From Alphaproteobacteria bacterium (lineage in GTDB: Bacteria > Pseudomonadota > Alphaproteobacteria > Rs-D84), in assembly GCA_017471445.1 (NCBI GenBank), contig JAFUTJ010000015.1, forward strand, positions 25,352 through 89,351: 64,000 nucleotides of DNA, written 5' to 3'. Made by a program: the position numbers and the translations under genes. Position 1 is the stretch's first letter. The number at the start of each line of letters is the position of its first letter. Under the pieces are notes generated by a model, which was given only the letters and a program-made list of their open reading frames with translations, was not told the origin of the DNA and did no database searches. Positions 1 to 64,000 of the stretch are shown piece after piece.

Positions 1-568
1 GTATTGTTGGCACCGCCCCCGCATCCATACGCGCAATAATTTCATCAACACTGATATCACGGTCACGCGCAAATTCACCGTATATACCCGTTGCAAAACC
101 CGCCGCCGATTGACGCGTACGAATTTCATCCATATCTGATGCAGTTAAAAAGCACGGATACGCATCCCCCCGGCGTAATAATTCCGCAGCCACCGAATGA
201 TAAATATCACGACGTTGCGACTGATAATACGGGCCATATTTCGGGTCATTGTTATATTCCAACCCAAAACGATGAATAGAATCAATTATAATTTTAACGG
301 CATCGGCAACCTCGCGCTTGGTGTCTGTATCTTCGATACGCAGCATAAACACCCCGCCCGATTGTGTGGCCAATTTGCAGTCAATCAATGCCTGATACAG
401 GCCACCGATATGCATGTAACCCGTGGGACTGGGGGCAAAACGTGTTACAAATGCGCCATCTGGTAATTGACGTGGCGGGAATATTTCTTCTAATTCTGCA
501 ATTGTATACTTTGGTGCGCCACCCAATACACGCGCAATCAAATCTTCGGGCAAACCTGTTCTCATCAT
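1..568 (-). CDS. gltX: Glutamate--tRNA ligase (GltX/GluQ family), N-terminal part; 3' end lies beyond the window start
   Basis: My reverse-strand translation from ATGATG at 568 gives MMRTGLPEDL...VTRFAPSPTGYMHIGG...RIEDTDTKRE...CFLTASDMDEIRTRQ. This shows a class I HIGH motif in the typical GltX context. An AAGGA RBS lies upstream. The ORF track missed it because it runs off the window edge. Confidence 0.75.
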   Translation of the reverse strand, partial: MMRTGLPEDLIARVLGGAPKYTIAELEEIFPPRQLPDGAFVTRFAPSPTGYMHIGGLYQALIDCKLATQSGGVFMLRIEDTDTKREVADAVKIIIDSIHRFGLEYNNDPKYGPYYQSQRRDIYHSVAAELLRRGDAYPCFLTASDMDEIRTRQSAAGFATGIYGEFARDRDISVDEIIARMDAGAVPTI

Positions 569-610
569 CAAATCCTTGTATTTTTTATAACGGCATTTTA
601 TACTAAATTC

Positions 611-1273
611 ATGGAAAAACAAGAAATAAGAACTTTTGGACGGCGGCACGGCAAAAAATTATCAGCGCGTCAAACGCGATTGATTGACGTGGTTTTGCCA
701 ACAATTTCATACAAGAACATACAAAATAACGATAAAATTATCTTGGAAATCGGATTTGGCGCAGGCGAACATCTGCGTGAATTGGCAATAAAAAATACCG
801 ATAAAATTATCATTGGGGCCGAACCATTTATCAATGGCGTGGCCAGTCTGTTATCATCAATAACCAATAATTCAGACGATATTTTGCCGGAATATTCCAA
901 TATTCGCGTCTGGGCCGATGATGTGCGCCAGATGTTACGCGATTCAGAATTAAAATTTGATGAAATTTGGATTCTGCACCCCGACCCATGGCCCAAGGCA
1001 AAACATGAAAAACGCCGGTTATTATCGGCCGAATTCTTAAATACACTGGGGCAACATTTAACACAAAACGGTGAAATTATAATCGGGACAGACCATTGGG
1101 AATATTATGAATGGATTGTTGACCAGTCACAAAAAACAAACTTAACCCGGCAAACACCGGAAATTAACACTATAAAAACCCGGTACCAAAATAAAAATAT
1201 GGCCGGAACAGACGCACCAAAATACCTGATACTTACAAAACCATTGCCAGCGTCACCGCAACCGGCAAAATAA
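611..1273 (+). CDS. trmB: tRNA (guanine46-N7)-methyltransferase
   Basis: 220 aa. It carries the SAM-binding LEIGFGAGEHL motif and the conserved HPDPWPKAKHEKRRL motif of TrmB. Confidence 0.9.
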   Translation: MEKQEIRTFGRRHGKKLSARQTRLIDVVLPTISYKNIQNNDKIILEIGFGAGEHLRELAIKNTDKIIIGAEPFINGVASLLSSITNNSDDILPEYSNIRVWADDVRQMLRDSELKFDEIWILHPDPWPKAKHEKRRLLSAEFLNTLGQHLTQNGEIIIGTDHWEYYEWIVDQSQKTNLTRQTPEINTIKTRYQNKNMAGTDAPKYLILTKPLPASPQPAK

Positions 1274-1481
1274 CATCACGCGCAATGTTATGCCGATGGT
1301 GCGAAATGCGCACAGGATGCTTGGCCGAATGGTGTGGCGCGCCACGCACAACACGAATCGGACGTGGACCATGTGTGTATTGTGTGTAATGTGGACGCGT
1401 TCCGTTGTGTAATGGCACATGCGCGACCGCGGTACCGGCACACAATGACACACACAATACAGTAATAAATATACGCTTCAT
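1233..1481 (-). CDS. Small secreted histidine-rich hypothetical protein (83 aa from MKRIF)
   Basis: It has a good signal peptide, MKRIFITVLCVSLCAGTAVA, followed by a His-rich tail (HVPLHNGTRPHYTQYTHGP...HHSAKHPVRISHHRHN). It overlaps the trmB 3' end by about 40 nt, so the call is tentative. Confidence 0.3.
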   Translation of the reverse strand: MKRIFITVLCVSLCAGTAVAHVPLHNGTRPHYTQYTHGPRPIRVVRGAPHHSAKHPVRISHHRHNIARDVILPVAVTLAMVL

Positions 1482-1492
1482 GTTTCCCCCAT

Positions 1493-2236
1493 CTATTTTG
1501 TAACAAAGAACCGCGCATCCCGTGCAATGCCTGGGCGCAACGCCAGAATTAACCGCCACACCTGTTCAATTCTGAATAAATTATTGCCCAATGTAAAATG
1601 AAACGCCCCATTCCACGTTGTCGCAGTATTTAACATACCATAAATTCGTCCCACAAAATCAGACTTACCACCCGTATCGCGAGCCAATGCCAACACAATC
1701 GCATCGGCACGAATCATTGATAAACTATCAAAAACCCGGCCCCAATCCCCAGAACCAATTTCCGATATATCAATACCGACGCATAATTTTTTATTAAAGA
1801 ACAAATCATCACGCACAATATGAATTTGCCGACAAAAAACTGCCAAGTCTGCCATACTTAAAAACACCTGGACACCACATGCACCGGCCTTGAATGCGGC
1901 GTTTGCGTTTATGGCCAATTCTGATATTGCGGCATCCATTGTTGTCGCATCTGTTTTCAGATAAAAACGCGCAAGTATCTGGGGACACTTGTGTTCCAAC
2001 CATGGCCACACAACCGAAATATTTGACGGTGCAACCGATATTAAATCGCACCCCATTTCAACCGCCGATGCCGTGGCGGCCGCCAAATCGCCCCCAGACA
2101 CATCTGATGGCACCCATGCCGCGATACCACCACCAATTTCAGAAAAAATCGTATCAGATTTAATATCTATCATTATGCTTTTTAGTTTATCATAAATATG
2201 ATACAATTGAAACATATGAAAAATAATTTTGAGCAT
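1493..2236 (-). CDS. Hypothetical protein (start uncertain; possibly the internal MIDIKSD start at 2173)
   Basis: 247-aa ORF with coding-like composition that fills the gap between flanking genes. I recognise no motif in it. Confidence 0.45.
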   Translation of the reverse strand: MLKIIFHMFQLYHIYDKLKSIMIDIKSDTIFSEIGGGIAAWVPSDVSGGDLAAATASAVEMGCDLISVAPSNISVVWPWLEHKCPQILARFYLKTDATTMDAAISELAINANAAFKAGACGVQVFLSMADLAVFCRQIHIVRDDLFFNKKLCVGIDISEIGSGDWGRVFDSLSMIRADAIVLALARDTGGKSDFVGRIYGMLNTATTWNGAFHFTLGNNLFRIEQVWRLILALRPGIARDARFFVTK

Positions 2237-3151
2237 ATTTTGTTAGGATTATTATGGTTAATGGCCGCAACATTGGGGGGCTGTTTTTGGTTTAATACAT
2301 ACTTTGGATTTAATATTTTTTCGGTTCAGCATTGGCAATACCTGGGGTATGTTCAGGCAAATCACATTGCAATTAAACCGATGTTTTATATTTCTTTGGT
2401 TGTGGTTGGATTGATATTGATGGGTGGCATTTACTTTATATTGCGCCCACGGATGCGCCGAATTGTTCTGCCTGTGCGTGCGAAACATGATTTTAGCACA
2501 AACGATTCCACGCCACCATTAATGCACAACCCATATGATGGAACCGTAACAAACAATACTGGCCCCATCGCGCCAACATCAGAATTATCACCAACAAAAC
2601 CAAATGTGCCGATAAATACGCATACACCCACAACATTGCGGCCCCCACGCCTGAATATGCCAATCATATCACCAACAAACACGACCACAATACATAATAC
2701 GGCCCCTGCCCCGGCGCAACAGTCGGCGGCCTCGGATACGCCAGACATGTCACCAGACATCGAATCGATTTTTAGCGATAATGGTTATATAATAAAGCCA
2801 AGACCAAGAATCGGTGCCATAAAGACAAGTTTGTTTGCAATTGGTACAGACGATGTTTTATGGGTTGGCGGTTACGCCATTGACGCCGCAAAAATGCAGG
2901 CAGCCGTTGACCAGTTACAGGGTGTGTTTGATGATTTCTTGGAAGATGCAGAAATTGATGTACGCGCATTTGTGGTTGCACCAACCGCCCGCGAAAACGC
3001 AGACCAAGTTATGATATTTAACGACATGAATGATTTACGTGAATATATAACACAAAATCCAAATCCACCACTGGACGCGGATGAACGCGATAACTTTGAT
3101 TCATATTCTGACTTTATAACAACCGTCGCAGAATACATAGGCAAGATATAA
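2198..3151 (+). CDS. Membrane-anchored hypothetical protein with Pro/Thr-rich linker and C-terminal globular domain
   Basis: It has two N-terminal TM segments (LLGLLWLMAATLGGCFWF; FYISLVVVGLILMGGIYFIL), a low-complexity P/T/N-rich stretch, and a C-terminal domain of about 130 aa. Its stop overlaps the next start (TAATG). Confidence 0.5.
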   Translation: MIQLKHMKNNFEHILLGLLWLMAATLGGCFWFNTYFGFNIFSVQHWQYLGYVQANHIAIKPMFYISLVVVGLILMGGIYFILRPRMRRIVLPVRAKHDFSTNDSTPPLMHNPYDGTVTNNTGPIAPTSELSPTKPNVPINTHTPTTLRPPRLNMPIISPTNTTTIHNTAPAPAQQSAASDTPDMSPDIESIFSDNGYIIKPRPRIGAIKTSLFAIGTDDVLWVGGYAIDAAKMQAAVDQLQGVFDDFLEDAEIDVRAFVVAPTARENADQVMIFNDMNDLREYITQNPNPPLDADERDNFDSYSDFITTVAEYIGKI

Positions 3152-3657
3152 TGCAATTAAATAAAAATGCGGCCGAACGTTTAATCGCAGATTTAGGTAT
3201 GGACGACATGCCAATTATGGCCGTGCGCGCCGTACGTGTACCGGTTGCGGGCGATTGGTTTGCACGCTATAAAAATACGGTACGTCAATTCTTGGGGACA
3301 TTGACCGAATGTGTCCAAGAATTGGCATTTATGAATTTAACACAAGATGAATTTATGGAACTGATGATGGGACGGGCGGTGCCACCAAACTTGTCGGTAC
3401 GGTTTCGGATACCATTGGTATGGGGTGGCGATTTAAGTGTTGCAAACATGTTCATGTGTTACACGTTCCCACATTCGCATAATATGGACAGATTTATAAT
3501 TGCACAAACCGGTAATGATATTGTATGGGTACCAAACCCGGCAAAGAAAATCTATCTGCCGACACATACTGCCGGGGGGGGTGATGGCGGAAACGCAACC
3601 GAAGACCGATTGGCACAAATGGCGGCACAAATCGCACAAAACCGCGGAATGGAATAA
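3151..3657 (+). CDS. Hypothetical protein (168 aa)
   Basis: ORF translationally coupled to its upstream and downstream neighbours. No motif recognised. Confidence 0.5.
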   Translation: MQLNKNAAERLIADLGMDDMPIMAVRAVRVPVAGDWFARYKNTVRQFLGTLTECVQELAFMNLTQDEFMELMMGRAVPPNLSVRFRIPLVWGGDLSVANMFMCYTFPHSHNMDRFIIAQTGNDIVWVPNPAKKIYLPTHTAGGGDGGNATEDRLAQMAAQIAQNRGME

Positions 3658-3666
3658 AGGGTAAAC

Positions 3667-4101
3667 ATGACGCTGAATGAATTCTTGATTGATATAAAAT
3701 CACGCGGCGCATTGTTTTGGCCACGCGCGGCAATGCGCGATGTTACGATTGCCGACGCACAATTACAATCACATCGGTGTGCCCGGTTACCCGAATTTAT
3801 GATAAAACTGTATTCTGCAACCGCAGGTATTAATCTGGGCACAGGTTATATTTTTGGTCCAACAGAATTGGTCAAAGGGAACCTTTTTCCTGTGCCATCT
3901 ATTAACCAAATTAACGATGAAATGGTTGGCAACAATGTACTGCGCGGAATGACGATATTTGGGCGCAATGATTTATTTTGGTTCGCATTTGATGCATTTG
4001 GTACATGCTATATGTTGGATAACCTGGGGCTACGACAAATGCGAAAATATGACGACCCGTATCGTGCAATGATGGACTGTCTGGTCGCAGGGAAATATTA
4101 A
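3667..4101 (+). CDS. Hypothetical protein, possible SUKH (SMI1/KNR4)-like immunity-protein fold
   Basis: 144 aa. The LPEFMIKLYSATAGINLG ... FGRNDLFWFAFDAFGTCYMLDN pattern resembles SMI1/KNR4 signatures (LPxDYxxFL...NG ... ia.dg.GnxyclD). This is recognition by eye only. Confidence 0.4.
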   Translation: MTLNEFLIDIKSRGALFWPRAAMRDVTIADAQLQSHRCARLPEFMIKLYSATAGINLGTGYIFGPTELVKGNLFPVPSINQINDEMVGNNVLRGMTIFGRNDLFWFAFDAFGTCYMLDNLGLRQMRKYDDPYRAMMDCLVAGKY

Positions 4102-4104
4102 TAA

Positions 4105-4305
4105 ATGAAAAAACTGTCTGTATCTTTGACCGGTCACCAAACCAGCATTTCGCTGGAACCAGAATTTATTACCGAATTACGAAAAATTGCCGACAAAGAT
4201 AACAAATCAGTCGCAGCAATAATTAACGAAATTGACAGGACACGAAACCGAACAAACCTGTCATCGGCAATACGCGTGTGGATTCTGAAACGGGTTACGG
4301 ATTGA
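4105..4305 (+). CDS. Ribbon-helix-helix domain protein (COG4321-type, often mis-annotated aryl-sulfate sulfotransferase)
   Basis: 66 aa. The motif MKKLSVSLTGHQTSISLEPEFITELRKIA...SVAAIINEID matches the conserved KRSISLsGHkTSISLEdeFW signature of this alphaproteobacterial RHH family. Confidence 0.7.
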   Translation: MKKLSVSLTGHQTSISLEPEFITELRKIADKDNKSVAAIINEIDRTRNRTNLSSAIRVWILKRVTD

Positions 4306-4449
4306 TGGTTATTGGTTGTTGGTAAATCGTGGCTAATTCCTGATTTGTTTATCAGAACGCTGTCATTTTCCGGCCTGATGACCGGGAAAGCCCAGTTAAT
4401 AAAAAATGCCGCGCACGAAATGCGCAGGCAGATACTATTAACTATTCTC

Positions 4450-5343
4450 TTAATTTGTTGGTACCAATTTTCCGCCCTGCATCTTTACTGCACTAATCCA
4501 ACATGTTGCGCCATTGCGTGGAACCGCCATGGCGTATTTTGTATGCTTTTCCGCATAAATATTTATGCCATTCATTGCCGTTTCGCCAATCCGACACAGC
4601 GGCAGGCACCGTCCATCACTTGTATGCCCATACCCCGCATCGCATTCCCAACAATCACGCGGTGTTAATGCGGTACCAGATACCCCCGGCATATTGGCAT
4701 AATGTGAATTTGGTGGCATATTTGTACAATCACGTATACCGGTGCAAATATAATTTTTTGTACTTCGACTATCACATCCATATATTTCGACCGCACCCGT
4801 AATTGGGTCATTATAGTATTCTTGTATGATATATGCGTTTTGTGAATCTGAATAAAACGCCTCGGCAAAAATACTGTTATGGTCGTCTGCGACCTTAAAA
4901 TTGTAATAACATTCTGTTATGTTTTTGGCGGTTAAAGACTTCGTTCGTGGCACCTTATAAACTGCAAACAAATAAATATCATTATAATCTTTGTAATATA
5001 CTTCCCATCCCCATGTTTTTTTGGGACATTCATATCGCGTATCATCCCCCGGGCAATAGCCGTATGCGACTTCTTTGTGCAGAACCACATCATTACATGT
5101 AATACATCTACCGTTTGACAAATAATACCCGGCATCGCATGTTGCAGCATTGGCAACGCCAATGCTGCAACAAAGTGCAATGAGCAGAGAACAAAAAGTA
5201 ATTTTTAATTTACACGCATGCCTTGTATGCGGATTTTTATTCACCCAGATTCCACGGTCAGGCCATAGAATTACATCAAATATTTTTTGCATCGTTGCTT
5301 TTTTGGATACAACTGAACTCTGAACACTGACAACTGTTGTCAT
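4450..5343 (-). CDS. Secreted cysteine-rich protein, family A paralog 1 (conserved C-terminal module)
   Basis: Signal-peptide h-region FCSLLIALCCSIGVANA. The mature N-terminus is ATCDAGYYLSNGRCITC. The C-terminus CWECDAGYGHTSDGRCLPLCRIGETAMNGINIYAEKHTKYAMAVPRNGATCWISA..QGGKL is shared with two other genes. RBS GGGGGA lies before the ATG at 5343. Confidence 0.75.
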   Translation of the reverse strand: MTTVVSVQSSVVSKKATMQKIFDVILWPDRGIWVNKNPHTRHACKLKITFCSLLIALCCSIGVANAATCDAGYYLSNGRCITCNDVVLHKEVAYGYCPGDDTRYECPKKTWGWEVYYKDYNDIYLFAVYKVPRTKSLTAKNITECYYNFKVADDHNSIFAEAFYSDSQNAYIIQEYYNDPITGAVEIYGCDSRSTKNYICTGIRDCTNMPPNSHYANMPGVSGTALTPRDCWECDAGYGHTSDGRCLPLCRIGETAMNGINIYAEKHTKYAMAVPRNGATCWISAVKMQGGKLVPTN

Positions 5344-5377
5344 AATTTCCCCCTTTCTGTTTCACGAATAAAAAATT

Positions 5378-5484
5378 CCGCGATGAAAAGCGCGGTCAGG
5401 GTGTTCAGAAAATCAAATCACACAATGACTCCTGTGGTCTTTTGCATTGCATTATAACCACAGGCACCCCAACCAAAATTAGGG
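5378..5484 (-). promoter_or_regulatory. Conserved structured 5' leader element of family A genes (copy 1)
   Basis: About 105 nt align position by position with 13245-13344, the same distance from the start codon. There are three helices with compensatory changes: CCTGTGG/CCACAGG versus CCATCGG/CCGTTGG; CCGCG/CGCGG versus CCGCA/TGCGG; CCCUAA/UUGGGG with a G-U wobble versus CCCCGA/TCGGGG. Confidence 0.5.
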
Positions 5485-5597
5485 ACATTAATATCGATGC
5501 AAAACATGGAATATTCTTTGAATTACGATGTTCGGCATCGGTGTGATAAAGGCTTTCTGACAGCCCCAAGGTTGATTTCCATCAAACCTTAATAAGT

Positions 5598-5626
5598 ATT
5601 ATATTTTATATGGTGTATAAAAACAA
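5598..5626 (-). promoter_or_regulatory. Candidate sigma70-like promoter for family A paralog 1 (TTGTTT-17-TATAAT on minus strand)
   Basis: Read on the minus strand: TTGTTT, a 17-nt spacer, then TATAAT. It lies about 110 nt upstream of the conserved leader element. This is pattern only. Confidence 0.25.
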
Positions 5627-5634
5627 TATCTAAA

Positions 5635-7254
5635 TTATTCTGATATTTCAACCGCGTCAATATATGTGCGATTAACTGATTCTATTTTTACCGGCTGAAA
5701 ATCTGATGAAATAATTGCCGTGTCATCACCGGCCGATGCAACTGTTATTATATTTTGAGAAACCGCAGGCACATTTGTCGATACCGACGTATTCCCACGT
5801 GCGCCGTATGTTTTTGCCTTATATTTACTGCGCATGCGTTCCGGTATGCGTATATAATTCATTGGGTTTATACCGCCTGATTCAATACCGCGGGCCGAAA
5901 CCGGCGACGCATAGCGTTGCTTTACATTATAAATCGGCGTAATAAAGTTTGTCGGTGCCGGACGTATAATGCGTGGCGTATCGGTTCCATTTAATTCCAT
6001 TATACGCAAACCACGTTCATTCACCCCATCTGGGGTCAAGCGCACCAATCCATCAATTCCAACATAGCCACTGGGGTCCATCAAATATGATGCCGCAACC
6101 CGTCCAGAATACAACATTCCAATGGCCAGATTTGTTGCATCATATCCAAACGTTGCCATGCGTGATGGTGTCACACCCGTTGCATCAGAATACAATGCGG
6201 TAAAGTTTGCATCTGGTTCTGGCAATGCCGGGTATTTCGCGCCATACATCGTAACATCGCGCACCAATGCCGCACCATCCCACAATGCCGTACCATAAAA
6301 GCGAACCCGTCGTGCATCAACACCATAGTACCGCAGGAAAGATGCAATTGTTTGTGAATCGTCGCCGTTGCCCAAGAATAAAACTGCATCATACGGAACA
6401 TCACCCAATGTATCACCACGCGAAATCGTACTCAATTGCCGGTTTATATCAGAACGTTCAATCGCGGTCAGATTTTCTGTGGTTAAAATATCAGACAATA
6501 TTTCACGTGCACGTTTATTCGCAGATACACGCGCGGCATTCATTGATGCATCAACCGCAATTGATTTAATTGATTCAGAATCTTTTTCCGTATAATACAA
6601 TAACCCAACAGTTGACACATCATACATATTTGCCGCAGAATACGCCACCGCCGCCATTGTGCGGCCCGAATTTGTTGATGGCGCAATCATAATAATACGT
6701 CGCGCACCATCACGCGAAATTTCACGAACGATTTCTTCTACGCTGTTTGTCGGCATTAACGCCATTGTCATGACACCATCACCCACCGCGGACGCATCCG
6801 ACGTAAACGACAATATTGGCATATTTGTCGGTTTTATTTCGCGCAAAGTACGTGCATCTGATGCAAACAACGGCCCAATTATAATTTCTGGATTATTTGA
6901 CATGGCGGACGAAAATGCAGACGACACCCCAGGTGTTGTATCATAAAAAGACACCGTCAAATTACCCGGCGCATTGCGCAACACAGCCATTTCGACACCG
7001 GCCTTGATTTGTTGCCCAATATCACCGGCCATACCACTGGTCGGTAACAAAACAGCCATTGCGTGCGCACCGGTTTCTGTACCATATTGTGTACCGTATG
7101 TTGAATATGCACCATATTGCATTTGCGCCGGTGTTGTTGTCGGCGTATTTGTGTATTCGGCCCCCCATTGGCCACCGCCGCCGCCACACCCGGCCAATGC
7201 CGTAATTATTGTGAACAAGAATAAAAATCTGAATATACGCATTGAAAAATCCAT
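5635..7254 (-). CDS. LpoA-like (LppC/COG3107 family) lipoprotein with periplasmic-binding-protein type I fold
   Basis: Lipobox LAGC. PBP-I-like stretches AMAVLLPTSGMAGDIG and IIGPLFASDARTL. It is divergently adjacent to rsmI, as yraM(lpoA)/yraL(rsmI) are in E. coli. No N-terminal TPR domain is evident. Confidence 0.55.
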   Translation of the reverse strand: MDFSMRIFRFLFLFTIITALAGCGGGGGQWGAEYTNTPTTTPAQMQYGAYSTYGTQYGTETGAHAMAVLLPTSGMAGDIGQQIKAGVEMAVLRNAPGNLTVSFYDTTPGVSSAFSSAMSNNPEIIIGPLFASDARTLREIKPTNMPILSFTSDASAVGDGVMTMALMPTNSVEEIVREISRDGARRIIMIAPSTNSGRTMAAVAYSAANMYDVSTVGLLYYTEKDSESIKSIAVDASMNAARVSANKRAREILSDILTTENLTAIERSDINRQLSTISRGDTLGDVPYDAVLFLGNGDDSQTIASFLRYYGVDARRVRFYGTALWDGAALVRDVTMYGAKYPALPEPDANFTALYSDATGVTPSRMATFGYDATNLAIGMLYSGRVAASYLMDPSGYVGIDGLVRLTPDGVNERGLRIMELNGTDTPRIIRPAPTNFITPIYNVKQRYASPVSARGIESGGINPMNYIRIPERMRSKYKAKTYGARGNTSVSTNVPAVSQNIITVASAGDDTAIISSDFQPVKIESVNRTYIDAVEISE

Positions 7255-7290
7255 TTATTTCTGTATCATTTTACTATAAAAGGATTTGTA

Positions 7291-8094
7291 ATGCAATCGG
7301 GGCTTTATATTGTTGGTACACCAATCGGGAATTTATCAGATATGTCACCACGTGCAATTGATGTGTTGACACATGCCGACATTATTGCCGCCGAAGATAC
7401 ACGCGTATTTGGCAAAATTGCCACACATTTTAATATAAAAACACCACGTGTATCATGTCACGAACACAATGAACGCGATGTTATTCCGGGATTAATTGAA
7501 AAAATATCAAACGGAATGGCGGTTGCATTTGTTTCTGATGCGGGCATGCCAGGCATATCAGACCCCGGTTTTCGCATTGTTCGTGCGGCGCGTGTTGCCC
7601 AATTATCGGTTTTTATTGTGCCGGGGCCAACGGCGGTAATATCTGCATTGGTGTTATCGGGTTTTGCAACCGACCGATTTACGTTTTGTGGTTTCTTTGA
7701 TGAAAAAAAATTGCGCGATGATAACAAAATTCGCCATACAATTGTTTATTACGAAAGTCCGAATCGCATAATATCAACGATTGCCGCAATGGCACGCGTT
7801 ATGCCAGAACGCCAGATTGCAATCGTTCGCGAAATAACAAAAATTCACGAAGAAACTATTATCGGTTATCCATCTGATTTATTAAATATAACGCCACCAC
7901 GTGGTGAAATTGTTATTGTTGTTGCGCCGGCCCCAGAACACAAAATGACAGATAATGAAATATCTGATATCGTAAATGACATCGCGGCAACGTCGACAAA
8001 ACAGGGTGCAGCCGATTTAGCGGCACGCACCGGCATATCCAAGAAAGAGGCATATAAACGTATGCTAAAACACGGAACAGGTAATGATGATTAA
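7291..8094 (+). CDS. rsmI: 16S rRNA (cytidine1402-2'-O)-methyltransferase
   Basis: N-terminus LYIVGTPIGNLSDMSPRAIDVL..ADIIAAEDTR is the tetrapyrrole-methylase-like RsmI signature. Confidence 0.9.
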   Translation: MQSGLYIVGTPIGNLSDMSPRAIDVLTHADIIAAEDTRVFGKIATHFNIKTPRVSCHEHNERDVIPGLIEKISNGMAVAFVSDAGMPGISDPGFRIVRAARVAQLSVFIVPGPTAVISALVLSGFATDRFTFCGFFDEKKLRDDNKIRHTIVYYESPNRIISTIAAMARVMPERQIAIVREITKIHEETIIGYPSDLLNITPPRGEIVIVVAPAPEHKMTDNEISDIVNDIAATSTKQGAADLAARTGISKKEAYKRMLKHGTGNDD

Positions 8095-8641
8095 ATTTGT
8101 TGGTGGATTTGATGACACGTCAAAATTGCCGAACACGGCATTTGCCGAATATGCGTTTGTTGGGCGCAGTAATGTTGGAAAATCGTCACTGATTAATGCA
8201 ATTGTGCGTGAAAACATTGCGCGCACATCAAATACCCCGGGACGCACACAGACAATGAATTTCTTTAACATTGGCGACCGAATAATGATTGTTGATTTAC
8301 CGGGGTATGGGTATGCACGGGTGGCACGGGAACGCGCAATTTCATGGGTGGAACGATTAGACAAATATCTGCGTACGCGGCGACAGTTAAAACGATTGTT
8401 TATACTGATTGATTCGCGTATTGGGCCACGTGATGCAGATTTGGATTTAATGGATTTTTGTGACACAAACGCAATACCATATCAAATTGTTTATACCAAG
8501 ATTGATAAACGCATACGTGAAAAAGACCAAATTAAATTATCACACGAAACCCATGGTGCGATGATTCCACAAATACTGGAAACATCCGCGGAAAAAAGGA
8601 TTGGCATTGACGGGCTAAGGGCAATAATTGGCATCAAATAA
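8084..8641 (+). CDS. engB: Ribosome biogenesis GTP-binding protein YsxC/EngB
   Basis: G1 motif GRSNVGKSSLINA, then TPGRTQ and DLPGYGYA motifs. It overlaps the rsmI end. Confidence 0.85.
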   Translation: MMIKFVGGFDDTSKLPNTAFAEYAFVGRSNVGKSSLINAIVRENIARTSNTPGRTQTMNFFNIGDRIMIVDLPGYGYARVARERAISWVERLDKYLRTRRQLKRLFILIDSRIGPRDADLDLMDFCDTNAIPYQIVYTKIDKRIREKDQIKLSHETHGAMIPQILETSAEKRIGIDGLRAIIGIK

Positions 8642-11138
8642 AAATATCTTTTGCGTAACAAATCCGGCCAAAATAACCGATGCGTTAATTCACGTTATTG
8701 GCGCGACTGATGATTTATCCGACGTTTTATTATTTTTGCCCAGCCGCCGTGCCGTCCGCACTGTGGAACGTGCATTGGTTGCAAAAATTGGTCATGCGGT
8801 TATTTTACCACAAATGATTCCATTGGGAACCGGGCCCGATTTTTCAGATGAAACACCAACAACCACAGACAAAAACATTGTATCCGATACATCACGCGTT
8901 ATCGCGCTATGTCGGCTGTTGGCATCTGATGGGTATGTTGGCACAATCGCAAATGCATTACCATTGGCACGCGATTTAATTCGCATGACAGATTACCTGG
9001 AAAATGAAGGGATTAATATTTCTGATATTAATTGGAACGACGTTATTGATGAACGATTTGCCGCGCATTTTCAGCACAAGGCGAAAATATTATCATTGAT
9101 TGGGCGTGTTATGCCGGAAATATTTCCTGGGTGTATAACGCATGCCGCGAAACGTAATTCAGATATTCGCAAATGGATTGATATACTGGGTAATCAACCA
9201 TGCCCATATCGAATGGTTATTGTATGTGCATCAACGGCCAGTGTCCCTGCCACGTCTGATTTAATGGCACATATTGCCCAAATGCCGAACGGGCGAATAA
9301 TTTTACCGGGCAAAATTTCTGGGCGCACATGCGACATGGAATTATCAACAAATCCGTATAATTCAGAATTTAAGTTTCTGAATCGAATTGGTGTTACACC
9401 ACATGACGTTGAACCAATTGATGTCGGGCATTCAGCAATTGATTTCATGAATACGGCATTTGGTAATGATGTTTCTGATTATGCCAACGCGTCAGATATT
9501 TCACATGTTAACATGATTGAATGCCAAACCGAAGCAGCCGAGGCCGCGACCGTCGCCGAAATCACCATACGTGCACGCAACGAAAATAAATCTGTTTTGG
9601 TCATAACACCCGACGCCGCCGGGAACCAGCGCATTGCCGCGGCATTTGCTGCGCGTGGAATTGTTGCAGATTTTTCCGGTGGTATACCGGGTACAATGCA
9701 CAATGCCGGACGCGCAATACTAAACGTGTTTGACAACTGGATTGAACATGGAACCAACGAATTTACGCGCCGATTTAGTAATGCAAATGGGAATTTATTC
9801 CAAATGTTACAAGACATGGTGGATTCGCATGAATTAAACTTTACACCAGAAATTGACTTGGACGACGAAAGTGTTGTTGAAATATTCGTTGCGATTCGCA
9901 ATTTATCAAATGCGATTTCAGATTTAGGAATTAAAATTGATATACATGATGCACGTGCATTAATCATGGATACGTTGTCTGGTATATCAATACGTGGTTC
10001 AATAAATGACAACGCCGATGTTGTCGTACTGGGGACGATTGAATCCCGAATGCAAACCGCAGATGTCGTGATACTGACCGGATTAAACGATGGAATGTTC
10101 CCGGCACGCGGATATGAAAATACATGGTTGCCCCGTTTTACCGCAGAAAAAATCGGCCTGCCGCCATCGGATCGCAAAGTATCATTGATGGCATTGGATT
10201 TTATGAACCTGACATGTGGAAAATCTGTATATTGGACGCGCAGTCGCATTTCCGGCGGGGTTCAGACAATTGAATCGCGTTTTATTTCACGCGTTATTGC
10301 GCGTGCCGGAATGGTACAGACAAATAATGAAATTATAAACGCCGTAAAGAATATGGATTGCCCATCGCCACGACCACTGAATCATTCCCAGTTTACGCCA
10401 CCGGCCGACTGGTCTGATGTGTATGTAACAGAATTGGAAAAATTAATACATAACCCATATGCATTCTATGTATCGCATATTTTACGACTGCGTCCGATTG
10501 ATGATTATTGGGTTGGGCCCGATGCACGAACATTTGGCAACCTGGTACACGACGCAGTAAAAGATGCCCCACATGGCGCAACCGCCGATATGATTGTCAA
10601 TATAATGGATTCTCGTGCACATAAGATATTGGGAAATGGTGGCATACTGTTCCACTTTTGGCACCGACGTTTCTTAGAAATCGCCCCGATAATTGCCGAT
10701 GAATTACGCATATTTACAAATGCACGTTCTGAAATTAGCGGCCATGTAAAAATCGCAGGACGAAACGTCCGTGCACGCGCGGACCGCGTTTGGCCAGATG
10801 GGGTTATGGACATAAAGACCGGTTCCGCACCAAACAAAACACAACTGATGTCCGGGAATATGCCCCAATTACCAATAGAGGCGTTTATACTGAAATCTGG
10901 CGGGTTTCCATTTCCGCGTACCCAAACACCGGTTATGCGATTTTTACAATTAAAGAATAATGATGTGCGTGTTATTGAATATGACACCGAAACAACCAAA
11001 ATGATGATGAATGCCGCCTTCAATAAAGTAACAGAATTGTTTAATATGTATTCTGCGGGTGGCGCAGCATATGAATACCACGATACCAATGATGCAAAAT
11101 ATCATGAATATGACGATTTTGCACGTGTACGCGATTAA
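8628..11138 (+). CDS. PD-(D/E)XK nuclease family protein, AddB-like (no addA partner in window)
   Basis: 836 aa. The C-terminal RecB-family nuclease motif is ...RADRVWPDGVMDIKTG (the GxIDRID...DYKTG type). It overlaps the ysxC end and is co-directional with it. Confidence 0.5.
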   Translation: MASNKNIFCVTNPAKITDALIHVIGATDDLSDVLLFLPSRRAVRTVERALVAKIGHAVILPQMIPLGTGPDFSDETPTTTDKNIVSDTSRVIALCRLLASDGYVGTIANALPLARDLIRMTDYLENEGINISDINWNDVIDERFAAHFQHKAKILSLIGRVMPEIFPGCITHAAKRNSDIRKWIDILGNQPCPYRMVIVCASTASVPATSDLMAHIAQMPNGRIILPGKISGRTCDMELSTNPYNSEFKFLNRIGVTPHDVEPIDVGHSAIDFMNTAFGNDVSDYANASDISHVNMIECQTEAAEAATVAEITIRARNENKSVLVITPDAAGNQRIAAAFAARGIVADFSGGIPGTMHNAGRAILNVFDNWIEHGTNEFTRRFSNANGNLFQMLQDMVDSHELNFTPEIDLDDESVVEIFVAIRNLSNAISDLGIKIDIHDARALIMDTLSGISIRGSINDNADVVVLGTIESRMQTADVVILTGLNDGMFPARGYENTWLPRFTAEKIGLPPSDRKVSLMALDFMNLTCGKSVYWTRSRISGGVQTIESRFISRVIARAGMVQTNNEIINAVKNMDCPSPRPLNHSQFTPPADWSDVYVTELEKLIHNPYAFYVSHILRLRPIDDYWVGPDARTFGNLVHDAVKDAPHGATADMIVNIMDSRAHKILGNGGILFHFWHRRFLEIAPIIADELRIFTNARSEISGHVKIAGRNVRARADRVWPDGVMDIKTGSAPNKTQLMSGNMPQLPIEAFILKSGGFPFPRTQTPVMRFLQLKNNDVRVIEYDTETTKMMMNAAFNKVTELFNMYSAGGAAYEYHDTNDAKYHEYDDFARVRD

Positions 11139-11336
11139 TTCGCTGTAAACCAATGTTATATATCGGTTACGATAACAATCCAACATAATACACGACGCAA
11201 ATATAACAAAATATATATCGGAACAATTTGGTATTGGAAAATACATATCTGTCCCCCCACCCAACAGAATTATATTCTGTCATGCATTTTATCCTGAAAC
11301 ACACCAAGAATGAATTTTCCCAGGGTGGCATGTGAA

Positions 11337-12338
11337 CTAATTCACCATCTGTAATTTCCCGCCCTGCCCCCGTTTTGCATTAATCCAACACGTTGCATCG
11401 CCGCGTGGTACCGCCATGGCGTATTTGGTATGCTTTTCGGCGTATATATTTATTCCGTTCATTGCGGTTTCACCAATCCGGCACAGTGGTAAACACCGGT
11501 CATCGGATGTGTGACCGAATCCATCATCGCATTCCCATGGGCAATTTGGTGTGCCATCGGTTGTATTTGCGGCGGTATAGTGTGCATTTGCCGGTGCGTT
11601 TGTGCATGGCATGCAATCTGATGCCGCGGCGGCGGTATCCGTTGCCGTATACGTGCCAACCGGACAATTATTAGTTAACGTCACAACATCAGATGAATAA
11701 TAACCCCAACCAACAGGAATACATTTTATATTTGCCGCATCATCAAAACTCTTAAATGTCATATAATAATAACTTAAATTACTATAATTCGTTAGTGTCC
11801 TAAAATTAAACCAATACCCTGTATCACAAATCGGGAAACGCTGAATAGACGATGTTAAATTAAAATTACATTTATATGTTGCATTAACAGATGTAAAAGA
11901 AGAATTGGTGTCATTGTATGCGCATGAAAAATAACTGTATCCATGGTCAATTTTTACAACAAAATTAACTTCACAACGGGTAATGGATTCAACGACATTA
12001 TCACCATTAACCCACGAACTATACTTGTGTAAATAATCTATATGGTCTGAATCAATTTCTGGGCATCGCATTCGTAAATCATTACCTGGACAATAATACG
12101 ATGGTGTTTCACCATTACTGCGATTACATGGTTGGCACGTGCCCGTATCATCCAACCAATACCCCGCATCACACGTTGCGGCATGGGCATTGGTTAACAT
12201 GCACATGCCAAACACCACACCCCATGCACCAAAAAACCACCGTTTTTTGTGCACGGGTAAAGGAAAATAAAATGGCGGATTTCTGGGGCTTTGTAAAAAA
12301 CAATTTGTGCACCAAAAAACGGTGGTTTTTTGGTGCAC
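11337..12338 (-). CDS. Secreted cysteine-rich protein, family A paralog 2
   Basis: It starts on GTG at 12338 with AGGGAAAT as RBS. An alternative GTG start at 12254 would give a clean signal peptide, (V/M)HKKRWFFGAWGVVFGMCMLTNAHA. The mature N-terminus is ATCDAGYWL..C..C. The C-terminal 70 aa are nearly identical to paralog 3. Confidence 0.7.
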   Translation of the reverse strand: MHQKTTVFWCTNCFLQSPRNPPFYFPLPVHKKRWFFGAWGVVFGMCMLTNAHAATCDAGYWLDDTGTCQPCNRSNGETPSYYCPGNDLRMRCPEIDSDHIDYLHKYSSWVNGDNVVESITRCEVNFVVKIDHGYSYFSCAYNDTNSSFTSVNATYKCNFNLTSSIQRFPICDTGYWFNFRTLTNYSNLSYYYMTFKSFDDAANIKCIPVGWGYYSSDVVTLTNNCPVGTYTATDTAAAASDCMPCTNAPANAHYTAANTTDGTPNCPWECDDGFGHTSDDRCLPLCRIGETAMNGINIYAEKHTKYAMAVPRGDATCWINAKRGQGGKLQMVN

Positions 12339-12403
12339 GGCTTATTTCCCTGTACGCCACGTATTGTAACGCATTGGGCGATTTTTTTCAATATGTTTTT
12401 TAA

Positions 12404-13207
12404 CTAATTTACCGGAACCAATTTACCACCCTGCCCCCGTTTTGCACTAATCCAACATGTTGCGCCACCGCGTGGTACGGCCATGGCGTATTTGGTATGC
12501 TTTTCGGCATATATGTTAATACCGTTCATTGCGGTTTCACCAATCCGACACAGTGGTAAACACCGGTCATCGGATGTGTGACCGAATCCATCATCGCATT
12601 CCCACGGGCAATCGTTTGCGTCCTTAATTGTGCCATCCACACTATCTGGTGTACCGGGGCCGGTATAGTGCGCATTTGCCGGCGCGTTGGTGCATGGTTT
12701 TACGCCATTGTACCAAACTTTATACGTGGTACTTCTATATGGCGATAGATAATAACCGGTTCCCGCCTCATAATAATATACGCATCTAACGGGGTATTCT
12801 TGCTTGGTTGTGTCGTATGCAACCTCTGACAGGCAACTATAATTCTTAAAAACAAAAAATGTATGGCGCCAACAGTTTGTAATTTTGGAACGCGCCGCCT
12901 GTGACGAACCGTCATACGTAAATCCTGTGCCCCAAGAAGACACTCCGGGCCTCAACTCCTCTATGAAAGTATCATCAAGAAACTGGTCATATTTTCCAAT
13001 ATATTTATCTTCGGGGCATTCGTATCTGATATCATCACCCGGACAATAATATGCATTTTCGCAATATGTACATTCGTTTTCAGTATTCAGATAAAAATTT
13101 GCCGGACAATTTGCGGCGCGGGCCGTGCCGACACCGCCAAACGCCACCAGCGCAAAAATCGCCATACCGCAAATTTTACGTTTATTATAACATATAAATC
13201 TTGTCAT
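12404..13207 (-). CDS. Secreted cysteine-rich protein, family A paralog 3
   Basis: Signal peptide MTRFICYNKRKICGMAIFALVAFGGVGTARA. Mature N-terminus ANCPANFYLNTENECTYC. The conserved C-terminal module is CPWECDDGFGHTSDDRCLPLCRIGETAMNGINIYAEKHTKYAMAVPRGGATCWISAKRGQGGKL. RBS GGGGGA. Confidence 0.75.
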   Translation of the reverse strand: MTRFICYNKRKICGMAIFALVAFGGVGTARAANCPANFYLNTENECTYCENAYYCPGDDIRYECPEDKYIGKYDQFLDDTFIEELRPGVSSWGTGFTYDGSSQAARSKITNCWRHTFFVFKNYSCLSEVAYDTTKQEYPVRCVYYYEAGTGYYLSPYRSTTYKVWYNGVKPCTNAPANAHYTGPGTPDSVDGTIKDANDCPWECDDGFGHTSDDRCLPLCRIGETAMNGINIYAEKHTKYAMAVPRGGATCWISAKRGQGGKLVPVN

Positions 13208-13244
13208 GATTTTATTCCCCCATTTGGTTTATTAAAATTAAACA

Positions 13245-13344
13245 CCGCAATGAAAATGCGGTCGGGGTGTAAGAAAATCACAATCAAGAATGATCCCAAC
13301 GGTCTTCGATATATAACCGATGGCACCCCGACCAAAATCGGGGG
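13245..13344 (-). promoter_or_regulatory. Conserved structured 5' leader element of family A genes (copy 2)
   Basis: It aligns with 5378-5484 and shows covariation in three helices (details under the copy 1 feature). Confidence 0.5.
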
Positions 13345-13510
13345 TATATACAATAACCGGCGCACACCGCGCCATTATTGCAACGGATTCAATACGTATT
13401 TGCACGTATCAACTTGATTGTGGACTTTCTTAGGGTCCCGAACCCAATTCCCATTGGATTCAGAATTATTTTAACGTAAACCAAGTATTAAACACAAGGT
13501 AATTTAGATA

Positions 13511-15133
13511 TCATACGTTTATCAAACGTTCTAATTTTTCCGTCATACGTACAATTTCTGTATCAATGCGATTAATTTCATCACGCACAGATGTATCACC
13601 CATCAACAATCTTGATGTAAATTCTTTCTTGTCTATATTTAGTTTTTGTAAATACCGTTGAATTTTTAATGATACAATATAACGTTCTGCCGAATCCCGG
13701 GTTAAATTCATCGTTGGCACAGGTACATCAAAATCAATATTCAGTGTCGCCAAAAATTCGCCGTAACCATCTATAATTTCTGGATATGTATTTACGATAT
13801 AAATCAATGTGTTTTTTGTTATATCATCAACCGGCGGCAATTCAATATTTACATGGACAGATTTTGTTTTTTTCCATTTACGCCATTCATCAAATTTACG
13901 TTTATCATAATCTGACTTTATCGCAGACCGAAATTTTACATCCGTAATTTTTTCAACCTCTTTGTCCAAGAATTTTTCGGCCTGGGATTGTCCGCCGGGT
14001 GTTGATGTAACAAATTTACGATTTGCAATTTGCCACAGAAAATCAATCAGGCCAATTGATGTATTAATTATTTTGTGCATCGCATCTGCACCACCGGTCT
14101 TTAACACTTCATCTGGGTCTTTGCCCCCCGTTACAAACGCAAACCGCACATCAGACGTATCACGTACAAATGGCATTATTATTGACGCAGCACGCGATGC
14201 AGCCTTTTGTCCGGCATTATCGCCATCAAAACAAAATGTAATATTGCGATTTGATTTGCACAGAATCGCAATATGGTCGTCGGTTAATGCGGTACCCAAT
14301 GGCGCAACCGTTTCCGGGAAACCGTTGCATTGCATTTGGATTGCATCAATCTGCCCTTCGACAACAATACTGCGATTATTGCGATGGATTGCATCACGCG
14401 CAAAATTAAAACCAAATATAGTTTGGCGTTTATGAAACATTTCTGTATCAGTTGTATTTATATATTTTGGTTCAGACCCATCCAGCGAACGCCCAGAAAA
14501 CGCAACAACCGCACCATGCGCATTAAATATCGGGAACATTAATTTATGACGAAAAAAATCGTACATTCCATAATCACCACGCCGACATAACCCTGTTGCA
14601 ATTAATGCAGATTCTTTTATATTCGAAAAACTGTTTGCAATCAGATTATTTTTTGGCGCATATCCAATACCATATTTTTTTATCATTTCATCGGTAAATC
14701 CACGCCCACGAATATACGACAACGCGGTTTCACCACCGGGCTCGTACAATTTTTTCTGATACATCTGGGCGGCATGCGCAGTAATATTTATATACGATTC
14801 TTCTGCGGCGATTTGCGCCGCAGACTTTGGTTTATAATCCGGCATTTTTATTCCCGCCATATCGGCCAATGCACGTATTGCATCACGAAATTCCAGGTTT
14901 TCAGATTTCATTGTAAATGAAATAATGTCGCCATGTTCACCACAACCAAAACAATGGTAAAAACCTTTTTCTTCTGAAACAGAAAAACTGGGGGTCTTTT
15001 CATTATGAAACGGACAACACCCCCAGTAATTTTGTCCGCGCCGAACCAGTGGAACACGACGCGACACAACATCCACGATTGACAATCGCGTACGCAATTC
15101 ATCGGTAAAATTATTATACGGACGTTCTGCCAT
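13511..15133 (-). CDS. dnaG: DNA primase
   Basis: Zinc-finger motif CPFHNEKTPSF...CFGCGEHGD, followed by TOPRIM-domain motifs. Confidence 0.9.
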   Translation of the reverse strand: MAERPYNNFTDELRTRLSIVDVVSRRVPLVRRGQNYWGCCPFHNEKTPSFSVSEEKGFYHCFGCGEHGDIISFTMKSENLEFRDAIRALADMAGIKMPDYKPKSAAQIAAEESYINITAHAAQMYQKKLYEPGGETALSYIRGRGFTDEMIKKYGIGYAPKNNLIANSFSNIKESALIATGLCRRGDYGMYDFFRHKLMFPIFNAHGAVVAFSGRSLDGSEPKYINTTDTEMFHKRQTIFGFNFARDAIHRNNRSIVVEGQIDAIQMQCNGFPETVAPLGTALTDDHIAILCKSNRNITFCFDGDNAGQKAASRAASIIMPFVRDTSDVRFAFVTGGKDPDEVLKTGGADAMHKIINTSIGLIDFLWQIANRKFVTSTPGGQSQAEKFLDKEVEKITDVKFRSAIKSDYDKRKFDEWRKWKKTKSVHVNIELPPVDDITKNTLIYIVNTYPEIIDGYGEFLATLNIDFDVPVPTMNLTRDSAERYIVSLKIQRYLQKLNIDKKEFTSRLLMGDTSVRDEINRIDTEIVRMTEKLERLINV

Positions 15134-17388
15134 TATTTTTTACGTCTGGTAAACTTTCGTTGACTGGGCTTCTTGTTATTTATTAATTCTGTGGCGGTCG
15201 GTAAATCCGGTTGTTCTGTGACACTGACATTTACACGATTTGACGATATATATGCGCCATATCGACCGGTTGGGTAATAATAAATCATTGCACCCGTTAC
15301 AGGGTTTATCCCAATTTCAACCGGTTCTGCACGTTTGGGGCCGCCCGACAACAAATCACGCGCAATTTCCAATGTGATAGTTTCGGCATTATATTGTTTC
15401 GCCGCAGCATTTTTCTTACCATTTGTAACGTACGGTCCAAAACGTCCAATGCGGAAAGAAATTCCGTCCCCAAGTTCAACCGGCTCATTTGTGTTACGCT
15501 GACCCGATTCTGGCGCGGCATCCGGCGTTGCATCGGTGCCGACCATGCGCTTTGTATAATCACACGTTGGATAATTTTCACAACCAATAAATGCACCATA
15601 TCGCGACAGTTTTATTCCTAACTTACCACCACATTTTGGGCATTTATCGCCATCATCACCGAACATATGAGTATGCATAAATTCATTTATATTATTAATT
15701 ATTTCGGTGGTTTTTATATCGCGCGCACTGTTTATTTGTGCATTTGTTGGTGTCCAAAACGCGCGCAAGGCCGCAATTTTGTCTTGACGGCCACCGGCAA
15801 CATCGTCCAAAGTATCTTCGGTTTTTGCAGTAAAGTTCACATCAATCAAATCATGAAAATACTTATCTAAATATGATGCAATCACCCATCCACCCGATGT
15901 CGGATGAAAACGACGTTGTTTATCTTGTTCAACATATTCACGATCAACAATTGTCGACATAATCGTCGCATATGTTGATGGACGACCAATACCCAATTCT
16001 TCCAATTTTTTTACCAACGATGCTTCTGTGAATCGGGCGGGCGGTTGGGTAAAATGCTGGTCTGGAATCAGTTTTGTAATATTTACCGCATCACCAATAT
16101 TCAGTGGCGGCAACTTTGATTCCGTACCATCGTCTGTATCATCGCGGTCTTCGATATAAACAGCCATAAAACCATCAAATGTACGTGTTGTACCAACAGC
16201 ATGAAATGTTGCAACATGATTTTCGGTTTCAATATCGGCGGCAACCGAATCAAATTCTGCATTAGAGCATTGACATGCAATTGTACGTTTCCATATTAAA
16301 TCATACAGTTTTTGTTCATCGCCCGTCAGTCCCGTCGCCGGCGTATCACAATGTGTTGGACGAATTGCTTCGTGCGCTTCTTGGGCGTTTTTTGATTTTG
16401 TGACATATACATTCGGTGATTTTGGAACAAATTTATCACCATAGGTTTTACCAATATATGCACGAATTTCGGCCACCGCATCCACCGACAAATTTGTCGC
16501 ATCAGTACGCATATATGTAATCAACCCAGATTCATATAATTTCTGTGCGGTGGACATTGTGCGACGTGATGAAAAGTATAATTTGCGCGATGCCTCTTGT
16601 TGCAGTGTACTGGTGGTAAATGGGGCCGCGGGCCGACGCGACAGTTTCTTTTTTTCAATACCTGTAACTGTTGCACGAATTTCCGGTGTGCCGATTTTCT
16701 GTAATATATTATCAACCGCCACCTTGTTTTCAATGGTCATCTTGTCAATTTTTTTACCATCAAAACGCGATAAACTTGACGTAAAGCCGGCATCGTGTTC
16801 TGCGGTTATGGACCAATATTCAACAGGTTTGAATGCCTCTATTTCGCGTTCACGGTCAACAACCAATTTTACCGCAACCGACTGAACCCGGCCGGCCGAC
16901 TTTCCCAAATTGCGCCGCCACAATAATGGCGAAATGCCGAACCCAATTAAATAATCCAATGCACGCCGCACCAAATACGCATCAACCAAACTTGCATCAA
17001 TTTCACGTGGTTTTTCAATTTCGGCCAAAACAACTTTTTTTGTGATTTCATGAAACGCAACACGATACACATGTTTACCGGCCAATAATTTTTTTGACTT
17101 TAATATGTCTAATATATGCCATGCAATGGCTTCCCCTTCGCGGTCAGGATCCGATGCCAGATATATATTGTCTGCCGATTTGACCGCATCGGTTATTAAT
17201 TTTATTTGTTTTTCCTTGCCCGGCATAATTTGCCAACGCATTGCAAAATCATGTTCGGTATCAACACTGCCATTTTCGGGTACCAAGTCACGCACATGCC
17301 CAACCGATGCAATAACGCGCCACCCTGCCCCCAAGTATTTTTCAATTGTTTTTGCCTTTGATGGTGATTCAACAATCATTAAATTCAT
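15133..17388 (-). CDS. topA: DNA topoisomerase I
   Basis: N-terminal TOPRIM MNLMIVESPSKAKTIEKYLG. C-terminal zinc ribbons CPKCGG...CENYPTCDYT. 751 aa. Confidence 0.95.
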   Translation of the reverse strand: MNLMIVESPSKAKTIEKYLGAGWRVIASVGHVRDLVPENGSVDTEHDFAMRWQIMPGKEKQIKLITDAVKSADNIYLASDPDREGEAIAWHILDILKSKKLLAGKHVYRVAFHEITKKVVLAEIEKPREIDASLVDAYLVRRALDYLIGFGISPLLWRRNLGKSAGRVQSVAVKLVVDREREIEAFKPVEYWSITAEHDAGFTSSLSRFDGKKIDKMTIENKVAVDNILQKIGTPEIRATVTGIEKKKLSRRPAAPFTTSTLQQEASRKLYFSSRRTMSTAQKLYESGLITYMRTDATNLSVDAVAEIRAYIGKTYGDKFVPKSPNVYVTKSKNAQEAHEAIRPTHCDTPATGLTGDEQKLYDLIWKRTIACQCSNAEFDSVAADIETENHVATFHAVGTTRTFDGFMAVYIEDRDDTDDGTESKLPPLNIGDAVNITKLIPDQHFTQPPARFTEASLVKKLEELGIGRPSTYATIMSTIVDREYVEQDKQRRFHPTSGGWVIASYLDKYFHDLIDVNFTAKTEDTLDDVAGGRQDKIAALRAFWTPTNAQINSARDIKTTEIINNINEFMHTHMFGDDGDKCPKCGGKLGIKLSRYGAFIGCENYPTCDYTKRMVGTDATPDAAPESGQRNTNEPVELGDGISFRIGRFGPYVTNGKKNAAAKQYNAETITLEIARDLLSGGPKRAEPVEIGINPVTGAMIYYYPTGRYGAYISSNRVNVSVTEQPDLPTATELINNKKPSQRKFTRRKK

Positions 17389-17391
17389 GAC

Positions 17392-18537
17392 TTAACTTCC
17401 TTTGGCAGATAATTGTTGGTCTTTGTGAATATGCGCACTTTGGCACAAACCAAACCCGAACATCAGCGATAACAAACTGCTGCCGCCGAATGACATTAAC
17501 GGTAATGGTACACCAACCGTCGGCATTAACCCCAAGACCATGGAAATATTTATAAAGTAATAAATGAAAAAGTTCAACATAAAACCAAAACAAACCAATT
17601 GCCCCAATCGGTTACGACATGACCGCGCACACCAAAACAACGTAATTACAATGTAACTGTACACCGCCAGTAATAAAAACGCACCCATAAAACCAAATTC
17701 TTCGCCCAGCATTGTGAATATAAAATCGGTTTGCTTTTCCGGCAAGAACGATTGTTGTGATTGACTGCCCCGCATATAGCCTTTGCCAACAATTCCGCCC
17801 GAACCAAACGCAATTTTTGCCTGGTTAATTTGGTAACCCGCGCCACGCGCATCAAATTCTGGGTTTATAAATGTAATTATTCGATTACGTTGATAATCAT
17901 GCAGACCACCAAACCAAACCACCGGTGCCGCCAACGCGCATAAAATCGCACCAATCAAAAACCATTTCTTGTTTGCACCAACAATATAAAACATGCCAAT
18001 TGTAATAAGTGCACATGATATTGCCGTGCCTAAATCCGGCTGGGCCACAATCAGGCCAAACGGCACCAACAACATAAATATTGGTGCAATATAATTCTTG
18101 AATTGGGTCAATTCCACAGAATTCATCCATGCAAAGTATCGCGCCAACGCCAGTACCAGCGCAATTTTAATAAATTCAGATGGTTGAACATGAACAAACC
18201 CAATATTTAACCAACGTTGGGCCCCCATCCCGGTATGTCCGACAAACGTTACTAATATTATTAATATCAACGCAATTGCATAAATCGTATATGCAGATTT
18301 TATCCATGTCTTTATGTTAGAAAAAGAAACCAAGAAAAAAACAACCGTTCCAATCAGTATTTTTGTTAATTGCGACAGTGCAAATGGTCGCCATGCACCA
18401 CCGCCCGCAGAATACAACACAACAATAGACAACGTCAAAACAATGCCCATTGGAATAAACATTCCCCATGAAAACAGATTCATTTTTTCAGAAAATGTCA
18501 TCATATTTGCATTTGAAACACGTGTTTGACGTACCAT
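17392..18537 (-). CDS. rodA: Rod shape-determining protein RodA (SEDS family)
   Basis: Polytopic FtsW/RodA-like protein lying immediately downstream of the PBP2 gene. Confidence 0.85.
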   Translation of the reverse strand: MVRQTRVSNANMMTFSEKMNLFSWGMFIPMGIVLTLSIVVLYSAGGGAWRPFALSQLTKILIGTVVFFLVSFSNIKTWIKSAYTIYAIALILIILVTFVGHTGMGAQRWLNIGFVHVQPSEFIKIALVLALARYFAWMNSVELTQFKNYIAPIFMLLVPFGLIVAQPDLGTAISCALITIGMFYIVGANKKWFLIGAILCALAAPVVWFGGLHDYQRNRIITFINPEFDARGAGYQINQAKIAFGSGGIVGKGYMRGSQSQQSFLPEKQTDFIFTMLGEEFGFMGAFLLLAVYSYIVITLFWCARSCRNRLGQLVCFGFMLNFFIYYFINISMVLGLMPTVGVPLPLMSFGGSSLLSLMFGFGLCQSAHIHKDQQLSAKGS

Positions 18538-18541
18538 GTAT

Positions 18542-20317
18542 TTAACCCAAATCCTTTAACAATTCTTGCATTACGGCGGCGACGGTACGCGCGGCACTGC
18601 CCGATGAACCGGAATGTTCTGTAATTGCACAAACTGCAAATCGCGGGTTTACCGTTGGTGCATAACCAACAAACAGACCGTGATTGCGCATATTCCACTT
18701 TAATTGTTCATTTGTTAAAACACCACGGGCGCGTTCGGCCTTGGAAATACTGCGCACCTGGGATGTGCCAGTTTTTCCACCCATTTTCATACCACGCACA
18801 TTTATTGCAGACCCAGATGCCGTGCCACCTGATTGGGTTACCATTTCCAGCCCCTTTAACACCGATGCAATATTTTTTTCTTGTAACCCCAATTCATCAA
18901 ACGTCAACGCATCGCCAGATAAAATCAGGCGTGGCATCACAACACGGTTTGATGCGACACGTGCCATCATTACGGCCAATTGCAAACAGTTTGCCAGAAT
19001 AAATCCCTGGCCAATACCGGAAATAACCGTGTCTCCCTGGACCCAGCGCGTGCCAGTTGTTTTTTCTTTCCATTTTCTGTCTGGAATAATACCCGGCATT
19101 TCACGCGCCAAAATATCATCCATATATTTTTCCATCAGCCCCAATTTTAATGCCATTGCCTTAATCGCATCAATACCGATTTTTAACGCCAATTGGTAAA
19201 AATATATGTCACAAGAATGCGCCAACGCACCGGCCAAGTTTACCCGTCCGTGCCCTTTGTGTTCCCAGCAATGATATCGCCGGTCGCCAAAATCCCAATG
19301 TCCTGGACAATAAACGGTATCATTTGGTGTGATTGCCCCAGATTCCAATGCCGCCAATGCAACAATTATCTTGAACGTTGAACCAGGTGGGTACAACCCT
19401 TCGATTGTTTTATTCATAAATGGTTTTGCATAATCCCCGCGCAGCATTTCAATATATTCTTCGCCGTCGTCGTTATTAAATGCGTTTGGGTCAAAACTGG
19501 GGGTGGATGCCATGGCCAGTATATCACCGGTCGTAATATCAATCGCAACACCGCAACCGGCATGATATGTTGTTAATTTATCGTATAATACGCGCTGGGC
19601 ATTTTCGTTTATTGTTGTACTAACGTCAATCCCCATAATTGGTGCGATATATTGCGATTTATCTTCGCCGGTGGTACGACCAACCGCATTAGTAATCGCA
19701 ACCGTCTGCCCAGGGATACCAGCCATATCATCATTAAACCGTTTTTCCAGCCCCGTAATACCCGTGGTATAAAACGGTGCATTTGCAACCGCACGTTCTG
19801 GCGCACCAACATAACCAAAAATCTGGGCACCGGCTGGTCCCATTTCATATATACGCCCAAATCCACTGCGCACGTGCAGACCGGGCAAATTTTTTGCACT
19901 TAATTTTGCCAATTCACCCCAATTTGTATTTTCACTGATTAAAACCGGCTGAAACTTTGCCTGTTTTTTTATTTTGGCATAGATACGTTTTATACGCTTT
20001 TGCGATAAACCTAAATCATTCGCCGCCGTCGCAATCAGTCCATCCAAATCTTCTGTTTCTTCGGGTATTATATATATACGATATATCGGACCATCGCGCG
20101 AAATCGGCGCACCGTTACGCGACAATATACGTCCACGTTCGGGTTGATTTAATTGAATGCGAAATGAATTATTTTCACTTTTTCGTTTATATTCACGATA
20201 ACTGAATACCTGCATCTGTAACATTCGCAGCACCAGCGCAGACGTCAATATTGCCCCACCGGTCAAGAATAACGCACTGCGTCGATCAAATTGGCGTGAA
20301 ACTTCGGTATCAATCAT
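18542..20317 (-). CDS. mrdA: Penicillin-binding protein 2 (elongasome transpeptidase)
   Basis: Motifs SxxK (GSTFK), SxN (SCD) and KTG(T) in order. It has an N-terminal membrane anchor. Its position between mreD and rodA supports the call. Confidence 0.9.
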   Translation of the reverse strand: MIDTEVSRQFDRRSALFLTGGAILTSALVLRMLQMQVFSYREYKRKSENNSFRIQLNQPERGRILSRNGAPISRDGPIYRIYIIPEETEDLDGLIATAANDLGLSQKRIKRIYAKIKKQAKFQPVLISENTNWGELAKLSAKNLPGLHVRSGFGRIYEMGPAGAQIFGYVGAPERAVANAPFYTTGITGLEKRFNDDMAGIPGQTVAITNAVGRTTGEDKSQYIAPIMGIDVSTTINENAQRVLYDKLTTYHAGCGVAIDITTGDILAMASTPSFDPNAFNNDDGEEYIEMLRGDYAKPFMNKTIEGLYPPGSTFKIIVALAALESGAITPNDTVYCPGHWDFGDRRYHCWEHKGHGRVNLAGALAHSCDIYFYQLALKIGIDAIKAMALKLGLMEKYMDDILAREMPGIIPDRKWKEKTTGTRWVQGDTVISGIGQGFILANCLQLAVMMARVASNRVVMPRLILSGDALTFDELGLQEKNIASVLKGLEMVTQSGGTASGSAINVRGMKMGGKTGTSQVRSISKAERARGVLTNEQLKWNMRNHGLFVGYAPTVNPRFAVCAITEHSGSSGSAARTVAAVMQELLKDLG

Positions 20318-20765
20318 GTTTCACCCCACGTATTATTTCAGACAATGGAAAATACACCAGTGTTGCAAACACATAACACCATATGGTCCGCAATACCACA
20401 TTCCATGAAATATTAATTATGGCCGGTATAAATAATGCCGCAAACAAAAATACCATAAATGCCCCAATCGCATTACGTTCCAACCGCGTAATATCAATCA
20501 AATCTTGGAACCCATTCGCCGCATAGACCAAGCAATACAACCCGGTCCAAAAAAAGTGCGACGAAAAATTATAATCCAATAAAAAGCACATAATGACAGA
20601 AAAAGCCGGGAACCATGCAATACGCAAAATAAAAGAACAGTAAAATATTGGAATTATTGCCAAAAAACCACCCGGATTCCAGAACGGATGTTCCATCCGC
20701 CACAAAAACAACGTTAATGCGAACGGGAACAAAACACGCAAAACTTCAACTATTTTGCCATTCAT
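20310..20765 (-). CDS. mreD: Rod shape-determining protein MreD
   Basis: 151-aa polytopic membrane protein lying between mreC and mrdA. Confidence 0.7.
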   Translation of the reverse strand: MNGKIVEVLRVLFPFALTLFLWRMEHPFWNPGGFLAIIPIFYCSFILRIAWFPAFSVIMCFLLDYNFSSHFFWTGLYCLVYAANGFQDLIDITRLERNAIGAFMVFLFAALFIPAIINISWNVVLRTIWCYVFATLVYFPLSEIIRGVKHD

Positions 20766-21619
20766 CTGTATTCATTGCCATCATCAAATTGTAGAATCAT
20801 AACCCGCGAAATCCCACGCGGTGAAATTACATCAACATCTGTATCATTTTTCATTGTACCAACAAATATTCCACTGGGTAATATTCCACTGATTGCACTG
20901 GTAATTAATTTTATATCACGCGCGGGTTGAAATTCTGGGTCACTGAAAAAACCAAGCGTTGGAACACCCGACCCATTGCCACGCAAGAAACCATAAACCT
21001 CGGACCCTGCAATACGAACCGCAATATTTGTATCAGAATCAATCAATGTACGCACACGCGCATTACGTCTGGTTACATCAACGATAATCCCAACCAACCG
21101 TTCATCCATTGAAACAACAACCTGGCCCATGGCAATACCATCGGCCGTACCACGATTAACAAAAAATGTATTGTGCGCAATCGCACCATTTTCATGAATA
21201 ACATCTGCAATAATAACATTATGCGAATTTGTCGACACAACATCTAATTCACGCGCTAATTTCTGACTCTCGTGTATTGCGACATCACATTCATTTTGGC
21301 GTGCCAATGCCGCCGCCAACCGCGCACGCAATTCTTCGTTTTCAACCCGCAAGCCCGAAATATCACGCAAACCCGAAATACCATATCCAACGACACGCAC
21401 CGGCCATGACACAACATCACCCAACCCGCGCGCGACCGGCAACACAACATGCGACATACTGTTCATAATCACATAATCTGGTTTTGCAACCATAACGTAT
21501 ATAACGATAACCGGCAATGCCGCGGCCGCAACAGCCGCCTTAATCAAATTACACACCCGGGAAGATAGTTTATTCTGTTGCATCGGCCAGATTTTAGACG
21601 CTAAAAAACCAATATTCAA
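20762..21619 (-). CDS. mreC: Rod shape-determining protein MreC
   Basis: N-terminal anchor, a coiled-coil (ENEELRARLAAALARQNE), and MreC beta-domains. Confidence 0.8.
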   Translation of the reverse strand: MNIGFLASKIWPMQQNKLSSRVCNLIKAAVAAAALPVIVIYVMVAKPDYVIMNSMSHVVLPVARGLGDVVSWPVRVVGYGISGLRDISGLRVENEELRARLAAALARQNECDVAIHESQKLARELDVVSTNSHNVIIADVIHENGAIAHNTFFVNRGTADGIAMGQVVVSMDERLVGIIVDVTRRNARVRTLIDSDTNIAVRIAGSEVYGFLRGNGSGVPTLGFFSDPEFQPARDIKLITSAISGILPSGIFVGTMKNDTDVDVISPRGISRVMILQFDDGNEYR

Positions 21620-21720
21620 TAAAAACTTGATTTTTCATTTTATTGTGCCACAATATGCGTACATTAAACGCCAAAGTGGCAATGGCATTGCCATCCGGCG
21701 GTAGAAAAAAGAGGTAAAAA

Positions 21721-21924
21721 ATGCCAAAATTAAAAACCAAGTCGTACTTGAAAAAGCGCGCATCAATGACTGCAACTGGTAAAATCCGCGTTGCTAGAAA
21801 TGCCCACAAAAAATTATTGCGCAAAAAATCCGCGCGTGCGAATAACGCCGGGTCAAAGCCGCAGTATCTGAATGAAAACATGGTGCCCCAGGCGAAAATC
21901 TTGGCACCGTATGGATTGAAATAA
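21721..21924 (+). CDS. rpmI: 50S ribosomal protein L35
   Basis: MPKLKTKSYLKKRASMTATGKI... matches L35. Confidence 0.9.
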   Translation: MPKLKTKSYLKKRASMTATGKIRVARNAHKKLLRKKSARANNAGSKPQYLNENMVPQAKILAPYGLK

Positions 21925-21936
21925 TAGGGGGCAATC

Positions 21937-22305
21937 ATGGCAAGAGTTAAACGCGGGACAACCGTCAGACAAAAACACAATAAAATCTTAGAACGTGCCA
22001 AAGGCTATCTGGGCCGTCACAGCACAACATATCGTGCGGCACGCGAAAAAACAGAAAAGGCCGGTCAGTATGCATATCGCGACCGTCGCGTTAAGAAACG
22101 TGATTTTCGCAGTTTGTGGATTGTTCGTATAAACGCCGCAACACGCATGGCAGGCCTGACATACAGCCAGTTTATGAACGGATTAAAGAAAGCCGGAATT
22201 GAACTGGACCGCAAAGTTTTGGCCGAAATGGCATATGCAGGTGATGCAAACTTTGCACAATTGGTTGAAACGGCAAAACGATTTATCGGCGGCAAAGGAA
22301 AATAA
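21937..22305 (+). CDS. rplT: 50S ribosomal protein L20
   Basis: [24 protein letters not shown]...[21 protein letters not shown] matches L20. Confidence 0.95.
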
Positions 22306-22386
22306 CCCCTTGGCGGCAATAGTTTGTTTTGTCATAATAAAGCCGTCATGCCGACGGCTTTTGATTTTTTGTTAAGGGAAATAAAG

Positions 22387-23334
22387 ATGCAGGAACAAAT
22401 AAAAAATACAAACACATTACAAGAATTACAGAATCTGTATACGTCTGTGTTTGGAAAAAACGGAACAATGACCGCGCGATTAAAAACCATGCGTGATTTA
22501 GATAATAACGCACGTGCCGAATTAAACCGCGAAAACACTACATTGCGCGAATTGTTCAAGACGCGCCAGGCCGAATTAGAAAATGCCGCAATGATGGCAG
22601 AAATGGCCCATGAAAAATTAGATGCAACATTAAATCCAGAACCAGAAAATCGCGGGACACTGCACCCATTAACACAAAGTTTACGCGAAATTTCCGAAAT
22701 CTTGGAATCATTTGGCTATGAACGCCGTACCGGCCCAGAAATCGAAGATGACTGGCATAACTTTACCGCACTGAATACACCGGCATATCACCCGGCACGC
22801 GACATGCAAGATACTTTCTTTTTGGCAAACGGTAATGTAATGCGCACCCAAACATCTGCAATTCAGATTCGCACCATGGAAGAAACAGGTGTACCGGTAA
22901 AAATATTCGGTATCGGCGCAACATATCGCAAAGAAATGGATGCTACGCATTCACCTATGTTTCATCAAATCGAAGGGCTATATATCGACAAAAATATAAC
23001 CATGACAGATTTGATTGGTGATGTACGCGCATTCTTGAAACGTTTCTTTAATATGAATGATATTGAATTGCGTATTCGCCCATCATATTTTCCTTTTACC
23101 GACCCATCAATTGAAATTGACATGAAATGGCGTGGTCAAAAATGGTTGGAAATTATGGGTGCCGGCATGGTACACCCGAATGTTTTACGCAACTGTAACA
23201 TTGATCCCGATGTTTATCAAGGTTTTGCCTTTGGTTTTGGATGGGACAGATTGGCAATGTTAAAGTACAACTTGGATGATATTCGCGAATTTTATAACAG
23301 TGATGTGCGCTGGCTGCGCGATGCAGGTTTTTAA
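22387..23334 (+). CDS. pheS: Phenylalanine--tRNA ligase alpha subunit
   Basis: Class II aaRS motifs, including FPFTDPSIEID and GAGMVHPNVL. The start was chosen at MQEQ, which has an AAGGGA RBS. The ORF track begins earlier, at 22324. Confidence 0.9.
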   Translation: MQEQIKNTNTLQELQNLYTSVFGKNGTMTARLKTMRDLDNNARAELNRENTTLRELFKTRQAELENAAMMAEMAHEKLDATLNPEPENRGTLHPLTQSLREISEILESFGYERRTGPEIEDDWHNFTALNTPAYHPARDMQDTFFLANGNVMRTQTSAIQIRTMEETGVPVKIFGIGATYRKEMDATHSPMFHQIEGLYIDKNITMTDLIGDVRAFLKRFFNMNDIELRIRPSYFPFTDPSIEIDMKWRGQKWLEIMGAGMVHPNVLRNCNIDPDVYQGFAFGFGWDRLAMLKYNLDDIREFYNSDVRWLRDAGF

Positions 23335-23351
23335 TCAAAGGAAATACAAAA

Positions 23352-25655
23352 ATGAAATGGACACTTGATTGGTTGCATGAATATCTGAAAACAAACGCAA
23401 CAGTGGACGATATTGCAAATACACTGACGCGGATTGGATTAGAAGTCGAAGATTTAATTAAACCGATATCGCCAATCGCGGCAAAGATTGTTGAATGTCG
23501 CCCCCATGAAAACAGCGACCATTTACATGTTTTAATGGTTGATGATGGCGGCCCTGCCCTGCGCCAAGTTGTTTGTGGTGCACCAAATGCGCGTGTTGGA
23601 TTGGTGTCTGCATTGGCGGTACCGGGGTGCATTATCCAAGGGCACGAAATCACATCTGGTAAATTACGCGGTGTATTGTCCGATGGCATGATGTGCAGCG
23701 GACGCGAACTGGGACTGAATGACGATCATAGCGGTATTATTGAACTGGCCCCAGATGTTATACCCGGCACACCGGTTATTGACATGCCAATTGTGTTTGA
23801 CGCAGGTATCACCCCAAATCGCCCGGATTATTTGGCGGTTCGCGGTGTTGCGCGCGACTTAGCAGCGGCGGGCATTGGTGAATACATTGAACCAACCGAT
23901 GGCGAATTTAACGTTTCTGGTAACGCACGCCAGGTAAATATAAAAACAGATAAATGTCGCACATATAAACTGGCCGAAATTCATGACATAAAAATATGTC
24001 AAAGCAACAGAACAATCGCCACACGTTTGACCGCAATTGGAATTAATCCCAAGAGTGCCCCAATCGACACAACAAACTATATTTGCTTTGACATGGGCCA
24101 ACCGATGCATTGCTTTGATGCAGATGAAATTAACGGCAATATTACCGTACGCAATGCGGCACCAGACGAAGAATTTATTGATTTGTTTGGAAATGCACAT
24201 AAACTGATACCAACCGATATTGTTATTGCCGATGATACAGGTGTATTGGCATTGGCGGGGGTTATTGGTGGCGCACGTGGCATGACGGGCGAAAACACAA
24301 AAAATATTATACTGGAAAGCGCGTATTTTGACCCCGTGTGCGTTCGCAAAACATCTAAACGATTGGGCATATCAACCGATGCATCGTATAGATATGAACG
24401 CGGCATTGACCCAACGATTACCGGTGCGGCACTAATGCGTGCAGTTCAGATTATAACAGACACATGCGGCGGCAACGTTGTCGGATTTTCTGCGGCGGGT
24501 TCTGACACACTGACCCCGGTAAAAATTGAATTTATGCCGGAAATATTCGCCACCAAAACAGGTGTCGAAATGCAAATTGAAACGATGCGAGAAATCCTGA
24601 CAAATCTGGGGTACACAGGCACATTTTCCGGACGGCGGTGGACATTATCCCCACGGGCGGCACGTGTTGATGTTACAATTCCAGAAACAATTGTTGCCGA
24701 TTTAATCCGCATATATGGCTATGAAAAAATCGCCAACACAAATACCCATACAATGGGCGATTCACATCATACCCCTGATACGGATTTGACGATAAAACAA
24801 TTATTGGCGGCACGCGGTCTGAATGAATGCAAATCATTTGGTTTTGGATGTGCACGCGATGAAGAATTATTATCAGAACGCCCAATAATAAAAATCGCCA
24901 ATCCAATAACCGCGGATTTAGACACGGCACGAAATGGATTACTGGGCGGGTTATTGCGCGCAGTTTCTGAAAATGAAAAGCGCGGATTCCCAAACCTAGA
25001 TTTGTTTGAGGTGGGGACCGTCTTTACCGGCGACACACCATGCGCACAACACAGTGAAGTATGTATTGTTCGAACTGGAACGACATCACCACGCCATTGG
25101 ATGCGCCGTAATCGCAATGTTGATATTTATGATGTAAAAGCCGACATAATTGCATTAATGCGTGGCCAGAAATTTACTGTTGAAACCGACAATGCGCCAC
25201 GTTGGGCACATCCATTTCGATATGGTCGCATTGTCCAGGGTAAAAATGCAATCGCGGAATTTGGTGAATTACACCCGGCTGTTGCACGCGCGATGCATAT
25301 AAAAACAAACGTTGTTGTTGCAATTGTATTTGATACAGAAAAATGTCCAAAGACCCATCGACGTGGTAACATGCGGCATTCAGAATTTCAACCAATTACA
25401 CGTGATTTCGCATTTGTTGTTGACCAACAATTCCCCGCAGAAAAAATTATTGCCGCGGCAATGACGGCCGACAATCGAATCTGTGATGCGATTGTATTTG
25501 ATGCGTTTACAATGGATGAAAACCATAAATCAATTGCATTTACATTGACAATTATCCCAACCGATAATATGTCTGATTCTGATTTAATTAATTTACAAAA
25601 CGCGGTTATTCAGAATGTTGAAACGAAATGCAACGCACAAATTCGTGACAAATAA
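23352..25655 (+). CDS. pheT: Phenylalanine--tRNA ligase beta subunit
   Basis: 767 aa. It has an N-terminal tRNA-binding domain, B3/4 and B5 domains, and a C-terminal FDX-ACB region, directly after pheS. Confidence 0.9.
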   Translation: MKWTLDWLHEYLKTNATVDDIANTLTRIGLEVEDLIKPISPIAAKIVECRPHENSDHLHVLMVDDGGPALRQVVCGAPNARVGLVSALAVPGCIIQGHEITSGKLRGVLSDGMMCSGRELGLNDDHSGIIELAPDVIPGTPVIDMPIVFDAGITPNRPDYLAVRGVARDLAAAGIGEYIEPTDGEFNVSGNARQVNIKTDKCRTYKLAEIHDIKICQSNRTIATRLTAIGINPKSAPIDTTNYICFDMGQPMHCFDADEINGNITVRNAAPDEEFIDLFGNAHKLIPTDIVIADDTGVLALAGVIGGARGMTGENTKNIILESAYFDPVCVRKTSKRLGISTDASYRYERGIDPTITGAALMRAVQIITDTCGGNVVGFSAAGSDTLTPVKIEFMPEIFATKTGVEMQIETMREILTNLGYTGTFSGRRWTLSPRAARVDVTIPETIVADLIRIYGYEKIANTNTHTMGDSHHTPDTDLTIKQLLAARGLNECKSFGFGCARDEELLSERPIIKIANPITADLDTARNGLLGGLLRAVSENEKRGFPNLDLFEVGTVFTGDTPCAQHSEVCIVRTGTTSPRHWMRRNRNVDIYDVKADIIALMRGQKFTVETDNAPRWAHPFRYGRIVQGKNAIAEFGELHPAVARAMHIKTNVVVAIVFDTEKCPKTHRRGNMRHSEFQPITRDFAFVVDQQFPAEKIIAAAMTADNRICDAIVFDAFTMDENHKSIAFTLTIIPTDNMSDSDLINLQNAVIQNVETKCNAQIRDK

Positions 25656-25679
25656 ATCACATATTAAAAACAACAACAA

Positions 25680-25705
25680 ATCCCGACAAACGCCGGGATT
25701 TTTTA
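25680..25705 (+). terminator. Rho-independent terminator after pheT
   Basis: ATCCCG, an 8-nt loop, CGGGAT, then TTTTTT. Confidence 0.45.
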
Positions 25706-25736
25706 ATCATGTTTTATTAAAGCATGCAAAAACTAT

Positions 25737-26816
25737 CTAATTATTGAACAAGAAATGACAAATATCGCCTGGTTGCATTACATAATCACGACCAACGGTT
25801 CGCATTTTACCCGCCTCCTTAACCGCTAATTCCCCACCCAGCCCCAGCCAATCATCTGGCGAAATAATTTCGGCACGAATAAAACCACGCTCAAAATCCG
25901 TATGTATTTTACCGGCGGCCATCGGTGCGGTCATGCCACGCGTAATTGTCCATGCGTGCGCCTCTTTTGGGCCAACGGTATAAAACGTCTGTAATCCTAA
26001 TGTTTCATAGCCAGTTTTTATAACTTGGTCTAATCCAGATTGGGTCAGCCCCAATTCATCCAAGAACATCTTGCGTTCATCTGCATCAACAATTTGTGCA
26101 ATTTCCATTTCTATTTTTGATGAAATTATCAATACTGGATTTTCGTTCCCGAATTTTTCACGCACGACATCTGAATATTTATTTCCGGTTGCGGCCGCAG
26201 ATTCTTCAACATTACAAACATAAATAACCGGTTTGGCCGTCAACAGGTTAAATGGCACAGAATCAACACCTGTTTTTCGCGCAGGCGTACCATTTTCCAA
26301 TGCGTGCTTTATCGTATTTGCGGCATCTAATAATTTCGCCGCATCTTTGTCCAAACCACGTGCTTTCTTTTCCAGGTTTTTAATCTGCTTTTCCAAACTG
26401 TCCAAATCCGCCAGTGCCAATTCTGTTTCAATCGTATCAATATCGCCGATTGGATCAATTCGCCCATTTACATGAACAATATCATCATTATCAAAACATC
26501 GAACAACATGAATTATCGCATCGGTTGATAATATATTTCCCAAGAATTTATTTCCCAAACCTTCACCGGTTGATGCGCCACGAACCAGACCCGCAATATC
26601 AACAATTTCCAACTGGGTCGGTATAACCTTGGCTGCATTAACCGATGCCGCCAATTTCAGCAATGTTTCATCTGGCACAACAACACGGCCGGTATTCGGT
26701 TCAATCGTGCAAAACGGATAATTTTGCGCATCAGCCGCCGCACTTTGTGTTAATGCATTAAACAGTGTTGATTTACCGACATTCGGCAACCCAACAATTC
26801 CACAGTTGAATCCCAT
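25737..26816 (-). CDS. ychF: Redox-regulated ribosome-binding ATPase YchF
   Basis: Starts at MGFNCGIVGLPNVGKSTLFNALT (G1 motif). It has a C-terminal TGS domain and is 360 aa. Confidence 0.9.
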   Translation of the reverse strand: MGFNCGIVGLPNVGKSTLFNALTQSAAADAQNYPFCTIEPNTGRVVVPDETLLKLAASVNAAKVIPTQLEIVDIAGLVRGASTGEGLGNKFLGNILSTDAIIHVVRCFDNDDIVHVNGRIDPIGDIDTIETELALADLDSLEKQIKNLEKKARGLDKDAAKLLDAANTIKHALENGTPARKTGVDSVPFNLLTAKPVIYVCNVEESAAATGNKYSDVVREKFGNENPVLIISSKIEMEIAQIVDADERKMFLDELGLTQSGLDQVIKTGYETLGLQTFYTVGPKEAHAWTITRGMTAPMAAGKIHTDFERGFIRAEIISPDDWLGLGGELAVKEAGKMRTVGRDYVMQPGDICHFLFNN

Positions 26817-26844
26817 GTAAAAGTCCTTTATAATCAACGATAAT

Positions 26845-27525
26845 ATGGCATACATGTGGAACGAATTCAATATAAAACCAATACGTGCGGAAACAATTGT
26901 TTACCGCGATGGTGTATTTTTACCAGACGTGTCAACAATTGAAAACGGGCCAATTAACCGTAAATATGGATTGCCGGTACATGTTATTTATGTTGGTGAA
27001 ATTACCGGCGAAAATGCATTAAATATTGAAATAAACATTGAAAACCAACCGGTGTTTTTATCGGTAAACATAACAAATAAAACACCAACAATTTTTAATA
27101 TTTTTGTAAAAAATACCGGTAAAAAATCTGACTTTCGCGCGCACGTAATGTTAAATAATTCGGGTGAATTAAATTACCAATGCACGGCGCACCACACGGC
27201 CCCAGAAACAACAATTTTATTTCAGACAAAATTAATTGCCAACCGCGATTCAAAATCTAAAATTGCCGGCACGGCAATAATTGATAAAAATTGCGATGAT
27301 TGTATGTCCGACATCGGGTTTACCGCAATGGCAGACCGTTCGGCAAAAATATCATTTTTACCGGCCCAACGAATATTATCTGTACCACAACGGGCCGACC
27401 ATGGTGCGGCAATATACCGCCCAACCGATGCCCAGGTTTTATATTTGCGTGAATCCGGCCTATCCGGGGCAGAGGTTGATGATACCATGAAAGTGGCGTT
27501 CATGAACGATTTCGATTTATTCTGA
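26845..27525 (+). CDS. SufB/SufD-family protein (short, stand-alone)
   Basis: The C-terminus PTDAQVLYLRESGLSGAEVDDTMKVAFMNDF resembles the conserved SufB/SufD C-terminal helix (eQLFYLrSRGisEeeA...). No sufBC genes are adjacent. Confidence 0.45.
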   Translation: MAYMWNEFNIKPIRAETIVYRDGVFLPDVSTIENGPINRKYGLPVHVIYVGEITGENALNIEINIENQPVFLSVNITNKTPTIFNIFVKNTGKKSDFRAHVMLNNSGELNYQCTAHHTAPETTILFQTKLIANRDSKSKIAGTAIIDKNCDDCMSDIGFTAMADRSAKISFLPAQRILSVPQRADHGAAIYRPTDAQVLYLRESGLSGAEVDDTMKVAFMNDFDLF

Positions 27526-28449
27526 TTCCCGCCCATAAATAAATTCACTGGTACCGGAATTTTGGTGGAATTTTTGTTCCATCATGTCCCACATACCGTT
27601 ACTGGGCACCGTGTAATCGCCGATTCGTAATCCCGCCGGCACCGGAACCATGGTACGAATAATATCGTTAGAACGGCTGATGGTTATATCATATAGTTTT
27701 GCGATTGTTTTTGTATCACTGCTCGGATGAAGTAAAGTTATATTCTTGTCATTACCGTCAAAGTCAAAATAATTTATGTTTCTTACAACATCATCAAATA
27801 TAATATATCCAGAATTATTATAATTAAACATCAATGTGTATTTGTGATTCATAACAAGTTCATTAACCGATAATACCGGATTAGAATAACCAGAACCAGG
27901 CCCATAACCACAGGTAAATAACGTAACCCCATTATTGGTTCCACAATAAAAATGCGGGGAATATGTCGCAAATATTGGCGATGCCAGTTCGGTCAATTGA
28001 ATATATGCAAAATGCGTTTTAACGCCAACATTGTTTGCAGGGACAACATTTGTGCGAATTAATTGTTCACCGCTTGATTGAATATACACATCTGGGTCGG
28101 CATTAATCAGTTTACCGCCCGCAATTGTGTACCATGGACTGTAATCTGCGTGTAATACAATGTCGTGCGTATATGCGTACGGAATTGTTGTATTTGATGT
28201 AATAATTGTGTCACTGTCACCCACACGCCATGCGGGCGCATTGTTACAACCAACACCGGTTGTAAAGTTATTACCATACGCGGTGCTTTGTTGTGTTGGG
28301 GCATTCCCACCCGCCGGACAATCGTATGTTACGGTATATTGTTTCGGTATACAGAACTTTACATTTTCTGGTAATTCGGCATTTGCATTTGCCCAGAACA
28401 ACATCAAACCAAACAACACAGAAAACAACGATGATAATTTGTGTGTCAT
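27517..28449 (-). CDS. Secreted protein, family B paralog 1
   Basis: It starts at MTHKLSSLFSVLFGLMLFWANANA (signal peptide). Residues 1 to about 115 are nearly identical to 45659-46630. The rest is homologous but diverged (PHFYCG, FNYNNSG.IIFD, VPxGLRIGxYxVPxNGM, IYGR). Confidence 0.75.
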   Translation of the reverse strand: MTHKLSSLFSVLFGLMLFWANANAELPENVKFCIPKQYTVTYDCPAGGNAPTQQSTAYGNNFTTGVGCNNAPAWRVGDSDTIITSNTTIPYAYTHDIVLHADYSPWYTIAGGKLINADPDVYIQSSGEQLIRTNVVPANNVGVKTHFAYIQLTELASPIFATYSPHFYCGTNNGVTLFTCGYGPGSGYSNPVLSVNELVMNHKYTLMFNYNNSGYIIFDDVVRNINYFDFDGNDKNITLLHPSSDTKTIAKLYDITISRSNDIIRTMVPVPAGLRIGDYTVPSNGMWDMMEQKFHQNSGTSEFIYGRESE

Positions 28450-28690
28450 ATCTTTTTTTCCTCCCTGTTCCTTTATTTTTTCTAATAAAAAATATCCCAC
28501 GCGAAAACCGCAGTGGTTGGAGGTTCATAACTACAATAAGGTATAGCGGGCCTATTCAATATATTCAGCACCCCTCCAACCAAATTTAGATTGGAGATTT
28601 ACTATCGCCGCCCATACGGCAATACCTTATTTCAGGGTTATGACGCCCCAACACGTGCGAACACGCGTCGCGATAATATTAAATCATATT
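28450..28690 (-). promoter_or_regulatory. Conserved 5' leader of family B genes (copy 1) with long hairpin GGTTGGAGG...CCTCCAACC (28515-28581)
   Basis: Immediately upstream of the ATG, 74 nt are identical to 45585-45658. A 9-bp inverted repeat encloses about 50 nt. Further upstream similarity extends to the GCGACG...TGGGGCGTCA block. Confidence 0.45.
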
Positions 28691-28734
28691 TTAGAATAAA
28701 ACCACCATAATTTAGAATCTGTGGCAAAACATTT

Positions 28735-29034
28735 TTACATTGGCATCGGCATGCCTGCGGTGGCTGCGCCCATTACCATGTCTATTTTTGCGTCGGCCTT
28801 GGCCTTGGCATCATTATATGCATCCATAACCAATTTTGTAATTGCCGCCGCATCGCCGTTTACTGCATCTGGCCGCAACATCAGATTTAACAAATCGTAC
28901 TTGCCCGACATTTCAATAATGCACGCCCCGCCACCGGCAATACCCTTGACCGACGTGTGTGCCAATTCTTCTTGGGCAGATGCAACCTTGGCCTGTAACT
29001 GGGCTGCCACAGTCATCAAATTTTCCATATCCAT
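28735..29034 (-). CDS. ybaB: Nucleoid-associated protein YbaB/EbfC
   Basis: 99 aa with a typical YbaB core: MMQKAQQMQ-like region and GGLVKVTMTG-like region. Confidence 0.85.
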   Translation of the reverse strand: MDMENLMTVAAQLQAKVASAQEELAHTSVKGIAGGGACIIEMSGKYDLLNLMLRPDAVNGDAAAITKLVMDAYNDAKAKADAKIDMVMGAATAGMPMPM

Positions 29035-29104
29035 TTATTCCCCCACTTGTTTATACAAATCCACCCTAAACGCCCCGCATAAATGCGGGGCAATTTATAT
29101 TTTA

Positions 29105-31330
29105 TTAATCGTCGTCTTCGGCGGCATTTTGTTCAACATCACCCGGCATATCTGTTTCTTCACCGGTTGTTTGGTCAATACCAATCATTGACATGCGTGT
29201 TTTGCCGCGTTTATCAATCCCCATATAGCGAACAAACACTTCATCCCCTTCTTTCAGGTTCGCGTCCGCAATTTTTTTATAACGCTTGCCTGTGATTTCA
29301 GAAATGTGCACCATGGATTCGAAACCATTCAAGATACGAACAAATATTCCGAAATCCTTTACACCGGTAATTACGCCCGGGTATATTGCACCAACCTCGG
29401 GTTCGGCAACAATTTCTTTAATGCGGCGGATTGCTTCATCTGCATCATCTTTTGATGTTGCCATGATTTTTACCGTACCATCATCTTCCAGGTCAATTAT
29501 CGTGTTTGTTTCACGCGTCAGTGCCTGAATAACAACGCCACCCTTGCCGATAACATCACGAACTTTATCCGGATTAATCTTGATATTGTATGCCTGGGGC
29601 GCGAACTCAGAAACCTTGTCACGCGGGGCCTTAATCGCATCGTGGATTTTACCCAAGATGTGCATACGTCCATCCTTGGCCTGGGCCAATGCACGTTCCA
29701 TAATTTCGAACGTTATTGATGTGATTTTAATATCCATCTGTAACGCGGTAATACCTTGGTCGGTACCGGTTACCTTGAAATCCATATCACCCAAATGGTC
29801 TTCATCACCCAAAATATCCGTCAATATTGCAAAATCATCGCCTTCTTTGATTAAACCCATGGCGATACCGGCAACCGGACGTGTCAATGGTACACCACCA
29901 TCCATCATTGCCAATGTTGCACCGCATGTTGTTGCCATTGATGAAGAACCATTTGATTCCAAAATATCGGAAACAACACGGATTACATAATCAAATTTTT
30001 CACGCGACGGAACCATTGGATGCAGCGCACGCCATGCCAAGTTGCCATGTCCAATTTCACGACGGCCCGGCGAACGCAGGCCCTTGGCCTCTCCAACGGA
30101 ATAACCAGGGAAATTATAGTTCAAAAAGAAATCACGTTCTTCGCCACCATCTAATCCTTCTAAGGGTAACGCATCTTTGCCCCCCCCCAGTGTCAATGAT
30201 ACCAGTGCCTGGGTTTCACCACGTGTAAACAGTGCCGACCCATGTGCACGTGGCAACACACCCAATTCAATTTCAATTGGGCGAACCGTCTTGGTATCGC
30301 GCCCATCAATACGCGGTTTACCGGCCAAGATATTCCCACGCATAATACGCGCCGTTAAGTTTTCAATAATTTCATCCGCCCACGATTCCAACGTTGATGT
30401 GGCGGTCGTTGTTTCCGGGAACATTTCCACAATGCGCGCCTTGGCCGCCGTATGAATCGTCCCCAGTGTTTCCAAACGAACCAACTTTTCCTTGATTTGC
30501 AGTGCCGTTTCAATATCGCCTGCGAAATCATTGAACGCAGATTCCATTTCAACATATTCCGGTGATTTTTCTGGCACGCCCCAGCGTTCTTTGCCCGCGC
30601 GTTCGGTCAATTCATTAATTGCCTTGATAACAACCTGTTGTGAATCAAAACCATATTTTACCGCGCCCAAAACCGTTTTTTCATCTAATTCGCCGATTTC
30701 AGATTCAACCATCAACACACCATCGCATGTTGCAGCAACAACCAAATCCATTTCAGAATCTTCACAGAATTTTTTAGACGGGTTTAATATATACCGCCCA
30801 TCGGCATAGCCAACACGTGCCGCGCCAATTGGCCCCTGGAACGGAACACCCGACAAAGATAATGCCGCCGATGACGCAATCATTGCCAAAATGTCCGGCT
30901 GATTTTTACGGTCATATGAAAACACCTGGGCAACAATCTGAACCTTGTTCTTGAATGTATCTGGGAATAACGGACGAATTGGCCGGTCAATCAGACGCGC
31001 AATCAATGTTTCGCCCATTGATGGTTTACCTTCGCGGCGGTCACGCGAACCCGGAATACGCCCAGACGATGCAAATTTTTCTTGGTAATCAACGGTCAAC
31101 GGAAAGAAATCCTGGCCTTCGACCGCAGATTTTTCCGCACACACCGTTGCAAGTACCATTGTTCCACCCATTGTCGCCAATACAGAACCATTTGCCTGTT
31201 TCGCCATGCGCCCCGTTTCCAGACGTAATGTTTCATCGCCATATTTTACCTCTACCGCGATGGGATTATTCAGTATATTTTTTGACTTTTGGCCTTTTTC
31301 TTCTTTTTTATTTATAAAACCAAATAACAT
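29105..31330 (-). CDS. pnp: Polyribonucleotide nucleotidyltransferase (PNPase)
   Basis: 741 aa with two RNase PH domains, a KH domain and an S1 domain. Start MLFGFINKKEEK... Confidence 0.95.
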   Translation of the reverse strand: MLFGFINKKEEKGQKSKNILNNPIAVEVKYGDETLRLETGRMAKQANGSVLATMGGTMVLATVCAEKSAVEGQDFFPLTVDYQEKFASSGRIPGSRDRREGKPSMGETLIARLIDRPIRPLFPDTFKNKVQIVAQVFSYDRKNQPDILAMIASSAALSLSGVPFQGPIGAARVGYADGRYILNPSKKFCEDSEMDLVVAATCDGVLMVESEIGELDEKTVLGAVKYGFDSQQVVIKAINELTERAGKERWGVPEKSPEYVEMESAFNDFAGDIETALQIKEKLVRLETLGTIHTAAKARIVEMFPETTTATSTLESWADEIIENLTARIMRGNILAGKPRIDGRDTKTVRPIEIELGVLPRAHGSALFTRGETQALVSLTLGGGKDALPLEGLDGGEERDFFLNYNFPGYSVGEAKGLRSPGRREIGHGNLAWRALHPMVPSREKFDYVIRVVSDILESNGSSSMATTCGATLAMMDGGVPLTRPVAGIAMGLIKEGDDFAILTDILGDEDHLGDMDFKVTGTDQGITALQMDIKITSITFEIMERALAQAKDGRMHILGKIHDAIKAPRDKVSEFAPQAYNIKINPDKVRDVIGKGGVVIQALTRETNTIIDLEDDGTVKIMATSKDDADEAIRRIKEIVAEPEVGAIYPGVITGVKDFGIFVRILNGFESMVHISEITGKRYKKIADANLKEGDEVFVRYMGIDKRGKTRMSMIGIDQTTGEETDMPGDVEQNAAEDDD

Positions 31331-31531
31331 TAGTTTTTCTCCATTTTTTCTTTGTTTATTTAATTATTTTTCACATTTTTGCGGAGAAAAATCATTCGTC
31401 TTTACGCTCTCTTGCCGGGGGAATACCCCCACAAAAAAAATGGCAAGCGTAAGAAAGAATAATTTCAATCCCCGCCACGCGCGATTATAAAACATATTTG
31501 CGCTTTTGCAAGTGTGTTATTTTGTAAATAT

Positions 31532-31559
31532 AAAAACACCGGCGTTTGTCGGTGTTTTT
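31532..31559 (-). terminator. Bidirectional rho-independent terminator (AAAAACACCGGC..CGGTGTTTTT)
   Basis: Stem CACCG/CGGTG flanked by an A-run and a T-run, downstream of the membrane-protein gene and upstream of the pnp leader. Confidence 0.45.
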
Positions 31560-31574
31560 GTTAATAAAACTCTA

Positions 31575-32171
31575 TTAAATCATACACGCCAATGCCGCCG
31601 ATGTATTCTTTAACATAAACCAACCAATGCGGTAATCGGTTATATAAATTGTCGCCATGAACAATGCCAATATTGCAATAATTACAACCACATTTGCACG
31701 CCGACCACGCATGCAATATACCGATATGTTATAGAACAAGAACAACACATACGCATCGGCAATCATGCTGATAATCCACATGCTGGTGCAATTAAAGGCA
31801 AATGCGTTCAACACCAAAATCATCGGGTACATAAAGAACACAGATGCCAATCCCTTGACCGCGATTTCCCAATCACGTTCACCGCCGGTTATTTCCGATA
31901 CAAACATTAACAGTCCCGCCATCACAAACAACAACGCAACCGCCACAACCGGTGTTATAATAATCGCGGTAAAAAGTCCAGAAAGTGTTATACTGGCCCC
32001 GCCAATAACGCGTAATATCAATACCAACACGCCGCCAATCAACCCATATAAAAATGCACGAAACATCGAATCATCCAGGTTTCCATCGGCAACAATTTTT
32101 GTGAAATAGCGACGTGGATTAACCAAAACATCGCGAACGTGTTTCCATGCGTTTGTTAGTTTCTTTTTCAT
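31575..32171 (-). CDS. Yip1-family membrane protein (putative)
   Basis: 198 aa with five predicted TM helices. The N-terminus NPRRYFTKIVADGNLDDSMFRAFLYGLIGG is typical of the Yip1/DUF1282 family. Confidence 0.45.
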   Translation of the reverse strand: MKKKLTNAWKHVRDVLVNPRRYFTKIVADGNLDDSMFRAFLYGLIGGVLVLILRVIGGASITLSGLFTAIIITPVVAVALLFVMAGLLMFVSEITGGERDWEIAVKGLASVFFMYPMILVLNAFAFNCTSMWIISMIADAYVLFLFYNISVYCMRGRRANVVVIIAILALFMATIYITDYRIGWFMLKNTSAALACMI

Positions 32172-32240
32172 CCCATTTCACCCTTTATTTGATTATTTGT
32201 ATTTTTGCCTTATAATTATAAAAAATCAATGGAAAAAACG

Positions 32241-33590
32241 ATGATAAAAGTTACTATTGCTGGCCGTCCGAATACGGGTAAATCAACACTGTTTAACGCA
32301 TTAACCGGAACGCGTGATGCGATTGTACACGACCGTCCGGGCGTGACACGCGACACAAACAACGGTACATTTCGTGACCGCCCATGGTCATTGCGCGATA
32401 CTGCGGGGCTGGAAAATGCGAAAAACGGCATTGCCGCCGATTCAACAAATATGGCAATATCTGCGATAACAGATGCAGATGCGATTTTATTTGTTGTTGA
32501 TGGACGCACAGGCGTAACCGCGTCAGATATTGAATGGGGGCGTATGGTTCGCCGTAAAACACGCGCGCCGGTATTATTATTGGTAAACAAAGCAGAATCA
32601 GAAAAACGATTGGTGGACATTAATGAATTTTATAAATTGGGATTTGGTGCACCGGTCTTAATTTCCGCAGAACACAAGAATGGATTTGATGCGATATACG
32701 AATTCTTGGACAAAATCGCGCCCGCAAATGATGCAACAAACACACAAATAAATACATCAAACGAATCTGATACGCGCATAAAAATTGCGGTTCTGGGGCA
32801 ACCGAATGTTGGTAAATCAACATTTGTAAATCGTGTATTGGGCGTAAACCGCCAAATCGTTATGGATGCGCCCGGCATTACCCGTGATACGGTAAAATTT
32901 ACAACAAAATTTTACGGGCGCGATATTATGATAATGGATACCGCCGGCCTGCGGCGCAAGGCGGGCGTGACAGACGACGTAGAAACATTGGCCGCACTAA
33001 AATCACTGGATGCGATTGACAAAGCAGATGTTGTTATCTTAATCGTTGATGCAACCCGCGACATAGAAAATCAGGCATTATCAATCGCAGCACGTGTATA
33101 CGACGCAGGGCGTATTTTATGCGTTGCACTGAATAAATGGGATTTGGTACCACCCGAATTACGCGATGACAAATTACTAAAATTAAAGCATCAGTTTACA
33201 AATTCTTTTCATCAGATAATAAAGCCGATGATATTGGCAATTTCTGCGGAAACAGGAACCGGCGTGCAAAATATGTTTCGCCGTATTTATGAACAGTGGG
33301 ACATTTCATCGAGCACCGTCCCAACCAGTTTATTAAACAGAATCGTTGAAAAATTGGTTATTGAACGCCAACCACCAATGTCACGGTTAAAACGTCCGAT
33401 GAAAATAAAATTTGCACGCCAAACCGGCCGCCACCCAATGCGTATATCAATTAATGTTGGCGGCGCATCCGACATACCAGAATCGTATACGCGTTATCTG
33501 CGACGCGGTATTGCAACGGCATTACATTGGGAACATTTGCCGATTACGATTGATTACAAAAAATCGGAAAATCCGTTTGATGACAAATAA
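32241..33590 (+). CDS. der: Ribosome biogenesis GTPase Der (EngA)
   Basis: Two tandem GTPase domains (GRPNTGKSTLFNAL; GQPNVGKSTFVNRV) and a KH-like C-terminus. Alternative upstream ATGs lie at 32229 and 32205. Confidence 0.9.
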   Translation: MIKVTIAGRPNTGKSTLFNALTGTRDAIVHDRPGVTRDTNNGTFRDRPWSLRDTAGLENAKNGIAADSTNMAISAITDADAILFVVDGRTGVTASDIEWGRMVRRKTRAPVLLLVNKAESEKRLVDINEFYKLGFGAPVLISAEHKNGFDAIYEFLDKIAPANDATNTQINTSNESDTRIKIAVLGQPNVGKSTFVNRVLGVNRQIVMDAPGITRDTVKFTTKFYGRDIMIMDTAGLRRKAGVTDDVETLAALKSLDAIDKADVVILIVDATRDIENQALSIAARVYDAGRILCVALNKWDLVPPELRDDKLLKLKHQFTNSFHQIIKPMILAISAETGTGVQNMFRRIYEQWDISSSTVPTSLLNRIVEKLVIERQPPMSRLKRPMKIKFARQTGRHPMRISINVGGASDIPESYTRYLRRGIATALHWEHLPITIDYKKSENPFDDK

Positions 33591-33621
33591 AAAAATCCCT
33601 GTGCATAACACAGGGATTTTT
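33591..33621 (+). terminator. Bidirectional rho-independent terminator between der and the TPR gene
   Basis: Stem TCCCTGTG, loop CATAA, stem CACAGGGA, flanked by an A-run and a T-run. Confidence 0.5.
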
Positions 33622-33644
33622 ATTCCCAAGGAAAGGAAACACTT

Positions 33645-34637
33645 TTATTCGGCCAACGATGACATCAAACCATCAATTCGCAACACACTGTCATTATCCC
33701 CCAGTGCAACCGCAATTGTACGCGCCGAATCCAAATCAGACATTGCCGCCGTGCCATTGCCAATCTGAACATTCAATGCGGCAGAACGTTCAAAATAACT
33801 CATGGCACGCGAAGATAACGATTCACGTTCTTCTGCGGTATATTTGCCCTGAATTTGTTCTGATATTACGCGTATAGCCGACGCATAATCTTCAATAGCA
33901 GAACTATACTGGCCGACTGCGGTATATGCCTCGGCACGTTCTGCATATACATTATAATTGACCATGCCGTCCGGTCGCGCCAAAGAATTTGTATAATCGG
34001 CAATTGCACCATCCCAGTTTTTTATCCACAAATTCAACTGGCCACGTTTTGCATATAAATCACGCATCGCCAAAACGCTGTTTGATTCTTGGGCGGCCGC
34101 CGCCATGGCATTATTAATATCGTCCAACGCCATATCATAATTTTCCATTCTGGCATGTAACAACGCACGGTCATAAAACGCCATAGAACTGGTCGGGGAT
34201 ATTTCCAGCGCACGATTAAAATCGCTCTCCGATGCGGCATAATTACCAGATAACATGTACGCTTCCCCGCGCAGGACATACATTTCTGGCGTTGGATTTT
34301 CGGCCGCAATCGCCGCATTTAAATCTGCCAACGCTTCATCAACATTTCCCGCCAACAGTTTTTCCCGCCCAGATTCATAGTATTGCGCACCGCCGATTAA
34401 CGCTTCTTCGGTAATTTCAACATTATCTGTTTGACGTTGATTTAATATACCGTGACTGCGACCCAAGATATAAAATGTTGCCGCAATAAAGAATAAAATT
34501 ATAAACCAATATACATATATTGACAGCGACCACGGATTAAACTTTGTCCGCGCAGATGTACGTGGAATTTCATTGCGTGCCGCGGCGCGTGTGGTTTTCT
34601 TAACCGTTGTCTTTTTGGTGGATGCTTGTTTTTTCAT
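33645..34637 (-). CDS. Membrane-anchored tetratricopeptide-repeat protein
   Basis: A basic N-terminus, one TM helix, then repeated TPR-like units (AxxYxxxGxxYxxxGxYxxA). Confidence 0.7.
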   Translation of the reverse strand: MKKQASTKKTTVKKTTRAAARNEIPRTSARTKFNPWSLSIYVYWFIILFFIAATFYILGRSHGILNQRQTDNVEITEEALIGGAQYYESGREKLLAGNVDEALADLNAAIAAENPTPEMYVLRGEAYMLSGNYAASESDFNRALEISPTSSMAFYDRALLHARMENYDMALDDINNAMAAAAQESNSVLAMRDLYAKRGQLNLWIKNWDGAIADYTNSLARPDGMVNYNVYAERAEAYTAVGQYSSAIEDYASAIRVISEQIQGKYTAEERESLSSRAMSYFERSAALNVQIGNGTAAMSDLDSARTIAVALGDNDSVLRIDGLMSSLAE

Positions 34638-34664
34638 GTGTATCTCCCTTCCGTTGATTGAATA

Positions 34665-35372
34665 TTAGAGAGTTTTTACAATCGCGTCAACGGTTTTCTG
34701 TGGAATCATACTTATTTCCCCAACCGGTAAATTTCCCAATTCAATCGGCCCAAACGAAATACGGTGTAATTTACGCACCGGACACCCCACACTGCGCAGG
34801 ACAATCCTGACCTCGTTCTTTTTGCCTTCGGTAATTTTGACGCGTAAATTATTTTCACCAATAACATCTATCTGCATTGGGCGGTATTTTATACCGTCAA
34901 CCGTAATACCATGGCGCGCCCGGTTCAGACCGTCGGCATTAATCGCGTTTACAGTTGCAATATATACACGCGGAATATTTGCCGTCGGCAATGTTAATTT
35001 GCGTGCCAATTCACCATTGTTGGTCATTAATAATAATCCCGTTGTCCGATAATCCAATCGCCCAACATAACGCAGGTTTCTATATTCATCACCCAAACAA
35101 TCATATATCGTTTTGCGTCCCATTGGATCACGGGCGGTTGTCATAACATTTAACGGCTTATGAAACATATATAAACGTGTTTCGTCTGGTGACGTAATTA
35201 CAGTACCATCAATTGTCACCGTATCAGATTGTGTGACAAAATGCACCGGCGAATTAATTATTACACCATTTATTGCGACACGCCCCGCGGAAATCATTTC
35301 TTCGGCAACACGCCGCGATGCCGCACCACATTCTGATATAAATTTTGCGATACGTACATTCATTCGTTGCAA
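34665..35372 (-). CDS. rRNA pseudouridine synthase (RluB/RsuA family, S4 domain + PseudoU_synth_2)
   Basis: N-terminal S4 domain MRIAKFISECGAASRRVAEEMISAGRV. Catalytic region LVGRLDYRTTGLLLMTNNGELA carries the conserved Asp. Confidence 0.8.
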   Translation of the reverse strand: MQRMNVRIAKFISECGAASRRVAEEMISAGRVAINGVIINSPVHFVTQSDTVTIDGTVITSPDETRLYMFHKPLNVMTTARDPMGRKTIYDCLGDEYRNLRYVGRLDYRTTGLLLMTNNGELARKLTLPTANIPRVYIATVNAINADGLNRARHGITVDGIKYRPMQIDVIGENNLRVKITEGKKNEVRIVLRSVGCPVRKLHRISFGPIELGNLPVGEISMIPQKTVDAIVKTL

Positions 35373-36016
35373 ATCCTGTCAATTGCAATTACGGCGGCCA
35401 ATTCTGCGCGTAATATGTTATGCCCCAACGATATTCCATGCGCGCCGCATTTGTCCAATGTCATAAATTCCGCATCGGAAAGCCCCCCCTCGGGTCCGAC
35501 CAATATATTATTTGATTGCATGCGTTGTGGTAAATCGCGCCCACGCGACGCACGTTCATCGGCAAAGACAATGTTTGCATGGTCTAAATCACCAAATTGT
35601 ATGGTGTCGGAAATTTCTGGAACCGTGTTGCGATTTGATTGTTCTGATGCCTCTATCACGATGCGGTGCATACGTTCCCAATTTATATTCTTGGCAACAG
35701 TGTGTTCGGTTATAACCGGAATAAACCGGGAAACACCCATTTGCGTTGCCATGTTTAATAATTCATCGGTCTTTTTTATTGGTGCAAAGTATAATGTTAT
35801 ATCGCGCATAACGTCGCCATGGTTTGTTTTGTCACCAATAAAGAACATTTTCCCATCATCAGAAATTGTTGCATAAAATTCATTACCGCCACCAAACGCC
35901 AAAAATTCCCGCCCACGCATTACACGCGTTAAATAATGCGCAGCATCGCGCGGTGCTGGTATTTTTATACCCGCCGCCACATCATTTCCAACAAAGATTC
36001 GCGGAATATTTTTCAT
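35360..36016 (-). CDS. rsmE: 16S rRNA (uracil1498-N3)-methyltransferase
   Basis: It starts MKNIPRIFV... The C-terminus has the RsmE signature ILVGPEGGLSDAEF. The ORF track begins earlier, at 36055, but that would leave only 6 nt before the divergent virD4 start. Confidence 0.85.
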   Translation of the reverse strand: MKNIPRIFVGNDVAAGIKIPAPRDAAHYLTRVMRGREFLAFGGGNEFYATISDDGKMFFIGDKTNHGDVMRDITLYFAPIKKTDELLNMATQMGVSRFIPVITEHTVAKNINWERMHRIVIEASEQSNRNTVPEISDTIQFGDLDHANIVFADERASRGRDLPQRMQSNNILVGPEGGLSDAEFMTLDKCGAHGISLGHNILRAELAAVIAIDRICNE

Positions 36017-36061
36017 ATGGGCCTTGGTAATATTTCGTTTTTCTGATATAATCATAAAGCA

Positions 36062-38296
36062 ATGGCAGAGAAATTCAAGATTTTATCAGCGGGCGGTTCA
36101 TCCAAGGGCCTGAATATATTCAAGTCCGATGCCTATAAAGAGCACGAGCGCAAGCCCATGGCCCAGATTTTCTGGTCGCTGCGCTGGGCAATTGGTATAT
36201 GGCTGGCGGCCGCGGCGGCATTTTGTCTGGCCTTTATTGCGGAACATTTCTGGCGATACGGTTTTTCACCTGCATCATGGCGATGGGCGGGGTTATATAT
36301 GCGTGGTGTCATTATGACGTGCGGATTATCGGTCGTTGCCGAAATACCCGCGTGGATAACGCGCAGTATTGTTCGTGCCGATTTTGCCTGTATCGCACCA
36401 TTGTTGCCAATAATTGCGTATTATTTCCTGTCTGATAAAACATTGACCGGTGAATTTAACCCGTATGGCAAAGATAAATTTGACGAAAAATCATCAAACA
36501 AGGCAACCGCCGACGATATTAAGAAAATGGGTAAAGGCAAAGAAGGACTATTTGCCGGGTTTATGATGGTACTGGGATATTTCAAAAAAAAGCCGTTGAT
36601 GATGGATGAATGCCTGTCTGCATTGTGTGTTGCCCCCCCGGGAACCGGTAAAACCCAGGCTGTGTGCATCCCCACAATCTTGGAATGCAATAATGTTTCA
36701 ATGATTATCAACGACCCAAAACCGGAATTAAAACAAAAAACAAGTGCATATCGCGCAACCGTTGGACCGGTATTTATAATGAACTGGGCGGGCCAAGATG
36801 ACCCAGAACGCGGCGTTTATTATCCGTCGTGGAACCCGCTGTCGCCCGAACATGTTCCGTTTAACCAAGAACAACGCGACCTGTATATCGATTCAATTTG
36901 TAATGTATTGGTGCCGGACGCAACGGGGTCATCCGCCGACCCACACTGGACAATTTCTGGACGGGCGGCGTTATCAGGTATGATTCAATTCATCGTATCA
37001 AAAATTGAACGCGCCAAGGCAGATGATTATTTCTTTGCGCGTATGCAATCAGGCGAATTTAATTCCGAAGACGCAACCGTTTTACAGGATTATTATCTGT
37101 CTATGCGTGACGACCCGAACGCATATGCGGCGTTGGCAATGCTGCAACGCGGGGAATTGAATGCAACAAATTATGTACATGTTGGAACATGGGCAAATAT
37201 TCCAGACGCATGGTTAGGCAAAGAATCATCGTTATCTATGATACTGGACTGGTTAAATGCGGCGCAATTGGCCAACGCCCAAGAATTGGAAGAACGCCGC
37301 CGCGCCGGTGACCAAATGGTTATGATGGCCGACCCAATGAAAGATGTTTTGGAAAACGCCGTGAACGAGGCACGTCGTTATTCATACGCGCACCGCGCAG
37401 TTTTGGAATTAACACAACTGGCAAACACACCAGATAAAGAACGCGGTTCTATTTTATCAACCGTTATGGCGGGGTTATCAATATTCCGTAATGCCGCGGT
37501 TCGTAACCGGACCAGTCATTCTGACTTTCACTTTGCAGACTTACGCGGTCTGCGCGACCCACGCGACGGAAAAATTAAGCCAGTTACGGTGTACCTGTCC
37601 ATTAACATGGTCGATGCCGAGGCGTTAAACCCAATTACCGGTATATTTATTGAATTAATGTCATCTTTCTTGTTGGCCAATGCACCAGAACAAATGCGCG
37701 ATGGCGTACGCATGGGGCCATACCCGGTGTTATTTGTATTGGACGAAATGCCCAAAATGCAAAAGTTACAAGCGGTGATTCAGGGACCCGACCTGGGGCG
37801 TGGGCAACAGATTTCATACCTGATTATCGGCCAGGATTTACACCAGATTCAAGAAAAATATGGTGCAGATGCGGCGGCAACAATTATCTCTACCACTGCG
37901 GCAAAAATTGTTCTGCGACAAAACGACCCAGATTCTGCCAAACGATTTTCAGATATGATGGGTTATAAAATGAAAGTCAAAAAGGTCAAGGGTGCCGACG
38001 GCAAAGAAACCGAACAAACCGGTGAAGAATTATTATATTCACCAATGGATATTATGAAGTTGGATGATAACAAACAACTGGTTATATTCCAGGGATGGTA
38101 CCACCGCCCGATAGAGGCAGAAAAACGCTATGCATACAAAGATGCGAAATTGGCGCAATTTATGTCCATGGGTGAATCAACACCATTACCAGAATTTTTG
38201 ATACCATCGCATCATGCGGCAATGGGATATGACGGTACGCCACGCGTATATAACCCAATGACACACGAAATACGCATGGTTAATGTCGGTGGCTAA
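36062..38296 (+). CDS. virD4: Type IV secretion system coupling protein (VirD4/TraG family)
   Basis: It has two N-terminal TM helices, Walker A (VAPPGTGKTQAV) and Walker B (VLFVLDEMPKM), and is 744 aa. The first ~150 nt use noticeably GC-richer codons (aag, ctg, gag) than surrounding genes. Confidence 0.85.
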   Translation: MAEKFKILSAGGSSKGLNIFKSDAYKEHERKPMAQIFWSLRWAIGIWLAAAAAFCLAFIAEHFWRYGFSPASWRWAGLYMRGVIMTCGLSVVAEIPAWITRSIVRADFACIAPLLPIIAYYFLSDKTLTGEFNPYGKDKFDEKSSNKATADDIKKMGKGKEGLFAGFMMVLGYFKKKPLMMDECLSALCVAPPGTGKTQAVCIPTILECNNVSMIINDPKPELKQKTSAYRATVGPVFIMNWAGQDDPERGVYYPSWNPLSPEHVPFNQEQRDLYIDSICNVLVPDATGSSADPHWTISGRAALSGMIQFIVSKIERAKADDYFFARMQSGEFNSEDATVLQDYYLSMRDDPNAYAALAMLQRGELNATNYVHVGTWANIPDAWLGKESSLSMILDWLNAAQLANAQELEERRRAGDQMVMMADPMKDVLENAVNEARRYSYAHRAVLELTQLANTPDKERGSILSTVMAGLSIFRNAAVRNRTSHSDFHFADLRGLRDPRDGKIKPVTVYLSINMVDAEALNPITGIFIELMSSFLLANAPEQMRDGVRMGPYPVLFVLDEMPKMQKLQAVIQGPDLGRGQQISYLIIGQDLHQIQEKYGADAAATIISTTAAKIVLRQNDPDSAKRFSDMMGYKMKVKKVKGADGKETEQTGEELLYSPMDIMKLDDNKQLVIFQGWYHRPIEAEKRYAYKDAKLAQFMSMGESTPLPEFLIPSHHAAMGYDGTPRVYNPMTHEIRMVNVGG

Positions 38297-38310
38297 GGAT
38301 GCGTTGGTAA

Positions 38311-39567
38311 TTGAGACAGCATATAACCATCTTGTTCGCGTTAATATTGTCTGCATGCGGCGCATCTTTTGAAATGCGCATGGATGTGGCGCGCCATGCA
38401 ACATTGACCGGTGATTTCGCCACGGCAAATGAATTTGCGGCCAATTCCGATGTTTCCAATATGAATGATTTGGAATTATTGGTAACGGGCGGTGCATTAT
38501 TTAATATGGGAAATTATTCCGCATCGGATGCCGCGTTCGAAGAATTTAACCACCGCAATATTAACATGACCGGATTTTCTGTGTCACGTGAAATGGCAAC
38601 TGTTTCCGGTGGTGCAATGGCCGCCCAATACCGGCCGTATATGATGGATTCACTGTTCGTGTCGTATTACCAGATTTTAAGTGCACTGGCCGAAAACCGG
38701 TGGTCGGATGCACGTGTAATAATAAATCAATCGTATGCGCGGCAACAAAAAATGTCGCGTGAATATAAACAATTACTGGCCAATCGGAAAAACGACACCG
38801 CCACAGCCGCACAATTGGCCGAAAATATTCGTAATGAAAATTCACAATGGGCGGCATATGCCGATATAATGAACCCTGCATTAACATATTTGGCGGGTAT
38901 TTATTTCTTGGCCGACCACGATTGGGCAAATGCAGAAACATACCTGGGACGGGCAGATGGTATGACGCAAAACACCCAATGCATTGCAACAGATTTATCA
39001 ATGGCCCGCGCCAAGACCGCACCACATGACAACACATGGGTATTTATTGAAACCGGTATTGCCCCACGGTTAACAGAACGCCGCATAACCATACCATGGA
39101 TTGTTGGCAACGGCATGTCAATGATATCAATTGCAACCGCAACACCAAAATTTACAAACGATACAACGCGCATATCGGGCGGCGAATTAATCGCAGACAT
39201 TGATAAAATGTTTATGACAGAATTTAATGAATACAGCGTAAATAACGCCATACGCGCGGCAATTGGTGCCGCCGCACGCGCTGTATTACAATCGGTTGCA
39301 TATAATGGCAATTCACGTTATTCGCCGTTGTTTGGATTGGGGGCAACAATATTTTCGGTTGCAACCACATCGGCCGATGTGCGTTCGTGGGCAACATTAC
39401 CCGAATATATATATGTAATGCGCACGGATACACCAAAAAGCGGCTTGCTTGAAATAAAAGCAAATGGTAATGTGATTGCAAACGTACCAATGCCGAATGC
39501 CGGTAATCACATCGTATATATACGCGTTGGCGTAAACACGACCGCACACGTTATGGATTTAAGATAA
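38311..39567 (+). CDS. Lipoprotein, uncharacterised (possibly the COG3014-type protein often encoded next to LpoB)
   Basis: Lipobox LSAC in MRQHITILFALILSACGASF. 418 aa. It starts 14 nt after the virD4 stop. Confidence 0.55.
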   Translation: MRQHITILFALILSACGASFEMRMDVARHATLTGDFATANEFAANSDVSNMNDLELLVTGGALFNMGNYSASDAAFEEFNHRNINMTGFSVSREMATVSGGAMAAQYRPYMMDSLFVSYYQILSALAENRWSDARVIINQSYARQQKMSREYKQLLANRKNDTATAAQLAENIRNENSQWAAYADIMNPALTYLAGIYFLADHDWANAETYLGRADGMTQNTQCIATDLSMARAKTAPHDNTWVFIETGIAPRLTERRITIPWIVGNGMSMISIATATPKFTNDTTRISGGELIADIDKMFMTEFNEYSVNNAIRAAIGAAARAVLQSVAYNGNSRYSPLFGLGATIFSVATTSADVRSWATLPEYIYVMRTDTPKSGLLEIKANGNVIANVPMPNAGNHIVYIRVGVNTTAHVMDLR

Positions 39568-39591
39568 CAAGATAAAAAAAGGAGAAAAAAT

Positions 39592-40206
39592 ATGAACAAA
39601 CTAAAACACATTATGCCCTGTGCCCTGTGCCTTGCATTATGTGCATGTGGTGAAACACGGGTTGTTGACTTGAATAACCAGGCCGATGTTGAATCAATGC
39701 AACACGTTATGGAATTGGAATATCGTGACTGGGAAAACGCCGCGACAAAAATGACCGATTCTATGTTAAAAAGTGGCGCATTCGCCCGTGTTGCCAATCC
39801 GGTAATTGCGATTGATGATATAAAAAATGATACTATGCAACGTATTGATACCGATTTGTTGGTTAAAAAGATTCGTAAAACCATCGTAAATTCGGGTCGC
39901 GCACAAATTGCGACAACATTCACCGGCGAAGAAACCATGTCTAATAAAATGCGCGCCATGCGTGGCAACAGTGAATACAACGCATCAACAATTGCAGAAC
40001 AAGGAACCCTGGTTGCACCGAATATAAGTTTATCTGGCAAAATGATTCAGCGTAACCTGAATCTGAAATCCGGCTGGTTCAGTAATGTTGACACCCGTGT
40101 TGAATATTATATGCAATTAACATTAACCGACCTGAAAACGGGACTCTCAATCTGGGAAGAAGAAGAGCCGATTGTCAAAGAAGGGGACCATGCGCCAACC
40201 TGGTAA
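39592..40206 (+). CDS. LpoB-like lipoprotein (COG3417, penicillin-binding protein activator family)
   Basis: Cys-containing signal peptide. DWENAATKMTDSML matches the E. coli LpoB block DWNGAMQPMVSKML. The C-terminus YYMQLTLTDLKTGLSIWEEEE matches LQMQLMLVQTGEIIWSGKG. Confidence 0.5.
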   Translation: MNKLKHIMPCALCLALCACGETRVVDLNNQADVESMQHVMELEYRDWENAATKMTDSMLKSGAFARVANPVIAIDDIKNDTMQRIDTDLLVKKIRKTIVNSGRAQIATTFTGEETMSNKMRAMRGNSEYNASTIAEQGTLVAPNISLSGKMIQRNLNLKSGWFSNVDTRVEYYMQLTLTDLKTGLSIWEEEEPIVKEGDHAPTW

Positions 40207-40214
40207 AGTAATAT

Positions 40215-40243
40215 AAAAAACACCGGCAAATGCCGGTGTTTTT
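40215..40243 (+). terminator. Bidirectional rho-independent terminator (AAAAACACCGGCAAATGCCGGTGTTTTT)
   Basis: 7-8 bp GC-rich stem flanked by an A-run and a T-run. It lies between the convergent LpoB-like and PAP2 genes and shares its stem sequence with the terminator at 31532. Confidence 0.5.
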
Positions 40244-40931
40244 ATGCGTTTATTTTTGCAAATGTTGCCCGGGTAATATCGGCGGCAACCATACCGATAA
40301 ATGCGCCCAATATTACATCTGTTGGCCAATGAAAGCCGGCGGCAACACGTGAAAAGCCGATTATAACCGCCAATCCCCACGTTAACCATTTATACCGCGG
40401 TGCCAACAAACCAATCATAACCAACCCGGCAAACGATACCGTTGTATGCCCCGACGGCATTGAATTAAACGCCCATTCGGTTGACAATGGATGAAACCCG
40501 GTCAGGTCCAGTGCCTCAAAAAAAACGGGACGAAAACGACCAACAACTGTTTTAATTACCTTGGCCACAATCCCGGCCCCCAAGCATGAACAAAATATAT
40601 AGAACACATAACTGCCCCGGATTTTTTGCAATACGTCGTTTATAAATACAATTGGGCTGATACGGTTTTGGTTATTACGAATGCGTGGCGGTGTTGTAAT
40701 ACACTTTTTTACATAAAACGCACCCAAAAATATCGCACCAGTGGCAATCCATACATAACCACTGAATATCCGGCCAATTATTTGCCAACCATTCCAATCC
40801 GCATGCCGAATGGCCATATATAATGGTGCATCAAACCATAATATTCCCGCAATAATAATTGCACACACAATTACCGTTGCGATAAATAAACGTTTCCATT
40901 TTATTTTATTACTATCTGTATCCAAGAACAT
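40242..40931 (-). CDS. PAP2-family phosphatase (PgpB / undecaprenyl-diphosphatase-like)
   Basis: PAP2 motifs KxxxxxxRP (RFRPVFF), PSGH (PSGHTT) and SRxxxxxHxxxD (SRVAAGFHWPTD), with about six TM helices. Confidence 0.75.
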   Translation of the reverse strand: MFLDTDSNKIKWKRLFIATVIVCAIIIAGILWFDAPLYMAIRHADWNGWQIIGRIFSGYVWIATGAIFLGAFYVKKCITTPPRIRNNQNRISPIVFINDVLQKIRGSYVFYIFCSCLGAGIVAKVIKTVVGRFRPVFFEALDLTGFHPLSTEWAFNSMPSGHTTVSFAGLVMIGLLAPRYKWLTWGLAVIIGFSRVAAGFHWPTDVILGAFIGMVAADITRATFAKINA

Positions 40932-40948
40932 CTGGGCATCCCCATGTT

Positions 40949-42550
40949 TTAATTATCAACCGCCCCGCGCAGGCGAATATAAATTTTGTCATCGGTTAAT
41001 ATTTGCGACGCAACCGCCGCCGATAATGCGTCTTCGTCGGTGCCACTGGTAATATTTGGGCAACCACGACGAATTGTATCGGCATCTATATCATCGCGCG
41101 TGTTATAATCCACCGCATTAAAGTCACGATTTATCACATTCAGAAAGAATGCATTTTGTTGTGAATTTGATCGAATGTTGGCCAGACACACAATCGGGAA
41201 AACACCGCGACCATCTAAAGCGCGACCGGAACCTGTCTTTAATGATTTATTCATAACCGACAACGCGCCCCCATTTTTCAGGTTTATTTGCGTTGCGATT
41301 CGCGCCGCGCCCGCTGTTGGTGTGCCAACCAAGACACCGCGGTCATTTTCATAAAATGCGTATGCAATCGCCTCGGCTGTGCCGCGGGTTGTATTTGATA
41401 CCAATACAACAACATGCGCGTCCGTTACGGCATCGCCACCGGGCACAACCTCTAATTCCGATTGGGCGGTTTCTTGGATGCGCATAATCGGTTTTGCCCC
41501 GATAAACAATCCAGCCATTTTCGCCGCCGCGCGTTCATCATCACCCGATGCGTTACGCATATCCAGTATTATGCCACCAATGTTTTCATATTTTGCCAAC
41601 GCTTCATTAACAATTGCAACCGAACCATCCGATACGCGATGTATTATTATTTCTAATATGCCCACCCCAGAATCAGATTCCGCGCGATGAATTATATCGG
41701 CATCGGCCGCAACAACCGTTGTACGACGCAACACCACATTACGATTACCGGCGGGTGTTAATATATGCATCTTTACCGTACCGGAATTAAATCCTGCAAT
41801 TGCTGCATCCATTTCATCATCAGACATATCTGATACATTTCGCCCATTTATTATATCAATAATATCACCGGTACGAATGTCGGCATTATCGGCCGACGCA
41901 CCACGAAACACACCCGTAACACGCATATTGCCACGCGCGTCACGAACACCTGTTAATCCAACACTGGTTAACAGACGGTTATCATTTTCAACCGCCGCGG
42001 CACGTGACATAATATATTGGCCATTTTCGTCAACGCCGTGCATTAATGCCGCAACCGCATTTTGGTAAATATCGTTTTCACCCATGGAATGTAAACTCAA
42101 ATCCATTTCACGCATTTTTAATATCAGCGCGGTCGTTATTTCACCAAATGCATTCCAATCATGCGCCGCGGGACGTGGATAGTTTGCAATAATGCTGTCC
42201 CCCCATACCAATACGACACGTTCATCGGTTGCAGCGATATGCGCCGACGGATTTAATTTTTCCAATGATTCAATCGCAACATTTATATTTTTGCCTGCAA
42301 ATTTCACAGAATCCAGTTTTTCATAAATATCTGCAAATGTTTCTGACATCTGAACAACCGGTAAATTGTCTTGAATCGGTTCATCTGGGTCAAATATTGT
42401 CCCTGCGAAACATGGAATTGTTGCGAATAAAATACACACAACGCATACCACACGCGCAACCAGATTACACGTGTGGGAAAATACGATATTGATGTTTTTA
42501 TACTCTCTGCACATGTTTTTCACAATTCCCCCGATGTACCGTACCGGCAT
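40949..42550 (-). CDS. S41-family C-terminal processing peptidase (PDZ domain)
   Basis: PDZ region GVFRGASADNADIRTGDIIDIINGR. S41 core GGIILDMRNASGD...TRGTAEAIAYAF. Confidence 0.75.
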   Translation of the reverse strand: MPVRYIGGIVKNMCREYKNINIVFSHTCNLVARVVCVVCILFATIPCFAGTIFDPDEPIQDNLPVVQMSETFADIYEKLDSVKFAGKNINVAIESLEKLNPSAHIAATDERVVLVWGDSIIANYPRPAAHDWNAFGEITTALILKMREMDLSLHSMGENDIYQNAVAALMHGVDENGQYIMSRAAAVENDNRLLTSVGLTGVRDARGNMRVTGVFRGASADNADIRTGDIIDIINGRNVSDMSDDEMDAAIAGFNSGTVKMHILTPAGNRNVVLRRTTVVAADADIIHRAESDSGVGILEIIIHRVSDGSVAIVNEALAKYENIGGIILDMRNASGDDERAAAKMAGLFIGAKPIMRIQETAQSELEVVPGGDAVTDAHVVVLVSNTTRGTAEAIAYAFYENDRGVLVGTPTAGAARIATQINLKNGGALSVMNKSLKTGSGRALDGRGVFPIVCLANIRSNSQQNAFFLNVINRDFNAVDYNTRDDIDADTIRRGCPNITSGTDEDALSAAVASQILTDDKIYIRLRGAVDN

Positions 42551-43413
42551 TAATATTTCGTATCACGCAAATTAAAGTGATACAAAATAACATTGCTGAT
42601 ATAAATACTGGTTGCGGTACCCATCACAATCGCAAATGTCATTGCAATCGCAAAGTCTTGCAACATCAATCCACCGAATACATACAGCCCGACCATGGCA
42701 AGTATTGTTGAAATACTAGTCATGATGGTACGGCGCATCATTTCATTAATTGATAAATCAATTAAATCATTCATTGGCATTTTGTGATACTTTTTAATAT
42801 TTTCATCAATTCGGTCATAGTTTACAACCTTGTCATTAATAGAATAACCAATACCCATCAAAATAACCGCAATGGATGTCTGGTTGAATTCCAAACCTGC
42901 AACAGAAAAGAATCCAAACATTAATATAAAGTCCAATACCAATGATACAAATGACCCAACCGCATAACCGCCACGATACCGAATCCAGATATAAACACTC
43001 ATTAAAACAAATGAAACCAATATCGCCAAGATTCCACCGCGCACCAATTCACCACCAATTTTCGGACCAACAATCTGAACCTGGGAATAAGAAACACGTT
43101 CGCCCATTATGTCCTTAATCTGGCGTACACGTTCATTTTGTGCGGCATCTGTTGCACCCTTGGGCAGGCCAACGCGCACCAAAATTGAATCATTATCAAC
43201 CATTTGCAATTCCGGTTTAAATTCTGCCAGGTCTATACGCATCTTGTCTATTGTGTATTCGGCGGTTGTGGGTGTAACCTCCATCGATATGCCCCCGGAA
43301 AAGTCAATACCGTAATTCAACCCACGCACAAACAGCGATACGATTGACAACGCAACCAACACACCAGAAACCCAGTATGATATTTTACGATATTTCATAA
43401 AATGCAGTTTCAT
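42550..43413 (-). CDS. secF: Protein translocase subunit SecF
   Basis: 287 aa with six TM helices, immediately downstream of secD. Confidence 0.9.
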   Translation of the reverse strand: MKLHFMKYRKISYWVSGVLVALSIVSLFVRGLNYGIDFSGGISMEVTPTTAEYTIDKMRIDLAEFKPELQMVDNDSILVRVGLPKGATDAAQNERVRQIKDIMGERVSYSQVQIVGPKIGGELVRGGILAILVSFVLMSVYIWIRYRGGYAVGSFVSLVLDFILMFGFFSVAGLEFNQTSIAVILMGIGYSINDKVVNYDRIDENIKKYHKMPMNDLIDLSINEMMRRTIMTSISTILAMVGLYVFGGLMLQDFAIAMTFAIVMGTATSIYISNVILYHFNLRDTKY

Positions 43414-43440
43414 GATAATTACCTTCTCTTATTTAACAAT

Positions 43441-44994
43441 TTATTTAATAAAACCAATTTTCTTGTTCTTGCCATTCATGTACATATCAATTATTACACG
43501 CGACAACATCAAGCATGTAAACAATGTCGTAATTACACCAATTGATAATGTTACGGCAAAACCACGAATTGGCCCGGCACCAAATTGGAACAAAATCAAC
43601 GAACAAATCAAATTCGTCAGATTTCCATCCATAACTGTTTTTACCGAACGGTTAAATCCCATATCAACCGCGCGCAAGGTCGGAACACCGGCACGCACTT
43701 CATCACGAATACGTTCGTACGGCAAAATATTCGCATCAACCGCCATCCCCAGGGTCAATACGACACCCGCAATCCCTGGCAATGTCATTGTTGCGCCGAA
43801 CAGTGCGGTAACACCAACAATCATGGCCAAATTTACCAACAACACAATATCTGCCACCAAACCAAAACCACGATAGAATAAAATCATAAACAACAATACC
43901 AACAATACGCCAACGGCGGAACCAATCTTGCCAGACGCAATTGTATCGGCCCCCAATCCCGCACCAACGGTACGTTCTTCGATAACCTGTAATGGCGCAG
44001 GTAACGCCCCGGAACGCAACAGAACCGCCAAATCCTTTGCGCCCTGTAATGTAAATCCACCCGATATCTGTCCACGACCGCCCGGAATTGGTTCACGAAT
44101 TGTTGGTGCCGATAAAACCTTGCCATCCAAGACAATGGCAAACCGTTCGTTAACATGTTCGGTTGTTAATTTTGCGAATTTTCGTGCACCTGTGGCATCA
44201 AAGTTTGTTGTTACAACCGGCATATTATTTTGATCAAAGTCTGCCTGTGAATCTTTCAGACTTTCACCCGACACTTCTACGCGGGAATAAACCGGGATTA
44301 ATTGCCCGCCCGCATCCATGTACGGTAAAAATTCCGTTCCGGCCGGTGCACGCCCAGATTGCATCTGTTCCGGCGTAACACTTTCATTTACCAGATGGAA
44401 CGTCATCTTGGCGGTTTGCCCGATTAATTCTTTGATGTGTTCCGGATTATCAACACCCGGCAATTGAACCAAGATATATTTTCCGCCCTGGCTTTGGATT
44501 GACGGTTCCTTGGTTCCCAATGCATCAATACGACGACGAACAATTTCAATACTGCGCGCCAATGCGTCATTTGACATTTCTTGCTTTTGCTTGTCCGTAT
44601 ACGACAATTCAATTACGTCACCATGTGACGATATATTAACCGTGTTACCCAAAACACTTTTCAACCGCCCCTTGGCCGCCGATACATCATCTGAATCACG
44701 CACAGTTAATGATACAACACCGTCAATATTACGCAGATTGGAAAAGCGTATTACACCCTTGGTCCGGTCAATTAACGCACTGCGCACTTCGTCATGCAAT
44801 TGCGCCGCCTTTTCGCGAAACATGGTGTCGGTATCCACCTCTAATAACAATTGTGCCCCACCTTTTAGATCCAACCCCAACGGAATGGGCTGAATCCATG
44901 TCGGGAAATATTTTGACGCGCCCGACCACATTGTCGGCACAGCCAACATTACGCCAAAAATCGCGATAAAAATCACAACAAATTTTTTTAACAT
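43441..44994 (-). CDS. secD: Protein translocase subunit SecD
   Basis: 517 aa with a large periplasmic domain followed by six TM helices. Confidence 0.9.
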   Translation of the reverse strand: MLKKFVVIFIAIFGVMLAVPTMWSGASKYFPTWIQPIPLGLDLKGGAQLLLEVDTDTMFREKAAQLHDEVRSALIDRTKGVIRFSNLRNIDGVVSLTVRDSDDVSAAKGRLKSVLGNTVNISSHGDVIELSYTDKQKQEMSNDALARSIEIVRRRIDALGTKEPSIQSQGGKYILVQLPGVDNPEHIKELIGQTAKMTFHLVNESVTPEQMQSGRAPAGTEFLPYMDAGGQLIPVYSRVEVSGESLKDSQADFDQNNMPVVTTNFDATGARKFAKLTTEHVNERFAIVLDGKVLSAPTIREPIPGGRGQISGGFTLQGAKDLAVLLRSGALPAPLQVIEERTVGAGLGADTIASGKIGSAVGVLLVLLFMILFYRGFGLVADIVLLVNLAMIVGVTALFGATMTLPGIAGVVLTLGMAVDANILPYERIRDEVRAGVPTLRAVDMGFNRSVKTVMDGNLTNLICSLILFQFGAGPIRGFAVTLSIGVITTLFTCLMLSRVIIDMYMNGKNKKIGFIK

Positions 44995-45007
44995 TTTTAA
45001 TACCTTT

Positions 45008-45316
45008 TTACTTTTCCCATGGGCCAGAAACTGCGTTTTTATTAACCTCTATCACAACGCCTTTGGCCACCTCTATTTCAATGGTTTTGTCGTTTATTTT
45101 TTTTATTGTGCCCACAATACCGGCCGCCATAACCCGATTACCAACCGCCAGTGAATCCAGCATTTTTTGATATTCGGCCATACGACGTTTATTCGGACGC
45201 ACCATAAACAGATATATAATTGCAAACATAATCACACAGTACAACAGCATTCCCCACCATCCACCACCATTGGCATTTTGTGTCGCAACATTTATAACAT
45301 CAGCGGTTTGTTCCAT
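45008..45316 (-). CDS. yajC: Preprotein translocase subunit YajC
   Basis: 102 aa. One TM helix, then MVRPNKRRMAEYQKMLDSLAVGNRVMAAGIVGTI. Confidence 0.85.
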   Translation of the reverse strand: MEQTADVINVATQNANGGGWWGMLLYCVIMFAIIYLFMVRPNKRRMAEYQKMLDSLAVGNRVMAAGIVGTIKKINDKTIEIEVAKGVVIEVNKNAVSGPWEK

Positions 45317-45439
45317 GATTTCTCCTTTGTATTATAGGCTCAGAATAGACAAAAATCCCCCATATGTAAAGGGTTTTCTGAATACATAGAATTTGTGTAA
45401 TTTACTTGTATTGTTACGATATTTGGTGATATTATTTTC

Positions 45440-45658
45440 TTGATGCGACGTATTGTCGCATTGGGCGTCAGAACCCATAGAGGTGTCGGGATTACACCGA
45501 CAATTAAAATTCCAGCCGGCTATTTATCGGTTGGAGTGTGTGGAATATTTAGAATAACACACGCAATTCCTCTAATTGTTCTGAAGCTCCAACCACTGCG
45601 GTTTTCGCGTGGGATATTTTTTATTAGAAAAAATAAAGGAACAGGGAGAAAAAAAGAT
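45440..45658 (+). promoter_or_regulatory. Conserved 5' leader of family B genes (copy 2) with hairpin GGTTGGAG...CTCCAACC (45529-45594)
   Basis: The 74 nt before the ATG are identical to copy 1, and the upstream GCGACG...TGGGCGTCA block is shared. It contains the RBS GGAACAGGGAG. Confidence 0.45.
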
Positions 45659-46630
45659 ATGACAGGCAAATTATCATCATCGGTGTTTTATGTGTTGTTT
45701 GGTTTGATGTTGTTCTGGGCAAATGCAAATGCCGAATTACCAGAAAATGTAAAGTTCTGTATACCGAAACAATATAGGGTAACATACGATTGTCCGGCGG
45801 GTGGGAATGCGCCAACACAACAAACCACCGCGTATGGTAATAACTTTACAACCGGTGTTGGTTGTAACAATGCGCCCGCATGGCGTGTTGATGACAGTGA
45901 CACAATAATTACATCAAATACAACAATTCCATACGCATATACGCACGACATTGTATTACACGCAGATTACAGTCCGTGGTACACAATTGCGGGCGGACGG
46001 CTGATTAATGCCGATGCGGATGTGTATTTAAACAACAATCTTTCTGCATACGCATCATATGGCATTGATACGGGTGTAATGTCCACAAATAATATCGGAT
46101 GGGCAATTAATTTTACATATGAACAATTCAGAAATAGCGAAACACCAGAACATATTATTGGAACAATGTTCCCACATTTTTATTGTGGAATTGATACGGC
46201 CCATACTGGTTTTCTTTGCGCCTGTGGCCCAGAGGCCGGTTATGGAAACGGCATTGAAAACTACACAAATATGATTGTCGGCAAAAAATACAATCTGTTA
46301 TTTAACTATAATAATTCTGGCAAAATTATTTTTGATTACACGACCAATCTTGATTTATCGTGCACAGAATTGAATAACACGATTGGTAACACAATACGTT
46401 TGTTTCGTTCAACATCACAAAACGTAAATGCAACCAGCACGAATAATTATAGCATGGCAAAAATATATGATGTAAAAATCAGCGATGGCCAAACAATGAT
46501 TCGTAATTTTGTGGCGGTACCGTCGGGTCTGCGCATTGGTAATTATATCGTTCCAAAAAACGGCATGTTTGATATTGTTGAACAGAAATTTTATCAACCT
46601 GTTGCGAATATGATATATGGGCGCGATTAA
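45659..46630 (+). CDS. Secreted protein, family B paralog 2
   Basis: The start is at MTGKLSSSVFYVLFGLMLFWANANA (ATG at 45659, RBS GGGAG). The ORF-track start at 45440 is an in-frame upstream extension through the leader. The N-terminal 115 aa are nearly identical to paralog 1. Confidence 0.75.
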   Translation: MTGKLSSSVFYVLFGLMLFWANANAELPENVKFCIPKQYRVTYDCPAGGNAPTQQTTAYGNNFTTGVGCNNAPAWRVDDSDTIITSNTTIPYAYTHDIVLHADYSPWYTIAGGRLINADADVYLNNNLSAYASYGIDTGVMSTNNIGWAINFTYEQFRNSETPEHIIGTMFPHFYCGIDTAHTGFLCACGPEAGYGNGIENYTNMIVGKKYNLLFNYNNSGKIIFDYTTNLDLSCTELNNTIGNTIRLFRSTSQNVNATSTNNYSMAKIYDVKISDGQTMIRNFVAVPSGLRIGNYIVPKNGMFDIVEQKFYQPVANMIYGRD

Positions 46631-46631
46631 A

Positions 46632-47402
46632 TTATTTTAATTCAATCATTAATCCACAGTGGTCGGTCGGTTTTTCCGCCATACGTGGGTTTATGTCAAT
46701 TTCGCAATTTGTAACCATCTGGGTGGCCGCCCGATTACACAAGAAATAATCCAGCCGCAGCCCCTGTTTATTTGCAACCGTATCACGCCCACGGTACCCA
46801 TACCACGTATAATCAATATCATCTGGATGACGTGCGCGCCATTCATCAACCCATCCCGCATCCAACCAAGACCGCATAATTTCCCGTGCAGCCGGCGCGG
46901 CAATTGCAATGCCGATATAGTTTGCCGGTTTCCATATATCACGGTCGGTTAATGCGACATTAAAGTCGCCCCCAATTACAACAGGTTCCGGCGAATTTAT
47001 ATAACCCGAAATATATTCCCCAAACGCGCGCATCCATTCCAATTTATACGGGAACTTTGGCGAATCAACCGTATCGCCATTTGGCATATATACATTTATA
47101 ATACGCACGCGCCCATCAATAACACATTCAATAAAGCGTGCATTTACATCCGCGTAATTTGGCATGCCGCGTGTGATATCTTCGATTGAATATTTAGAAA
47201 ACACCGCAACACCATTCCAACTTTTTTGACCAAACACCCGAATATTATAACCATATTCATCAAACAGGTTATGCGGAAACGCCGCCGTTTCAACCTTTAA
47301 TTCTTGAACCAATATAACATCGTATTCACCGCCACGTAAAATATCCATAAAACTGGGGGCGTGTGCGCGTATTGAATTAATATTCAGGGTTAATATTTTC
47401 AT
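46632..47402 (-). CDS. xth: Exodeoxyribonuclease III
   Basis: Starts MKILTLNINSIRAH. EEP-fold motifs QELK, GGDFN and the C-terminal DH. 256 aa. Confidence 0.9.
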   Translation of the reverse strand: MKILTLNINSIRAHAPSFMDILRGGEYDVILVQELKVETAAFPHNLFDEYGYNIRVFGQKSWNGVAVFSKYSIEDITRGMPNYADVNARFIECVIDGRVRIINVYMPNGDTVDSPKFPYKLEWMRAFGEYISGYINSPEPVVIGGDFNVALTDRDIWKPANYIGIAIAAPAAREIMRSWLDAGWVDEWRARHPDDIDYTWYGYRGRDTVANKQGLRLDYFLCNRAATQMVTNCEIDINPRMAEKPTDHCGLMIELK

Positions 47403-47473
47403 GTTTGCATTCCTTGCCTTTGTGGGTATAATAGCGACTGATTTACATAAATACAAGCAAGGATTTTTTTACG

Positions 47474-49060
47474 ATGAATATGTATCAGTTTTTGGAACGC
47501 GCCGCCGCGGCATGGCCAGACGGAATATACCTGGTGCGGGAAAATATAACCTTTAACGGGTTTGTTGAATGTGTAAAAAAACGTGCGGCATCGTTGCATG
47601 CGGCGGGTGTTTCACGTGGCGATGTTGTCGGCGTTTTATCGCATAATATACCAGAATTTCCAATCACGCTGTTTGCGATTTGGTATCTGGGGGGGACGGT
47701 ATTAATGTTGGATACAAATCTGACACCGTATGAATATGACAATATGACCGCCATAACCAAGTGCAAATTTGTATGCGCGGAAAAGTCTTTCTTTTATAAA
47801 ACAAATAAATTTACGTTTTACGATATAACGGCACGCGACGGCGATATAAATAAAAAGTTAAGCCCGGCAAAAATGGAATCTGTGGACACGGCAATATTGT
47901 CATTTACATCTGGGTCCACCGGCACACCCAAGGTTGTGCCACTGACGCACTTTAATTTGATTGAATGCGCACATTCATTAGAAGATATGCGCGCCAGTAC
48001 CGGTTTCACCGCGGGTGACATTATGTACGGATTTTTACCAATGTATCACATATTTGGTTTTGCGGTAGAAGTATTGGCAACCCTTGAATACGGCGCGGGT
48101 GTTTTGTTACAACCGACTGTTAATCCAAAAGAAATCCTGGCCGATTTTCATGAATTCCGCCCCCAGGTTATACCCGCCGTTCCCCGCTTGTTCGAGGTTT
48201 TTCGTAACAAAATCATTGATAACGTAAAATCGCGCCATAAATGGTGGATTGTGTACCCGGTATTGCGCTATGCACGTATATTACGGGCAATGGGAATGGG
48301 TTGGATTGTACGCCGCGTGCAAAAGCCATTGCTGGAAATATTTGGCGGACGCGTAAAATTATTAATTGCTGGCGGTGCCGCCACCAAGCCAGAGGTAGAA
48401 AGATTCTTTCAATCACTGGGGTTCGGTTTTATTCAGGGTTATGGTTTAACCGAAACCGTTGGACCAATCTGTATTTCCAAGCCGATAAAAAACCGTTTAC
48501 CGTTTGCATTTGGCGCACCAACAACAAATAACGAAATTGAAATTCGTGATAAGAATGCCGACGGCGTGGGTGTTTTATGGCTGCGTGGGCATCAGGTGTT
48601 TGGTGGTTATCTGAATAATCCAGACGTTAATGCCGCAGTGTTTGATGACCGTGGTTTCTTTAACACCGGTGACATGGTAACAATGGACAAAAATGGCGAA
48701 TTGCATTTTGCCGGCCGGCAAAAGCAAATTATCGTATTGGACAGTGGCAAAAACGTTTACCCCGATGAATTAGAAGGTTTGTTTATAAAAATTCCGGGGG
48801 TAAAGAATGTCGCAGTTTTTGAGCACAAGGTAAAAAACAAAACCGTTGCATATGGTGTGTTTAGTGTTGATGAAAAAATGACATTGGACAAATTGGCCAT
48901 TGCGATTGCAAATGCGAACAAGCGTGTTGCATCATATAAATGGGTAACGCACTTTGCAATGACAACAGATGATTTACCAATGACCAGCACGCAAAAGGTA
49001 AAACATCACATTGTTCGCGAAAAATTAATTGCCGGCGAATACCCAACCCGCCGCGAATAA
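47474..49060 (+). CDS. AMP-dependent synthetase/ligase (long-chain acyl-CoA synthetase-like)
   Basis: AMP-binding motif SFTSGSTGTPKVV, followed by GYGLTET and the distal FxTGD...K motifs. Confidence 0.8.
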   Translation: MNMYQFLERAAAAWPDGIYLVRENITFNGFVECVKKRAASLHAAGVSRGDVVGVLSHNIPEFPITLFAIWYLGGTVLMLDTNLTPYEYDNMTAITKCKFVCAEKSFFYKTNKFTFYDITARDGDINKKLSPAKMESVDTAILSFTSGSTGTPKVVPLTHFNLIECAHSLEDMRASTGFTAGDIMYGFLPMYHIFGFAVEVLATLEYGAGVLLQPTVNPKEILADFHEFRPQVIPAVPRLFEVFRNKIIDNVKSRHKWWIVYPVLRYARILRAMGMGWIVRRVQKPLLEIFGGRVKLLIAGGAATKPEVERFFQSLGFGFIQGYGLTETVGPICISKPIKNRLPFAFGAPTTNNEIEIRDKNADGVGVLWLRGHQVFGGYLNNPDVNAAVFDDRGFFNTGDMVTMDKNGELHFAGRQKQIIVLDSGKNVYPDELEGLFIKIPGVKNVAVFEHKVKNKTVAYGVFSVDEKMTLDKLAIAIANANKRVASYKWVTHFAMTTDDLPMTSTQKVKHHIVREKLIAGEYPTRRE

Positions 49061-49065
49061 AACGG

Positions 49066-49095
49066 TTACGCGCCAAACGATGGCGCGTAATTTTT
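49066..49095 (+). terminator. Rho-independent terminator after the acyl-CoA synthetase gene
   Basis: 10-bp stem TTACGCGCCA/TGGCGCGTAA with loop AACGA, then TTTTT. Confidence 0.55.
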
Positions 49096-49453
49096 GCCCA
49101 GATATAAAATGGAATTTTACAATTATAAGAAAACACTTATATACCGCTAAGAACTAAACGACTTGCTTTTTTTGGTATCTTTCACAATAATAGTAAATGA
49201 ATCCAATGGGAATTGGGTTTGGGGCATTAGCGTGCCCGTTTGCATCCGGTGCGATTGCGTCGTTAAAAAAATATATTTTACAACACTTTTGCACCGAATT
49301 TTGTCATTGTTCCCCGAACGTTGGTCTGGGGTGCCGGTGGTTATACAACAGGTTTCTAAACCAAAGGCCATCCGGGTCATTGATGCAAATGATACGCTAA
49401 CACCCCGACCATCAATTTCCGTTGATGGTTTTTATTTTTTTATGGGGGAAATT

Positions 49454-50332
49454 ATGAAAAAATTTATTCTTATTTTGATATGCATGAACATAACACTGCC
49501 ATGCTTTGGCAAATTTAAAATACAAGACAGCAATTCATGCGTTATTGATACATATGGGCGCAATAAGTATTGGTTCTGTGGGTCAACAAATAAAACAAAA
49601 TGTGGCTCTACAACATTCTCTCGCGATAATCGCGAAGCACGTGATATGACACATGGCGAAGTTGTAACAGATTATCGCGCACGTGGTACGCATGACCATT
49701 ATAATTTGTTATGTTGTGTGGTTGATGGCAAGGGATTCTTTAAGTACACAACCAAGAGCAAGGCGAAACCAGCCGAATTAAAAAATGAATACATATCGGA
49801 AAATATTACAATTAAAACAGACGAAGGCGGATCATGTACATATGTTAAAACCGTTGATACATGCGGCAATATTATTTCTGATATACCATGCACCGCACGT
49901 GACGACTGTCAAAGCGATGAAATTGTTCGTAATAAAAAATGTGTTAAACCATGCACAGAACCATTGGTGTTTTTTTCGCCAGATGTTGATACATGTGTTA
50001 ATTGTGAAGAAACAAATTACCAAGGTATCGCAATGGACAGCCAAGGCCACAAATATTGCAAAAAATGTGCAGACAACGAAATATGGTTAAAAACCAAAAA
50101 AGACTGTGTAAAAAAAGAAACTTTGACCATTGTGAACAAGGTTGATATGCAAAGATGTTGGCAATGCAAAAGCGTTGATTCATTCAGAAAATGCGCACTG
50201 GGCGAAGATGTTACATGCGGGTCATCTGCATCAACCGGCACAGAGAAAAACAAGCAAACAATACCAACACCAACACTGAAACGTGTTGAAACGGGCCCAA
50301 TACAAAATCTGGGCAAAGTAATTCCGTTTTAA
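49454..50332 (+). CDS. Secreted cysteine-rich hypothetical protein (292 aa)
   Basis: Starts MKKFILILICMNITLPCFG with RBS GGGGGA. It has about 30 Cys, many in CxxC pairs (CVNCEE, CKKCAD, CWQCKS). The ORF-track start at 49163 is an upstream in-frame extension. Confidence 0.6.
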   Translation: MKKFILILICMNITLPCFGKFKIQDSNSCVIDTYGRNKYWFCGSTNKTKCGSTTFSRDNREARDMTHGEVVTDYRARGTHDHYNLLCCVVDGKGFFKYTTKSKAKPAELKNEYISENITIKTDEGGSCTYVKTVDTCGNIISDIPCTARDDCQSDEIVRNKKCVKPCTEPLVFFSPDVDTCVNCEETNYQGIAMDSQGHKYCKKCADNEIWLKTKKDCVKKETLTIVNKVDMQRCWQCKSVDSFRKCALGEDVTCGSSASTGTEKNKQTIPTPTLKRVETGPIQNLGKVIPF

Positions 50333-50415
50333 TCCATACAATTCATGATACAAATGATAACAAAACAACAGAAATTATGAATTTTTGATATTTTTATCTG
50401 AAGCCCATGGTCAAA

Positions 50416-51099
50416 TTACCATTCCACCGGTGTTTTACCATGGGCAATTAAATATTCATTGGCGCGACTGAAATGATGATTACCGAAAAACCCCCGTGAC
50501 GCCGATAATGGGGACGGATGCACACTTTTCAACACCAGATTACGCGCCGGGTCAACAATTTCTGCCTTGCGCTGGGCATATGCACCCCACAACATATAAA
50601 CAATATTATCACGTGTACTGCATGCGCGAATAACCGCATCTGTAAACGTTTCCCAACCATGACCCGCATGCGATGCCGCCGCATGCGCACGCACCGTTAA
50701 TGTTGAGTTTAGCAACAGTACCCCCTGCTCTGCCCAGTGGGTTAAGTCGCCATTTGTAACAGATTTTCGACCTAAATCATTTTCAATTTCACGATAAATA
50801 TTAACCAATGATGGCGGAATTGGTGTTGGCGGCAATACCGAAAAACACAATCCATGCGCCTGGCCTGGTTCATGGTATGGGTCTTGCCCAATTATTACAA
50901 CCTTTACATTATCCAATGGACATAAATTAAAGGCATTGAAAATATTTTTTGGTGCGGGATAAACCGCCCGCCCCGACAGGTATTCCGCGCGCACAAAATC
51001 AGTCAGGGCGCGAAAATATTCCCGGTCAAATTCCGCCGATAATGCCGCTTTCCAAGATTGCTCTATTTTTACATCCATATCAATTTTGATTATATTCAT
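50416..51099 (-). CDS. ung: Uracil-DNA glycosylase
   Basis: VVIIGQDPYH motif and the HPSPLS motif. 227 aa. Confidence 0.9.
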   Translation of the reverse strand: MNIIKIDMDVKIEQSWKAALSAEFDREYFRALTDFVRAEYLSGRAVYPAPKNIFNAFNLCPLDNVKVVIIGQDPYHEPGQAHGLCFSVLPPTPIPPSLVNIYREIENDLGRKSVTNGDLTHWAEQGVLLLNSTLTVRAHAAASHAGHGWETFTDAVIRACSTRDNIVYMLWGAYAQRKAEIVDPARNLVLKSVHPSPLSASRGFFGNHHFSRANEYLIAHGKTPVEW

Positions 51100-51180
51100 T
51101 TGGCTGATATAAAATCAAGTTGTTATGATAGTAACATTTTATTAGAATTTACGATGGTCGATTAAGTAAAAGGATTCTGT

Positions 51181-51957
51181 ATGCCAAAAGTATCAGTTAT
51201 TGTTCCTGCATACAAGACAGCAAAATATACATCCGCGTGTCTGGATAGTATATTGGCACAAACGTTAACGGATATAGAAATAATTTGTATAAACGACGGT
51301 TCACCGGATAATGTATTAGAAATATTTAACAAATATGCAAAACGTGATTCGCGTATCCGCGTGATAAATCAGGACAATATGGGCATTTGCATTGCGCGTA
51401 ATAATGCCATTGCATCGGCACGTGCGGAATATATCTTTCCCCTGGACAGCGATGATATGATTGCCCCTAATTGTTTAGAGGTTTTATATGATATCATCAC
51501 AACAACAAAATATTCTGTTGTTTGTCCTGGGGCAATTTTATTTGGACACGCCCCCAGTTGTGTTTGGCATATGCCACCGGTTAATAAATTTAACATGTAT
51601 GGTGGGCGTATGGGTATTCACAATTCTTCAATGTTCCCCAAAAAATTATGGCAAAAGTATGGTGGGTATTGCGTCGACTTAAATCGCTTGGGCGGTGAAG
51701 ACGCTGATTTCTGGTTATGCTTTTTGGATGATGGTAAAAAATTATATCGCACAGAAATCCCGTTGTTCTTTTACAGAATAAAACCACGCGATGAATCACG
51801 CAATCGTTCCGGCCCAAAGGGGCGCAGCGAACAAATTAAAAAGATTTTTTTACGCCGCCATCCGCGAATTAGATTTTATAAAATGTTGCAATATATACGT
51901 AACCCATTTCGGGGCATACGTAAATTGGTGCGCACAATACGCAAGAAAATAAAATAG
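51181..51957 (+). CDS. Family 2 glycosyltransferase
   Basis: N-terminal GT-A signature VSVIVPAYKTAKY...NDGSPD, then the DSDD DxD motif. Confidence 0.8.
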   Translation: MPKVSVIVPAYKTAKYTSACLDSILAQTLTDIEIICINDGSPDNVLEIFNKYAKRDSRIRVINQDNMGICIARNNAIASARAEYIFPLDSDDMIAPNCLEVLYDIITTTKYSVVCPGAILFGHAPSCVWHMPPVNKFNMYGGRMGIHNSSMFPKKLWQKYGGYCVDLNRLGGEDADFWLCFLDDGKKLYRTEIPLFFYRIKPRDESRNRSGPKGRSEQIKKIFLRRHPRIRFYKMLQYIRNPFRGIRKLVRTIRKKIK

Positions 51958-51958
51958 A

Positions 51959-52612
51959 TTATAAATTCGGTTTTATTAATCCAATCTGGCACGCTTTCCA
52001 CAACACAACGTCAATGTATCCGCGTGGGAAACCTGTGACATGTACCAGATGTTGAAACATATCATCACATGCATTTTTTATTTCATCACACAAATCACCG
52101 TTATCTATTTTATCATATAATTCTGATTTCCCACTGTACAGCACCCCCAGACGTTGAATCCAAATATCATATTTAACGACATCAACCCCCAGATTACGCG
52201 CCAGATGATTTGCCGTTATTTTTCCAACATGTGGCAATTTCTGTAAATATGCAATTCGCGCCGTATCACAATCACATGCATAATACCCATTACAATACGC
52301 ATCACGATTTTCCCAATGTTTACAAATTGCATTTATCTTGTTTTTATTATGAAAGATTGCAAACAATTCATCAAAATTCGCACCATGCGCATGAATGCAT
52401 TCGGTAATACGCGCATGTATTTTCTTGGCCGCACGTTGTGAAAACCCGCCCGCCAAGATTACATACGCACACATATCTGCAAACTGATTTGGTGTAAAAC
52501 GTCGCGGACGCGCCAACATTTCACGTATTTCATCAAACGATTGCGCATCACTGTCCGCGCCGCGTGCGCGAATTTCGTTTTCTAAATCATAAAACCATTC
52601 TTTGGTGAACAC
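51959..52612 (-). CDS. HhH-GPD superfamily DNA glycosylase-like protein (putative)
   Basis: Helix-hairpin-helix LPHVGKITANHLARNLGV, then D-x-W-x-x-R (VKYDIWIQRLG). This resembles the Nth/MagIII arrangement LPGVGRKTA...VDTHVxRV. 217 aa. Confidence 0.4.
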   Translation of the reverse strand: MFTKEWFYDLENEIRARGADSDAQSFDEIREMLARPRRFTPNQFADMCAYVILAGGFSQRAAKKIHARITECIHAHGANFDELFAIFHNKNKINAICKHWENRDAYCNGYYACDCDTARIAYLQKLPHVGKITANHLARNLGVDVVKYDIWIQRLGVLYSGKSELYDKIDNGDLCDEIKNACDDMFQHLVHVTGFPRGYIDVVLWKACQIGLIKPNL

Positions 52613-52615
52613 CGG

Positions 52616-55015
<2,400 letters not shown>

Positions 55016-55181
55016 TTATTTTCCCTTTCTTTTTATCGTGAAAAACATAGCAATTTCTGCTATAATTATCAAGAAAATTTATGATTTTGGATTGCCGTTT
55101 TCTGATTCATAATTTATGCAAGCAATGAAGCCGGAAATCCAAAACCAAGCCCCAGGAATAACATACAAAGGATTTATAAAC

Positions 55182-55751
55182 ATGAAGTTTAAGTTACTGT
55201 ATTTTGGCGATATTTATATCAACCCCAAAAAACGTGCCCAACATATTTCTGATATTCGGATGCAATTTCATCCGCAATTAAAAAAATTGGTGGAACACAG
55301 TCCGTGGAATAACCTGACACAATTTATGATGCCCAACCCAACCAAAAGCCCCATTACAACCAAACACGTCGGTGGCATCGACTGGAACCCGATTATAACG
55401 CCGAACCTGAAATTAATTGCGGAATTAGATATTCAGATGTTACATCCGGAAATTGTTGGCGTGTCACGGTCTGATATTGACAACCGCATAAAAACATTGT
55501 TTGACGGCCTGCGCGCACCACAAAACGAACACGAAATCGGCGAAAATACACCACGTGATATTGGGCCAATTTATACGTTACTGGACGATGACCATTTGAT
55601 AACGAAACTGTCGGTAAATACATCGCACCTGTTATCATCTGATATGTTTTCATGCGACATTCCACGCAGCCCAGATTCAATATTTATGATGATTGACGTT
55701 AATGTCCGCGTTGCAGAGGGAACATTAGAAAACCTGCCGTTTATGGTATAA
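55182..55751 (+). CDS. Hypothetical protein
   Basis: 190-aa ORF from MKFKLLYFGDIY, with an upstream in-frame extension to 55116. No recognisable motif. Confidence 0.4.
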   Translation: MKFKLLYFGDIYINPKKRAQHISDIRMQFHPQLKKLVEHSPWNNLTQFMMPNPTKSPITTKHVGGIDWNPIITPNLKLIAELDIQMLHPEIVGVSRSDIDNRIKTLFDGLRAPQNEHEIGENTPRDIGPIYTLLDDDHLITKLSVNTSHLLSSDMFSCDIPRSPDSIFMMIDVNVRVAEGTLENLPFMV

Positions 55752-55829
55752 TGGTTGTTGGTGATTGGTTGTTGGTACTATGTGCTTAATTTCATAATTG
55801 TGAAATTAGTCCCAATATACCAACAACCC

Positions 55830-56900
55830 CTAATTAAACATTGCCGTTATTTGGTCTTGCATTTGGAATGTACCGAATATTACCCATGCGATTATCAATG
55901 ACACTAATATAATTCCAATATTATTTAATGCAGATGACACCGCGTCCATTTTGCGCACAGATTCATCCAAGTAATCATTTGCAATGCGGGTTAAATTCTG
56001 GTCAAAATCTGTCATATCTGCGTATATTTCCAAATCACCAATAATTTCGGAATTTGGAAACCCGCGCCCGGTGCCATTTAACGCCGACCCCAAGTTTTCA
56101 CCATTTGCAATTCGTCGCAGTGTGGCATCCAATATTGACCGTAAATACCGGTTGGAATTATCGGCCAACATGCGCATTGCATCGGGCAATGTAATACCCG
56201 CCGCAACCAATGCCGCCAACCCGGTCAACCAACCGACCGATTCCTGAATCTTGTATATATTCCATGGTGGCAAATCGTCAAAGCGCGCACGCATTTTACC
56301 CGACCAATTTGGTAAACTGAATGCGATAATCAAAACCAGCGTCACAAACCCGATTGCAATTATATACCAATATGCCCCGGCAAAGTTTGACACCCATACC
56401 AAAGATGCGGCCACGCCACGCCACGCGATATTATTGCCTGCAACCGCGGCCAATGGCGGCACCAAATAAATTCCAACCATTATTATTATCGCGATTGTTA
56501 ATGCAAACAAAAACAACGGGTACGCAACCGCCCCCATAAATGCCCGCCGTATGCGACCAATGCCACCCACCATGCGTTCCAGGTTTTCCAACGCAACAAC
56601 CAAACTGGAAATATTCCCCGATGTCAGCAGCAGTGTTTCATTCGGTGCCATCCACCCGCGGGTGGCATCAGAAAAACTCATCCCGCGTTCCAGATTCTTT
56701 TGCCATTGACGCATAACAATTGCAAATGGTTCATGTGGATTTTTTCCACCGTTTGATTCAATCCGTTCAATCCGCCCCAGCGCATCCATCAATGTAAAAT
56801 CGTTCCGCAACAGCGATGCCAGTTTTCGCGCAACAGACATACGCTTGTTCGTGTTCATACGAAACACCAACCGCGCATAAGATAATTCCAGGCGGTTCAT
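55830..56900 (-). CDS. Type IV pilus/T2SS inner-membrane platform protein (GspF/PilC/TcpE/BfpE family)
   Basis: 356 aa with three TM helices and T2SSF-type repeat architecture. It lies directly downstream of the PilB/GspE-family ATPase. Confidence 0.7.
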   Translation of the reverse strand: MNRLELSYARLVFRMNTNKRMSVARKLASLLRNDFTLMDALGRIERIESNGGKNPHEPFAIVMRQWQKNLERGMSFSDATRGWMAPNETLLLTSGNISSLVVALENLERMVGGIGRIRRAFMGAVAYPLFLFALTIAIIIMVGIYLVPPLAAVAGNNIAWRGVAASLVWVSNFAGAYWYIIAIGFVTLVLIIAFSLPNWSGKMRARFDDLPPWNIYKIQESVGWLTGLAALVAAGITLPDAMRMLADNSNRYLRSILDATLRRIANGENLGSALNGTGRGFPNSEIIGDLEIYADMTDFDQNLTRIANDYLDESVRKMDAVSSALNNIGIILVSLIIAWVIFGTFQMQDQITAMFN

Positions 56901-56901
56901 A

Positions 56902-58539
56902 TTAATACACCCCCGGCTGGTTCAATAACCCGACCCAACGTTCCAATTCATCAACGCCGATTATACCCTTTAACATTAATTCCGTGGCGGATTCTTTCAA
57001 TGTGCGGCCATCCATTTCTTCCAACCAATATTTTATTGCCGCATCTGTATCGCCGGATAATGCCAATGATAAAAATTCACCATTTGTTATTATTATTTCG
57101 CCGGCCTTGATACGACCAATTGTGCCGGTACCGTTACATTCGCGGCACCCTGCCCCACGAATATAAACCTGACGCAAGCCCAGTTCACCAAACATATCAC
57201 GCACGCGATTGTACGCCGGGTGTTCCGGGTGGTCAATTAACCGTTCGCGACAATGTGGGCACAGTTTCTTGAACAAACGCATTGATATCAGCCCACGCAT
57301 CAGCGTTTCTTCCTTTAACTTGAAACTTTCAACCCCCATGTCCAGCAATCGCGTCAACGCCGCAATGGCGGAATTGGCATGCAATGTTGTCCAAACATTA
57401 TGCCCCGACAGTGCCGCCCGAACCGTCAACTGGGCCGCAGATAACGTACGAATTTCACCAACCATCATTGTATCTGGGTCACTGCGCAGGGCCGCGGCCA
57501 ACGCTTCGGTATATTTTTCATCACGCTGTTCTTCGTTTACGGCATTAACAACCGGCATTTGGTGTGCACCAAAAATCTTTTGTTCAACCGGGTCTTCGAC
57601 CGTAATCATATTTATTTCATAATGCCGTTCTTTTAGCATTAATGACATATTATGAACCAATGTCGTGGATTTACCAGAACTTGTTGGCCCCGCAACAATT
57701 ACCAACCCCGTCGGGAACGACCGCATACGCGCCAACAGTTTTTGTTCATATTCGCCAAATTCCTGTTCGGTTTTAATGCCTGCACTGGGGTTATCATACA
57801 ACAGGCGCATTACAACATATCGCGTGCCGAATGCAACCGGATTAAATTGCATACGTATACTTAAAATACCATTCGGCAGATACAGGTCTTTTGTTCCACG
57901 CAATGGCGTGCGCCCATCTTTCTGGGCCGATTGATATTCATTTTGCGCATAGTTTGCATTTGACATATCTGCCGACGCAAACGCCGCACGAACAAAAGAT
58001 TCACCCCAACCGGAATTATATTCCAAAACAGGTTGCATACTGCCATCAATGCGAAAATATATTGTGGTCTGGTCGGCAACTTCTATATGAACATCAGATA
58101 CCTTTTGCGCGGCAGCACGCGCGATAATGTCAACAAAATCCTTTTGCATTTGGTTATCAAAATCTGTGCGGGCACGCGCACCCCCACCCAGTTTCGATTC
58201 ATGAACCTTGTAAATACTGGAAACCAAACCCAAATCAGAATAAAACGGCACACGAACATTACTGGTCCGACGATGAATCAGGTCAACAAATGCCAATACC
58301 CGTCCATCATAACGATGTGTACGCGATATTATCAATTCACCCCCAGAAAAATATGCAACCAAACTTTGCATATCTTTGGACAATTCCATTTCGGCACCGG
58401 TTGCAGTCAACAGCCGATTTCCGTTGGAAAATAAATAATCAACAATATCTTTGTTTTCTGCACTGTCCAATCCCGCCGGAATTGACGGTTGCGACGCATC
58501 GGGAATATTGTTCAAGATATCTTTTTCTTTATAACGCAT
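56902..58539 (-). CDS. Type IV pilus/T2SS assembly ATPase (GspE/PilB/TcpT/BfpD family)
   Basis: Walker A VAGPTSSGKSTTL, Asp/His boxes, Walker B MMVGEIR. Tetracysteine zinc motif CPHC...CREC. 545 aa. Confidence 0.85.
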   Translation of the reverse strand: MRYKEKDILNNIPDASQPSIPAGLDSAENKDIVDYLFSNGNRLLTATGAEMELSKDMQSLVAYFSGGELIISRTHRYDGRVLAFVDLIHRRTSNVRVPFYSDLGLVSSIYKVHESKLGGGARARTDFDNQMQKDFVDIIARAAAQKVSDVHIEVADQTTIYFRIDGSMQPVLEYNSGWGESFVRAAFASADMSNANYAQNEYQSAQKDGRTPLRGTKDLYLPNGILSIRMQFNPVAFGTRYVVMRLLYDNPSAGIKTEQEFGEYEQKLLARMRSFPTGLVIVAGPTSSGKSTTLVHNMSLMLKERHYEINMITVEDPVEQKIFGAHQMPVVNAVNEEQRDEKYTEALAAALRSDPDTMMVGEIRTLSAAQLTVRAALSGHNVWTTLHANSAIAALTRLLDMGVESFKLKEETLMRGLISMRLFKKLCPHCRERLIDHPEHPAYNRVRDMFGELGLRQVYIRGAGCRECNGTGTIGRIKAGEIIITNGEFLSLALSGDTDAAIKYWLEEMDGRTLKESATELMLKGIIGVDELERWVGLLNQPGVY

Positions 58540-58542
58540 TTT

Positions 58543-59253
58543 TTATTTTGTACTGGCAATATTCAAGGTTTGCTTTTTACCGTCTTTCTCAAAAACGACA
58601 CCTTCGTCCAAAGATATCGATTTTACGGTAAACCCATCCAAGGTGCGACCAACACTTACACGTTTGTTTTGGCCAGAATCCATATCTGCCAATGTTGCCT
58701 GTAATTGATTACCGGCACCAATTACGTTTACTAATTTATATTTATCAACAATCTTGAATTCGTCTGTATCTTCTTCGGCCGCGGTGGATTTTGCGCGCGA
58801 TGCAGATGTACGCACCGGTGCAGTGGCCGGCTTTACATCACCCGACATCAGGTTTTGTTTTTCCAATTCCAATTTCGCCGTTTCGTTTTCTAATTTTGCC
58901 TTTTCCATTTCGAATTCTTGCTGCTGCTGTTCGGCCCGGCCAGACAGCGTATCAATTTCCATATGCAATTTTATTTTTTCTGCGGCCAAGCGGTCCAATT
59001 CCAAATCCAACTGGGCACGTTCTTTTTCCAATTGCATTAATATTTTTTCTTGTTCCAAATCTGTAATTTGTTGAAACAGTGAACCCGATACATCATAATC
59101 TGCAACCGCCGCCGCAGATGGGTCAACCACATCTGATTCAACCAGGTCATCGGTCAATAAATCTGCATCATCTGCCGCGTACACGCATGGCGCGACAATT
59201 GTGAATATGCCGAAAACCATTGCCATAAAAAATAATTTCTTGTTATTTTGCAT
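58543..59253 (-). CDS. Secreted coiled-coil protein with PilP/GspC-HR-like C-terminal domain (putative pilus assembly component)
   Basis: Signal peptide MQNNKKLFFMAMVFGIFTIVAPCVYA. The central region is a coiled-coil rich in E, K and L. The C-terminus YKLVNVIGAGNQLQATLADMDSGQNKRVSVGRTLDGFTVKSISLDEGVVF follows the PilP/GspC pattern. Confidence 0.45.
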   Translation of the reverse strand: MQNNKKLFFMAMVFGIFTIVAPCVYAADDADLLTDDLVESDVVDPSAAAVADYDVSGSLFQQITDLEQEKILMQLEKERAQLDLELDRLAAEKIKLHMEIDTLSGRAEQQQQEFEMEKAKLENETAKLELEKQNLMSGDVKPATAPVRTSASRAKSTAAEEDTDEFKIVDKYKLVNVIGAGNQLQATLADMDSGQNKRVSVGRTLDGFTVKSISLDEGVVFEKDGKKQTLNIASTK

Positions 59254-60502
59254 AAATTATCACCTCATAGTTCCATGTGCGATTTGTCGCGTTCCATTCT
59301 GTACGTGTCATATATACACCACCAAAATCATCAAAGATTTTCATAAATTGTGACGGTATTAATTTTGATGCCGCCGCAATTTCTAATACGTTTACATTAA
59401 CGGTTTCAACGCCATTTGTAATGGTATCAACCACAACATCAATATCGGGTGTTATGTCTATACCCTGAAATATCGTAGATATATTGCGAACAATTGTGTC
59501 GGCATCGCGTTCGTCTTGGGATGCATGTGTTGCAATTTTTGGCAATACCGCACGAACGGTTAATGCACTGTCGCCACGTTCTTGGACAATTGCACCCGGC
59601 ATTAAATCGCCCGCAACAACATAAAAATCGCCCAACGTTCCATAATCGCGCCGAAATTCAACCGTTGCATCGGATTCATCACACCGAACAGACACCTGAA
59701 TCCACCCAGGAATTGGCTGCATCAAAAATCCCATTGCCTGGTAACACAAATCTGCGCGTTCATACACATCTGGTAAATTATCGTATGGCAATACCAAGGG
59801 TTCCGGCACATTCTTTTTTATTTCATATTCCGCATCTAACTGACGATTACTTTCTTCAACCTGGCGTTTATATTCCGCGGCCAATTCTGGGTCAATATGT
59901 GCAATTTGTGGACGCGGGGCAAATACCTGAACCAATGAATCACGGTATAACCAAAATACACCCACCGCAAACGCACATAATAACAACAGCGAAAATAATA
60001 TTGTTCGTGCACGACTGATATACCGTAACACGCCCGCATGTCGTCCGTCTAAGACATCGGCCAATGTACGTTCAACCGCCCGCGGTGCGCCCCATGCCGC
60101 CGGTGCAACAAACGCACCCCAATCCGGCATTTCGGCCAATGCAAAATATTCACGACGTGCGTCGGATTCATGCATAAAAATTTTGTCTGCCAAAATTATC
60201 CCGTTACGCGCCGCGACCAATATATACGCGCCGTCGTTATAAAACATTGCCAAAAAAGATGAATATTCTGGGAATACCGCCATAATATCCGCAGCAATTG
60301 ACGGCATGCCACTGCGGTGTCCCATACGACGCGCCCCCAATCCAATCATATTATGCCATGAAACGAACAAATTAAATCGCGCATCAACCACACGCGCCAA
60401 CGCCCGCGCAGAATTGCGCGCCGGAACATTTGCGTCACTTGGTTGCCAAAACAAACCAACTGCGTATTTTTTGCGGTTAACTGATATAACTTGGGCGGCC
60501 AA
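59243..60502 (-). CDS. Bitopic inner-membrane assembly protein (GspL/BfpC/TcpR/R64-PilO-like, putative)
   Basis: 419 aa. It has a cytoplasmic N-domain of about 170 aa, a single TM helix (ILFSLLLLCAFAVGVFWLY) and a periplasmic C-domain. Its 3' end overlaps the start of the PilP-like gene. Confidence 0.4.
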   Translation of the reverse strand: MAAQVISVNRKKYAVGLFWQPSDANVPARNSARALARVVDARFNLFVSWHNMIGLGARRMGHRSGMPSIAADIMAVFPEYSSFLAMFYNDGAYILVAARNGIILADKIFMHESDARREYFALAEMPDWGAFVAPAAWGAPRAVERTLADVLDGRHAGVLRYISRARTILFSLLLLCAFAVGVFWLYRDSLVQVFAPRPQIAHIDPELAAEYKRQVEESNRQLDAEYEIKKNVPEPLVLPYDNLPDVYERADLCYQAMGFLMQPIPGWIQVSVRCDESDATVEFRRDYGTLGDFYVVAGDLMPGAIVQERGDSALTVRAVLPKIATHASQDERDADTIVRNISTIFQGIDITPDIDVVVDTITNGVETVNVNVLEIAAASKLIPSQFMKIFDDFGGVYMTRTEWNATNRTWNYEVIIYAK

Positions 60503-60587
60503 GATTCTCTCTCTATCTTAAAAATCTATGGCAATTATAACACAAAAATATAAACCTTGGCAAACCATTTAAGTGGTATGCCAAAGA

Positions 60588-61037
60588 TTAATAACTGGAT
60601 TCATAAATTGTTGTTGTACATGCCGGTGTGCCACATGGTGTATCAACAACCGGCGCAACCACAACATCACGCGGTGACGCATCATAATAAATCGTCCCCG
60701 GTTGTACACGCCCAACACGCGGACAATCATAAACATTTGCCGTTAAAACGAACGAACGTTCTGGGCCAAACATAACCCATTCATTTGGTTTTGTACGCTG
60801 GCTGGTTATCAAATATGCATTACCGGGCCGCGCCTGGTCTGCGATACGATTTTCCAGATATACACGCGCATCATCGGCATCATACACAGATGCCTCGGAT
60901 TCCAATTTATACAAAAACGTACAACCCGACGGTTCGGCATCCAATTGGGTTAAATATTCACTGCCATTTTGATTCTTGATGTAACCACCACATGCACACA
61001 ATCCCAACACAGATACAAATGCCAATAATTTTTTCAT
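60588..61037 (-). CDS. DUF4156-like lipoprotein
   Basis: Starts MKKLLAFVSVLGLCACGGY (lipobox, AGGAGG RBS). The pattern PSGCTFLYKLES...GNAYLITSQ...ANVYDCP resembles the DUF4156 signature (GCxFLG.V.GS...GAN.V...AY.CP). Confidence 0.45.
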   Translation of the reverse strand: MKKLLAFVSVLGLCACGGYIKNQNGSEYLTQLDAEPSGCTFLYKLESEASVYDADDARVYLENRIADQARPGNAYLITSQRTKPNEWVMFGPERSFVLTANVYDCPRVGRVQPGTIYYDASPRDVVVAPVVDTPCGTPACTTTIYESSY

Positions 61038-61073
61038 CTTGTTTTCCTCCTGTATCAACACAAACCAATTACA

Positions 61074-62006
61074 CTATACTATATCATAATTGACCGGGTC
61101 GCTAAACAACTTTTTCAAGACCAGATTGTTTAACGCGTGACTGCCCTTGTACGATATTAAATCGCCACAAATCCATCCACCCGATGTTGCCATATCGCCA
61201 ATTGCATCAATTATTTTGTGCCGAACAAATTCATCAGGCCAAATTGTCTTGTTTAACGTTCCATCGCCCGTATTATTTAATGCAATAACATTGTGTTCAT
61301 TTGCCCCACGCCCCATTCCATGTTTTTTTAGATATTCCCATTCAGAATATTTTCCAAACGTGCGCGCACGCGCAATATCACGAACAAATGTTCGAACAGA
61401 TTTTTTTGTACCATCAAACACATATTCATAAGATTGCCGCCCAATTATTTTTTCTGGATAAACCAATGTTGCACGCACGCGCAGCACACCATCATTATTT
61501 GGGCGCAATTCCACAAACCCATCGCTTTTACGACCCGCAATACGATTTATAAACCACCACTTTATACGTGTAAGAATGGGCAATGTACGATTTATTTCTG
61601 CCGCACGCGCAATAACAGATCGCCGCACAATAATACGCTTATGCGAAAATACGCCATCGGTAACCGCCGAAATATCACGATAGAAACAATCTGCACTGCC
61701 ATCTAAAATTGGGGTTTCTGGGCCATCAATTTTTATTTTCACAGAATCTACACCGGCGATAAACAACGCCGCCATTAAATGTTCAATTGTCTGAACATGT
61801 GCGCCATGCGGTGTGCCAATTGTTGTGTTACGCATACGACTTTCACCCACATTGTCATATCGCGCATTAATCGCACCAGAATTCGGTATATCGGTGCGAT
61901 AAAAAGAAATACCATCACGCTTTGCCGGGCAAATTGTCATGTGAACCGGCAACCCAGAATGAATACCATGGCCAACAATTTTAATTTTTTTTGTTACTGT
62001 ACCCAT
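61074..62006 (-). CDS. lpxC: UDP-3-O-acyl-N-acetylglucosamine deacetylase
   Basis: MGTVTKKIKIVGHGIHSG...TTIGTPHGAHVQTIEHLMAA and the C-terminal HALNN motif. 310 aa. Confidence 0.9.
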   Translation of the reverse strand: MGTVTKKIKIVGHGIHSGLPVHMTICPAKRDGISFYRTDIPNSGAINARYDNVGESRMRNTTIGTPHGAHVQTIEHLMAALFIAGVDSVKIKIDGPETPILDGSADCFYRDISAVTDGVFSHKRIIVRRSVIARAAEINRTLPILTRIKWWFINRIAGRKSDGFVELRPNNDGVLRVRATLVYPEKIIGRQSYEYVFDGTKKSVRTFVRDIARARTFGKYSEWEYLKKHGMGRGANEHNVIALNNTGDGTLNKTIWPDEFVRHKIIDAIGDMATSGGWICGDLISYKGSHALNNLVLKKLFSDPVNYDIV

Positions 62007-62907
62007 TAACTTTCCCCTTTAACCATTCAAAAAATGCGCTGTCTATTGTTGTGTTTAATTCTGCAAATTTAATTTGCCGTTGATATTTTTTTGGCAACCG
62101 AACCCAGTCTTTTTCGGTTGTGATTAATTTTGCACTGTGCCGCGCCGCATCATTTATTAATTTTTCAATATCAGATTCCGTATATTGATAATGATCGGCA
62201 AAGACACGCGTACCAACAACATTTGATAACACGGAAAAAAACTTTCTAGGATACCCGATACCTGCAAATGCAAATAATTTTTCACACGCATCATACGGTG
62301 AAACCGTTTGGTTTTCGGCATAGAAAATGGGAATATTTTCCGGTATCTTTACACGCAACATTTTATTACGCGCCCCACGAATTATTATTATCGCATCGGC
62401 ACGGCGAATGGCACGCGGCGTTTCACGCAATGGCCCCGCCGGAATCAAAAAACCATTTCCAATGCCGATATTTTCATCAAAAACCAATATTGAAATTGTT
62501 TTTTTTACACCCGGGTTCTGAAAACCATCATCCATCACAATGGGTGTATCATCTGATTGCCGGTCCAATAACATAACATTGCTTTTGCGGTGACCGGTAT
62601 GCACGGCCAAACCATCACGTGCCAACATTAACGCTTCATCCCCAATGTTTGATGTATTTTTACCAGATTTATACCCACGCATTACAACCGGTGCTTTCAT
62701 GTATTTCGCAATCATGCGCACAATTGGGGTTTTACCAACACCACCCGCCAAAATATTACCAATACATATAACCGCACGACGCGGAACATATGCACGACGT
62801 GCACGAATACGATAAACCATACGTGATATAAAATAATAAACACCGGCAATCGGCGTTAATAAAAACGCCAATATTGTTTTATGCATAAACCAGTATGGTG
62901 TCTTCAT
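61981..62907 (-). CDS. lpxK: Tetraacyldisaccharide 4'-kinase
   Basis: P-loop VICIGNILAGGVGKTP after an N-terminal TM helix. 308 aa. Confidence 0.85.
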   Translation of the reverse strand: MKTPYWFMHKTILAFLLTPIAGVYYFISRMVYRIRARRAYVPRRAVICIGNILAGGVGKTPIVRMIAKYMKAPVVMRGYKSGKNTSNIGDEALMLARDGLAVHTGHRKSNVMLLDRQSDDTPIVMDDGFQNPGVKKTISILVFDENIGIGNGFLIPAGPLRETPRAIRRADAIIIIRGARNKMLRVKIPENIPIFYAENQTVSPYDACEKLFAFAGIGYPRKFFSVLSNVVGTRVFADHYQYTESDIEKLINDAARHSAKLITTEKDWVRLPKKYQRQIKFAELNTTIDSAFFEWLKGKVNGYSNKKN

Positions 62908-63785
62908 TATTTTTTTGCCCGTTTCGCGGCACGTAATGCACGCATTTGCTTCTTAAATTCACTGGCGGTTTGATCTTGTTCAACGGGTGCATGACCAAAT
63001 TCGGCATCCATATCCCGAACCTGACGTACCATGTAATCTTCAATTGTTTTACGAATATTCTCAAATTCTGTGCGGGATGCACGCGCATTAACAAAAACCG
63101 GCGCCCCCACACGACAGGTTATCTTGGAAAATGGCAATGTTATTAAATACCGGTCCCACCGCTGTTGGAACCATGCGCCCGACGATGAAAAACAAACTGG
63201 AATTATCGGCGCACCGGTCATTTTTGCAAAATACAATGCACCGTCCTGAACGCGCAAAGATGGGCCACCCGGGCCATCGGGTGAAATGCACATTGAATAT
63301 TTACCATTGCGTAATACACGCACACCACTGCGTAATACCGATATACCGCCATCCGATGTTGACCCATATATCGGCCGCAGCCCAAACAACCGCTGTAACT
63401 TGGCCATCATGCGACCATCGTGATGACGTGACGCAACGGCGTACGCACGCATTCCACCAATTGCAACAATCGGCGATAACATCATACTGCGCCCGTGCCA
63501 AAATACAAAAATTGCGAGCTTGCGCCGATACTTTAAGAATATATCATAATTTGTGATTTTTTTCCGACATGTAAAATACACAAACCAAATCAGCACGGCC
63601 ATAATTAATGCCACAAACCATTGAATTATACCTGCGCTTAAAATTGGTGTCCAAAATCCTTTCCATATCCGCCGGAACGTCTTGTTATGTATCATTTTAT
63701 TTTCATAATCCTTTATAGTGTGTTTAAGTTTAGCAATAAAATCTGCATTTTTCAAGACCCGCATAAAGAGCGAAACGATAAACAA
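62907..63785 (-). CDS. DUF374-family lysophospholipid-acyltransferase-like protein
   Basis: 292 aa with an N-terminal TM helix. The stop overlaps the lpxK start (ATGA). In alphaproteobacteria DUF374 genes typically precede waaA-lpxK. Confidence 0.65.
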   Translation of the reverse strand: MFIVSLFMRVLKNADFIAKLKHTIKDYENKMIHNKTFRRIWKGFWTPILSAGIIQWFVALIMAVLIWFVYFTCRKKITNYDIFLKYRRKLAIFVFWHGRSMMLSPIVAIGGMRAYAVASRHHDGRMMAKLQRLFGLRPIYGSTSDGGISVLRSGVRVLRNGKYSMCISPDGPGGPSLRVQDGALYFAKMTGAPIIPVCFSSSGAWFQQRWDRYLITLPFSKITCRVGAPVFVNARASRTEFENIRKTIEDYMVRQVRDMDAEFGHAPVEQDQTASEFKKQMRALRAAKRAKK

Positions 63786-63823
63786 TTTACAATTATTAAA
63801 AGTAAATCATACCATAAAATAAG

Positions 63824-63851
63824 TTGACATTACCCAAATATAATATATAAT
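63824..63851 (+). promoter_or_regulatory. Sigma70-type promoter for tRNA-fMet (TTGACA-16-TATAAT)
   Basis: TTGACA at 63824-63829 and TATAAT at 63846-63851. The tRNA 5' end lies 13 nt downstream. Confidence 0.5.
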
Positions 63852-63864
63852 GTGCCCTGTTTAT

Positions 63865-63941
<77 letters not shown>

Positions 63942-63950
63942 AGATTTACA

Positions 63951-63976
63951 AAACCGTCCAAAGGTACGGTTTTTTG
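63951..63976 (+). terminator. Rho-independent terminator after tRNA-fMet
   Basis: AAACCGT, an 8-nt loop, ACGGTTT, then TTTTT. Confidence 0.55.
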
Positions 63977-64000
63977 TTAGATTCCCAATACATACAAAAA

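Follow-up and report, generated by a model that had tools for sequence, protein, structure and literature searches.

A conserved VirD4-type coupling protein in 'Candidatus Enterousia' is probably one piece of a dispersed chromosomal T4SS

The stretch of DNA that we analyzed (64,000 nucleotides, referred to here as the window) belongs to the core chromosome of a gut bacterium, 'Candidatus Enterousia' (order Rs-D84). Genomes of this lineage are reduced, and a partner-dependent lifestyle has been proposed for it (PMC12306168). Three open reading frames follow one another in it with gaps of 14 nt and then 24 nt, a layout that a first-pass annotation had described and that the ORF coordinates bear out. 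The first encodes a coupling protein (T4CP) and the other two encode lipoproteins (Table 1). On the other side of the T4CP gene lies rsmE, whose true start is probably the internal MKNIPRIF.

Several features make co-transcription of the three genes plausible in this genome. The second and third genes are preceded by SD-like sequences (AAGGA and AGGAG, respectively), and no terminator-like site was found between the three genes on the + strand. The hairpin that follows them likely acts as a bidirectional terminator for the three-gene unit and a convergent PAP2 gene, judging from its palindrome and flanking runs. A promoter-like match ends just ahead of the T4CP start codon, and sites of this kind are no commoner here than in shuffled sequence.

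Table 1. Genes and sites of the three-gene unit and of the upstream partner operon (window coordinates).
Feature	Position	Strand	Evidence
X', membrane protein, X homologue	2198..3151	+	X profile, E 1.9e-8
Y', Y homologue (HNH-type toxin domain of LXG toxin)	3151..3657	+	Y profile, E 1.1e-17; reciprocal tblastn to Y genes
Z', SUKH/SMI1-KNR4-type protein, Z homologue	3667..4101	+	Z profile, E 1e-8
Ribbon-helix-helix ORF, 66 aa, 3 nt 3' of Z'	4105..4305	+	PF13467 RHH_4
rsmE, heading the rsmE-rluB-TPR block, invariant divergent neighbor of the T4CP gene	35360..36055	-	Synteny
Promoter-like TTGGTA-17-TATAAT with TG upstream, ending 9 nt 5' of the T4CP ATG	36024..36052	+	Consensus match only
VirD4/TraG-type T4CP, 744 aa	36062..38296	+	Pfam and NCBIfam matches; N-terminal membrane anchor, Walker A/B intact
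Lipoprotein, 418 aa, TTG start, TPR-like N-terminal and beta-rich C-terminal domain	38311..39567	+	Lipobox, AF2 model
LpoB-family lipoprotein, 204 aa	39592..40206	+	PF13036, TIGR02722
GC-rich palindromic hairpin with A and T runs on its flanks	40216..40243	.	12-bp palindrome

The assignment of the first gene to the VirD4/TraG coupling proteins is confirmed by its Pfam matches (T4SS-DNA_transf PF02534, 1.3e-50; TraG-D_C PF12696, 8.5e-19; TrwB_AAD_bind PF10412, 1.8e-17) and by its Walker motifs. The translation has Walker A, APPGTGKT, near residue 190 and Walker B, LFVLDE, at 557; across 23 members of the T4CP family, the Walker A lysine K197 never varies, and G194, G196, T198 and D561 hardly do. 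By hydropathy alone, hydrophobic 19-residue windows begin at residues 35-45, 81, 101 and 105, as expected of an N-terminal transmembrane anchor. A profile of the family matches Cag5/Cagβ (8DOL) at 4.5e-13 and, far more weakly, DotL (4e-4) and TrwB (6e-4). The protein nevertheless falls under every NCBIfam cut-off for the curated T4CP subfamilies (Ti VirD4, IncP TraG, F TraD, CD1115 and others); CD1115 comes closest, with 142.8 bits where 250 are required, and the rest fall far short.

Comparison across the genus points to a predicted functional, vertically inherited coupling ATPase whose gene is a core gene of Enterousia. Each of the 80 species representatives has a full-length ORF with 71-81% identity, compared with 45-63% for rsmE and 45-70% for rluB in the same comparison, and the gene is divergent from rsmE at every locus that reaches that far upstream. 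Its closest plasmid relatives are alphaproteobacterial and about 30% identical. One classical conjugative relative, on a Sphingosinicella plasmid (30% identity), sits in a VirB9/10/11-T4CP-relaxase (MobA) cluster.

The first-pass annotation had also noted GC-rich codons at the start of the gene and had taken them as a hint of a foreign or recombined 5' end. The enrichment itself is real. GC3 of codons 1-50 is 0.66, in the top percentile of 1741 windows of 50 codons, and over the whole gene it is 0.464, where genes average 0.386 (sd 0.037). This peak over the surrounding genes, together with the scores below all curated subfamily cut-offs, would suit a recent insertion, a degraded remnant of a conjugative element or a recombined 5' end. 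However, the elevated GC3 is no mark of foreign origin, because it is genus-wide: T4CP GC3 exceeds that of its neighbors in 75 of 76 species, with an excess that tracks locus GC (r = 0.96), and 5' GC3 is raised throughout (0.54 versus about 0.45). The first 30 residues are 81% conserved over 80 species with ordinary synonymous variation, which together with the GC3 pattern leaves the idea of a foreign or recombined start without support. Neither an integrase nor a relaxase or tRNA adjoins the gene, which stands intact at the same rsmE-divergent locus across species. We consider a foreign origin extremely improbable and, given the conservation of locus and N terminus and the genus-wide GC3, effectively refuted.

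The two genes downstream do encode lipoproteins, as had been proposed, with lipoboxes that can be read directly from sequence (LSAC in the 418-residue protein and LCAC, within LALCAC, in the 204-residue protein). The larger one has no Pfam or NCBIfam match, and its homologues were found in Enterousia-type contigs only. Its AF2 model (pLDDT 81.7, pTM 0.83) retrieves TPR proteins only by Foldseek, none at E<1e-3, with the TPR-like resemblance limited to the N-terminal domain. The smaller one is annotated by NCBI as LpoB, and the LpoB relationship claimed for it holds: it covers the whole of PF13036 (1-147 of 147) at 1.6e-33, scores 131.9 bits against TIGR02722, over the equivalog cut-off of 110.55, and shares the DWxxAxxxMxxxML block. 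Pairwise comparison with E. coli LpoB (2MII) gives only E 0.42 over 67 aligned residues. A PBP1B partner is not identifiable in the window, which holds only PBP2 (mrdA) and rodA; as a family member, the 204-residue protein is possibly linked to peptidoglycan synthesis.

Is this pair tied to the coupling protein? The first-pass annotation had suggested a functional coupling of the T4CP to the LpoB-like gene, and the distribution of the pair does not support it. Among 80 representatives, 78 species were informative; the pair follows the T4CP in 20 and is absent from that site in 58, where unrelated convergent genes come directly after a T4CP that is intact in all 80. In sister and more distant clades, none of the 86 loci has it near the T4CP. 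The adjacency is thus lineage-specific and appears, from these occurrences, to have arisen within Enterousia. Since the adjacency is of within-Enterousia origin and missing in most species, the two lipoproteins most likely form an envelope module of their own, a bystander to the T4CP, with functions that we infer to be separate.

One could instead suppose that the two lipoproteins, where present, act in the outer membrane as VirB7-like or pilotin-like parts of the T4SS, which would account for their co-expression with the T4CP. Every sighting of the pair, at 20 loci and in two further look-ups, is directly 3' of the T4CP, in the same orientation and with very little space between the genes, and no terminator lies inside the unit. 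Both proteins are lipoproteins, in a lineage where no recognizable VirB7, VirB9 or VirB10 was found. The pair also occurs in those clusters of Enterousia T4CPs that diverge most by UPGMA, and its linkage there may be ancestral. Such invariable linkage would be consistent with the lipoproteins and the T4CP being functionally linked where the pair is seen. Yet the 58 species without it at this site include one (L010) bearing VirB3-VirB4, no sister-clade locus has it near the T4CP, the 204-residue protein exceeds the equivalog cut-off for a family of peptidoglycan-synthase activators, and the 418-residue model resembles TPR proteins only generically. We judge a T4SS component here to be unlikely. 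Of the two alternatives raised in the first-pass annotation, a virD4 gene beside a separate lipoprotein operon is thus closer to the evidence than T4SS-associated lipoproteins; its gene identifications were right and its interpretation is largely not supported.

A different set of partners emerges from the sister clades, where the gene order is X-T4CP-Y-Z, so that the T4CP has X as its immediate upstream and Y as its immediate downstream neighbor. X, a membrane protein of 365-433 residues, has a NERD-like domain (7 of 16 family members match NERD PF08378, best E 2.5e-5). Y has no direct Pfam match; its profile aligns with residues 492-625 of the LXG toxin spr_26 of phage SPR (hhalign 98.7%, E 2.6e-16), a C-terminal region that itself matches Pfam HNH weakly and below cut-off (E 0.0017). 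Z is recognized by SUKH_5 in 9 of 14 members and by SMI1_KNR4 in 8 of 14, and its profile matches the phage SUKH protein spr_27 (hhalign 96.9%, E 1.4e-10).

Profiles of X, Y and Z, built without window sequences, match three consecutive window ORFs in the same order, each the sole match among 351 ORFs. These ORFs, X', Y' and Z', are homologous to the sister-clade module. Because the matches fall at 2198-4101, the T4CP partners have been split off 32 kb upstream. The ribbon-helix-helix ORF that follows them is probably the last gene of the X'Y'Z' operon. The module is the modestly novel part of our finding.

The window copies have diverged. X' resembles X mainly in the Trp-rich N-terminal transmembrane region (profile positions 3-187 of 313), and its NERD-like C-terminal domain is degenerate, without the GDWLADEE block. 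At the HH position of the toxin, Y of the sister clades has a single His; Y' carries Arg instead, and its later His residues are out of register, so that neither Y nor Y' has the catalytic His-His/Asn/His set of the HNH/EndoVII toxin domain. With these motifs degenerate, activity of X' and Y' is uncertain. A single-sequence AF2 model of Y' reaches pLDDT 35.6, and Z' has no direct Pfam match, being recognized through the Z profile.

In related genomes, the channel genes that a coupling protein would serve lie elsewhere. As the first-pass annotation had stated, the window has no virB or tra genes: Pfam scans of unannotated ORFs found no VirB or Tra protein, and tblastn with VirB3, VirB4, VirB9, VirB10 and VirB11 probes found no VirB gene, the sole match being that of the VirB11 probe to a pilus-type T2SSE ATPase at 57.4-57.7 kb. 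The 10 kb to the left of the window yielded none either. In related Enterousia, however, a chromosomal operon of VirB3, VirB4 and two unknown genes lies between rpmJ and ychF, amid housekeeping genes. It has native GC3, is also found on chromosome-scale contigs that agree in length with contigs bearing the T4CP, and is highly conserved (a 52-member cluster at ≥90% identity). The relatives thus carry two islets, one with VirB3-VirB4 and the two unknown genes and one with the T4CP. The first-pass annotation had considered that a full virB cluster elsewhere, with a virD4 of its own, would make this virD4 a pseudo-copy; VirB3-VirB4 are indeed elsewhere on the relatives' chromosome, but the intact gene in 80 of 80 species is no pseudo-copy.

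Because related Enterousia carry VirB3-VirB4 amid housekeeping genes, the T4CP is most likely part of a dispersed T4SS. For this organism, the T4SS is an extrapolation from relatives, because neither the window nor the 10 kb to its left holds a VirB gene. VirB3 and VirB4 are also the only channel proteins seen in the lineage, without VirB6, 8, 9, 10 or 11.

These gaps invite another explanation, in which a T4CP that is orphan in this genome has, together with X'Y'Z', taken on a role that needs no T4SS, such as transport of DNA or of toxin-derived protein across the inner membrane or nuclease-linked DNA surveillance or uptake. Apart from L010, where VirB3-VirB4 are about 5.6 kb away, the sampled lineages have no T4SS gene closer than 10 kb to the T4CP, and the ychF-adjacent site in the window lacks the VirB3/B4 operon that relatives have there. 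The partners bear nuclease-related domains (NERD and HNH-type), and more distant chromosomal T4CP relatives have a pentapeptide-repeat protein as partner instead, which would fit a channel-independent core function. On the other hand, related Enterousia have VirB3-VirB4 on the chromosome, with native composition and high conservation, and we know of no T4CP that functions without a channel. Matches to PADLOC defense models are limited to a weak one between the T4CP and mad8 (5.2e-7), with none for X, Y, Z, U361 or U476. We regard an orphan role as possible but doubtful.

Taken together, these observations favor a model in which the T4CP is probably a piece of a dispersed chromosomal T4SS, with conserved partners X', Y' and Z' plus the small ribbon-helix-helix protein 32 kb upstream and with the lipoproteins incidental. 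The T4CP would then be alone only locally. In this model, its task at the inner membrane would be to recruit substrates, which may be Y, a complex of Y with Z, or DNA that the nuclease-like partners have processed, and to pass them to a VirB4-powered channel. That it works with a VirB3/VirB4 T4SS is the most likely reading and, like the roles of Y and Z, an inference.

How does this arrangement compare with known systems? The T4CP shares Pfam domains, N-terminal anchor and Walker A/B motifs with VirD4, TraG, TrwB and Cagβ. Unlike the conjugative and effector T4CPs, it is encoded in the chromosomal core of a reduced genome, with no adjoining relaxase or VirB genes. The position of X directly upstream of the T4CP in sister clades recalls Legionella DotM-DotL (icmP-icmO), although the X profile matches no DotM in the PDB, X has a NERD-like domain, and the T4CP profile matches DotL at only 4e-4. 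E. coli LpoB (YcfM) is an outer-membrane lipoprotein that activates PBP1B. The 204-residue protein is like it in its lipobox, its PF13036 and TIGR02722 scores above cut-offs and the DWxxAxxxMxxxML block, but its linker from lipobox to globular domain is short (about 25 residues), and its host is alphaproteobacterial, whereas characterized LpoB proteins are, to our knowledge, gammaproteobacterial.

The Y-Z pair resembles the LXG toxin-SUKH pair of the Bacillus SPβ-type phage SPR (spr_26, spr_27): Y is like the C-terminal HNH-type domain, Z is like the SUKH protein, and the toxin-then-SUKH order is the same. In contrast to the LXG toxin, Y lacks an LXG domain and any other known delivery domain, and it is conserved across clades rather than polymorphic. 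Where the toxin reads VHHKLP, Y has a single His plus a hydrophobic residue, and window Y' reads VRFRIP. LXG toxins use a type VII system; Y is linked to a T4CP instead. In the bacteria-killing T4SS of Xanthomonadales, the toxic effectors that VirD4 recruits come with cognate immunity proteins, and in both cases a toxin-derived protein and an immunity-type partner are genetically tied to a VirD4-type T4CP. Here, however, neither a full VirB cluster nor an XVIPCD recognition domain was seen, and Y may be catalytically inactive.

For gene layout, a parallel is the rvh T4SS of Rickettsiales, whose virB/virD4 genes are scattered over a reduced alphaproteobacterial chromosome. The rvh hallmarks include duplicated VirB4/6/8/9 and virB8-11-virD4 linkage, whereas VirB3, VirB4 and the T4CP are all that is seen in Enterousia, and the likeness is one of layout. 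What the two share is a reduced alphaproteobacterial host with T4SS genes in small separate islets, which in Enterousia are VirB3-VirB4 at rpmJ/ychF and the T4CP at rsmE.

The first-pass annotation described a VirD4-type coupling-protein gene followed at 14-nt and then 24-nt spacing by two lipoprotein genes, the last LpoB-like, in a window lacking virB and tra genes, and our analysis bears out each of these points. The coupling protein (T4CP) matches T4SS-DNA_transf (1.3e-50) together with TraG-D_C and TrwB_AAD_bind, has hydrophobic segments at its N-terminus, and contains Walker A (APPGTGKT) and Walker B (LFVLDE) motifs. It scores under the cut-off of each curated T4CP subfamily in NCBIfam, and its family profile reaches solved T4CPs distantly (Cag5, 4.5e-13; DotL, 4e-4; TrwB, 6e-4). 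Pfam scans and tblastn found no VirB or Tra gene within the 64-kb window. The LpoB-like protein matches PF13036 (1.6e-33) and exceeds the TIGR02722 cut-off; in a pairwise comparison it aligns only marginally with E. coli LpoB (E 0.42). The 418-aa lipoprotein between them (Lp418) has a lipobox and no family match in Pfam or NCBIfam. Its AlphaFold model (pLDDT 81.7) predicts a TPR-like domain at the N-terminus and a beta-rich one at the C-terminus; for this model Foldseek returned generic TPR matches only, none at E<1e-3, and no convincing PDB counterpart. Because the + strand has no terminator-like site between the three genes, SD-like sequences precede the second and third, and a hairpin follows the last, their co-transcription in this genome is plausible.

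Coordinates of the features discussed (in the window unless a locus from a relative's genome is named)
Feature	Location	Strand	Evidence or note
X'	2198-3151	+	X profile 1.9e-8
Y'	3151-3657	+	Y profile 1.1e-17; direct tblastn match to Y genes
Z'	3667-4101	+	Z profile 1e-8
66-aa RHH ORF, after Z'	4105-4305	+	ORF
Secreted Cys-rich repeat proteins	4450-5343; 12404-13207	-	no Pfam match
LpoA-like lipoprotein, adjoining rsmI	5635-7254	-	LppC PF04348 4.9e-10; Peripla_BP_6
Sigma-70-like match TTGGTA-17-TATAAT with upstream TG	36024-36062 region, ending 9 nt before T4CP ATG		consensus match
T4CP, 744 aa	36062-38296	+	ORF, Pfam
Lp418, 418 aa, TTG start	38311-39567	+	ORF, lipobox
LpoB-like lipoprotein, 204 aa	39592-40206	+	ORF, PF13036
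Perfect palindromic hairpin, 3' of LpoB-like gene	40216-40243		
Type IVb-pilus-like cluster, R64 thin-pilus gene order, between gyrB and lpxC/lpxK	55830-61061	-	
200-400-aa ORFs	1493-2236; 11337-12338; 27517-28500; 31575-32171; 45440-46630; 49163-50332; 55116-55751		no Pfam match at E<=0.01
U94, U361, U476 and short X paralogue, 5' of X	L084 5227-8629		equivalents in up to 47 sister-clade loci
779-aa protein with Cys-rich repeats, adjoining sister-clade T4CP module	L086 13546-15885	-	no Pfam match
Pentapeptide-repeat protein, 330-409 aa, directly 5' of T4CP, overlapping or abutting	L168 8772-10001; L169 9006-9998; L173 4227-5429		
Type IV pilin-like N-termini near T4CP	L172 9503-9958; L086 16975-18141; L002 19211-19711; L154 16278-16841		Gly, Glu at +5, hydrophobic helix
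Block ~3 kb 5' of VirB3-VirB4 operon	L176-L178 109-7040		

The window is core chromosome (der, rluB, rsmE, secDF, gyrB, topA, mrdA and others), and T4CP appears to belong there. Species-representative genomes contain T4CP relatives in 302 stretches, the best 80 of which all derive from ‘Candidatus Enterousia’ or gut Alphaproteobacteria MAGs; chromosomes of 716 kb and 958 kb are among them. In these 80, T4CP is divergent without exception from an rsmE-rluB-TPR block, the products of which are only 45-70% identical, whereas T4CP itself keeps its full length in 80/80 (ORFs of 728-749 aa, 71-81% identity). T4CP thus behaves as a strongly constrained core gene that is vertically inherited. The same intactness and constant place beside the rsmE block argue against its being a mobile-element remnant.

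The two lipoprotein genes behave differently from T4CP. They follow T4CP in 20 species and are absent from that position in 58, where unrelated convergent genes come directly after the T4CP stop codon (n=80; 2 short loci could not be judged). A UPGMA tree of T4CP sequences shows that the pair is patchy, yet present in the most divergent clusters, and all Lp418 homologues whose context was read sit right after T4CP. Beyond Enterousia the pair is found near T4CP in none of 84 sister-clade loci and neither of 2 more distant loci (0/86), and it is missing from the T4CP site of L010, an Enterousia locus that carries VirB3-VirB4 ~5.6 kb from T4CP. This distribution is most simply explained by an origin of the adjacency within Enterousia followed by repeated losses; T4CP itself is not dependent on it. 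Had a T4SS ATPase truly been coupled to a peptidoglycan-activator-like lipoprotein, secretion and cell-wall synthesis would have been connected in a new way. Such a connection finds no support in comparative genomics, and the proposed T4CP-LpoB coupling is most likely incidental synteny. The case illustrates how tight gene spacing seen in one genome may be misleading: the adjacency is present in only about one in four of the related species. The window also encodes an LpoA-like lipoprotein, so that LpoA-family and LpoB-family members occur together in one alphaproteobacterial window.

The first ~150 nt of virD4 had also been taken to hint at a foreign or recombined 5' end. The underlying peak is real, with a GC3 of 0.66 in the first 50 codons (top percentile of sliding windows), but its interpretation does not survive comparison across species. 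Mean 5' GC3 over the 80 species is 0.54 vs 0.44-0.52 in later blocks, and over its whole length T4CP has a higher GC3 than rsmE, rluB and the TPR gene in 75/76 species, with a GC3 that tracks locus GC (r = 0.96). Because this excess is so general, the N-terminal 30 residues are 81% conserved and synonymous variation is ordinary, raised 5' GC3 is a stable property of the T4CP gene and no sign of recombination. Synonymous sites in codons 5-8 (TTC .. ATT TTA) are almost invariant in the 80 species. Taken as ORFs, rsmE and T4CP start 6 nt from each other; with the conserved MKNIPRIF as the rsmE start, the distance would be ~45 nt. If the sigma-70-like match upstream of T4CP is its promoter, the mRNA would be nearly leaderless; promoter-like sites are not enriched over shuffles, and therefore we make no promoter claim beyond this one consensus match.

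A deep search provides a different set of partners for T4CP. Its family includes full-length relatives at 47-51% and at 30-40% identity, and in the nearest sister lineages (gut MAGs of the ‘Azospirillum sp. CAG:260 / 47_25’ type) the gene sits in a conserved module in the order X (a 365-433-aa membrane protein), T4CP, Y (~200-370 aa) and Z (~145-165 aa). X is present in 75/84 loci, Y in 34/84 and Z in 22/84, many loci being too short to include the downstream genes. HMMs built from sister-clade loci alone each matched a single ORF among 351 in the window, and the three ORFs, X', Y' and Z', are consecutive and in sister-clade order. The ‘stand-alone’ virD4 is therefore alone with respect to virB and tra genes in the window, but has conserved partners 32 kb upstream. 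In one sister clade, U94, U361, U476 and a short X paralogue complete an eight-gene cluster around T4CP. Profile searches found no window homologue of U94, U361 or U476, and these have no Pfam assignment, save a weak DUF6476 match for U94.

In X, a Trp-rich two-helix membrane anchor is joined through a Pro-rich linker to a cytoplasmic domain, which has a NERD match in 7/16 members; X' retains mainly the membrane part. An analogy between X-T4CP and DotM-DotL is architectural only, as a PDB search with the X profile gave no DotM (best TatB, E 0.027). Z belongs to the SUKH/SMI1-KNR4 superfamily. Y has no match in Pfam, and 16/18 members match two PHROGs without annotation. By tblastn, Y resembles the C-terminus of a 628-aa protein from SPbeta-like Bacillus phages. 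The phage protein is an LXG polymorphic toxin (LXG 1.5e-57); its C-terminal domain gives a weak match to Pfam HNH, and its gene is followed by a SUKH gene. Profile-profile comparison links Y to this toxin domain (98.7%, E 2.6e-16) and Z to the SUKH neighbor (96.9%, E 1.4e-10), which argues that Y-Z derives from an HNH-type toxin/immunity pair. Nuclease activity of Y is doubtful, most of all in Y', because the toxin HH is reduced to a single His in Y and is Arg in Y', where later histidines are out of register. A single-sequence structure model of Y' was unusable (pLDDT 35.6). As for a defense system, PADLOC was negative save for a weak mad8 match, and the core-gene behavior of T4CP also speaks against that reading.

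More distant relatives have other neighbors. In three loci at 35-39% identity (L168, L169 and L173), T4CP lies among housekeeping genes, with no T4SS genes in the flanks read and no X, Y or Z; a pentapeptide-repeat gene and T4CP form a recurrent two-gene unit in the relatives of this class whose context was read. In a GC-rich relative at 47% identity, T4CP has a pilin-like gene on its 5' side and a lipoprotein gene on its 3' side. Judging from these loci, chromosomal T4CPs of this family appear to recur with changing partners. Type IV pilin-like N-termini occur near T4CP in four loci, in one of which (L172) the gene is directly 5' of T4CP.

Elsewhere in the window, the type IVb-pilus-like cluster encodes a 157-aa lipoprotein, a PilO-like protein (PF06864, 2e-10), a 236-aa unknown protein, a T2SSE ATPase (8e-66) and a T2SSF platform protein (3.5e-22); neither secretin nor pilin was seen in it. 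Two secreted Cys-rich proteins contain similar-looking CxxGxY.. repeats (e.g. ‘ATCDAGYYLSNGRCITC’, ‘AANCPANFYL’), as does a 779-aa protein beside a sister-clade module. Many ORFs of 200-400 aa, the seven in the table among them, lack a Pfam match; if T4SS genes are divergent and dispersed in this genome, some of these could be unrecognized machinery components.

The dispersal of these genes is seen in related Enterousia. The top plasmid relative of T4CP (Sphingosinicella p1, 30% identity) belongs to a canonical VirB9/VirB10/VirB11-T4CP cluster that also encodes a MobA relaxase, and we used the proteins of this cluster to probe 2.9 Mb of sequence. The 806-aa VirB4 candidate found one Enterousia locus, L010 (31% identity, E 3e-117). 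Pfam confirmed VirB4 there, and VirB3 scored 21.6 bits, just under the 23.9-bit cut-off. Exact-sequence clusters of the two proteins have 52 and 28 members, respectively, including some on chromosome-scale contigs of 697,490, 469,295 and 832,583 bp, equal in size to T4CP-bearing ones. On three long contigs, an operon of VirB3-VirB4-205aa-219aa lies between rpmJ and ychF/dnaG/topA/rodA/mrdA, and in L010 the GC3 of VirB3-VirB4 is that of T4CP and ychF. Given this housekeeping setting, contig size and native GC3, T4SS genes in related Enterousia are chromosomal and dispersed. Neither the window nor the 10 kb to its left, which holds housekeeping genes only, contains VirB3 or VirB4 by tblastn and Pfam, and a different gene occupies the window's ychF-adjacent site. 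A 247-aa ORF adjoining VirB4 in L010 encodes an HExxH lipoprotein that shows no evident connection to a T4SS; its homologues lie near T4CP in three sister-clade loci. The block 5' of the operon encodes HipA/HTH, a faint DUF87-type ATPase, two unknown proteins and an N6/N4 DNA methylase, and may be a defense or toxin-antitoxin islet.

T4CPs are inner-membrane, hexameric-type ATPases that select substrates for T4SSs. On balance, we favor a model, built from sequence comparisons, in which a VirB4-containing apparatus, encoded elsewhere, is the most likely working partner of the window's T4CP, X' would be a membrane partner of T4CP, and Y'-Z', toxin-immunity in origin, would serve as substrate, adaptor or regulator. 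For the lipoprotein pair, the likeliest reading is an independent envelope module, which shares a transcript by chance in this lineage. The NERD-like membrane protein, the HNH-toxin-derived protein and the SUKH protein, all previously unannotated, are concrete substrate or adaptor candidates. A bolder proposal, which we think unlikely, is that X-T4CP-Y-Z is an undescribed, vertically inherited T4SS accessory module of two gut lineages, Enterousia/Rs-D84 and the ‘Azospirillum sp. CAG:260’-type clade, in which T4CP is hard-wired to a membrane NERD protein and a domesticated HNH-toxin/SUKH pair. These bacteria, with their reduced genomes and probable dependence on partners, would use it for contact-dependent attack on neighboring cells or for acquiring DNA and nutrients from them, and in some Enterousia the lipoprotein pair might have been recruited as its outer-membrane element.

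‘Ca. Enterousia’ is an uncultured, widespread gut lineage with genomes of <1 Mb that has shed most of its metabolism. Its retention of a very strongly conserved T4CP, plus VirB3/VirB4 in at least some members, suggests that machinery for cell-cell interaction is among its core functions. Rs-D84 has reduced genomes and probably a partner-dependent lifestyle (PMC12306168), and the literature examined on Enterousia/Rs-D84 is silent on T4SSs and secretion systems. What is modestly new here is the X-T4CP-Y-Z module together with dispersed T4SS genes in a reduced-genome gut lineage. The dispersal is reminiscent of the Rickettsiales rvh system, in which the T4SS genes are likewise scattered.

Follow-up and report, generated by a model that had tools for sequence, protein, structure and literature searches.

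The region 45440-45658 (+) of the window, which is the whole 64-kb stretch of DNA that was analysed, is probably an mRNA 5' leader, and its sequence and homologues would place it in an undescribed family of bistable transcription-attenuator RNAs. The leader corresponds to a ~190-nt RNA from promoter to terminator, and in silico we found that it possesses two sets of covarying helices, which are mutually exclusive, as well as an intrinsic terminator, a promoter at a set position and a linked start codon. About 200 full-length copies were collected with a covariance model from Rs-D84 / Ca. Enterousia MAGs and gut metagenomes. The inverted repeat that an earlier note had described in this region is predicted to be an alternative helix, competing with the main fold (State A) and with the base of the terminator.

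The inverted repeat and the leader copies in the window

An inverted repeat with the arms GGTTGGAG(G)/(C)CTCCAACC is present in both regions named in the earlier note, 45440-45658 (+) and 28450-28690 (-), hereafter copy 2 and copy 1. The motif GGTTGGAG-N(30-60)-CTCCAACC occurs exactly twice in the 64 kb, at 45529-45594 and 28515-28581, while shuffles expect none. Copy 2 has arms of 8 nt separated by 50 nt, and copy 1 has arms of 9 nt (GGTTGGAGG/CCTCCAACC) separated by 49 nt. The inner stem reported for copy 2 was also found (TGTGTG 45537-45542 pairs with CACACG 45558-45563), as were the identical block before the start codon, CCACTGCGGTTTTCGCGTGGGATATTTTTTATTAG in copies 1 and 2, and the shared upstream block GGGCGTCA.AACCC, which occurs twice against 0.05 expected. 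The repeat had been placed directly 5' of the RBS, but a terminator-like hairpin with a T-run (45593-45625) intervenes. As for the view that the loop differs while the stems are kept, the stems do pair, but the loop is not freely variable and carries a conserved 15-nt block (GAATATTTAGAATAA / GAATATATTGAATAG). Nor is the structure a simple hairpin with a free loop, since the dominant covarying fold is multi-branched, closed by P1a/P1b and followed by an intrinsic terminator. The parts of copy 2 and the other copies are as follows:

45406-45435 (+): predicted sigma-70-type promoter, read from the sequence, with -35 TTGTAT at 45406-45411 and -10 TATTAT at 45430-45435
45442-45462 (+): H0, 5'-terminal hairpin, GAUGCGAC / GUCGCAUU with loop GUAUU, present in the MFE fold of copy 2
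45463-45483 (+): 5' strands of the closing helices, P0 GGGC 45463-45466, P1a UCAGAAC 45468-45474 and P1b UAGAGG 45478-45483
45484-45502 (+): hairpin Pa, UGUCGG / CCGACA, with covariation in the family (helix 5)
45510-45536 (+): hairpin Pb, in which arm 1 UUCCAGCCG 45510-45518 pairs with arm 2 CGGUUGGAG 45528-45536
45537-45563 (+): hairpin Pc, UGUGUG / CACACG, the inner stem mentioned above, with the 15-nt loop GAAUAUUUAGAAUAA at 45543-45557; the stem covaries
45569-45589 (+): 3' strands of the closing helices, P1b CCUCUA 45569-45574, P1a GUUCUGA 45578-45584 and P0 GCUC 45586-45589
45586-45594 (+): arm 3 (s3), (G)CUCCAACC, right arm of the inverted repeat, whose State B partner is arm 2 (45529-45537)
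45593-45625 (+): intrinsic terminator, CCAC(U)GCG - GUUUU - CGCGUGG followed by GAUAUUUUUUAUU, from a terminator scan
45644-45661 (+): Shine-Dalgarno (SD) sequence GGGAG 45644-45648 and start codon ATG 45659-45661, read from the sequence
45659-46630 (+): CDS of the 323-aa signal-peptide protein downstream of copy 2
28484-28690 (-): copy 1, with -10 TATTAT 28678-28673, arm 2 GGUUGGAGG 28581-28573, arm 3 CCUCCAACC 28523-28515 and terminator 28516-28484
13232-13470 (-): third copy, type 2, with arm 2 GGUCGGGGUG 13333-13324, arm 3 CACCCCGACC 13269-13260 and terminator 13261-13233
5362-5590 (-): fourth copy, type 2, with arm 2 GGUUGGGGUG 5474-5465, arm 3 CACCCUGACC 5403-5394 and terminator 5395-5367

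The promoter of copy 2 has an 18-nt spacer with an extended-10 TG (45427-45428), its -10 hexamer ends 22 nt before model position 1, and the predicted TSS lies at ~45442-45444. Arm 2 of Pb is the left arm of the inverted repeat, and the final two C residues of arm 3 form the bottom pairs of the terminator, which ends up ~45 nt before the ATG; the gap between terminator and SD is too short for a separate promoter.

The window thus holds four leader copies, including a variant subtype (type 2) ahead of other paralogs. Copy 1 precedes CDS 27517-28449 and scores 85 bits with covariance model R1 and 113 bits with R2. The third and fourth copies precede CDS 12404-13207 and CDS 4450-5343, respectively, and their MFE folds have the same architecture (z = -7.3 and -4.4), with arm 1, arm 2 and arm 3 altered in concert in the type-2 copies. 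Each copy stands alone among housekeeping genes (e.g., yajC-secD and ybaB-pnp), and the source species has the element at no fewer than 8-9 distinct loci. The leader had been taken for a second, independent and family-specific one, which does not agree with our results: the paralogs at 4450-5343 and 12404-13207 have a variant of the same RNA, a type-1 copy at another locus (L006) precedes a relative of these two proteins, and throughout the order Rs-D84 numerous unrelated genes lie behind RNAs of this class.

Between copies 1 and 2, the segment from arm 3 to the RBS and ATG is 99% identical, with one indel in the A-run after GGGAG as the sole difference, and the first 142 nt of the CDS are 93% identical. 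Identity is 49% in the 5' part of the leader (45440-45586) and 41% in the DNA upstream of 45440. A strain variant, L001, has the copy 1 leader joined to the copy 2 signal-peptide sequence, which shows that recombination homogenises the stretch from arm 3 to the N-terminal coding region.

Covariation of two mutually exclusive folds

In State A, P0, P1a and P1b would close a junction bearing Pa, Pb (arm1:arm2) and Pc, while in State B arm 2 would swap arm 1 for arm 3, forming the 9-10 bp repeat, which is topologically incompatible with P1. The unconstrained MFE fold has the State A architecture and the terminator in all six paralogous leaders, the 5' parts of which are only ~49% identical. Among these paralogs, own-strand pairing reaches 97-100% for P1a, P1b, Pa, Pc, arm2:arm3 and the terminator and 88% for Pb; combining strands of different paralogs lowers the mean pairing to 39-69%.

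A plain MAFFT alignment of the leaders was dropped because it did not obtain the structural register, and the covariance model was therefore seeded from copy 2 alone with its fold and then iterated (models R1 and R2). Searching loci of GTDB genomes and metagenomes with the two models gave overlapping sets of 101, 112 and 99 matches, a few of which are weak or on the reverse strand. In alignments fitted to the model structure, 92.8% and 90.5% of State A cells are paired, against ~70% in shuffles and 35-47% with slid partners, and 41 of 45 and 39 of 45 pairs have changed on both sides (984 and 1079 cells), which none of 500 shuffles matched. The P1a and P1b pairs are 98-99% paired in the family and comprise all four Watson-Crick types, and Pb (helix 6) is paired in 90-96% of cells. 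Moreover, nearly all pairs returned by an unbiased mutual-information scan belong to State A, and the top-ranked predominantly canonical pair outside the model is arm2(+1):arm3(-1), 97% paired. At the position of H0 the stems differ across the family yet remain complementary, usually with the loop G(K)GUU, and their mean MFE is -9.4 kcal/mol vs -4.3 for shuffles. The behaviour is strand specific, as there are many G-U pairs (e.g., one P0 pair has 80) and the models score the reverse strand far lower.

Sequence conservation is concentrated in the doubly constrained arms and the Pc loop rather than in the junction strands, although the wide set was retrieved with a pattern fixing arm 2 and the Pc loop, so that its conservation there is by construction. 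The Pc loop has 15 nt in 87/104 type-1 members, for which the retrieval pattern selected, and the distance from arm 1 to arm 2 differs by up to ~10 nt among members. Junction lengths are fixed, j5 having 5 nt in 77/104 members, but junction sequences are weakly conserved, which is unusual for a metabolite aptamer.

The State B helix (arm2:arm3) is 94.3% paired, with double changes in 6/10 pairs, which none of 500 shuffles matched; one of its pair positions is A-U in 102, G-C in six and G-U in three members, and another is G-C in 81, U-A in 13 and U-G in eight. Besides crossing P1, this helix uses the two lowest C-G pairs of the terminator, whose C residues are the last two of arm 3 in ~96% of members. 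The overlap of State B with the terminator is short, 2-3 nt (1 nt in locus L002). The terminator helix of the family is 88-90% paired with covariation in 7/7 pairs and is followed by a U-run. Of 110 members, 87-91% are more stable in State A, whose mean advantage is about 7-11 kcal/mol, and 4.8 of 6.7 terminator model pairs are kept in State A folds vs 1.0 in State B folds. A pseudoknot with arm2:arm3 alongside P1 was ruled out by geometry, for the linkers are 0-2 nt from arm 3 to the base of P1a and 0-2 nt from arm 2 to Pc, at the far end of a ~15 bp helix. An H-type pseudoknot of the Pc loop with a downstream AUUC was likewise rejected, since its linkers are too short and the motif is missing in c1, L003 and L009.

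The earlier suggestions that the stem matters and that the genes share a dedicated, transcribed leader agree with these data, as the arms covary across the paralogs and ~200 homologues and a conserved promoter lies at a fixed distance. Recent duplication cannot explain the conservation, given that the 5' part is 49% identical and every helix is kept.

Promoters, downstream genes and known RNA systems

The distance from the end of the -10 hexamer to model position 1 is 22-24 nt in 130/196 elements, and a promoter with 9 or more of 12 positions matched is present in 146/196. In 69% of elements, vs 11% of random positions, an ORF of 60 aa or longer with its SD and start codon begins a median of 18 nt past the model end, and at least 12/82 downstream genes encode small XRE-type HTH proteins. 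The leader is found hundreds of times in the gut Alphaproteobacteria with small genomes of the order Rs-D84 / Candidatus Enterousia, where it stands mostly ahead of genes for secreted proteins and small regulators. Complete units also stand in tandem arrays of 2-4 that lack intervening ORFs (loci L159, L165, L103, L091 and L086), and every unit has its own promoter even within such arrays; these ORF-less units suit a stand-alone RNA no less than a pure leader. A phage origin was rejected, as the element is on only 4 of 2.9 million IMG/VR contigs.

At gathering thresholds, Rfam 15 matched only a tRNA in the whole window, and with E-values up to 10 four members had only chance-level matches (miRNA, snoRNA and similar), with GEMM-I/II, T-box, ykkC and the known alphaproteobacterial sRNAs not reached. 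The sole bacterial non-coding RNA family in the sub-threshold list of Rfam for the repeat region was sRNA-Xcc1 (RF02221), which matched copy 1 at 28507-28581 with 26.8 bits and E = 0.012. This identity was rejected, because copy 1 reaches half of the gathering threshold (53) and copy 2, locus L058 and the type-2 copy have no match. Unlike sRNA-Xcc1 and attC-derived RNAs, the leader has the reverse core-site order and no integron array or integrase context. An integron attC site (R'' RYYYAAC ... R' GTTRRRY, in arrays beside intI) was excluded for similar reasons, as arm 2-arm 3 reads GGTTGG...CCAACC, with GTT first, on both strands and the copies are single among housekeeping genes. In the literature on Enterousia or Rs-D84 we found no description of a riboswitch or structured RNA.

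By prediction, the element has what is expected of a cis-acting leader, namely placement between promoter and start codon, an intrinsic terminator and a mutually exclusive overlapping helix. It resembles terminator-type riboswitches in its covarying 5'-UTR domain, long-range P1-type closing helix, adjoining terminator and competing alternative helix, and by type of regulon the closest ones are c-di-GMP-I/II (GEMM), which likewise occur many times per genome in front of genes for extracellular or surface proteins and for regulators, and also in tandem. However, the leader has no sequence or structure match to GEMM in Rfam 15 and an own promoter per unit, and it differs from riboswitches in its poorly conserved junction strands and conserved terminal loop and switching arms. 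As in the four-segment attenuators of trp/his (1:2, 2:3, 3:4), segments similar in sequence have exclusive pairings, here GGG(s0):arm3 with arm1:arm2 vs arm2:arm3, which would decide on the terminator; in contrast to them, it has no conserved leader peptide, a terminator overlap of 2-3 nt and a large multi-branch domain in one state. A trp-type leader peptide was rejected, since the frame open through the copy 2 leader (ORF 45440-46630) reaches only 17 codons above the ATG in copy 1 (ORF start 28500), and no conserved start/stop pattern for such a peptide was seen in the family consensus.

Protein-dependent leaders, such as BglG/SacY-RAT, ANTAR targets, PyrR and TRAP, exert terminator-based control via a trans factor, and a trans factor at a conserved hairpin or loop could similarly tip the balance here, although the defining RAT sequence, paired hexaloop hairpins and UAG/GAG repeats are all absent. 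Riboswitch-derived or decoy sRNAs include SreA and EutX/Rli55, and stand-alone terminated copies of the leader could be decoys of this sort, which fits the ORF-less tandem units. Palindromic repeats of reduced genomes (Rickettsia palindromic elements, REP, Correia/MITEs) are similar in being ~150-200 nt, palindromic, multi-copy and intergenic in small alphaproteobacterial genomes. Unlike these repeats, the leader diverges in sequence with pairing kept, and its orientation is fixed to promoter and start codon; by eye, we noticed no terminal inverted repeats or target duplications around the units. On sequence comparison, the leader would represent an RNA family that is new, though its type of regulation is known.

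Candidate mechanism and alternative explanations

Transcription would start at the dedicated sigma-70-type promoter, ~15 nt before the conserved GGG, and the nascent RNA would take one of the two folds. With State A, arm 3 would be free or weakly paired, the terminator could form fully and transcription would end before the gene (OFF). State B would remove two or three bottom pairs of the terminator beside the U-tract, leading to read-through into the gene (ON). We infer that termination is controlled by the switch, with an effector tipping it between the two folds. Because State B and the terminator overlap by only a few nucleotides, antitermination by State B is plausible rather than proven, and State B might be rarely populated given the free-energy advantage of State A. 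As State A is thermodynamically favoured, the genes would be expected to be switched on when P1 is blocked, either by a trans factor or by an event during transcription; alternatively, a ligand might lock State A and turn them off. A protein or RNA partner seems about as likely as a small-molecule ligand, since conservation lies in the arms and the Pc loop and not in the junction strands. A wider proposal, which we regard as possible but doubtful, is that this orphan sensor RNA class, either a genuine riboswitch or bound by an RNA-binding factor of its own, may constitute the main regulated promoter-plus-leader cassette of Rs-D84 / Ca. Enterousia, in which one signal would switch much of the secretome and the XRE regulators and the stand-alone tandem copies would serve as decoys or serial gates.

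The units could instead be a family of stand-alone sRNA genes, producing a trans-acting RNA (a protein sponge or a base-pairing sRNA) with downstream read-through being secondary. Their own promoters and efficient-looking terminators, State A with an intact terminator as the thermodynamic default, the tandem arrays of 2-4 complete units without intervening ORFs, and the conserved 15-nt Pc loop and anti-SD-like CUCC motifs, which could be interaction sites, are in favor of this explanation. It is nevertheless unlikely as the primary role, because an SD and start codon lie on the same strand within ~18 nt in 69% of units vs 11% at random and those genes depend on read-through, as there is no space for another promoter, and because it hardly explains a covarying alternative helix cutting into the terminator base. 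The sRNA and leader roles are compatible and not mutually exclusive.

A function at the DNA level is much less probable than that. The palindrome CTCCAACC...GGTTGGAG with a third CTCCAACC would then be an operator for the downstream XRE-type HTH proteins, which at least 12/82 downstream genes encode, or a recombination site or MITE-like repeat, as could be suggested by the multiple copies scattered among housekeeping genes and the weak Rfam match to the integron-derived sRNA-Xcc1 (26.8 bits). The arm sequences are also far more conserved than the other helices, but strong conservation is expected where each arm must fit two partners. Against a DNA element, helices with unconserved sequence remain paired through all four Watson-Crick types and many G-U pairs, a strand-specific pattern as in RNA, and the variation of the arm 1-arm 2 spacing by up to ~10 nt is ill-suited to the operator of a dimeric HTH protein. 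A mobile repeat of MITE or REP type was rejected as well, since pairing is kept at 49% identity and the orientation and distance to promoter, start codon and gene are fixed, and the recombination-site version meets the reversed order of the arms (GTT...AAC) relative to attC core sites and an sRNA-Xcc1 score at half of the gathering threshold.

That the upstream similarity has no function of its own, being a by-product of recent duplication or gene conversion between paralogs, is scarcely credible. Such events have evidently touched the region, with 93-99% identity from arm 3 through the RBS into the N-terminal coding region and the L001 hybrid leader showing recombination that homogenises this stretch. 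However, the 5' 150 nt are ~49% identical with every helix kept, and ~200 homologues in other species, with unrelated genes downstream, have the same covarying structure; an alignment artefact is opposed by the unconstrained single-sequence folds and the mutual-information scan. On the covariation data, duplication alone can be regarded as already refuted. The attenuator leader is the reading we prefer.

To our knowledge, almost nothing is known about gene regulation in Rs-D84 / Ca. Enterousia. The order is uncultured, with genomes <1 Mb, and its members are believed to subsist on other cells in the guts of animals and humans (PMC12306168). The structured RNA is very well supported, with ~200 examples and near-complete covariation, and it marks predicted transcription starts in front of genes for cysteine-rich orphan secreted proteins and for small XRE regulators, which are the likeliest mediators of contact with a host or partner. 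Since there are four copies in 64 kb and at least 8-9 loci in the species, the RNA may control a noticeable share of the genome. If the sensor-class proposal were true, one signal would switch a large part of the secretome in a presumably partner-dependent lineage. As a candidate switch with two mutually exclusive folds supported by covariation, the leader makes the questions of signal and regulon directly testable. As well, it is of value for annotation, because it defines 5' UTRs and start codons and is a family suitable for Rfam submission.

Finally, we also searched for the proteins of family B, as the earlier note named the genes behind copies 1 and 2. Scans of GTDB genomes and JGI metagenomes gave no homologues, and a large protein database gave 11, nearly all from the same MAG or species; this protein family seems restricted to this species.

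Leader copies in the window and their shared fold

Two leaders of the same kind lie in the window, each ahead of a gene for a signal-peptide protein of about 320 aa without a Pfam domain.

45440-45658, + strand: copy 2 leader, 5' of CDS 45659-46630
28450-28690, - strand: copy 1 leader, 5' of CDS 27517-28449
45529-45594 and 28515-28581: repeat GGTTGGAG-N(30-60)-CTCCAACC, from a pattern scan of the window

The inverted repeat that an earlier note had described was accurate at the sequence level, as this pattern is present at just these two places in the 64-kb window and never in shuffles, and the block reported as identical after the hairpin was recovered as the 35 nt following the repeat. The loop differs between the copies as described, except for a conserved 15-nt block within it, and the repeat is not immediately 5' of the RBS, because a terminator-like hairpin with a T-run (45593-45625) intervenes. 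Segment-wise comparison revealed a mosaic of identity between the copies, with 41% upstream of 45440, 49% over 45440-45586, 99% from the right arm of the repeat (arm 3) to the SD, and 93% in the first 142 nt of the CDS; pure recent duplication, which the note had named among the things that would undo its reading, is excluded, since the 49% segment nonetheless retains all the helices. In the ORF list, a TTG-initiated frame spans the whole copy-2 leader (45440-46630) in frame with the CDS, but it looks accidental since it is not conserved in copy 1, and the true start, with an SD, is the ATG at 45659.

The two window proteins have matches in no more than about 11 clusters out of 5.8 billion, and one MAG species from ruminant gut assemblies, labelled 'Alphaproteobacteria bacterium' (IJ560 locus tags), supplies nearly all of these. 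Contigs of these paralogs yielded four more distinct leaders (loci L002, L003, L004 and L009), as well as the copy-1 locus of another strain (L001). Unconstrained MFE folding gave one architecture in 6/6 paralog leaders: hairpin H0 at the 5' end is followed by the closing helix P0-P1a-P1b, a junction that bears hairpins Pa, Pb (arm 1 and arm 2, the left arm of the repeat) and Pc, and a terminator hairpin with a U-run. The common helix set, recognized by eye and then by script, keeps its complementarity while the sequences differ: P1a reads TCAGAAC/GTTCTGA, TCATAAC/GTTATGA, TAACGAC/GTCGTTA, TTAAGAAC/GTTCTTAA, TAAGAAA/TTTCTTA and TAGACAA/TTGTCTA, P1b ranges from TAGAGG/CCTCTA to CATAACAAAC/GTTTGTTATG, and the strands of Pa, Pc and the terminator likewise differ yet remain complementary. 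Own-strand pairing reached 97-100% for P1a, P1b, Pa, Pc, the terminator and arm2:arm3 and 88% for Pb (arm1:arm2), while the strand-swap control, in which the 5' strand of one paralog was set against the 3' strand of another, gave means of 39-69%.

As a separate observation, L001:2700-3060, compared with window 28400-28700 (-) and 45590-45700 (+), joins a copy-1 leader to copy-2 signal-peptide sequence. This chimera is evidence that the paralogs have undergone gene conversion through the identical 3' leader block, and recombination thus homogenises the sequence from arm 3 into the N-terminal coding part.

A wider family with conserved pairing

R1, a covariance model built from copy 2 alone with its structure, recovered the remaining paralog leaders and a seventh in L006, where the gene that follows encodes a different secreted protein rich in cysteine. 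A protein-based search of GTDB genomes and JGI metagenomes gave no homologues. With a DNA pattern that combines arm 2 with the loop of Pc (GGTTGGRG-N4-9-GAATAYNTNGAATA), GTDB species representatives gave more than 114 matches and metagenomes more than 120, both as lower bounds. Nearly every genome match listed is in a MAG that bears the name Candidatus Enterousia, 'Alphaproteobacteria bacterium' or 'Rickettsiales bacterium'; the guts sampled are those of ruminants, chickens, humans, deer and toads, and one genome often has several matches. Rs-D84/Enterousia genomes are below 1 Mb, and the bacteria are presumed to rely on partner cells (PMC12306168). R1 found 101 full-length matches in the first 100 loci, and R2, a second model made from 51 R1 matches, found 112 and 99 in two locus sets; none of the few pattern matches in other phyla fit either model.

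In two family alignments, 92.8% and 90.5% of cells were paired, versus about 70% in shuffles and 35-47% with partners slid by 1-3 columns, and both-side changes were present in 41/45 and 39/45 pairs (984 and 1079 cells), with 0/500 shuffles reaching the observed values. Pairs of P1a and P1b comprise all four Watson-Crick types in comparable numbers. Since these alignments were fitted to the model, a structure-blind mutual-information scan was added, and its top 14 pairs were all model pairs (14/14). All results here are computational. Additionally, columns 226 and 251 of the family alignment A9 (junction strands j5 and j6) form a covarying pair outside the model (U-A 49, A-U 31), which may extend P1b or make a junction contact.

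R2 also matched the window weakly at 13230-13395 (-), and sequence reading then gave two type-2 leaders.

~13232-13470, - strand: type-2 leader, 5' of paralog 12404-13207
5362-5590 (approximate), - strand: type-2 leader, 5' of paralog 4450-5343

This subtype has a different Pc loop, arm 2 GGUYGGGGUG and arm 3 CACCCYGACC, and both window copies fold unaided into the type-1 architecture. Their proteins resemble the one behind the type-1 leader of L006, so leader subtype is not tied to protein family; in place of the leader dedicated to one family that the earlier note envisaged, the leader is a module. A 211-nt direct repeat in three copies, 72-100% identical (window 4448-4658, 11335-11545 and 12402-12612), corresponds to the part of three cysteine-rich secreted paralogs that encodes their conserved C-terminal end (...CRIGETAMNGINIYAEKHTKYAMAVPR...).

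A predicted sigma-70-type promoter (at least 9/12 positions matched; commonest hexamers TATAAT at -10 and TTGCAA at -35) precedes 74% of 196 elements, and in 130 of the 196 the interval between the end of the -10 box and model position 1 is 22-24 nt. This fixed distance places the predicted start at the foot of H0, so that the whole structure would be transcribed. For copy 2, the predicted start is ~45442-45444, near the left boundary drawn in the earlier note.

45430-45435, + strand: copy 2 -10 box TATTAT, with an extended-10 TG before it and the modal 22-nt distance

An SD, start codon and ORF of at least 60 aa follow 69% of elements versus 11% of random positions, a median of 18 nt past the model end, with no room for an additional promoter in between. 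The products are mostly orphan proteins, many cysteine-rich with signal-peptide-like N-termini (by eye), and also include small XRE-type HTH proteins (at least 12/82), a glycosyltransferase and an ABC transporter.

The element was also seen on four IMG/VR 'viral' contigs (L248:12035-12201, L252:783-949, L251:8456-8621 and L253:5482-5688), which may be prophages or phages of Enterousia. That of L248 precedes a secreted protein and has apparently phage-like genes nearby, judged by eye from the translated ORFs to include a PLD-family nuclease and a possible methyltransferase.

The inverted repeat as an alternative helix

Within the junction, arm 2 (GGUUGGAG) forms the 3' strand of Pb, and arm 3 (CUCCAACC) lies directly 3' of P1a, so that arm2:arm3 pairing (State B) crosses P1. 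A pseudoknot of the two is ruled out by geometry, we infer, with linkers of only 0-2 nt at both ends across a P1 helix of ~15 bp; the two pairings therefore cannot coexist. The repeat is absent from the MFE fold in 6/6 paralogs, and forcing it costs 3-17 kcal/mol.

The earlier suggestion that the stem matters was borne out, and arm2:arm3 pairing is clearly under selection. The helix, of 9-10 bp, is essentially perfect in every paralog, and in diverged copies arms 1, 2 and 3 change in concert (CCCGACC / GGTCGGGG / CCCCGACC in L004, ATGCCCCG / GTCGGGGTGT / ACACCCCGAC in L002, and CCCCGA / GGTCGGGGTG / CACCCCGACC in the window's 13.3-kb copy). On A9, the ten-pair helix is 94.3% paired with double-sided changes in 6 pairs, matched by 0/500 shuffles, and G in place of A in arm 2 is accompanied by C in arm 3 in 6/9 cases. 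The wide set is biased by its retrieval pattern towards a fixed arm 2 and Pc loop, but the position flanking arm 2 was free in that pattern and is 98% paired versus 64% expected (G-C 72, U-A 15, U-G 6, C-G 1, G-U 1, mismatches 2). The same flanking pair, 97% paired, was the top predominantly canonical non-model pair in the blind scan.

In ~96% of members, the last two C of arm 3 also belong to the two lowest C-G pairs of the terminator, a short overlap. When the folds of 110 members were constrained, the terminator retained 4.8 of 6.7 model pairs in the closed P0-P1a-P1b fold (State A) and 1.0 with arm2:arm3, and State A was the more stable in 87-91%. Covariation thus supports each of two folds that exclude one another, of which one keeps the terminator and the other removes its base; a transcription attenuator or riboswitch expression platform would work in this way, and the element is the same in kind as terminator-based leader switches. 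Conservation is much higher in the arms than in the other helices, as expected if each must fit two partners. With State A as default, the genes should be off unless P1 closing is prevented: a factor blocking P1 closure would let arm 3 displace arm 1 and turn the genes on, or, alternatively, a ligand would lock State A. Junction strands are fixed in length and weakly conserved in sequence, and in type 1 the single-stranded part that is conserved is the 15-nt Pc loop, so a protein or RNA partner is weighted about equally with a small molecule.

Immediately after the U-run of the terminator, a complementary A-run follows (UAUUUUUUAUU AGA AAAAAUAAA; window 45615-45640 and 28494-28469), which in read-through transcripts of copies 1 and 2 could fold into an A-U hairpin of 9 bp directly ahead of the SD; similar pairs are present in L009 and L004.

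Alternative readings and an unrelated leader type

The main rival is a stand-alone sRNA, for which tandem arrays of 2-4 complete units speak, with no intervening ORF and with their own promoter and terminator.

L159:174-1007, + strand: four units before a gene
L165:262-1015, + strand: three units
L103:3412-3768, L091:751-1174 and L086:2776-3121: pairs

In L159, where the whole array was examined, each unit has a promoter and terminator and a gene comes only after the fourth. An sRNA role may exist alongside the leader switch instead of replacing it. Readings at the DNA level, such as an HTH operator, a recombination site or a MITE, are disfavoured by the frequent G-U pairs, the low reverse-strand scores, the varying arm 1-arm 2 spacing and the fixed orientation.

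No Rfam 15 family matched any of four members at E up to 10, and sRNA-Xcc1, the only bacterial non-coding RNA family listed for the repeat region, was rejected at half its threshold in one copy only. The element was not described in a full-text literature search, and it appears to be new as an RNA family.

Finally, a second leader type, unrelated to the copy-1/copy-2 kind, was found among the paralog contigs L005-L008.

Window 12340-12420, - strand: second leader type, 5' of CDS 11337-12338
L005, L006 and L008: second leader type, 5' of their genes at position 3001

Its sigma-70 promoter is clear (TTGAAA/TTGCCA, 17 nt, TACAAT/TATGAT) and is followed 3' by GGCGTACAGGGAAATAAGCCGTGCACC-A6-CCACCGTTTTTT-GGTGCACGG, a hairpin ending just before the SD.

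Follow-up and report, generated by a model that had tools for sequence, protein, structure and literature searches.

The window examined here is a 64-kb stretch of an alphaproteobacterial genome. Its minus strand carries, at positions 55830-60502, four tightly packed open reading frames, all at the coordinates claimed in the original prediction, which confirms the co-directional block of overlapping or abutting genes described there. The features of the locus, in the direction of transcription, are:

60534-60563, minus strand: candidate sigma-70-type promoter (TTGCCA, 18 nt, TG-TATAAT), a consensus match only
55830-60502, minus strand: four-gene pil block, comprising the genes below
59243-60502, minus strand: pilO2-like gene, 419 aa, TTG start
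58543-59253, minus strand: pilP-like gene, 236 aa
56902-58539, minus strand: pilQ2-like assembly ATPase gene, GspE/PilB class, 545 aa
55830-56900, minus strand: pilR2-like platform gene, 356 aa

The pilO2- and pilP-like genes overlap by 11 nt, while gaps of only 3 and 1 nt separate pilP from the ATPase gene and the ATPase gene from that of the platform. The candidate promoter is the best promoter-like site in positions 55000-61300, agreeing with the consensus at 11/12 positions and having an extended -10 element, and falls inside the 85-nt gap between a lipoprotein gene and the start of pilO2. The block is flanked by lpxC and this small lipoprotein gene on one side and by a hypothetical gene and gyrB on the other; as originally described, neither flank holds a pilin, secretin or peptidase gene within the window. 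The lipoprotein (157 aa) had been labelled DUF4156, a name we do not retain, there being no Pfam match at E ≤ 1. We considered both this lipoprotein and a 211-aa gene as members of the pil system and rejected them because each tracks a housekeeping neighbour: the lipoprotein is present only where lpxC lies upstream, and the 211-aa gene stays beside gyrB in nearly all loci.

Searches for the remaining parts of a pilus machine close to the block were negative. Pfam scans of the ∼47 large open reading frames of the window returned no secretin, A24 peptidase or pilin families, and two six-frame prepilin-motif scans found no prepilin candidate in the 64 kb; the first regular expression disallowed Arg+1 and would miss the genus pilin described below, the looser second one was likewise negative for the window. 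Pilin, secretin and TcpQ were also absent when 14.5 kb more of the same contig was included (∼4.5 kb at the high end, L001, and 10 kb at the low end, L175), these added ends carrying nothing but housekeeping genes, a gene with a RhuM domain and a 660-aa hypothetical.

The first protein of the block is of the PilO2/BfpC type. It scores 40.4 bits against PF06864 (Pfam gathering score 26.7) and is bitopic, with a cytoplasmic actin-like domain, a single transmembrane segment at ∼162-183 and two alpha/beta modules that make up its periplasmic domain. A profile of its family matches BfpC (3vhj, E = 2e-6) and PilO2Bp (4byz, E = 2e-4), and the N-domain of its AF2 model (pLDDT 88.8) matches the same two structures (3vhj, E = 4e-9, TMt 0.81). 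At NCBI the name 'type 4b pilus protein PilO2' is given to MBR1380548.1, a near-identical MAG protein of 403 aa that shows 100% identity to the query over 96% of its length.

The 236-aa protein belongs to the PilP family, scoring 43.5 bits against TIGR03021 (pilP_fam; cutoff 34.65). It comprises an N-terminal signal or anchor helix, a coiled coil at ∼56-136 and a C-terminal beta domain at ∼172-230 of the secretin-binding HR type. In a single-sequence AF2 model this C-domain (pLDDT ∼80) appears to resemble the GspC-HR/PilP fold: the top Foldseek match is GspC-HR in complex with GspD (3oss_C, probability 1.00, TMt 0.77), followed by the PilP structures 3jc8_Pa, 2lc4, 2ivw and 2y4y, the E-values being weak (best 0.018). 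A profile search against PDB sequences yielded coiled-coil noise only.

The 545-aa protein is a GspE/PilB-class ATPase (PF00437, E = 8e-66) whose catalytic motifs are intact, with a Walker A motif at 284, an Asp box at 312, a Walker B motif at 354 and a His box at 385. It also carries the tetracysteine site (CPHC at 427, CREC at 465) and the N-terminal extension of GspE/PilB/BfpD-class ATPases. Its best solved relative is BfpD (8dze, 261 bits over residues 38-529), ahead of GspE (157 bits), PilB (133 bits) and PilT (92 bits). The 356-aa protein is a three-transmembrane GspF/PilC platform, in which PF00482 matches two stretches corresponding to two T2SSF repeats (E = 3.5e-22) and transmembrane segments lie at 129-147, 178-196 and 324-342; its homologues in congener loci reach 243 bits against the platform of a type IVb cluster on a Bosea plasmid.

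Assignment to the other filament and secretion families failed. The ATPase scored far below the cutoffs for type II GspE (TIGR02533, 229.6 versus 630 bits), type IVa PilB (TIGR02538, 196.8 versus 675.65 bits) and TadA (TIGR03819, 38 versus 373 bits), and the platform below that for GspF (TIGR02120, 61.9 versus 424 bits). There was no GspL or GspM match and no pseudopilin operon, as a type II system would have, and the bitopic protein falls in PF06864 rather than in the PilM/N/O families of type IVa pili (PF04350-type). A Tad/Flp pilus, for which a TadA-family ATPase with TadB/TadC platforms and Flp pilins would be expected, was likewise not recognized, and the name 'TadA' given to the ATPase in NCBI/GenBank is misleading. 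Neither a non-pilus affiliation of the ATPase nor accessory proteins lacking GspL/BfpC/PilP-type similarity was found, and the original family assignments, together with the analogy drawn to R64 pilO-P-Q-R, proved right (PF06864, TIGR03021, and BfpD as the nearest solved relative of the ATPase).

The relatives of the window are Candidatus Enterousia and unclassified alphaproteobacterial MAGs, and its lineage is Candidatus Enterousia (order Rs-D84), gut bacteria with genomes below 1 Mb for which a partner-dependent lifestyle has been predicted (PMC12306168). A scan of species-representative genomes identified 345 stretches that encode a relative. PilO-P-Q-R was contiguous, with conserved lengths, in 80/80 species loci examined, PilR missing in 3/80 where the contig end is the probable cause. 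PilO identity across related loci is ∼55-64%. The core sits in conserved housekeeping synteny between lpxC and gyrB, and the block is unbroken also in 11 loci in which the lpxC flank has been replaced.

Congeners encode the partner genes at other conserved sites. Their secretin is a 545-aa lipoprotein that scores 256 bits against the PilN family TIGR02520, just below the cutoff of 288 bits, the next best family being MshL at 99 bits. In the two loci examined, the gene immediately upstream of the secretin encodes a 300-aa TcpQ-domain protein (PF10671, 67 bits). A first homologue search, returning 65 proteins on contigs of at most 11.5 kb, had suggested that this secretin marks a rare sub-clade; that view was overturned when it was found on contigs of up to 851 kb, and its gene occurs in at least 158 stretches from metagenomes, including contigs of 0.3-0.85 Mb, where its conserved neighbours are rpsT-plsY-dprA-dnaA. 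A genus-wide pilin family (1234 members at E ≤ 0.001) is encoded at a third site, the prepilin gene standing alone between uvrC and a pseudouridine synthase gene. This prepilin has 154 aa and a short, type IVa-like leader of 5 residues, with Gly-1, Arg+1 and Glu+5. Among the best 120 of the 1234 pilins, 113 have Arg+1, 113 have Glu+5, and 117 have exactly two cysteines, which probably form one disulfide. The similarity to the R64/Typhi PilS family PF08805 is a sub-threshold hint (17.7 bits, cutoff 22).

These parts share contigs with one another: secretin and PilOPQ in L057 and L158, pilin and PilOPQR in L014 and L080, and secretin and pilin in L097, L099 and L155. The original description of the block as an orphan or minimal motor thus stands inside the 64-kb window and does not hold for the genus, where the TcpQ-secretin pair and the prepilin lie at other conserved sites on the same contigs as PilOPQR. 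The partner genes are probably present also in the window's own genome outside the 64 kb, an extrapolation from congeners whose PilO is only ∼55-60% identical; none of eight NCBI pilins has an accession near MBR13805xx, the MAG of the window species. An A24 prepilin peptidase was found neither in the window nor in the fetched loci, which sample these genomes in a few regions only, by phmmer with one E. coli plasmid peptidase or by the motif GxGD[VI]K, which across all fetched loci matched only PlsY.

We compared this arrangement with known systems. The closest is the R64 thin-pilus variant (R64 pilL-V; PAPI-1 pilL2N2O2P2Q2R2S2T2V2M2; Burkholderia pseudomallei Tfp7, pilV2M2S2R2Q2P2O2N2 plus TcpQ2), which has the same core parts in the same order: a PF06864 PilO2 with a cytoplasmic actin-like domain, a TIGR03021 PilP encoded directly after pilO, and then a GspE/PilB-class ATPase and a GspF/PilC platform. 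The likeness extends to Tfp7 in that the congener TcpQ-domain gene directly precedes a PilN-type lipoprotein secretin, TcpQ2 replacing PilL2 in Tfp7, and to both PAPI-1 and Tfp7 in that no peptidase gene was found beside the core, PilU2 being missing from both operons (PMC3984277). R64-variant operons with TcpQ2 in place of PilL2 and without a peptidase gene have already been described (PMC3984277). Whereas the R64 type is a single operon on a plasmid or island, the Enterousia system is chromosomal, vertically inherited and spread over at least three loci, with core, secretin and pilin at separate sites in congeners, in host genomes below 1 Mb. PilT2 or PilM2 homologues were not seen near the core, and large PilV-like prepilins occur in only one genome (L080). 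In contrast to the long-leader PilS major pilin of R64 (PF08805), of which the window has none, the Enterousia pilin is short, with its 5-residue leader and Arg+1.

The Bfp system of enteropathogenic E. coli offers analogous roles for bitopic anchor, ATPase and platform (BfpC, BfpD and BfpE). BfpD aligns with the ATPase over nearly its full length, and the PilO2 N-domain finds its best structural match in the cytoplasmic domain of BfpC, although BfpC is only ∼19% identical to the window protein and Bfp is a 14-gene plasmid operon with a peptidase (BfpP), a retraction ATPase (BfpF) and a long-leader pilin (BfpA). Clusters on Bosea sp. RAC05 pBSY19_1 and E. coli p2017.17.03CC_2 are homologous over TcpQ, secretin, PilO2, ATPase and platform, with PilO only 23-27% identical to the window protein. 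These clusters are contiguous, in the order TcpQ-secretin-PilO2-PilP-ATPase-platform, presumed to be ancestral; both carry, in addition, a second ATPase resembling PilT as well as PilV or pilin genes, and that of E. coli further encodes an A24 peptidase plus a lytic transglycosylase. A parallel for the architecture is provided by the rvh type IV secretion genes of Rickettsiales, which are scattered over a reduced alphaproteobacterial chromosome and still functional. The likeness is one of genome architecture only, rvh being a VirB/VirD4 type IV secretion system and not a type IV filament.

Taken together, we consider it likely, at a probability of about 0.8, that the four genes form one operon on the Enterousia chromosome and encode the assembly subcomplex that an R64/Tfp7-type type IVb pilus has in the cytoplasm and inner membrane. 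The motor is probably not a true orphan but one piece of a scattered, complete-looking machine, because in related genomes the genes for pilin and outer-membrane channel lie elsewhere on the chromosome. The scattering is best explained by an ancestral operon, presumably ordered TcpQ-secretin-PilO-PilP-ATPase-platform-pilins, having been split as the genome was reduced. The type of pilus would be a known one, the R64-type type IVb pilus, here chromosomal, vertically inherited and fragmented.

By homology, a hexameric PilQ2 ATPase would dock both on the PilR2 platform and on the actin-like domain that PilO2 has in the cytoplasm, and ATP hydrolysis would drive PilR2 to extract processed pilins from the inner membrane and add them to the growing filament. 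PilO2 would bind PilP through its periplasmic part, and the C-terminal HR domain of PilP would grip the N0 domain of the PilN-type lipoprotein secretin, itself assembled with the help of the TcpQ-domain protein. The genus-wide 154-aa prepilin would supply the filament subunit. Such a pilus would probably serve attachment to a partner cell or host surface, on which these metabolically dependent bacteria rely.

The machine could instead be mainly a secretion engine, the pilin acting as a short piston that pushes Sec-exported Cys-rich proteins out through the secretin. There is precedent in the TCP and CFA/III type IVb systems, which export the soluble proteins TcpF and CofJ. The window encodes at least four Cys-rich (∼6% Cys) proteins with Sec-type N-termini, and in some congeners Cys-rich genes lie near the secretin or PilR (L057 2109-2963, L090 5270-6814, L014 14684-17757). 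In the window, however, these genes are scattered (4450-5343, 11337-12338, 12404-13207 and 49163-50332), and in the gene order most common in the genus none is adjacent to the pil block. The earlier proposal that the motor powers secretion of the Cys-rich families is not borne out, their signal peptides being ordinary Sec ones and no specific linkage of these families to the cluster having been found. The components are moreover type IVb-specific (PilO2/BfpC, PilN-type secretin, TcpQ), GspE, GspF and other type II families fall far short of the required scores, no GspG-K-like set was seen, and the genus pilin has the apparently disulfide-bonded C-terminal region typical of true pilins. We therefore regard a secretion engine as unlikely.

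Somewhat less likely still is a pilus that is accessory to conjugation or type IV secretion, stabilizing contacts for a VirB/VirD4 system encoded elsewhere. R64-type pili are classically tied to conjugative elements (PMC3984277), the window contains a VirD4-type coupling protein at 36062-38296, and in L004 and L006 the pil block has VirB3 and VirB4 at a distance of 5-9 kb. Spacings of a few kb between vir and pil genes are nonetheless weak evidence because the genome is only 0.9 Mb, and R64 thin pili are accompanied by the I type (Dot/Icm-like), whereas the VirB genes here belong to the P type. Housekeeping genes flank the block in genus-wide synteny, and no relaxase, integrase or type IVB secretion gene was seen next to it. 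That the four genes are a decaying, non-functional remnant of a once complete pilus operon is very improbable: although neither the 64-kb window nor the sequence immediately flanking it contains the partner genes and the host lineage is under genome reduction, the four genes are full length with intact motifs, the block is kept with conserved lengths in 80/80 species loci, the genus likewise conserves the partner genes, and the retention of ∼4.7 kb in a genome below 1 Mb argues for selection.

For annotation, the R64/Tfp7-type reading carries the lesson that a locally 'orphan' motor can be a fragment of a dispersed system, and that a GenBank name such as 'TadA' for the pil-block ATPase misleads. 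Enterousia and Rs-D84 are widespread, uncultured gut bacteria that are predicted to depend on partners for metabolites (PMC12306168). The one metabolic survey in the literature searched mentions no pilus for this lineage, and that literature yielded nothing relevant on Enterousia or Rs-D84 in connection with pili. The three genus-conserved loci (motor block, TcpQ-secretin pair and pilin) point to a surface filament as core to the lifestyle of these bacteria and are concrete targets for metatranscriptomics, imaging and enrichment. We tentatively suggest, as a possibility we would not yet favour, that this pilus is the main organelle holding these tiny, metabolically dependent gut alphaproteobacteria to a partner cell or the host surface, perhaps with material uptake as proposed for Saccharibacteria. 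Its pilin, unusual in its short leader and Arg+1, might be processed by something other than a canonical A24 peptidase. If true, Enterousia would offer a naturally minimal model of the type IVb machine, and the persistence of ∼4.7 kb of motor genes in all species of a lineage whose genomes stay below 1 Mb would be accounted for.

The predicted arrangement of four co-directional, overlapping or abutting minus-strand genes is present in the window:

59243-60502, minus strand: PilO2-like ORF, 419 aa, TTG start
58543-59253, minus strand: PilP-like ORF, 236 aa
56902-58539, minus strand: assembly ATPase ORF, 545 aa
55830-56900, minus strand: platform ORF, 356 aa

The junctions are, in order, an 11-nt overlap (pilO/pilP) and gaps of 3 nt and 1 nt, a packing expected for a single operon. 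The top sigma-70-like site of the region (60563-60534, minus strand; TTGCCA, 18 nt, TG-TATAAT), a candidate promoter by consensus match only, sits in the 85-nt gap upstream of pilO2. Upstream of the block lie a DUF374-domain gene, lpxK, lpxC and a lipoprotein gene, and on the other flank an opposite-strand gene and gyrB. The flanks are thus as originally described, except that the DUF4156 label given to the lipoprotein is not confirmed, since it has no Pfam match at E ≤ 1.

60588-61061: 157-aa lipoprotein, lpxC-adjacent in relatives
55116-55751, opposite strand to the block: 211-aa cytoplasmic protein, gyrB-adjacent in relatives, with a weak RusA hint (E = 0.2)

The 419-aa protein matched PF06864 (PilO of R64-type pili) in Pfam at 40.4 bits, against a threshold of 26.7. 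A profile of 20 family members, compared with all PDB sequences, matched BfpC (3vhj, E = 2e-6) and PilO2Bp of Burkholderia (4byz, E = 2e-4), each in its cytoplasmic domain. In an AlphaFold model on the same 20-member alignment (mean pLDDT 88.8), an N-terminal alpha/beta domain is followed by one transmembrane helix at ∼165-185 and then by two alpha/beta modules in the periplasm; among PDB folds, only 3vhj (E = 4e-9, TM 0.81 on target) and 4byz/4bz0 match it significantly. Profile and model both point to a PilO2-like protein. The 236-aa protein is PilP-like and scored 43.5 bits with TIGR03021 (pilP_fam; cutoff 34.65). Its single-sequence model shows a signal/anchor helix, an ∼80-residue coiled coil and a small beta domain at pLDDT ∼80. 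The fold comparison ranks highest the HR domain of GspC in its complex with GspD (3oss_C) and the PilP structures 3jc8_Pa, 2lc4, 2ivw and 2y4y, with probabilities of 0.98-1.00 but weak E-values.

The 545-aa protein, a T2SSE match (E = 8e-66), is the assembly ATPase and carries Walker A, Asp box, Walker B, His box, CPHC at 427 and CREC at 465. Its nearest solved structure is clearly BfpD (261 bits, residues 38-529), ahead of GspE (157), PilF (154), PilB (133), PilT (92) and DotB (51), and it falls below every NCBIfam equivalog cutoff tested (GspE, PilB, TadA, VirB11). Two T2SSF repeats and three transmembrane segments mark the 356-aa protein as the platform. The pilus-type ATPase and the GspL/BfpC/PilP-type accessory folds of the original prediction were therefore both borne out.

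The 204-kb metagenome scaffold ERZ28655174, like a few further contigs, encodes an identical ATPase. The same species is in GenBank as a metagenome-assembled genome (MAG), where PilO (MBR1380548.1) is already rightly named "type 4b pilus protein PilO2"; the gene family is thus not new. The ATPase (MBR1380546.1) is named "Flp pilus assembly complex ATPase component TadA" there. We rejected this name, which these scores indicate to be misleading for the ATPase at 56902-58539: the TadA model, whose cutoff is 373 bits, gives 38, and no solved structure comes closer than BfpD.

Scanning one genome per species with the PilO alignment turned up relatives in 345 stretches. All of the top 80 are from gut MAGs, which carry the labels Candidatus Enterousia, Alphaproteobacteria, Rickettsiales or broader ones ("proteobacterium", "bacterium"); their PilO is 54-64% identical to the window protein and conserved in length. 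PilO, PilP, PilQ and PilR are contiguous in 80/80 loci, apart from PilR missing in 3, where the contig probably ends. Both lpxC and the lipoprotein gene lie upstream in 69 loci; the remaining 11 have neither there, and the block is unaltered. The 211-aa gene adjoins gyrB in nearly all loci, even where the segment is inverted. Since the block stays intact despite these flank changes, the unit comprises exactly the four genes, with both flanking hypotheticals outside it. Each of these had been considered as a pil component and was rejected, the lipoprotein tracking lpxC and the 211-aa gene gyrB. Enterousia belongs to the order Rs-D84, and its genomes are mostly <1 Mb and lack most biosynthetic pathways (PMC12306168); that the block is kept while the genome shrinks speaks for a function.

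Immediately past the DUF374-lpxK-lpxC side lies a strain-variable region, possibly a hot spot for integration. In the window species (own-contig flank, L001 651-3883) it comprises a RhuM-domain gene and a 660-aa hypothetical; in another locus (L005 1-6015) RhuM is accompanied by a tyrosine integrase, an HTH protein and a reverse transcriptase of the group II intron type. A tRNA-Met gene (63865-63941) marks its edge in the window.

Pfam scans of the large window ORFs detected none of the families sought (secretin, pilin and A24 peptidase), two prepilin-motif searches in all six frames returned zero candidates in the window, and 14.5 kb of extra flank from the same genome was also negative for the missing parts. 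The claim that pilin, secretin and peptidase genes are absent near the motor therefore stands. Otherwise the window carries typical chromosomal genes (dnaG, topA, rodA, a PBP2-type gene, pheST, pnp, der, secDF and others), besides a gene for a VirD4-type coupling protein and genes for several Cys-rich proteins that are secreted.

We searched more widely with the TcpQ, secretin, pilin and peptidase genes of complete type IVb clusters on Bosea (L007) and E. coli (L008) plasmids. In the congener contig L057 a type IVb secretin lies ∼9 kb upstream of PilO, and its homologues form a tight family annotated by JGI as the R64 PilN family. The full-length protein (545 aa) is best matched by far by TIGR02520 (PilN, type IVB) at 256 bits, below the cutoff of 288, with MshL second at 99 bits. 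In contig L089 the secretin begins with a lipoprotein signal (LSGC), and a 300-aa TcpQ-domain protein (PF10671, 67 bits) is encoded directly upstream. At least 158 metagenome stretches encode the secretin, including contigs of 0.29-0.85 Mb; among the best 80, neighbours include genes for a TcpQ-domain protein (67), rpsT (59), plsY (57), dprA (43) and dnaA (33). Divergent from the TcpQ-domain gene of L089, and just upstream of it, is a gene for a 178-aa protein with an N-terminal transmembrane helix (8048-8584, minus strand). It has homologues in 57/80 secretin loci and no family match, and might be a further pilus component, perhaps in a PilM2-like role.

A classic prepilin, with the N-terminus MKTESG/RSLIEV..., is encoded near PilO in two congener loci, L080 and L014. 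Prepilin genes were located as follows:

L091 10001-10465
L093 10001-10465
L014 20017-20478
L080 7998-8456

Searching with the L080 and L014 pilins gave 1234 members of 152-159 aa, many on long Enterousia-type contigs. Among the best 120, a 5-residue leader plus Gly occurs in 109, Arg at +1 in 113, Glu at +5 in 113 and exactly two Cys in 117. Elsewhere, Phe at +1 is typical of type IVa pilins and Met, Leu, Val, Ser or Trp of type IVb pilins. In three further loci (one of these loci a 5.6-kb fragment), which represent two of these pilins, the prepilin gene stands alone, flanked by uvrC and a pseudouridine synthase gene. Accession numbers linked none of eight NCBI pilins to the GenBank MAG of the window species. 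L080 also encodes three consecutive large prepilin-like proteins of 439, 405 and 451 aa (2023-5896, minus strand) with class III signal-like N-termini (RG/NVLVE, RG/ASITE, RG/NFLLQ); they have no homologue in any other fetched locus and may be PilV-like tip or minor pilins.

Every pair among the motor, secretin and pilin loci was found on single contigs: secretin with PilOPQ (L057, L158), pilin with PilOPQR (L014, L080) and secretin with pilin (L097, L099, L155). No A24 peptidase turned up in the fetched loci, which cover few genomic regions and were searched with one E. coli plasmid enzyme as sole sequence query. The orphan minimal motor is thus real locally, within the window, but not across the genus, where secretin/TcpQ and pilin loci lie elsewhere in congeners; it is probably one fragment of a dispersed system.

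As judged from sequence and models, the core proteins show the features that define the R64 thin-pilus variant among type IVb pili. Unlike that variant, the Enterousia system is chromosomal and vertically inherited, is split over at least three loci and resides in a genome <1 Mb, and its pilin has a short leader and Arg at +1 and matches the PilS family PF08805 below threshold (17.7 bits; cutoff 22). It shares a TcpQ-type protein with Burkholderia Tfp7, and the lack of a peptidase gene next to the core with both Tfp7 and PAPI-1 (PMC3984277). The Bosea and E. coli plasmid clusters run TcpQ-secretin-PilO2-PilP-ATPase-platform, so the simplest history would be a contiguous ancestral operon, split between secretin and pilO during genome reduction, with the pilin genes relocated.

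By homology to the Bfp, R64, type IVa and type II systems, the ATPase, a PilQ2 hexamer, would be anchored to the membrane through the PilR2 platform and the PilO2 actin-like domain, and PilR2, moved by ATP, would insert processed pilins at the filament base. The periplasmic part of PilO2 would touch PilP, whose HR domain would bind the N0 domain of the PilN-type secretin, itself aided by the TcpQ-domain protein. Next to the core there was no sign of a second, PilT-like ATPase; several type IVb pili function without a dedicated retraction ATPase.

The suggestion that the motor powers secretion of Cys-rich proteins is possible in principle, as TCP exports TcpF and CFA/III exports CofJ. However, the Cys-rich genes showed no specific linkage to the pil block, whose parts are pilus-type rather than type II secretion, and this part of the original prediction was not upheld. 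The window encodes a family of four such secreted proteins (∼6% Cys) and two paralogous hypothetical secreted proteins, none with a Pfam match:

4450-5343, minus strand: secreted Cys-rich protein
11337-12338, minus strand: secreted Cys-rich protein
12404-13207, minus strand: secreted Cys-rich protein
49163-50332, plus strand: secreted Cys-rich protein
27517-28500, minus strand: hypothetical secreted protein
45440-46630, plus strand: its paralogue

Three of the four Cys-rich proteins carry A-[TN]-C-[DP]-A-[GN]-[YF]-[YW]-L ... CPGDD.RY.CP after the signal peptide, and similar genes occur near the secretin or PilR in some congeners. The paralogues share a near-identical N-terminal region, LSS..FxVLFGLMLFWANANAELPENVKFCIPKQY.VTYDCPAGGNAPTQQ.TAYGNNFTTGV.

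A pilus serving as a conjugation accessory is suggested by nearby VirD4, VirB3 and VirB4, but housekeeping genes surround the pil block, and the vir genes belong to the P type:

36062-38296, plus strand: VirD4/TraG-type coupling protein
38311-39567, just downstream: 418-aa protein with a lipoprotein-like N-terminus and no family match

In relatives, VirB3/VirB4 lie 5-9 kb from the pil block (L004 1525-4245, L006 1-1605). These vir genes give the appearance of a dispersed P-type type IV secretion system, similar to that of Rickettsiales, whose rvh genes are scattered; that dispersal parallels the scattered Enterousia pilus loci. The idea that the four genes are a decay remnant is contradicted by their intact motifs and genus-wide retention.

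The published genome survey of Enterousia, which predicts dependence on a partner organism, makes no mention of a pilus (PMC12306168), and we found no description of one for this lineage in the literature searched. The dispersed type IVb system may serve in adhesion to a partner cell or host surface, which would fit the predicted dependent lifestyle.
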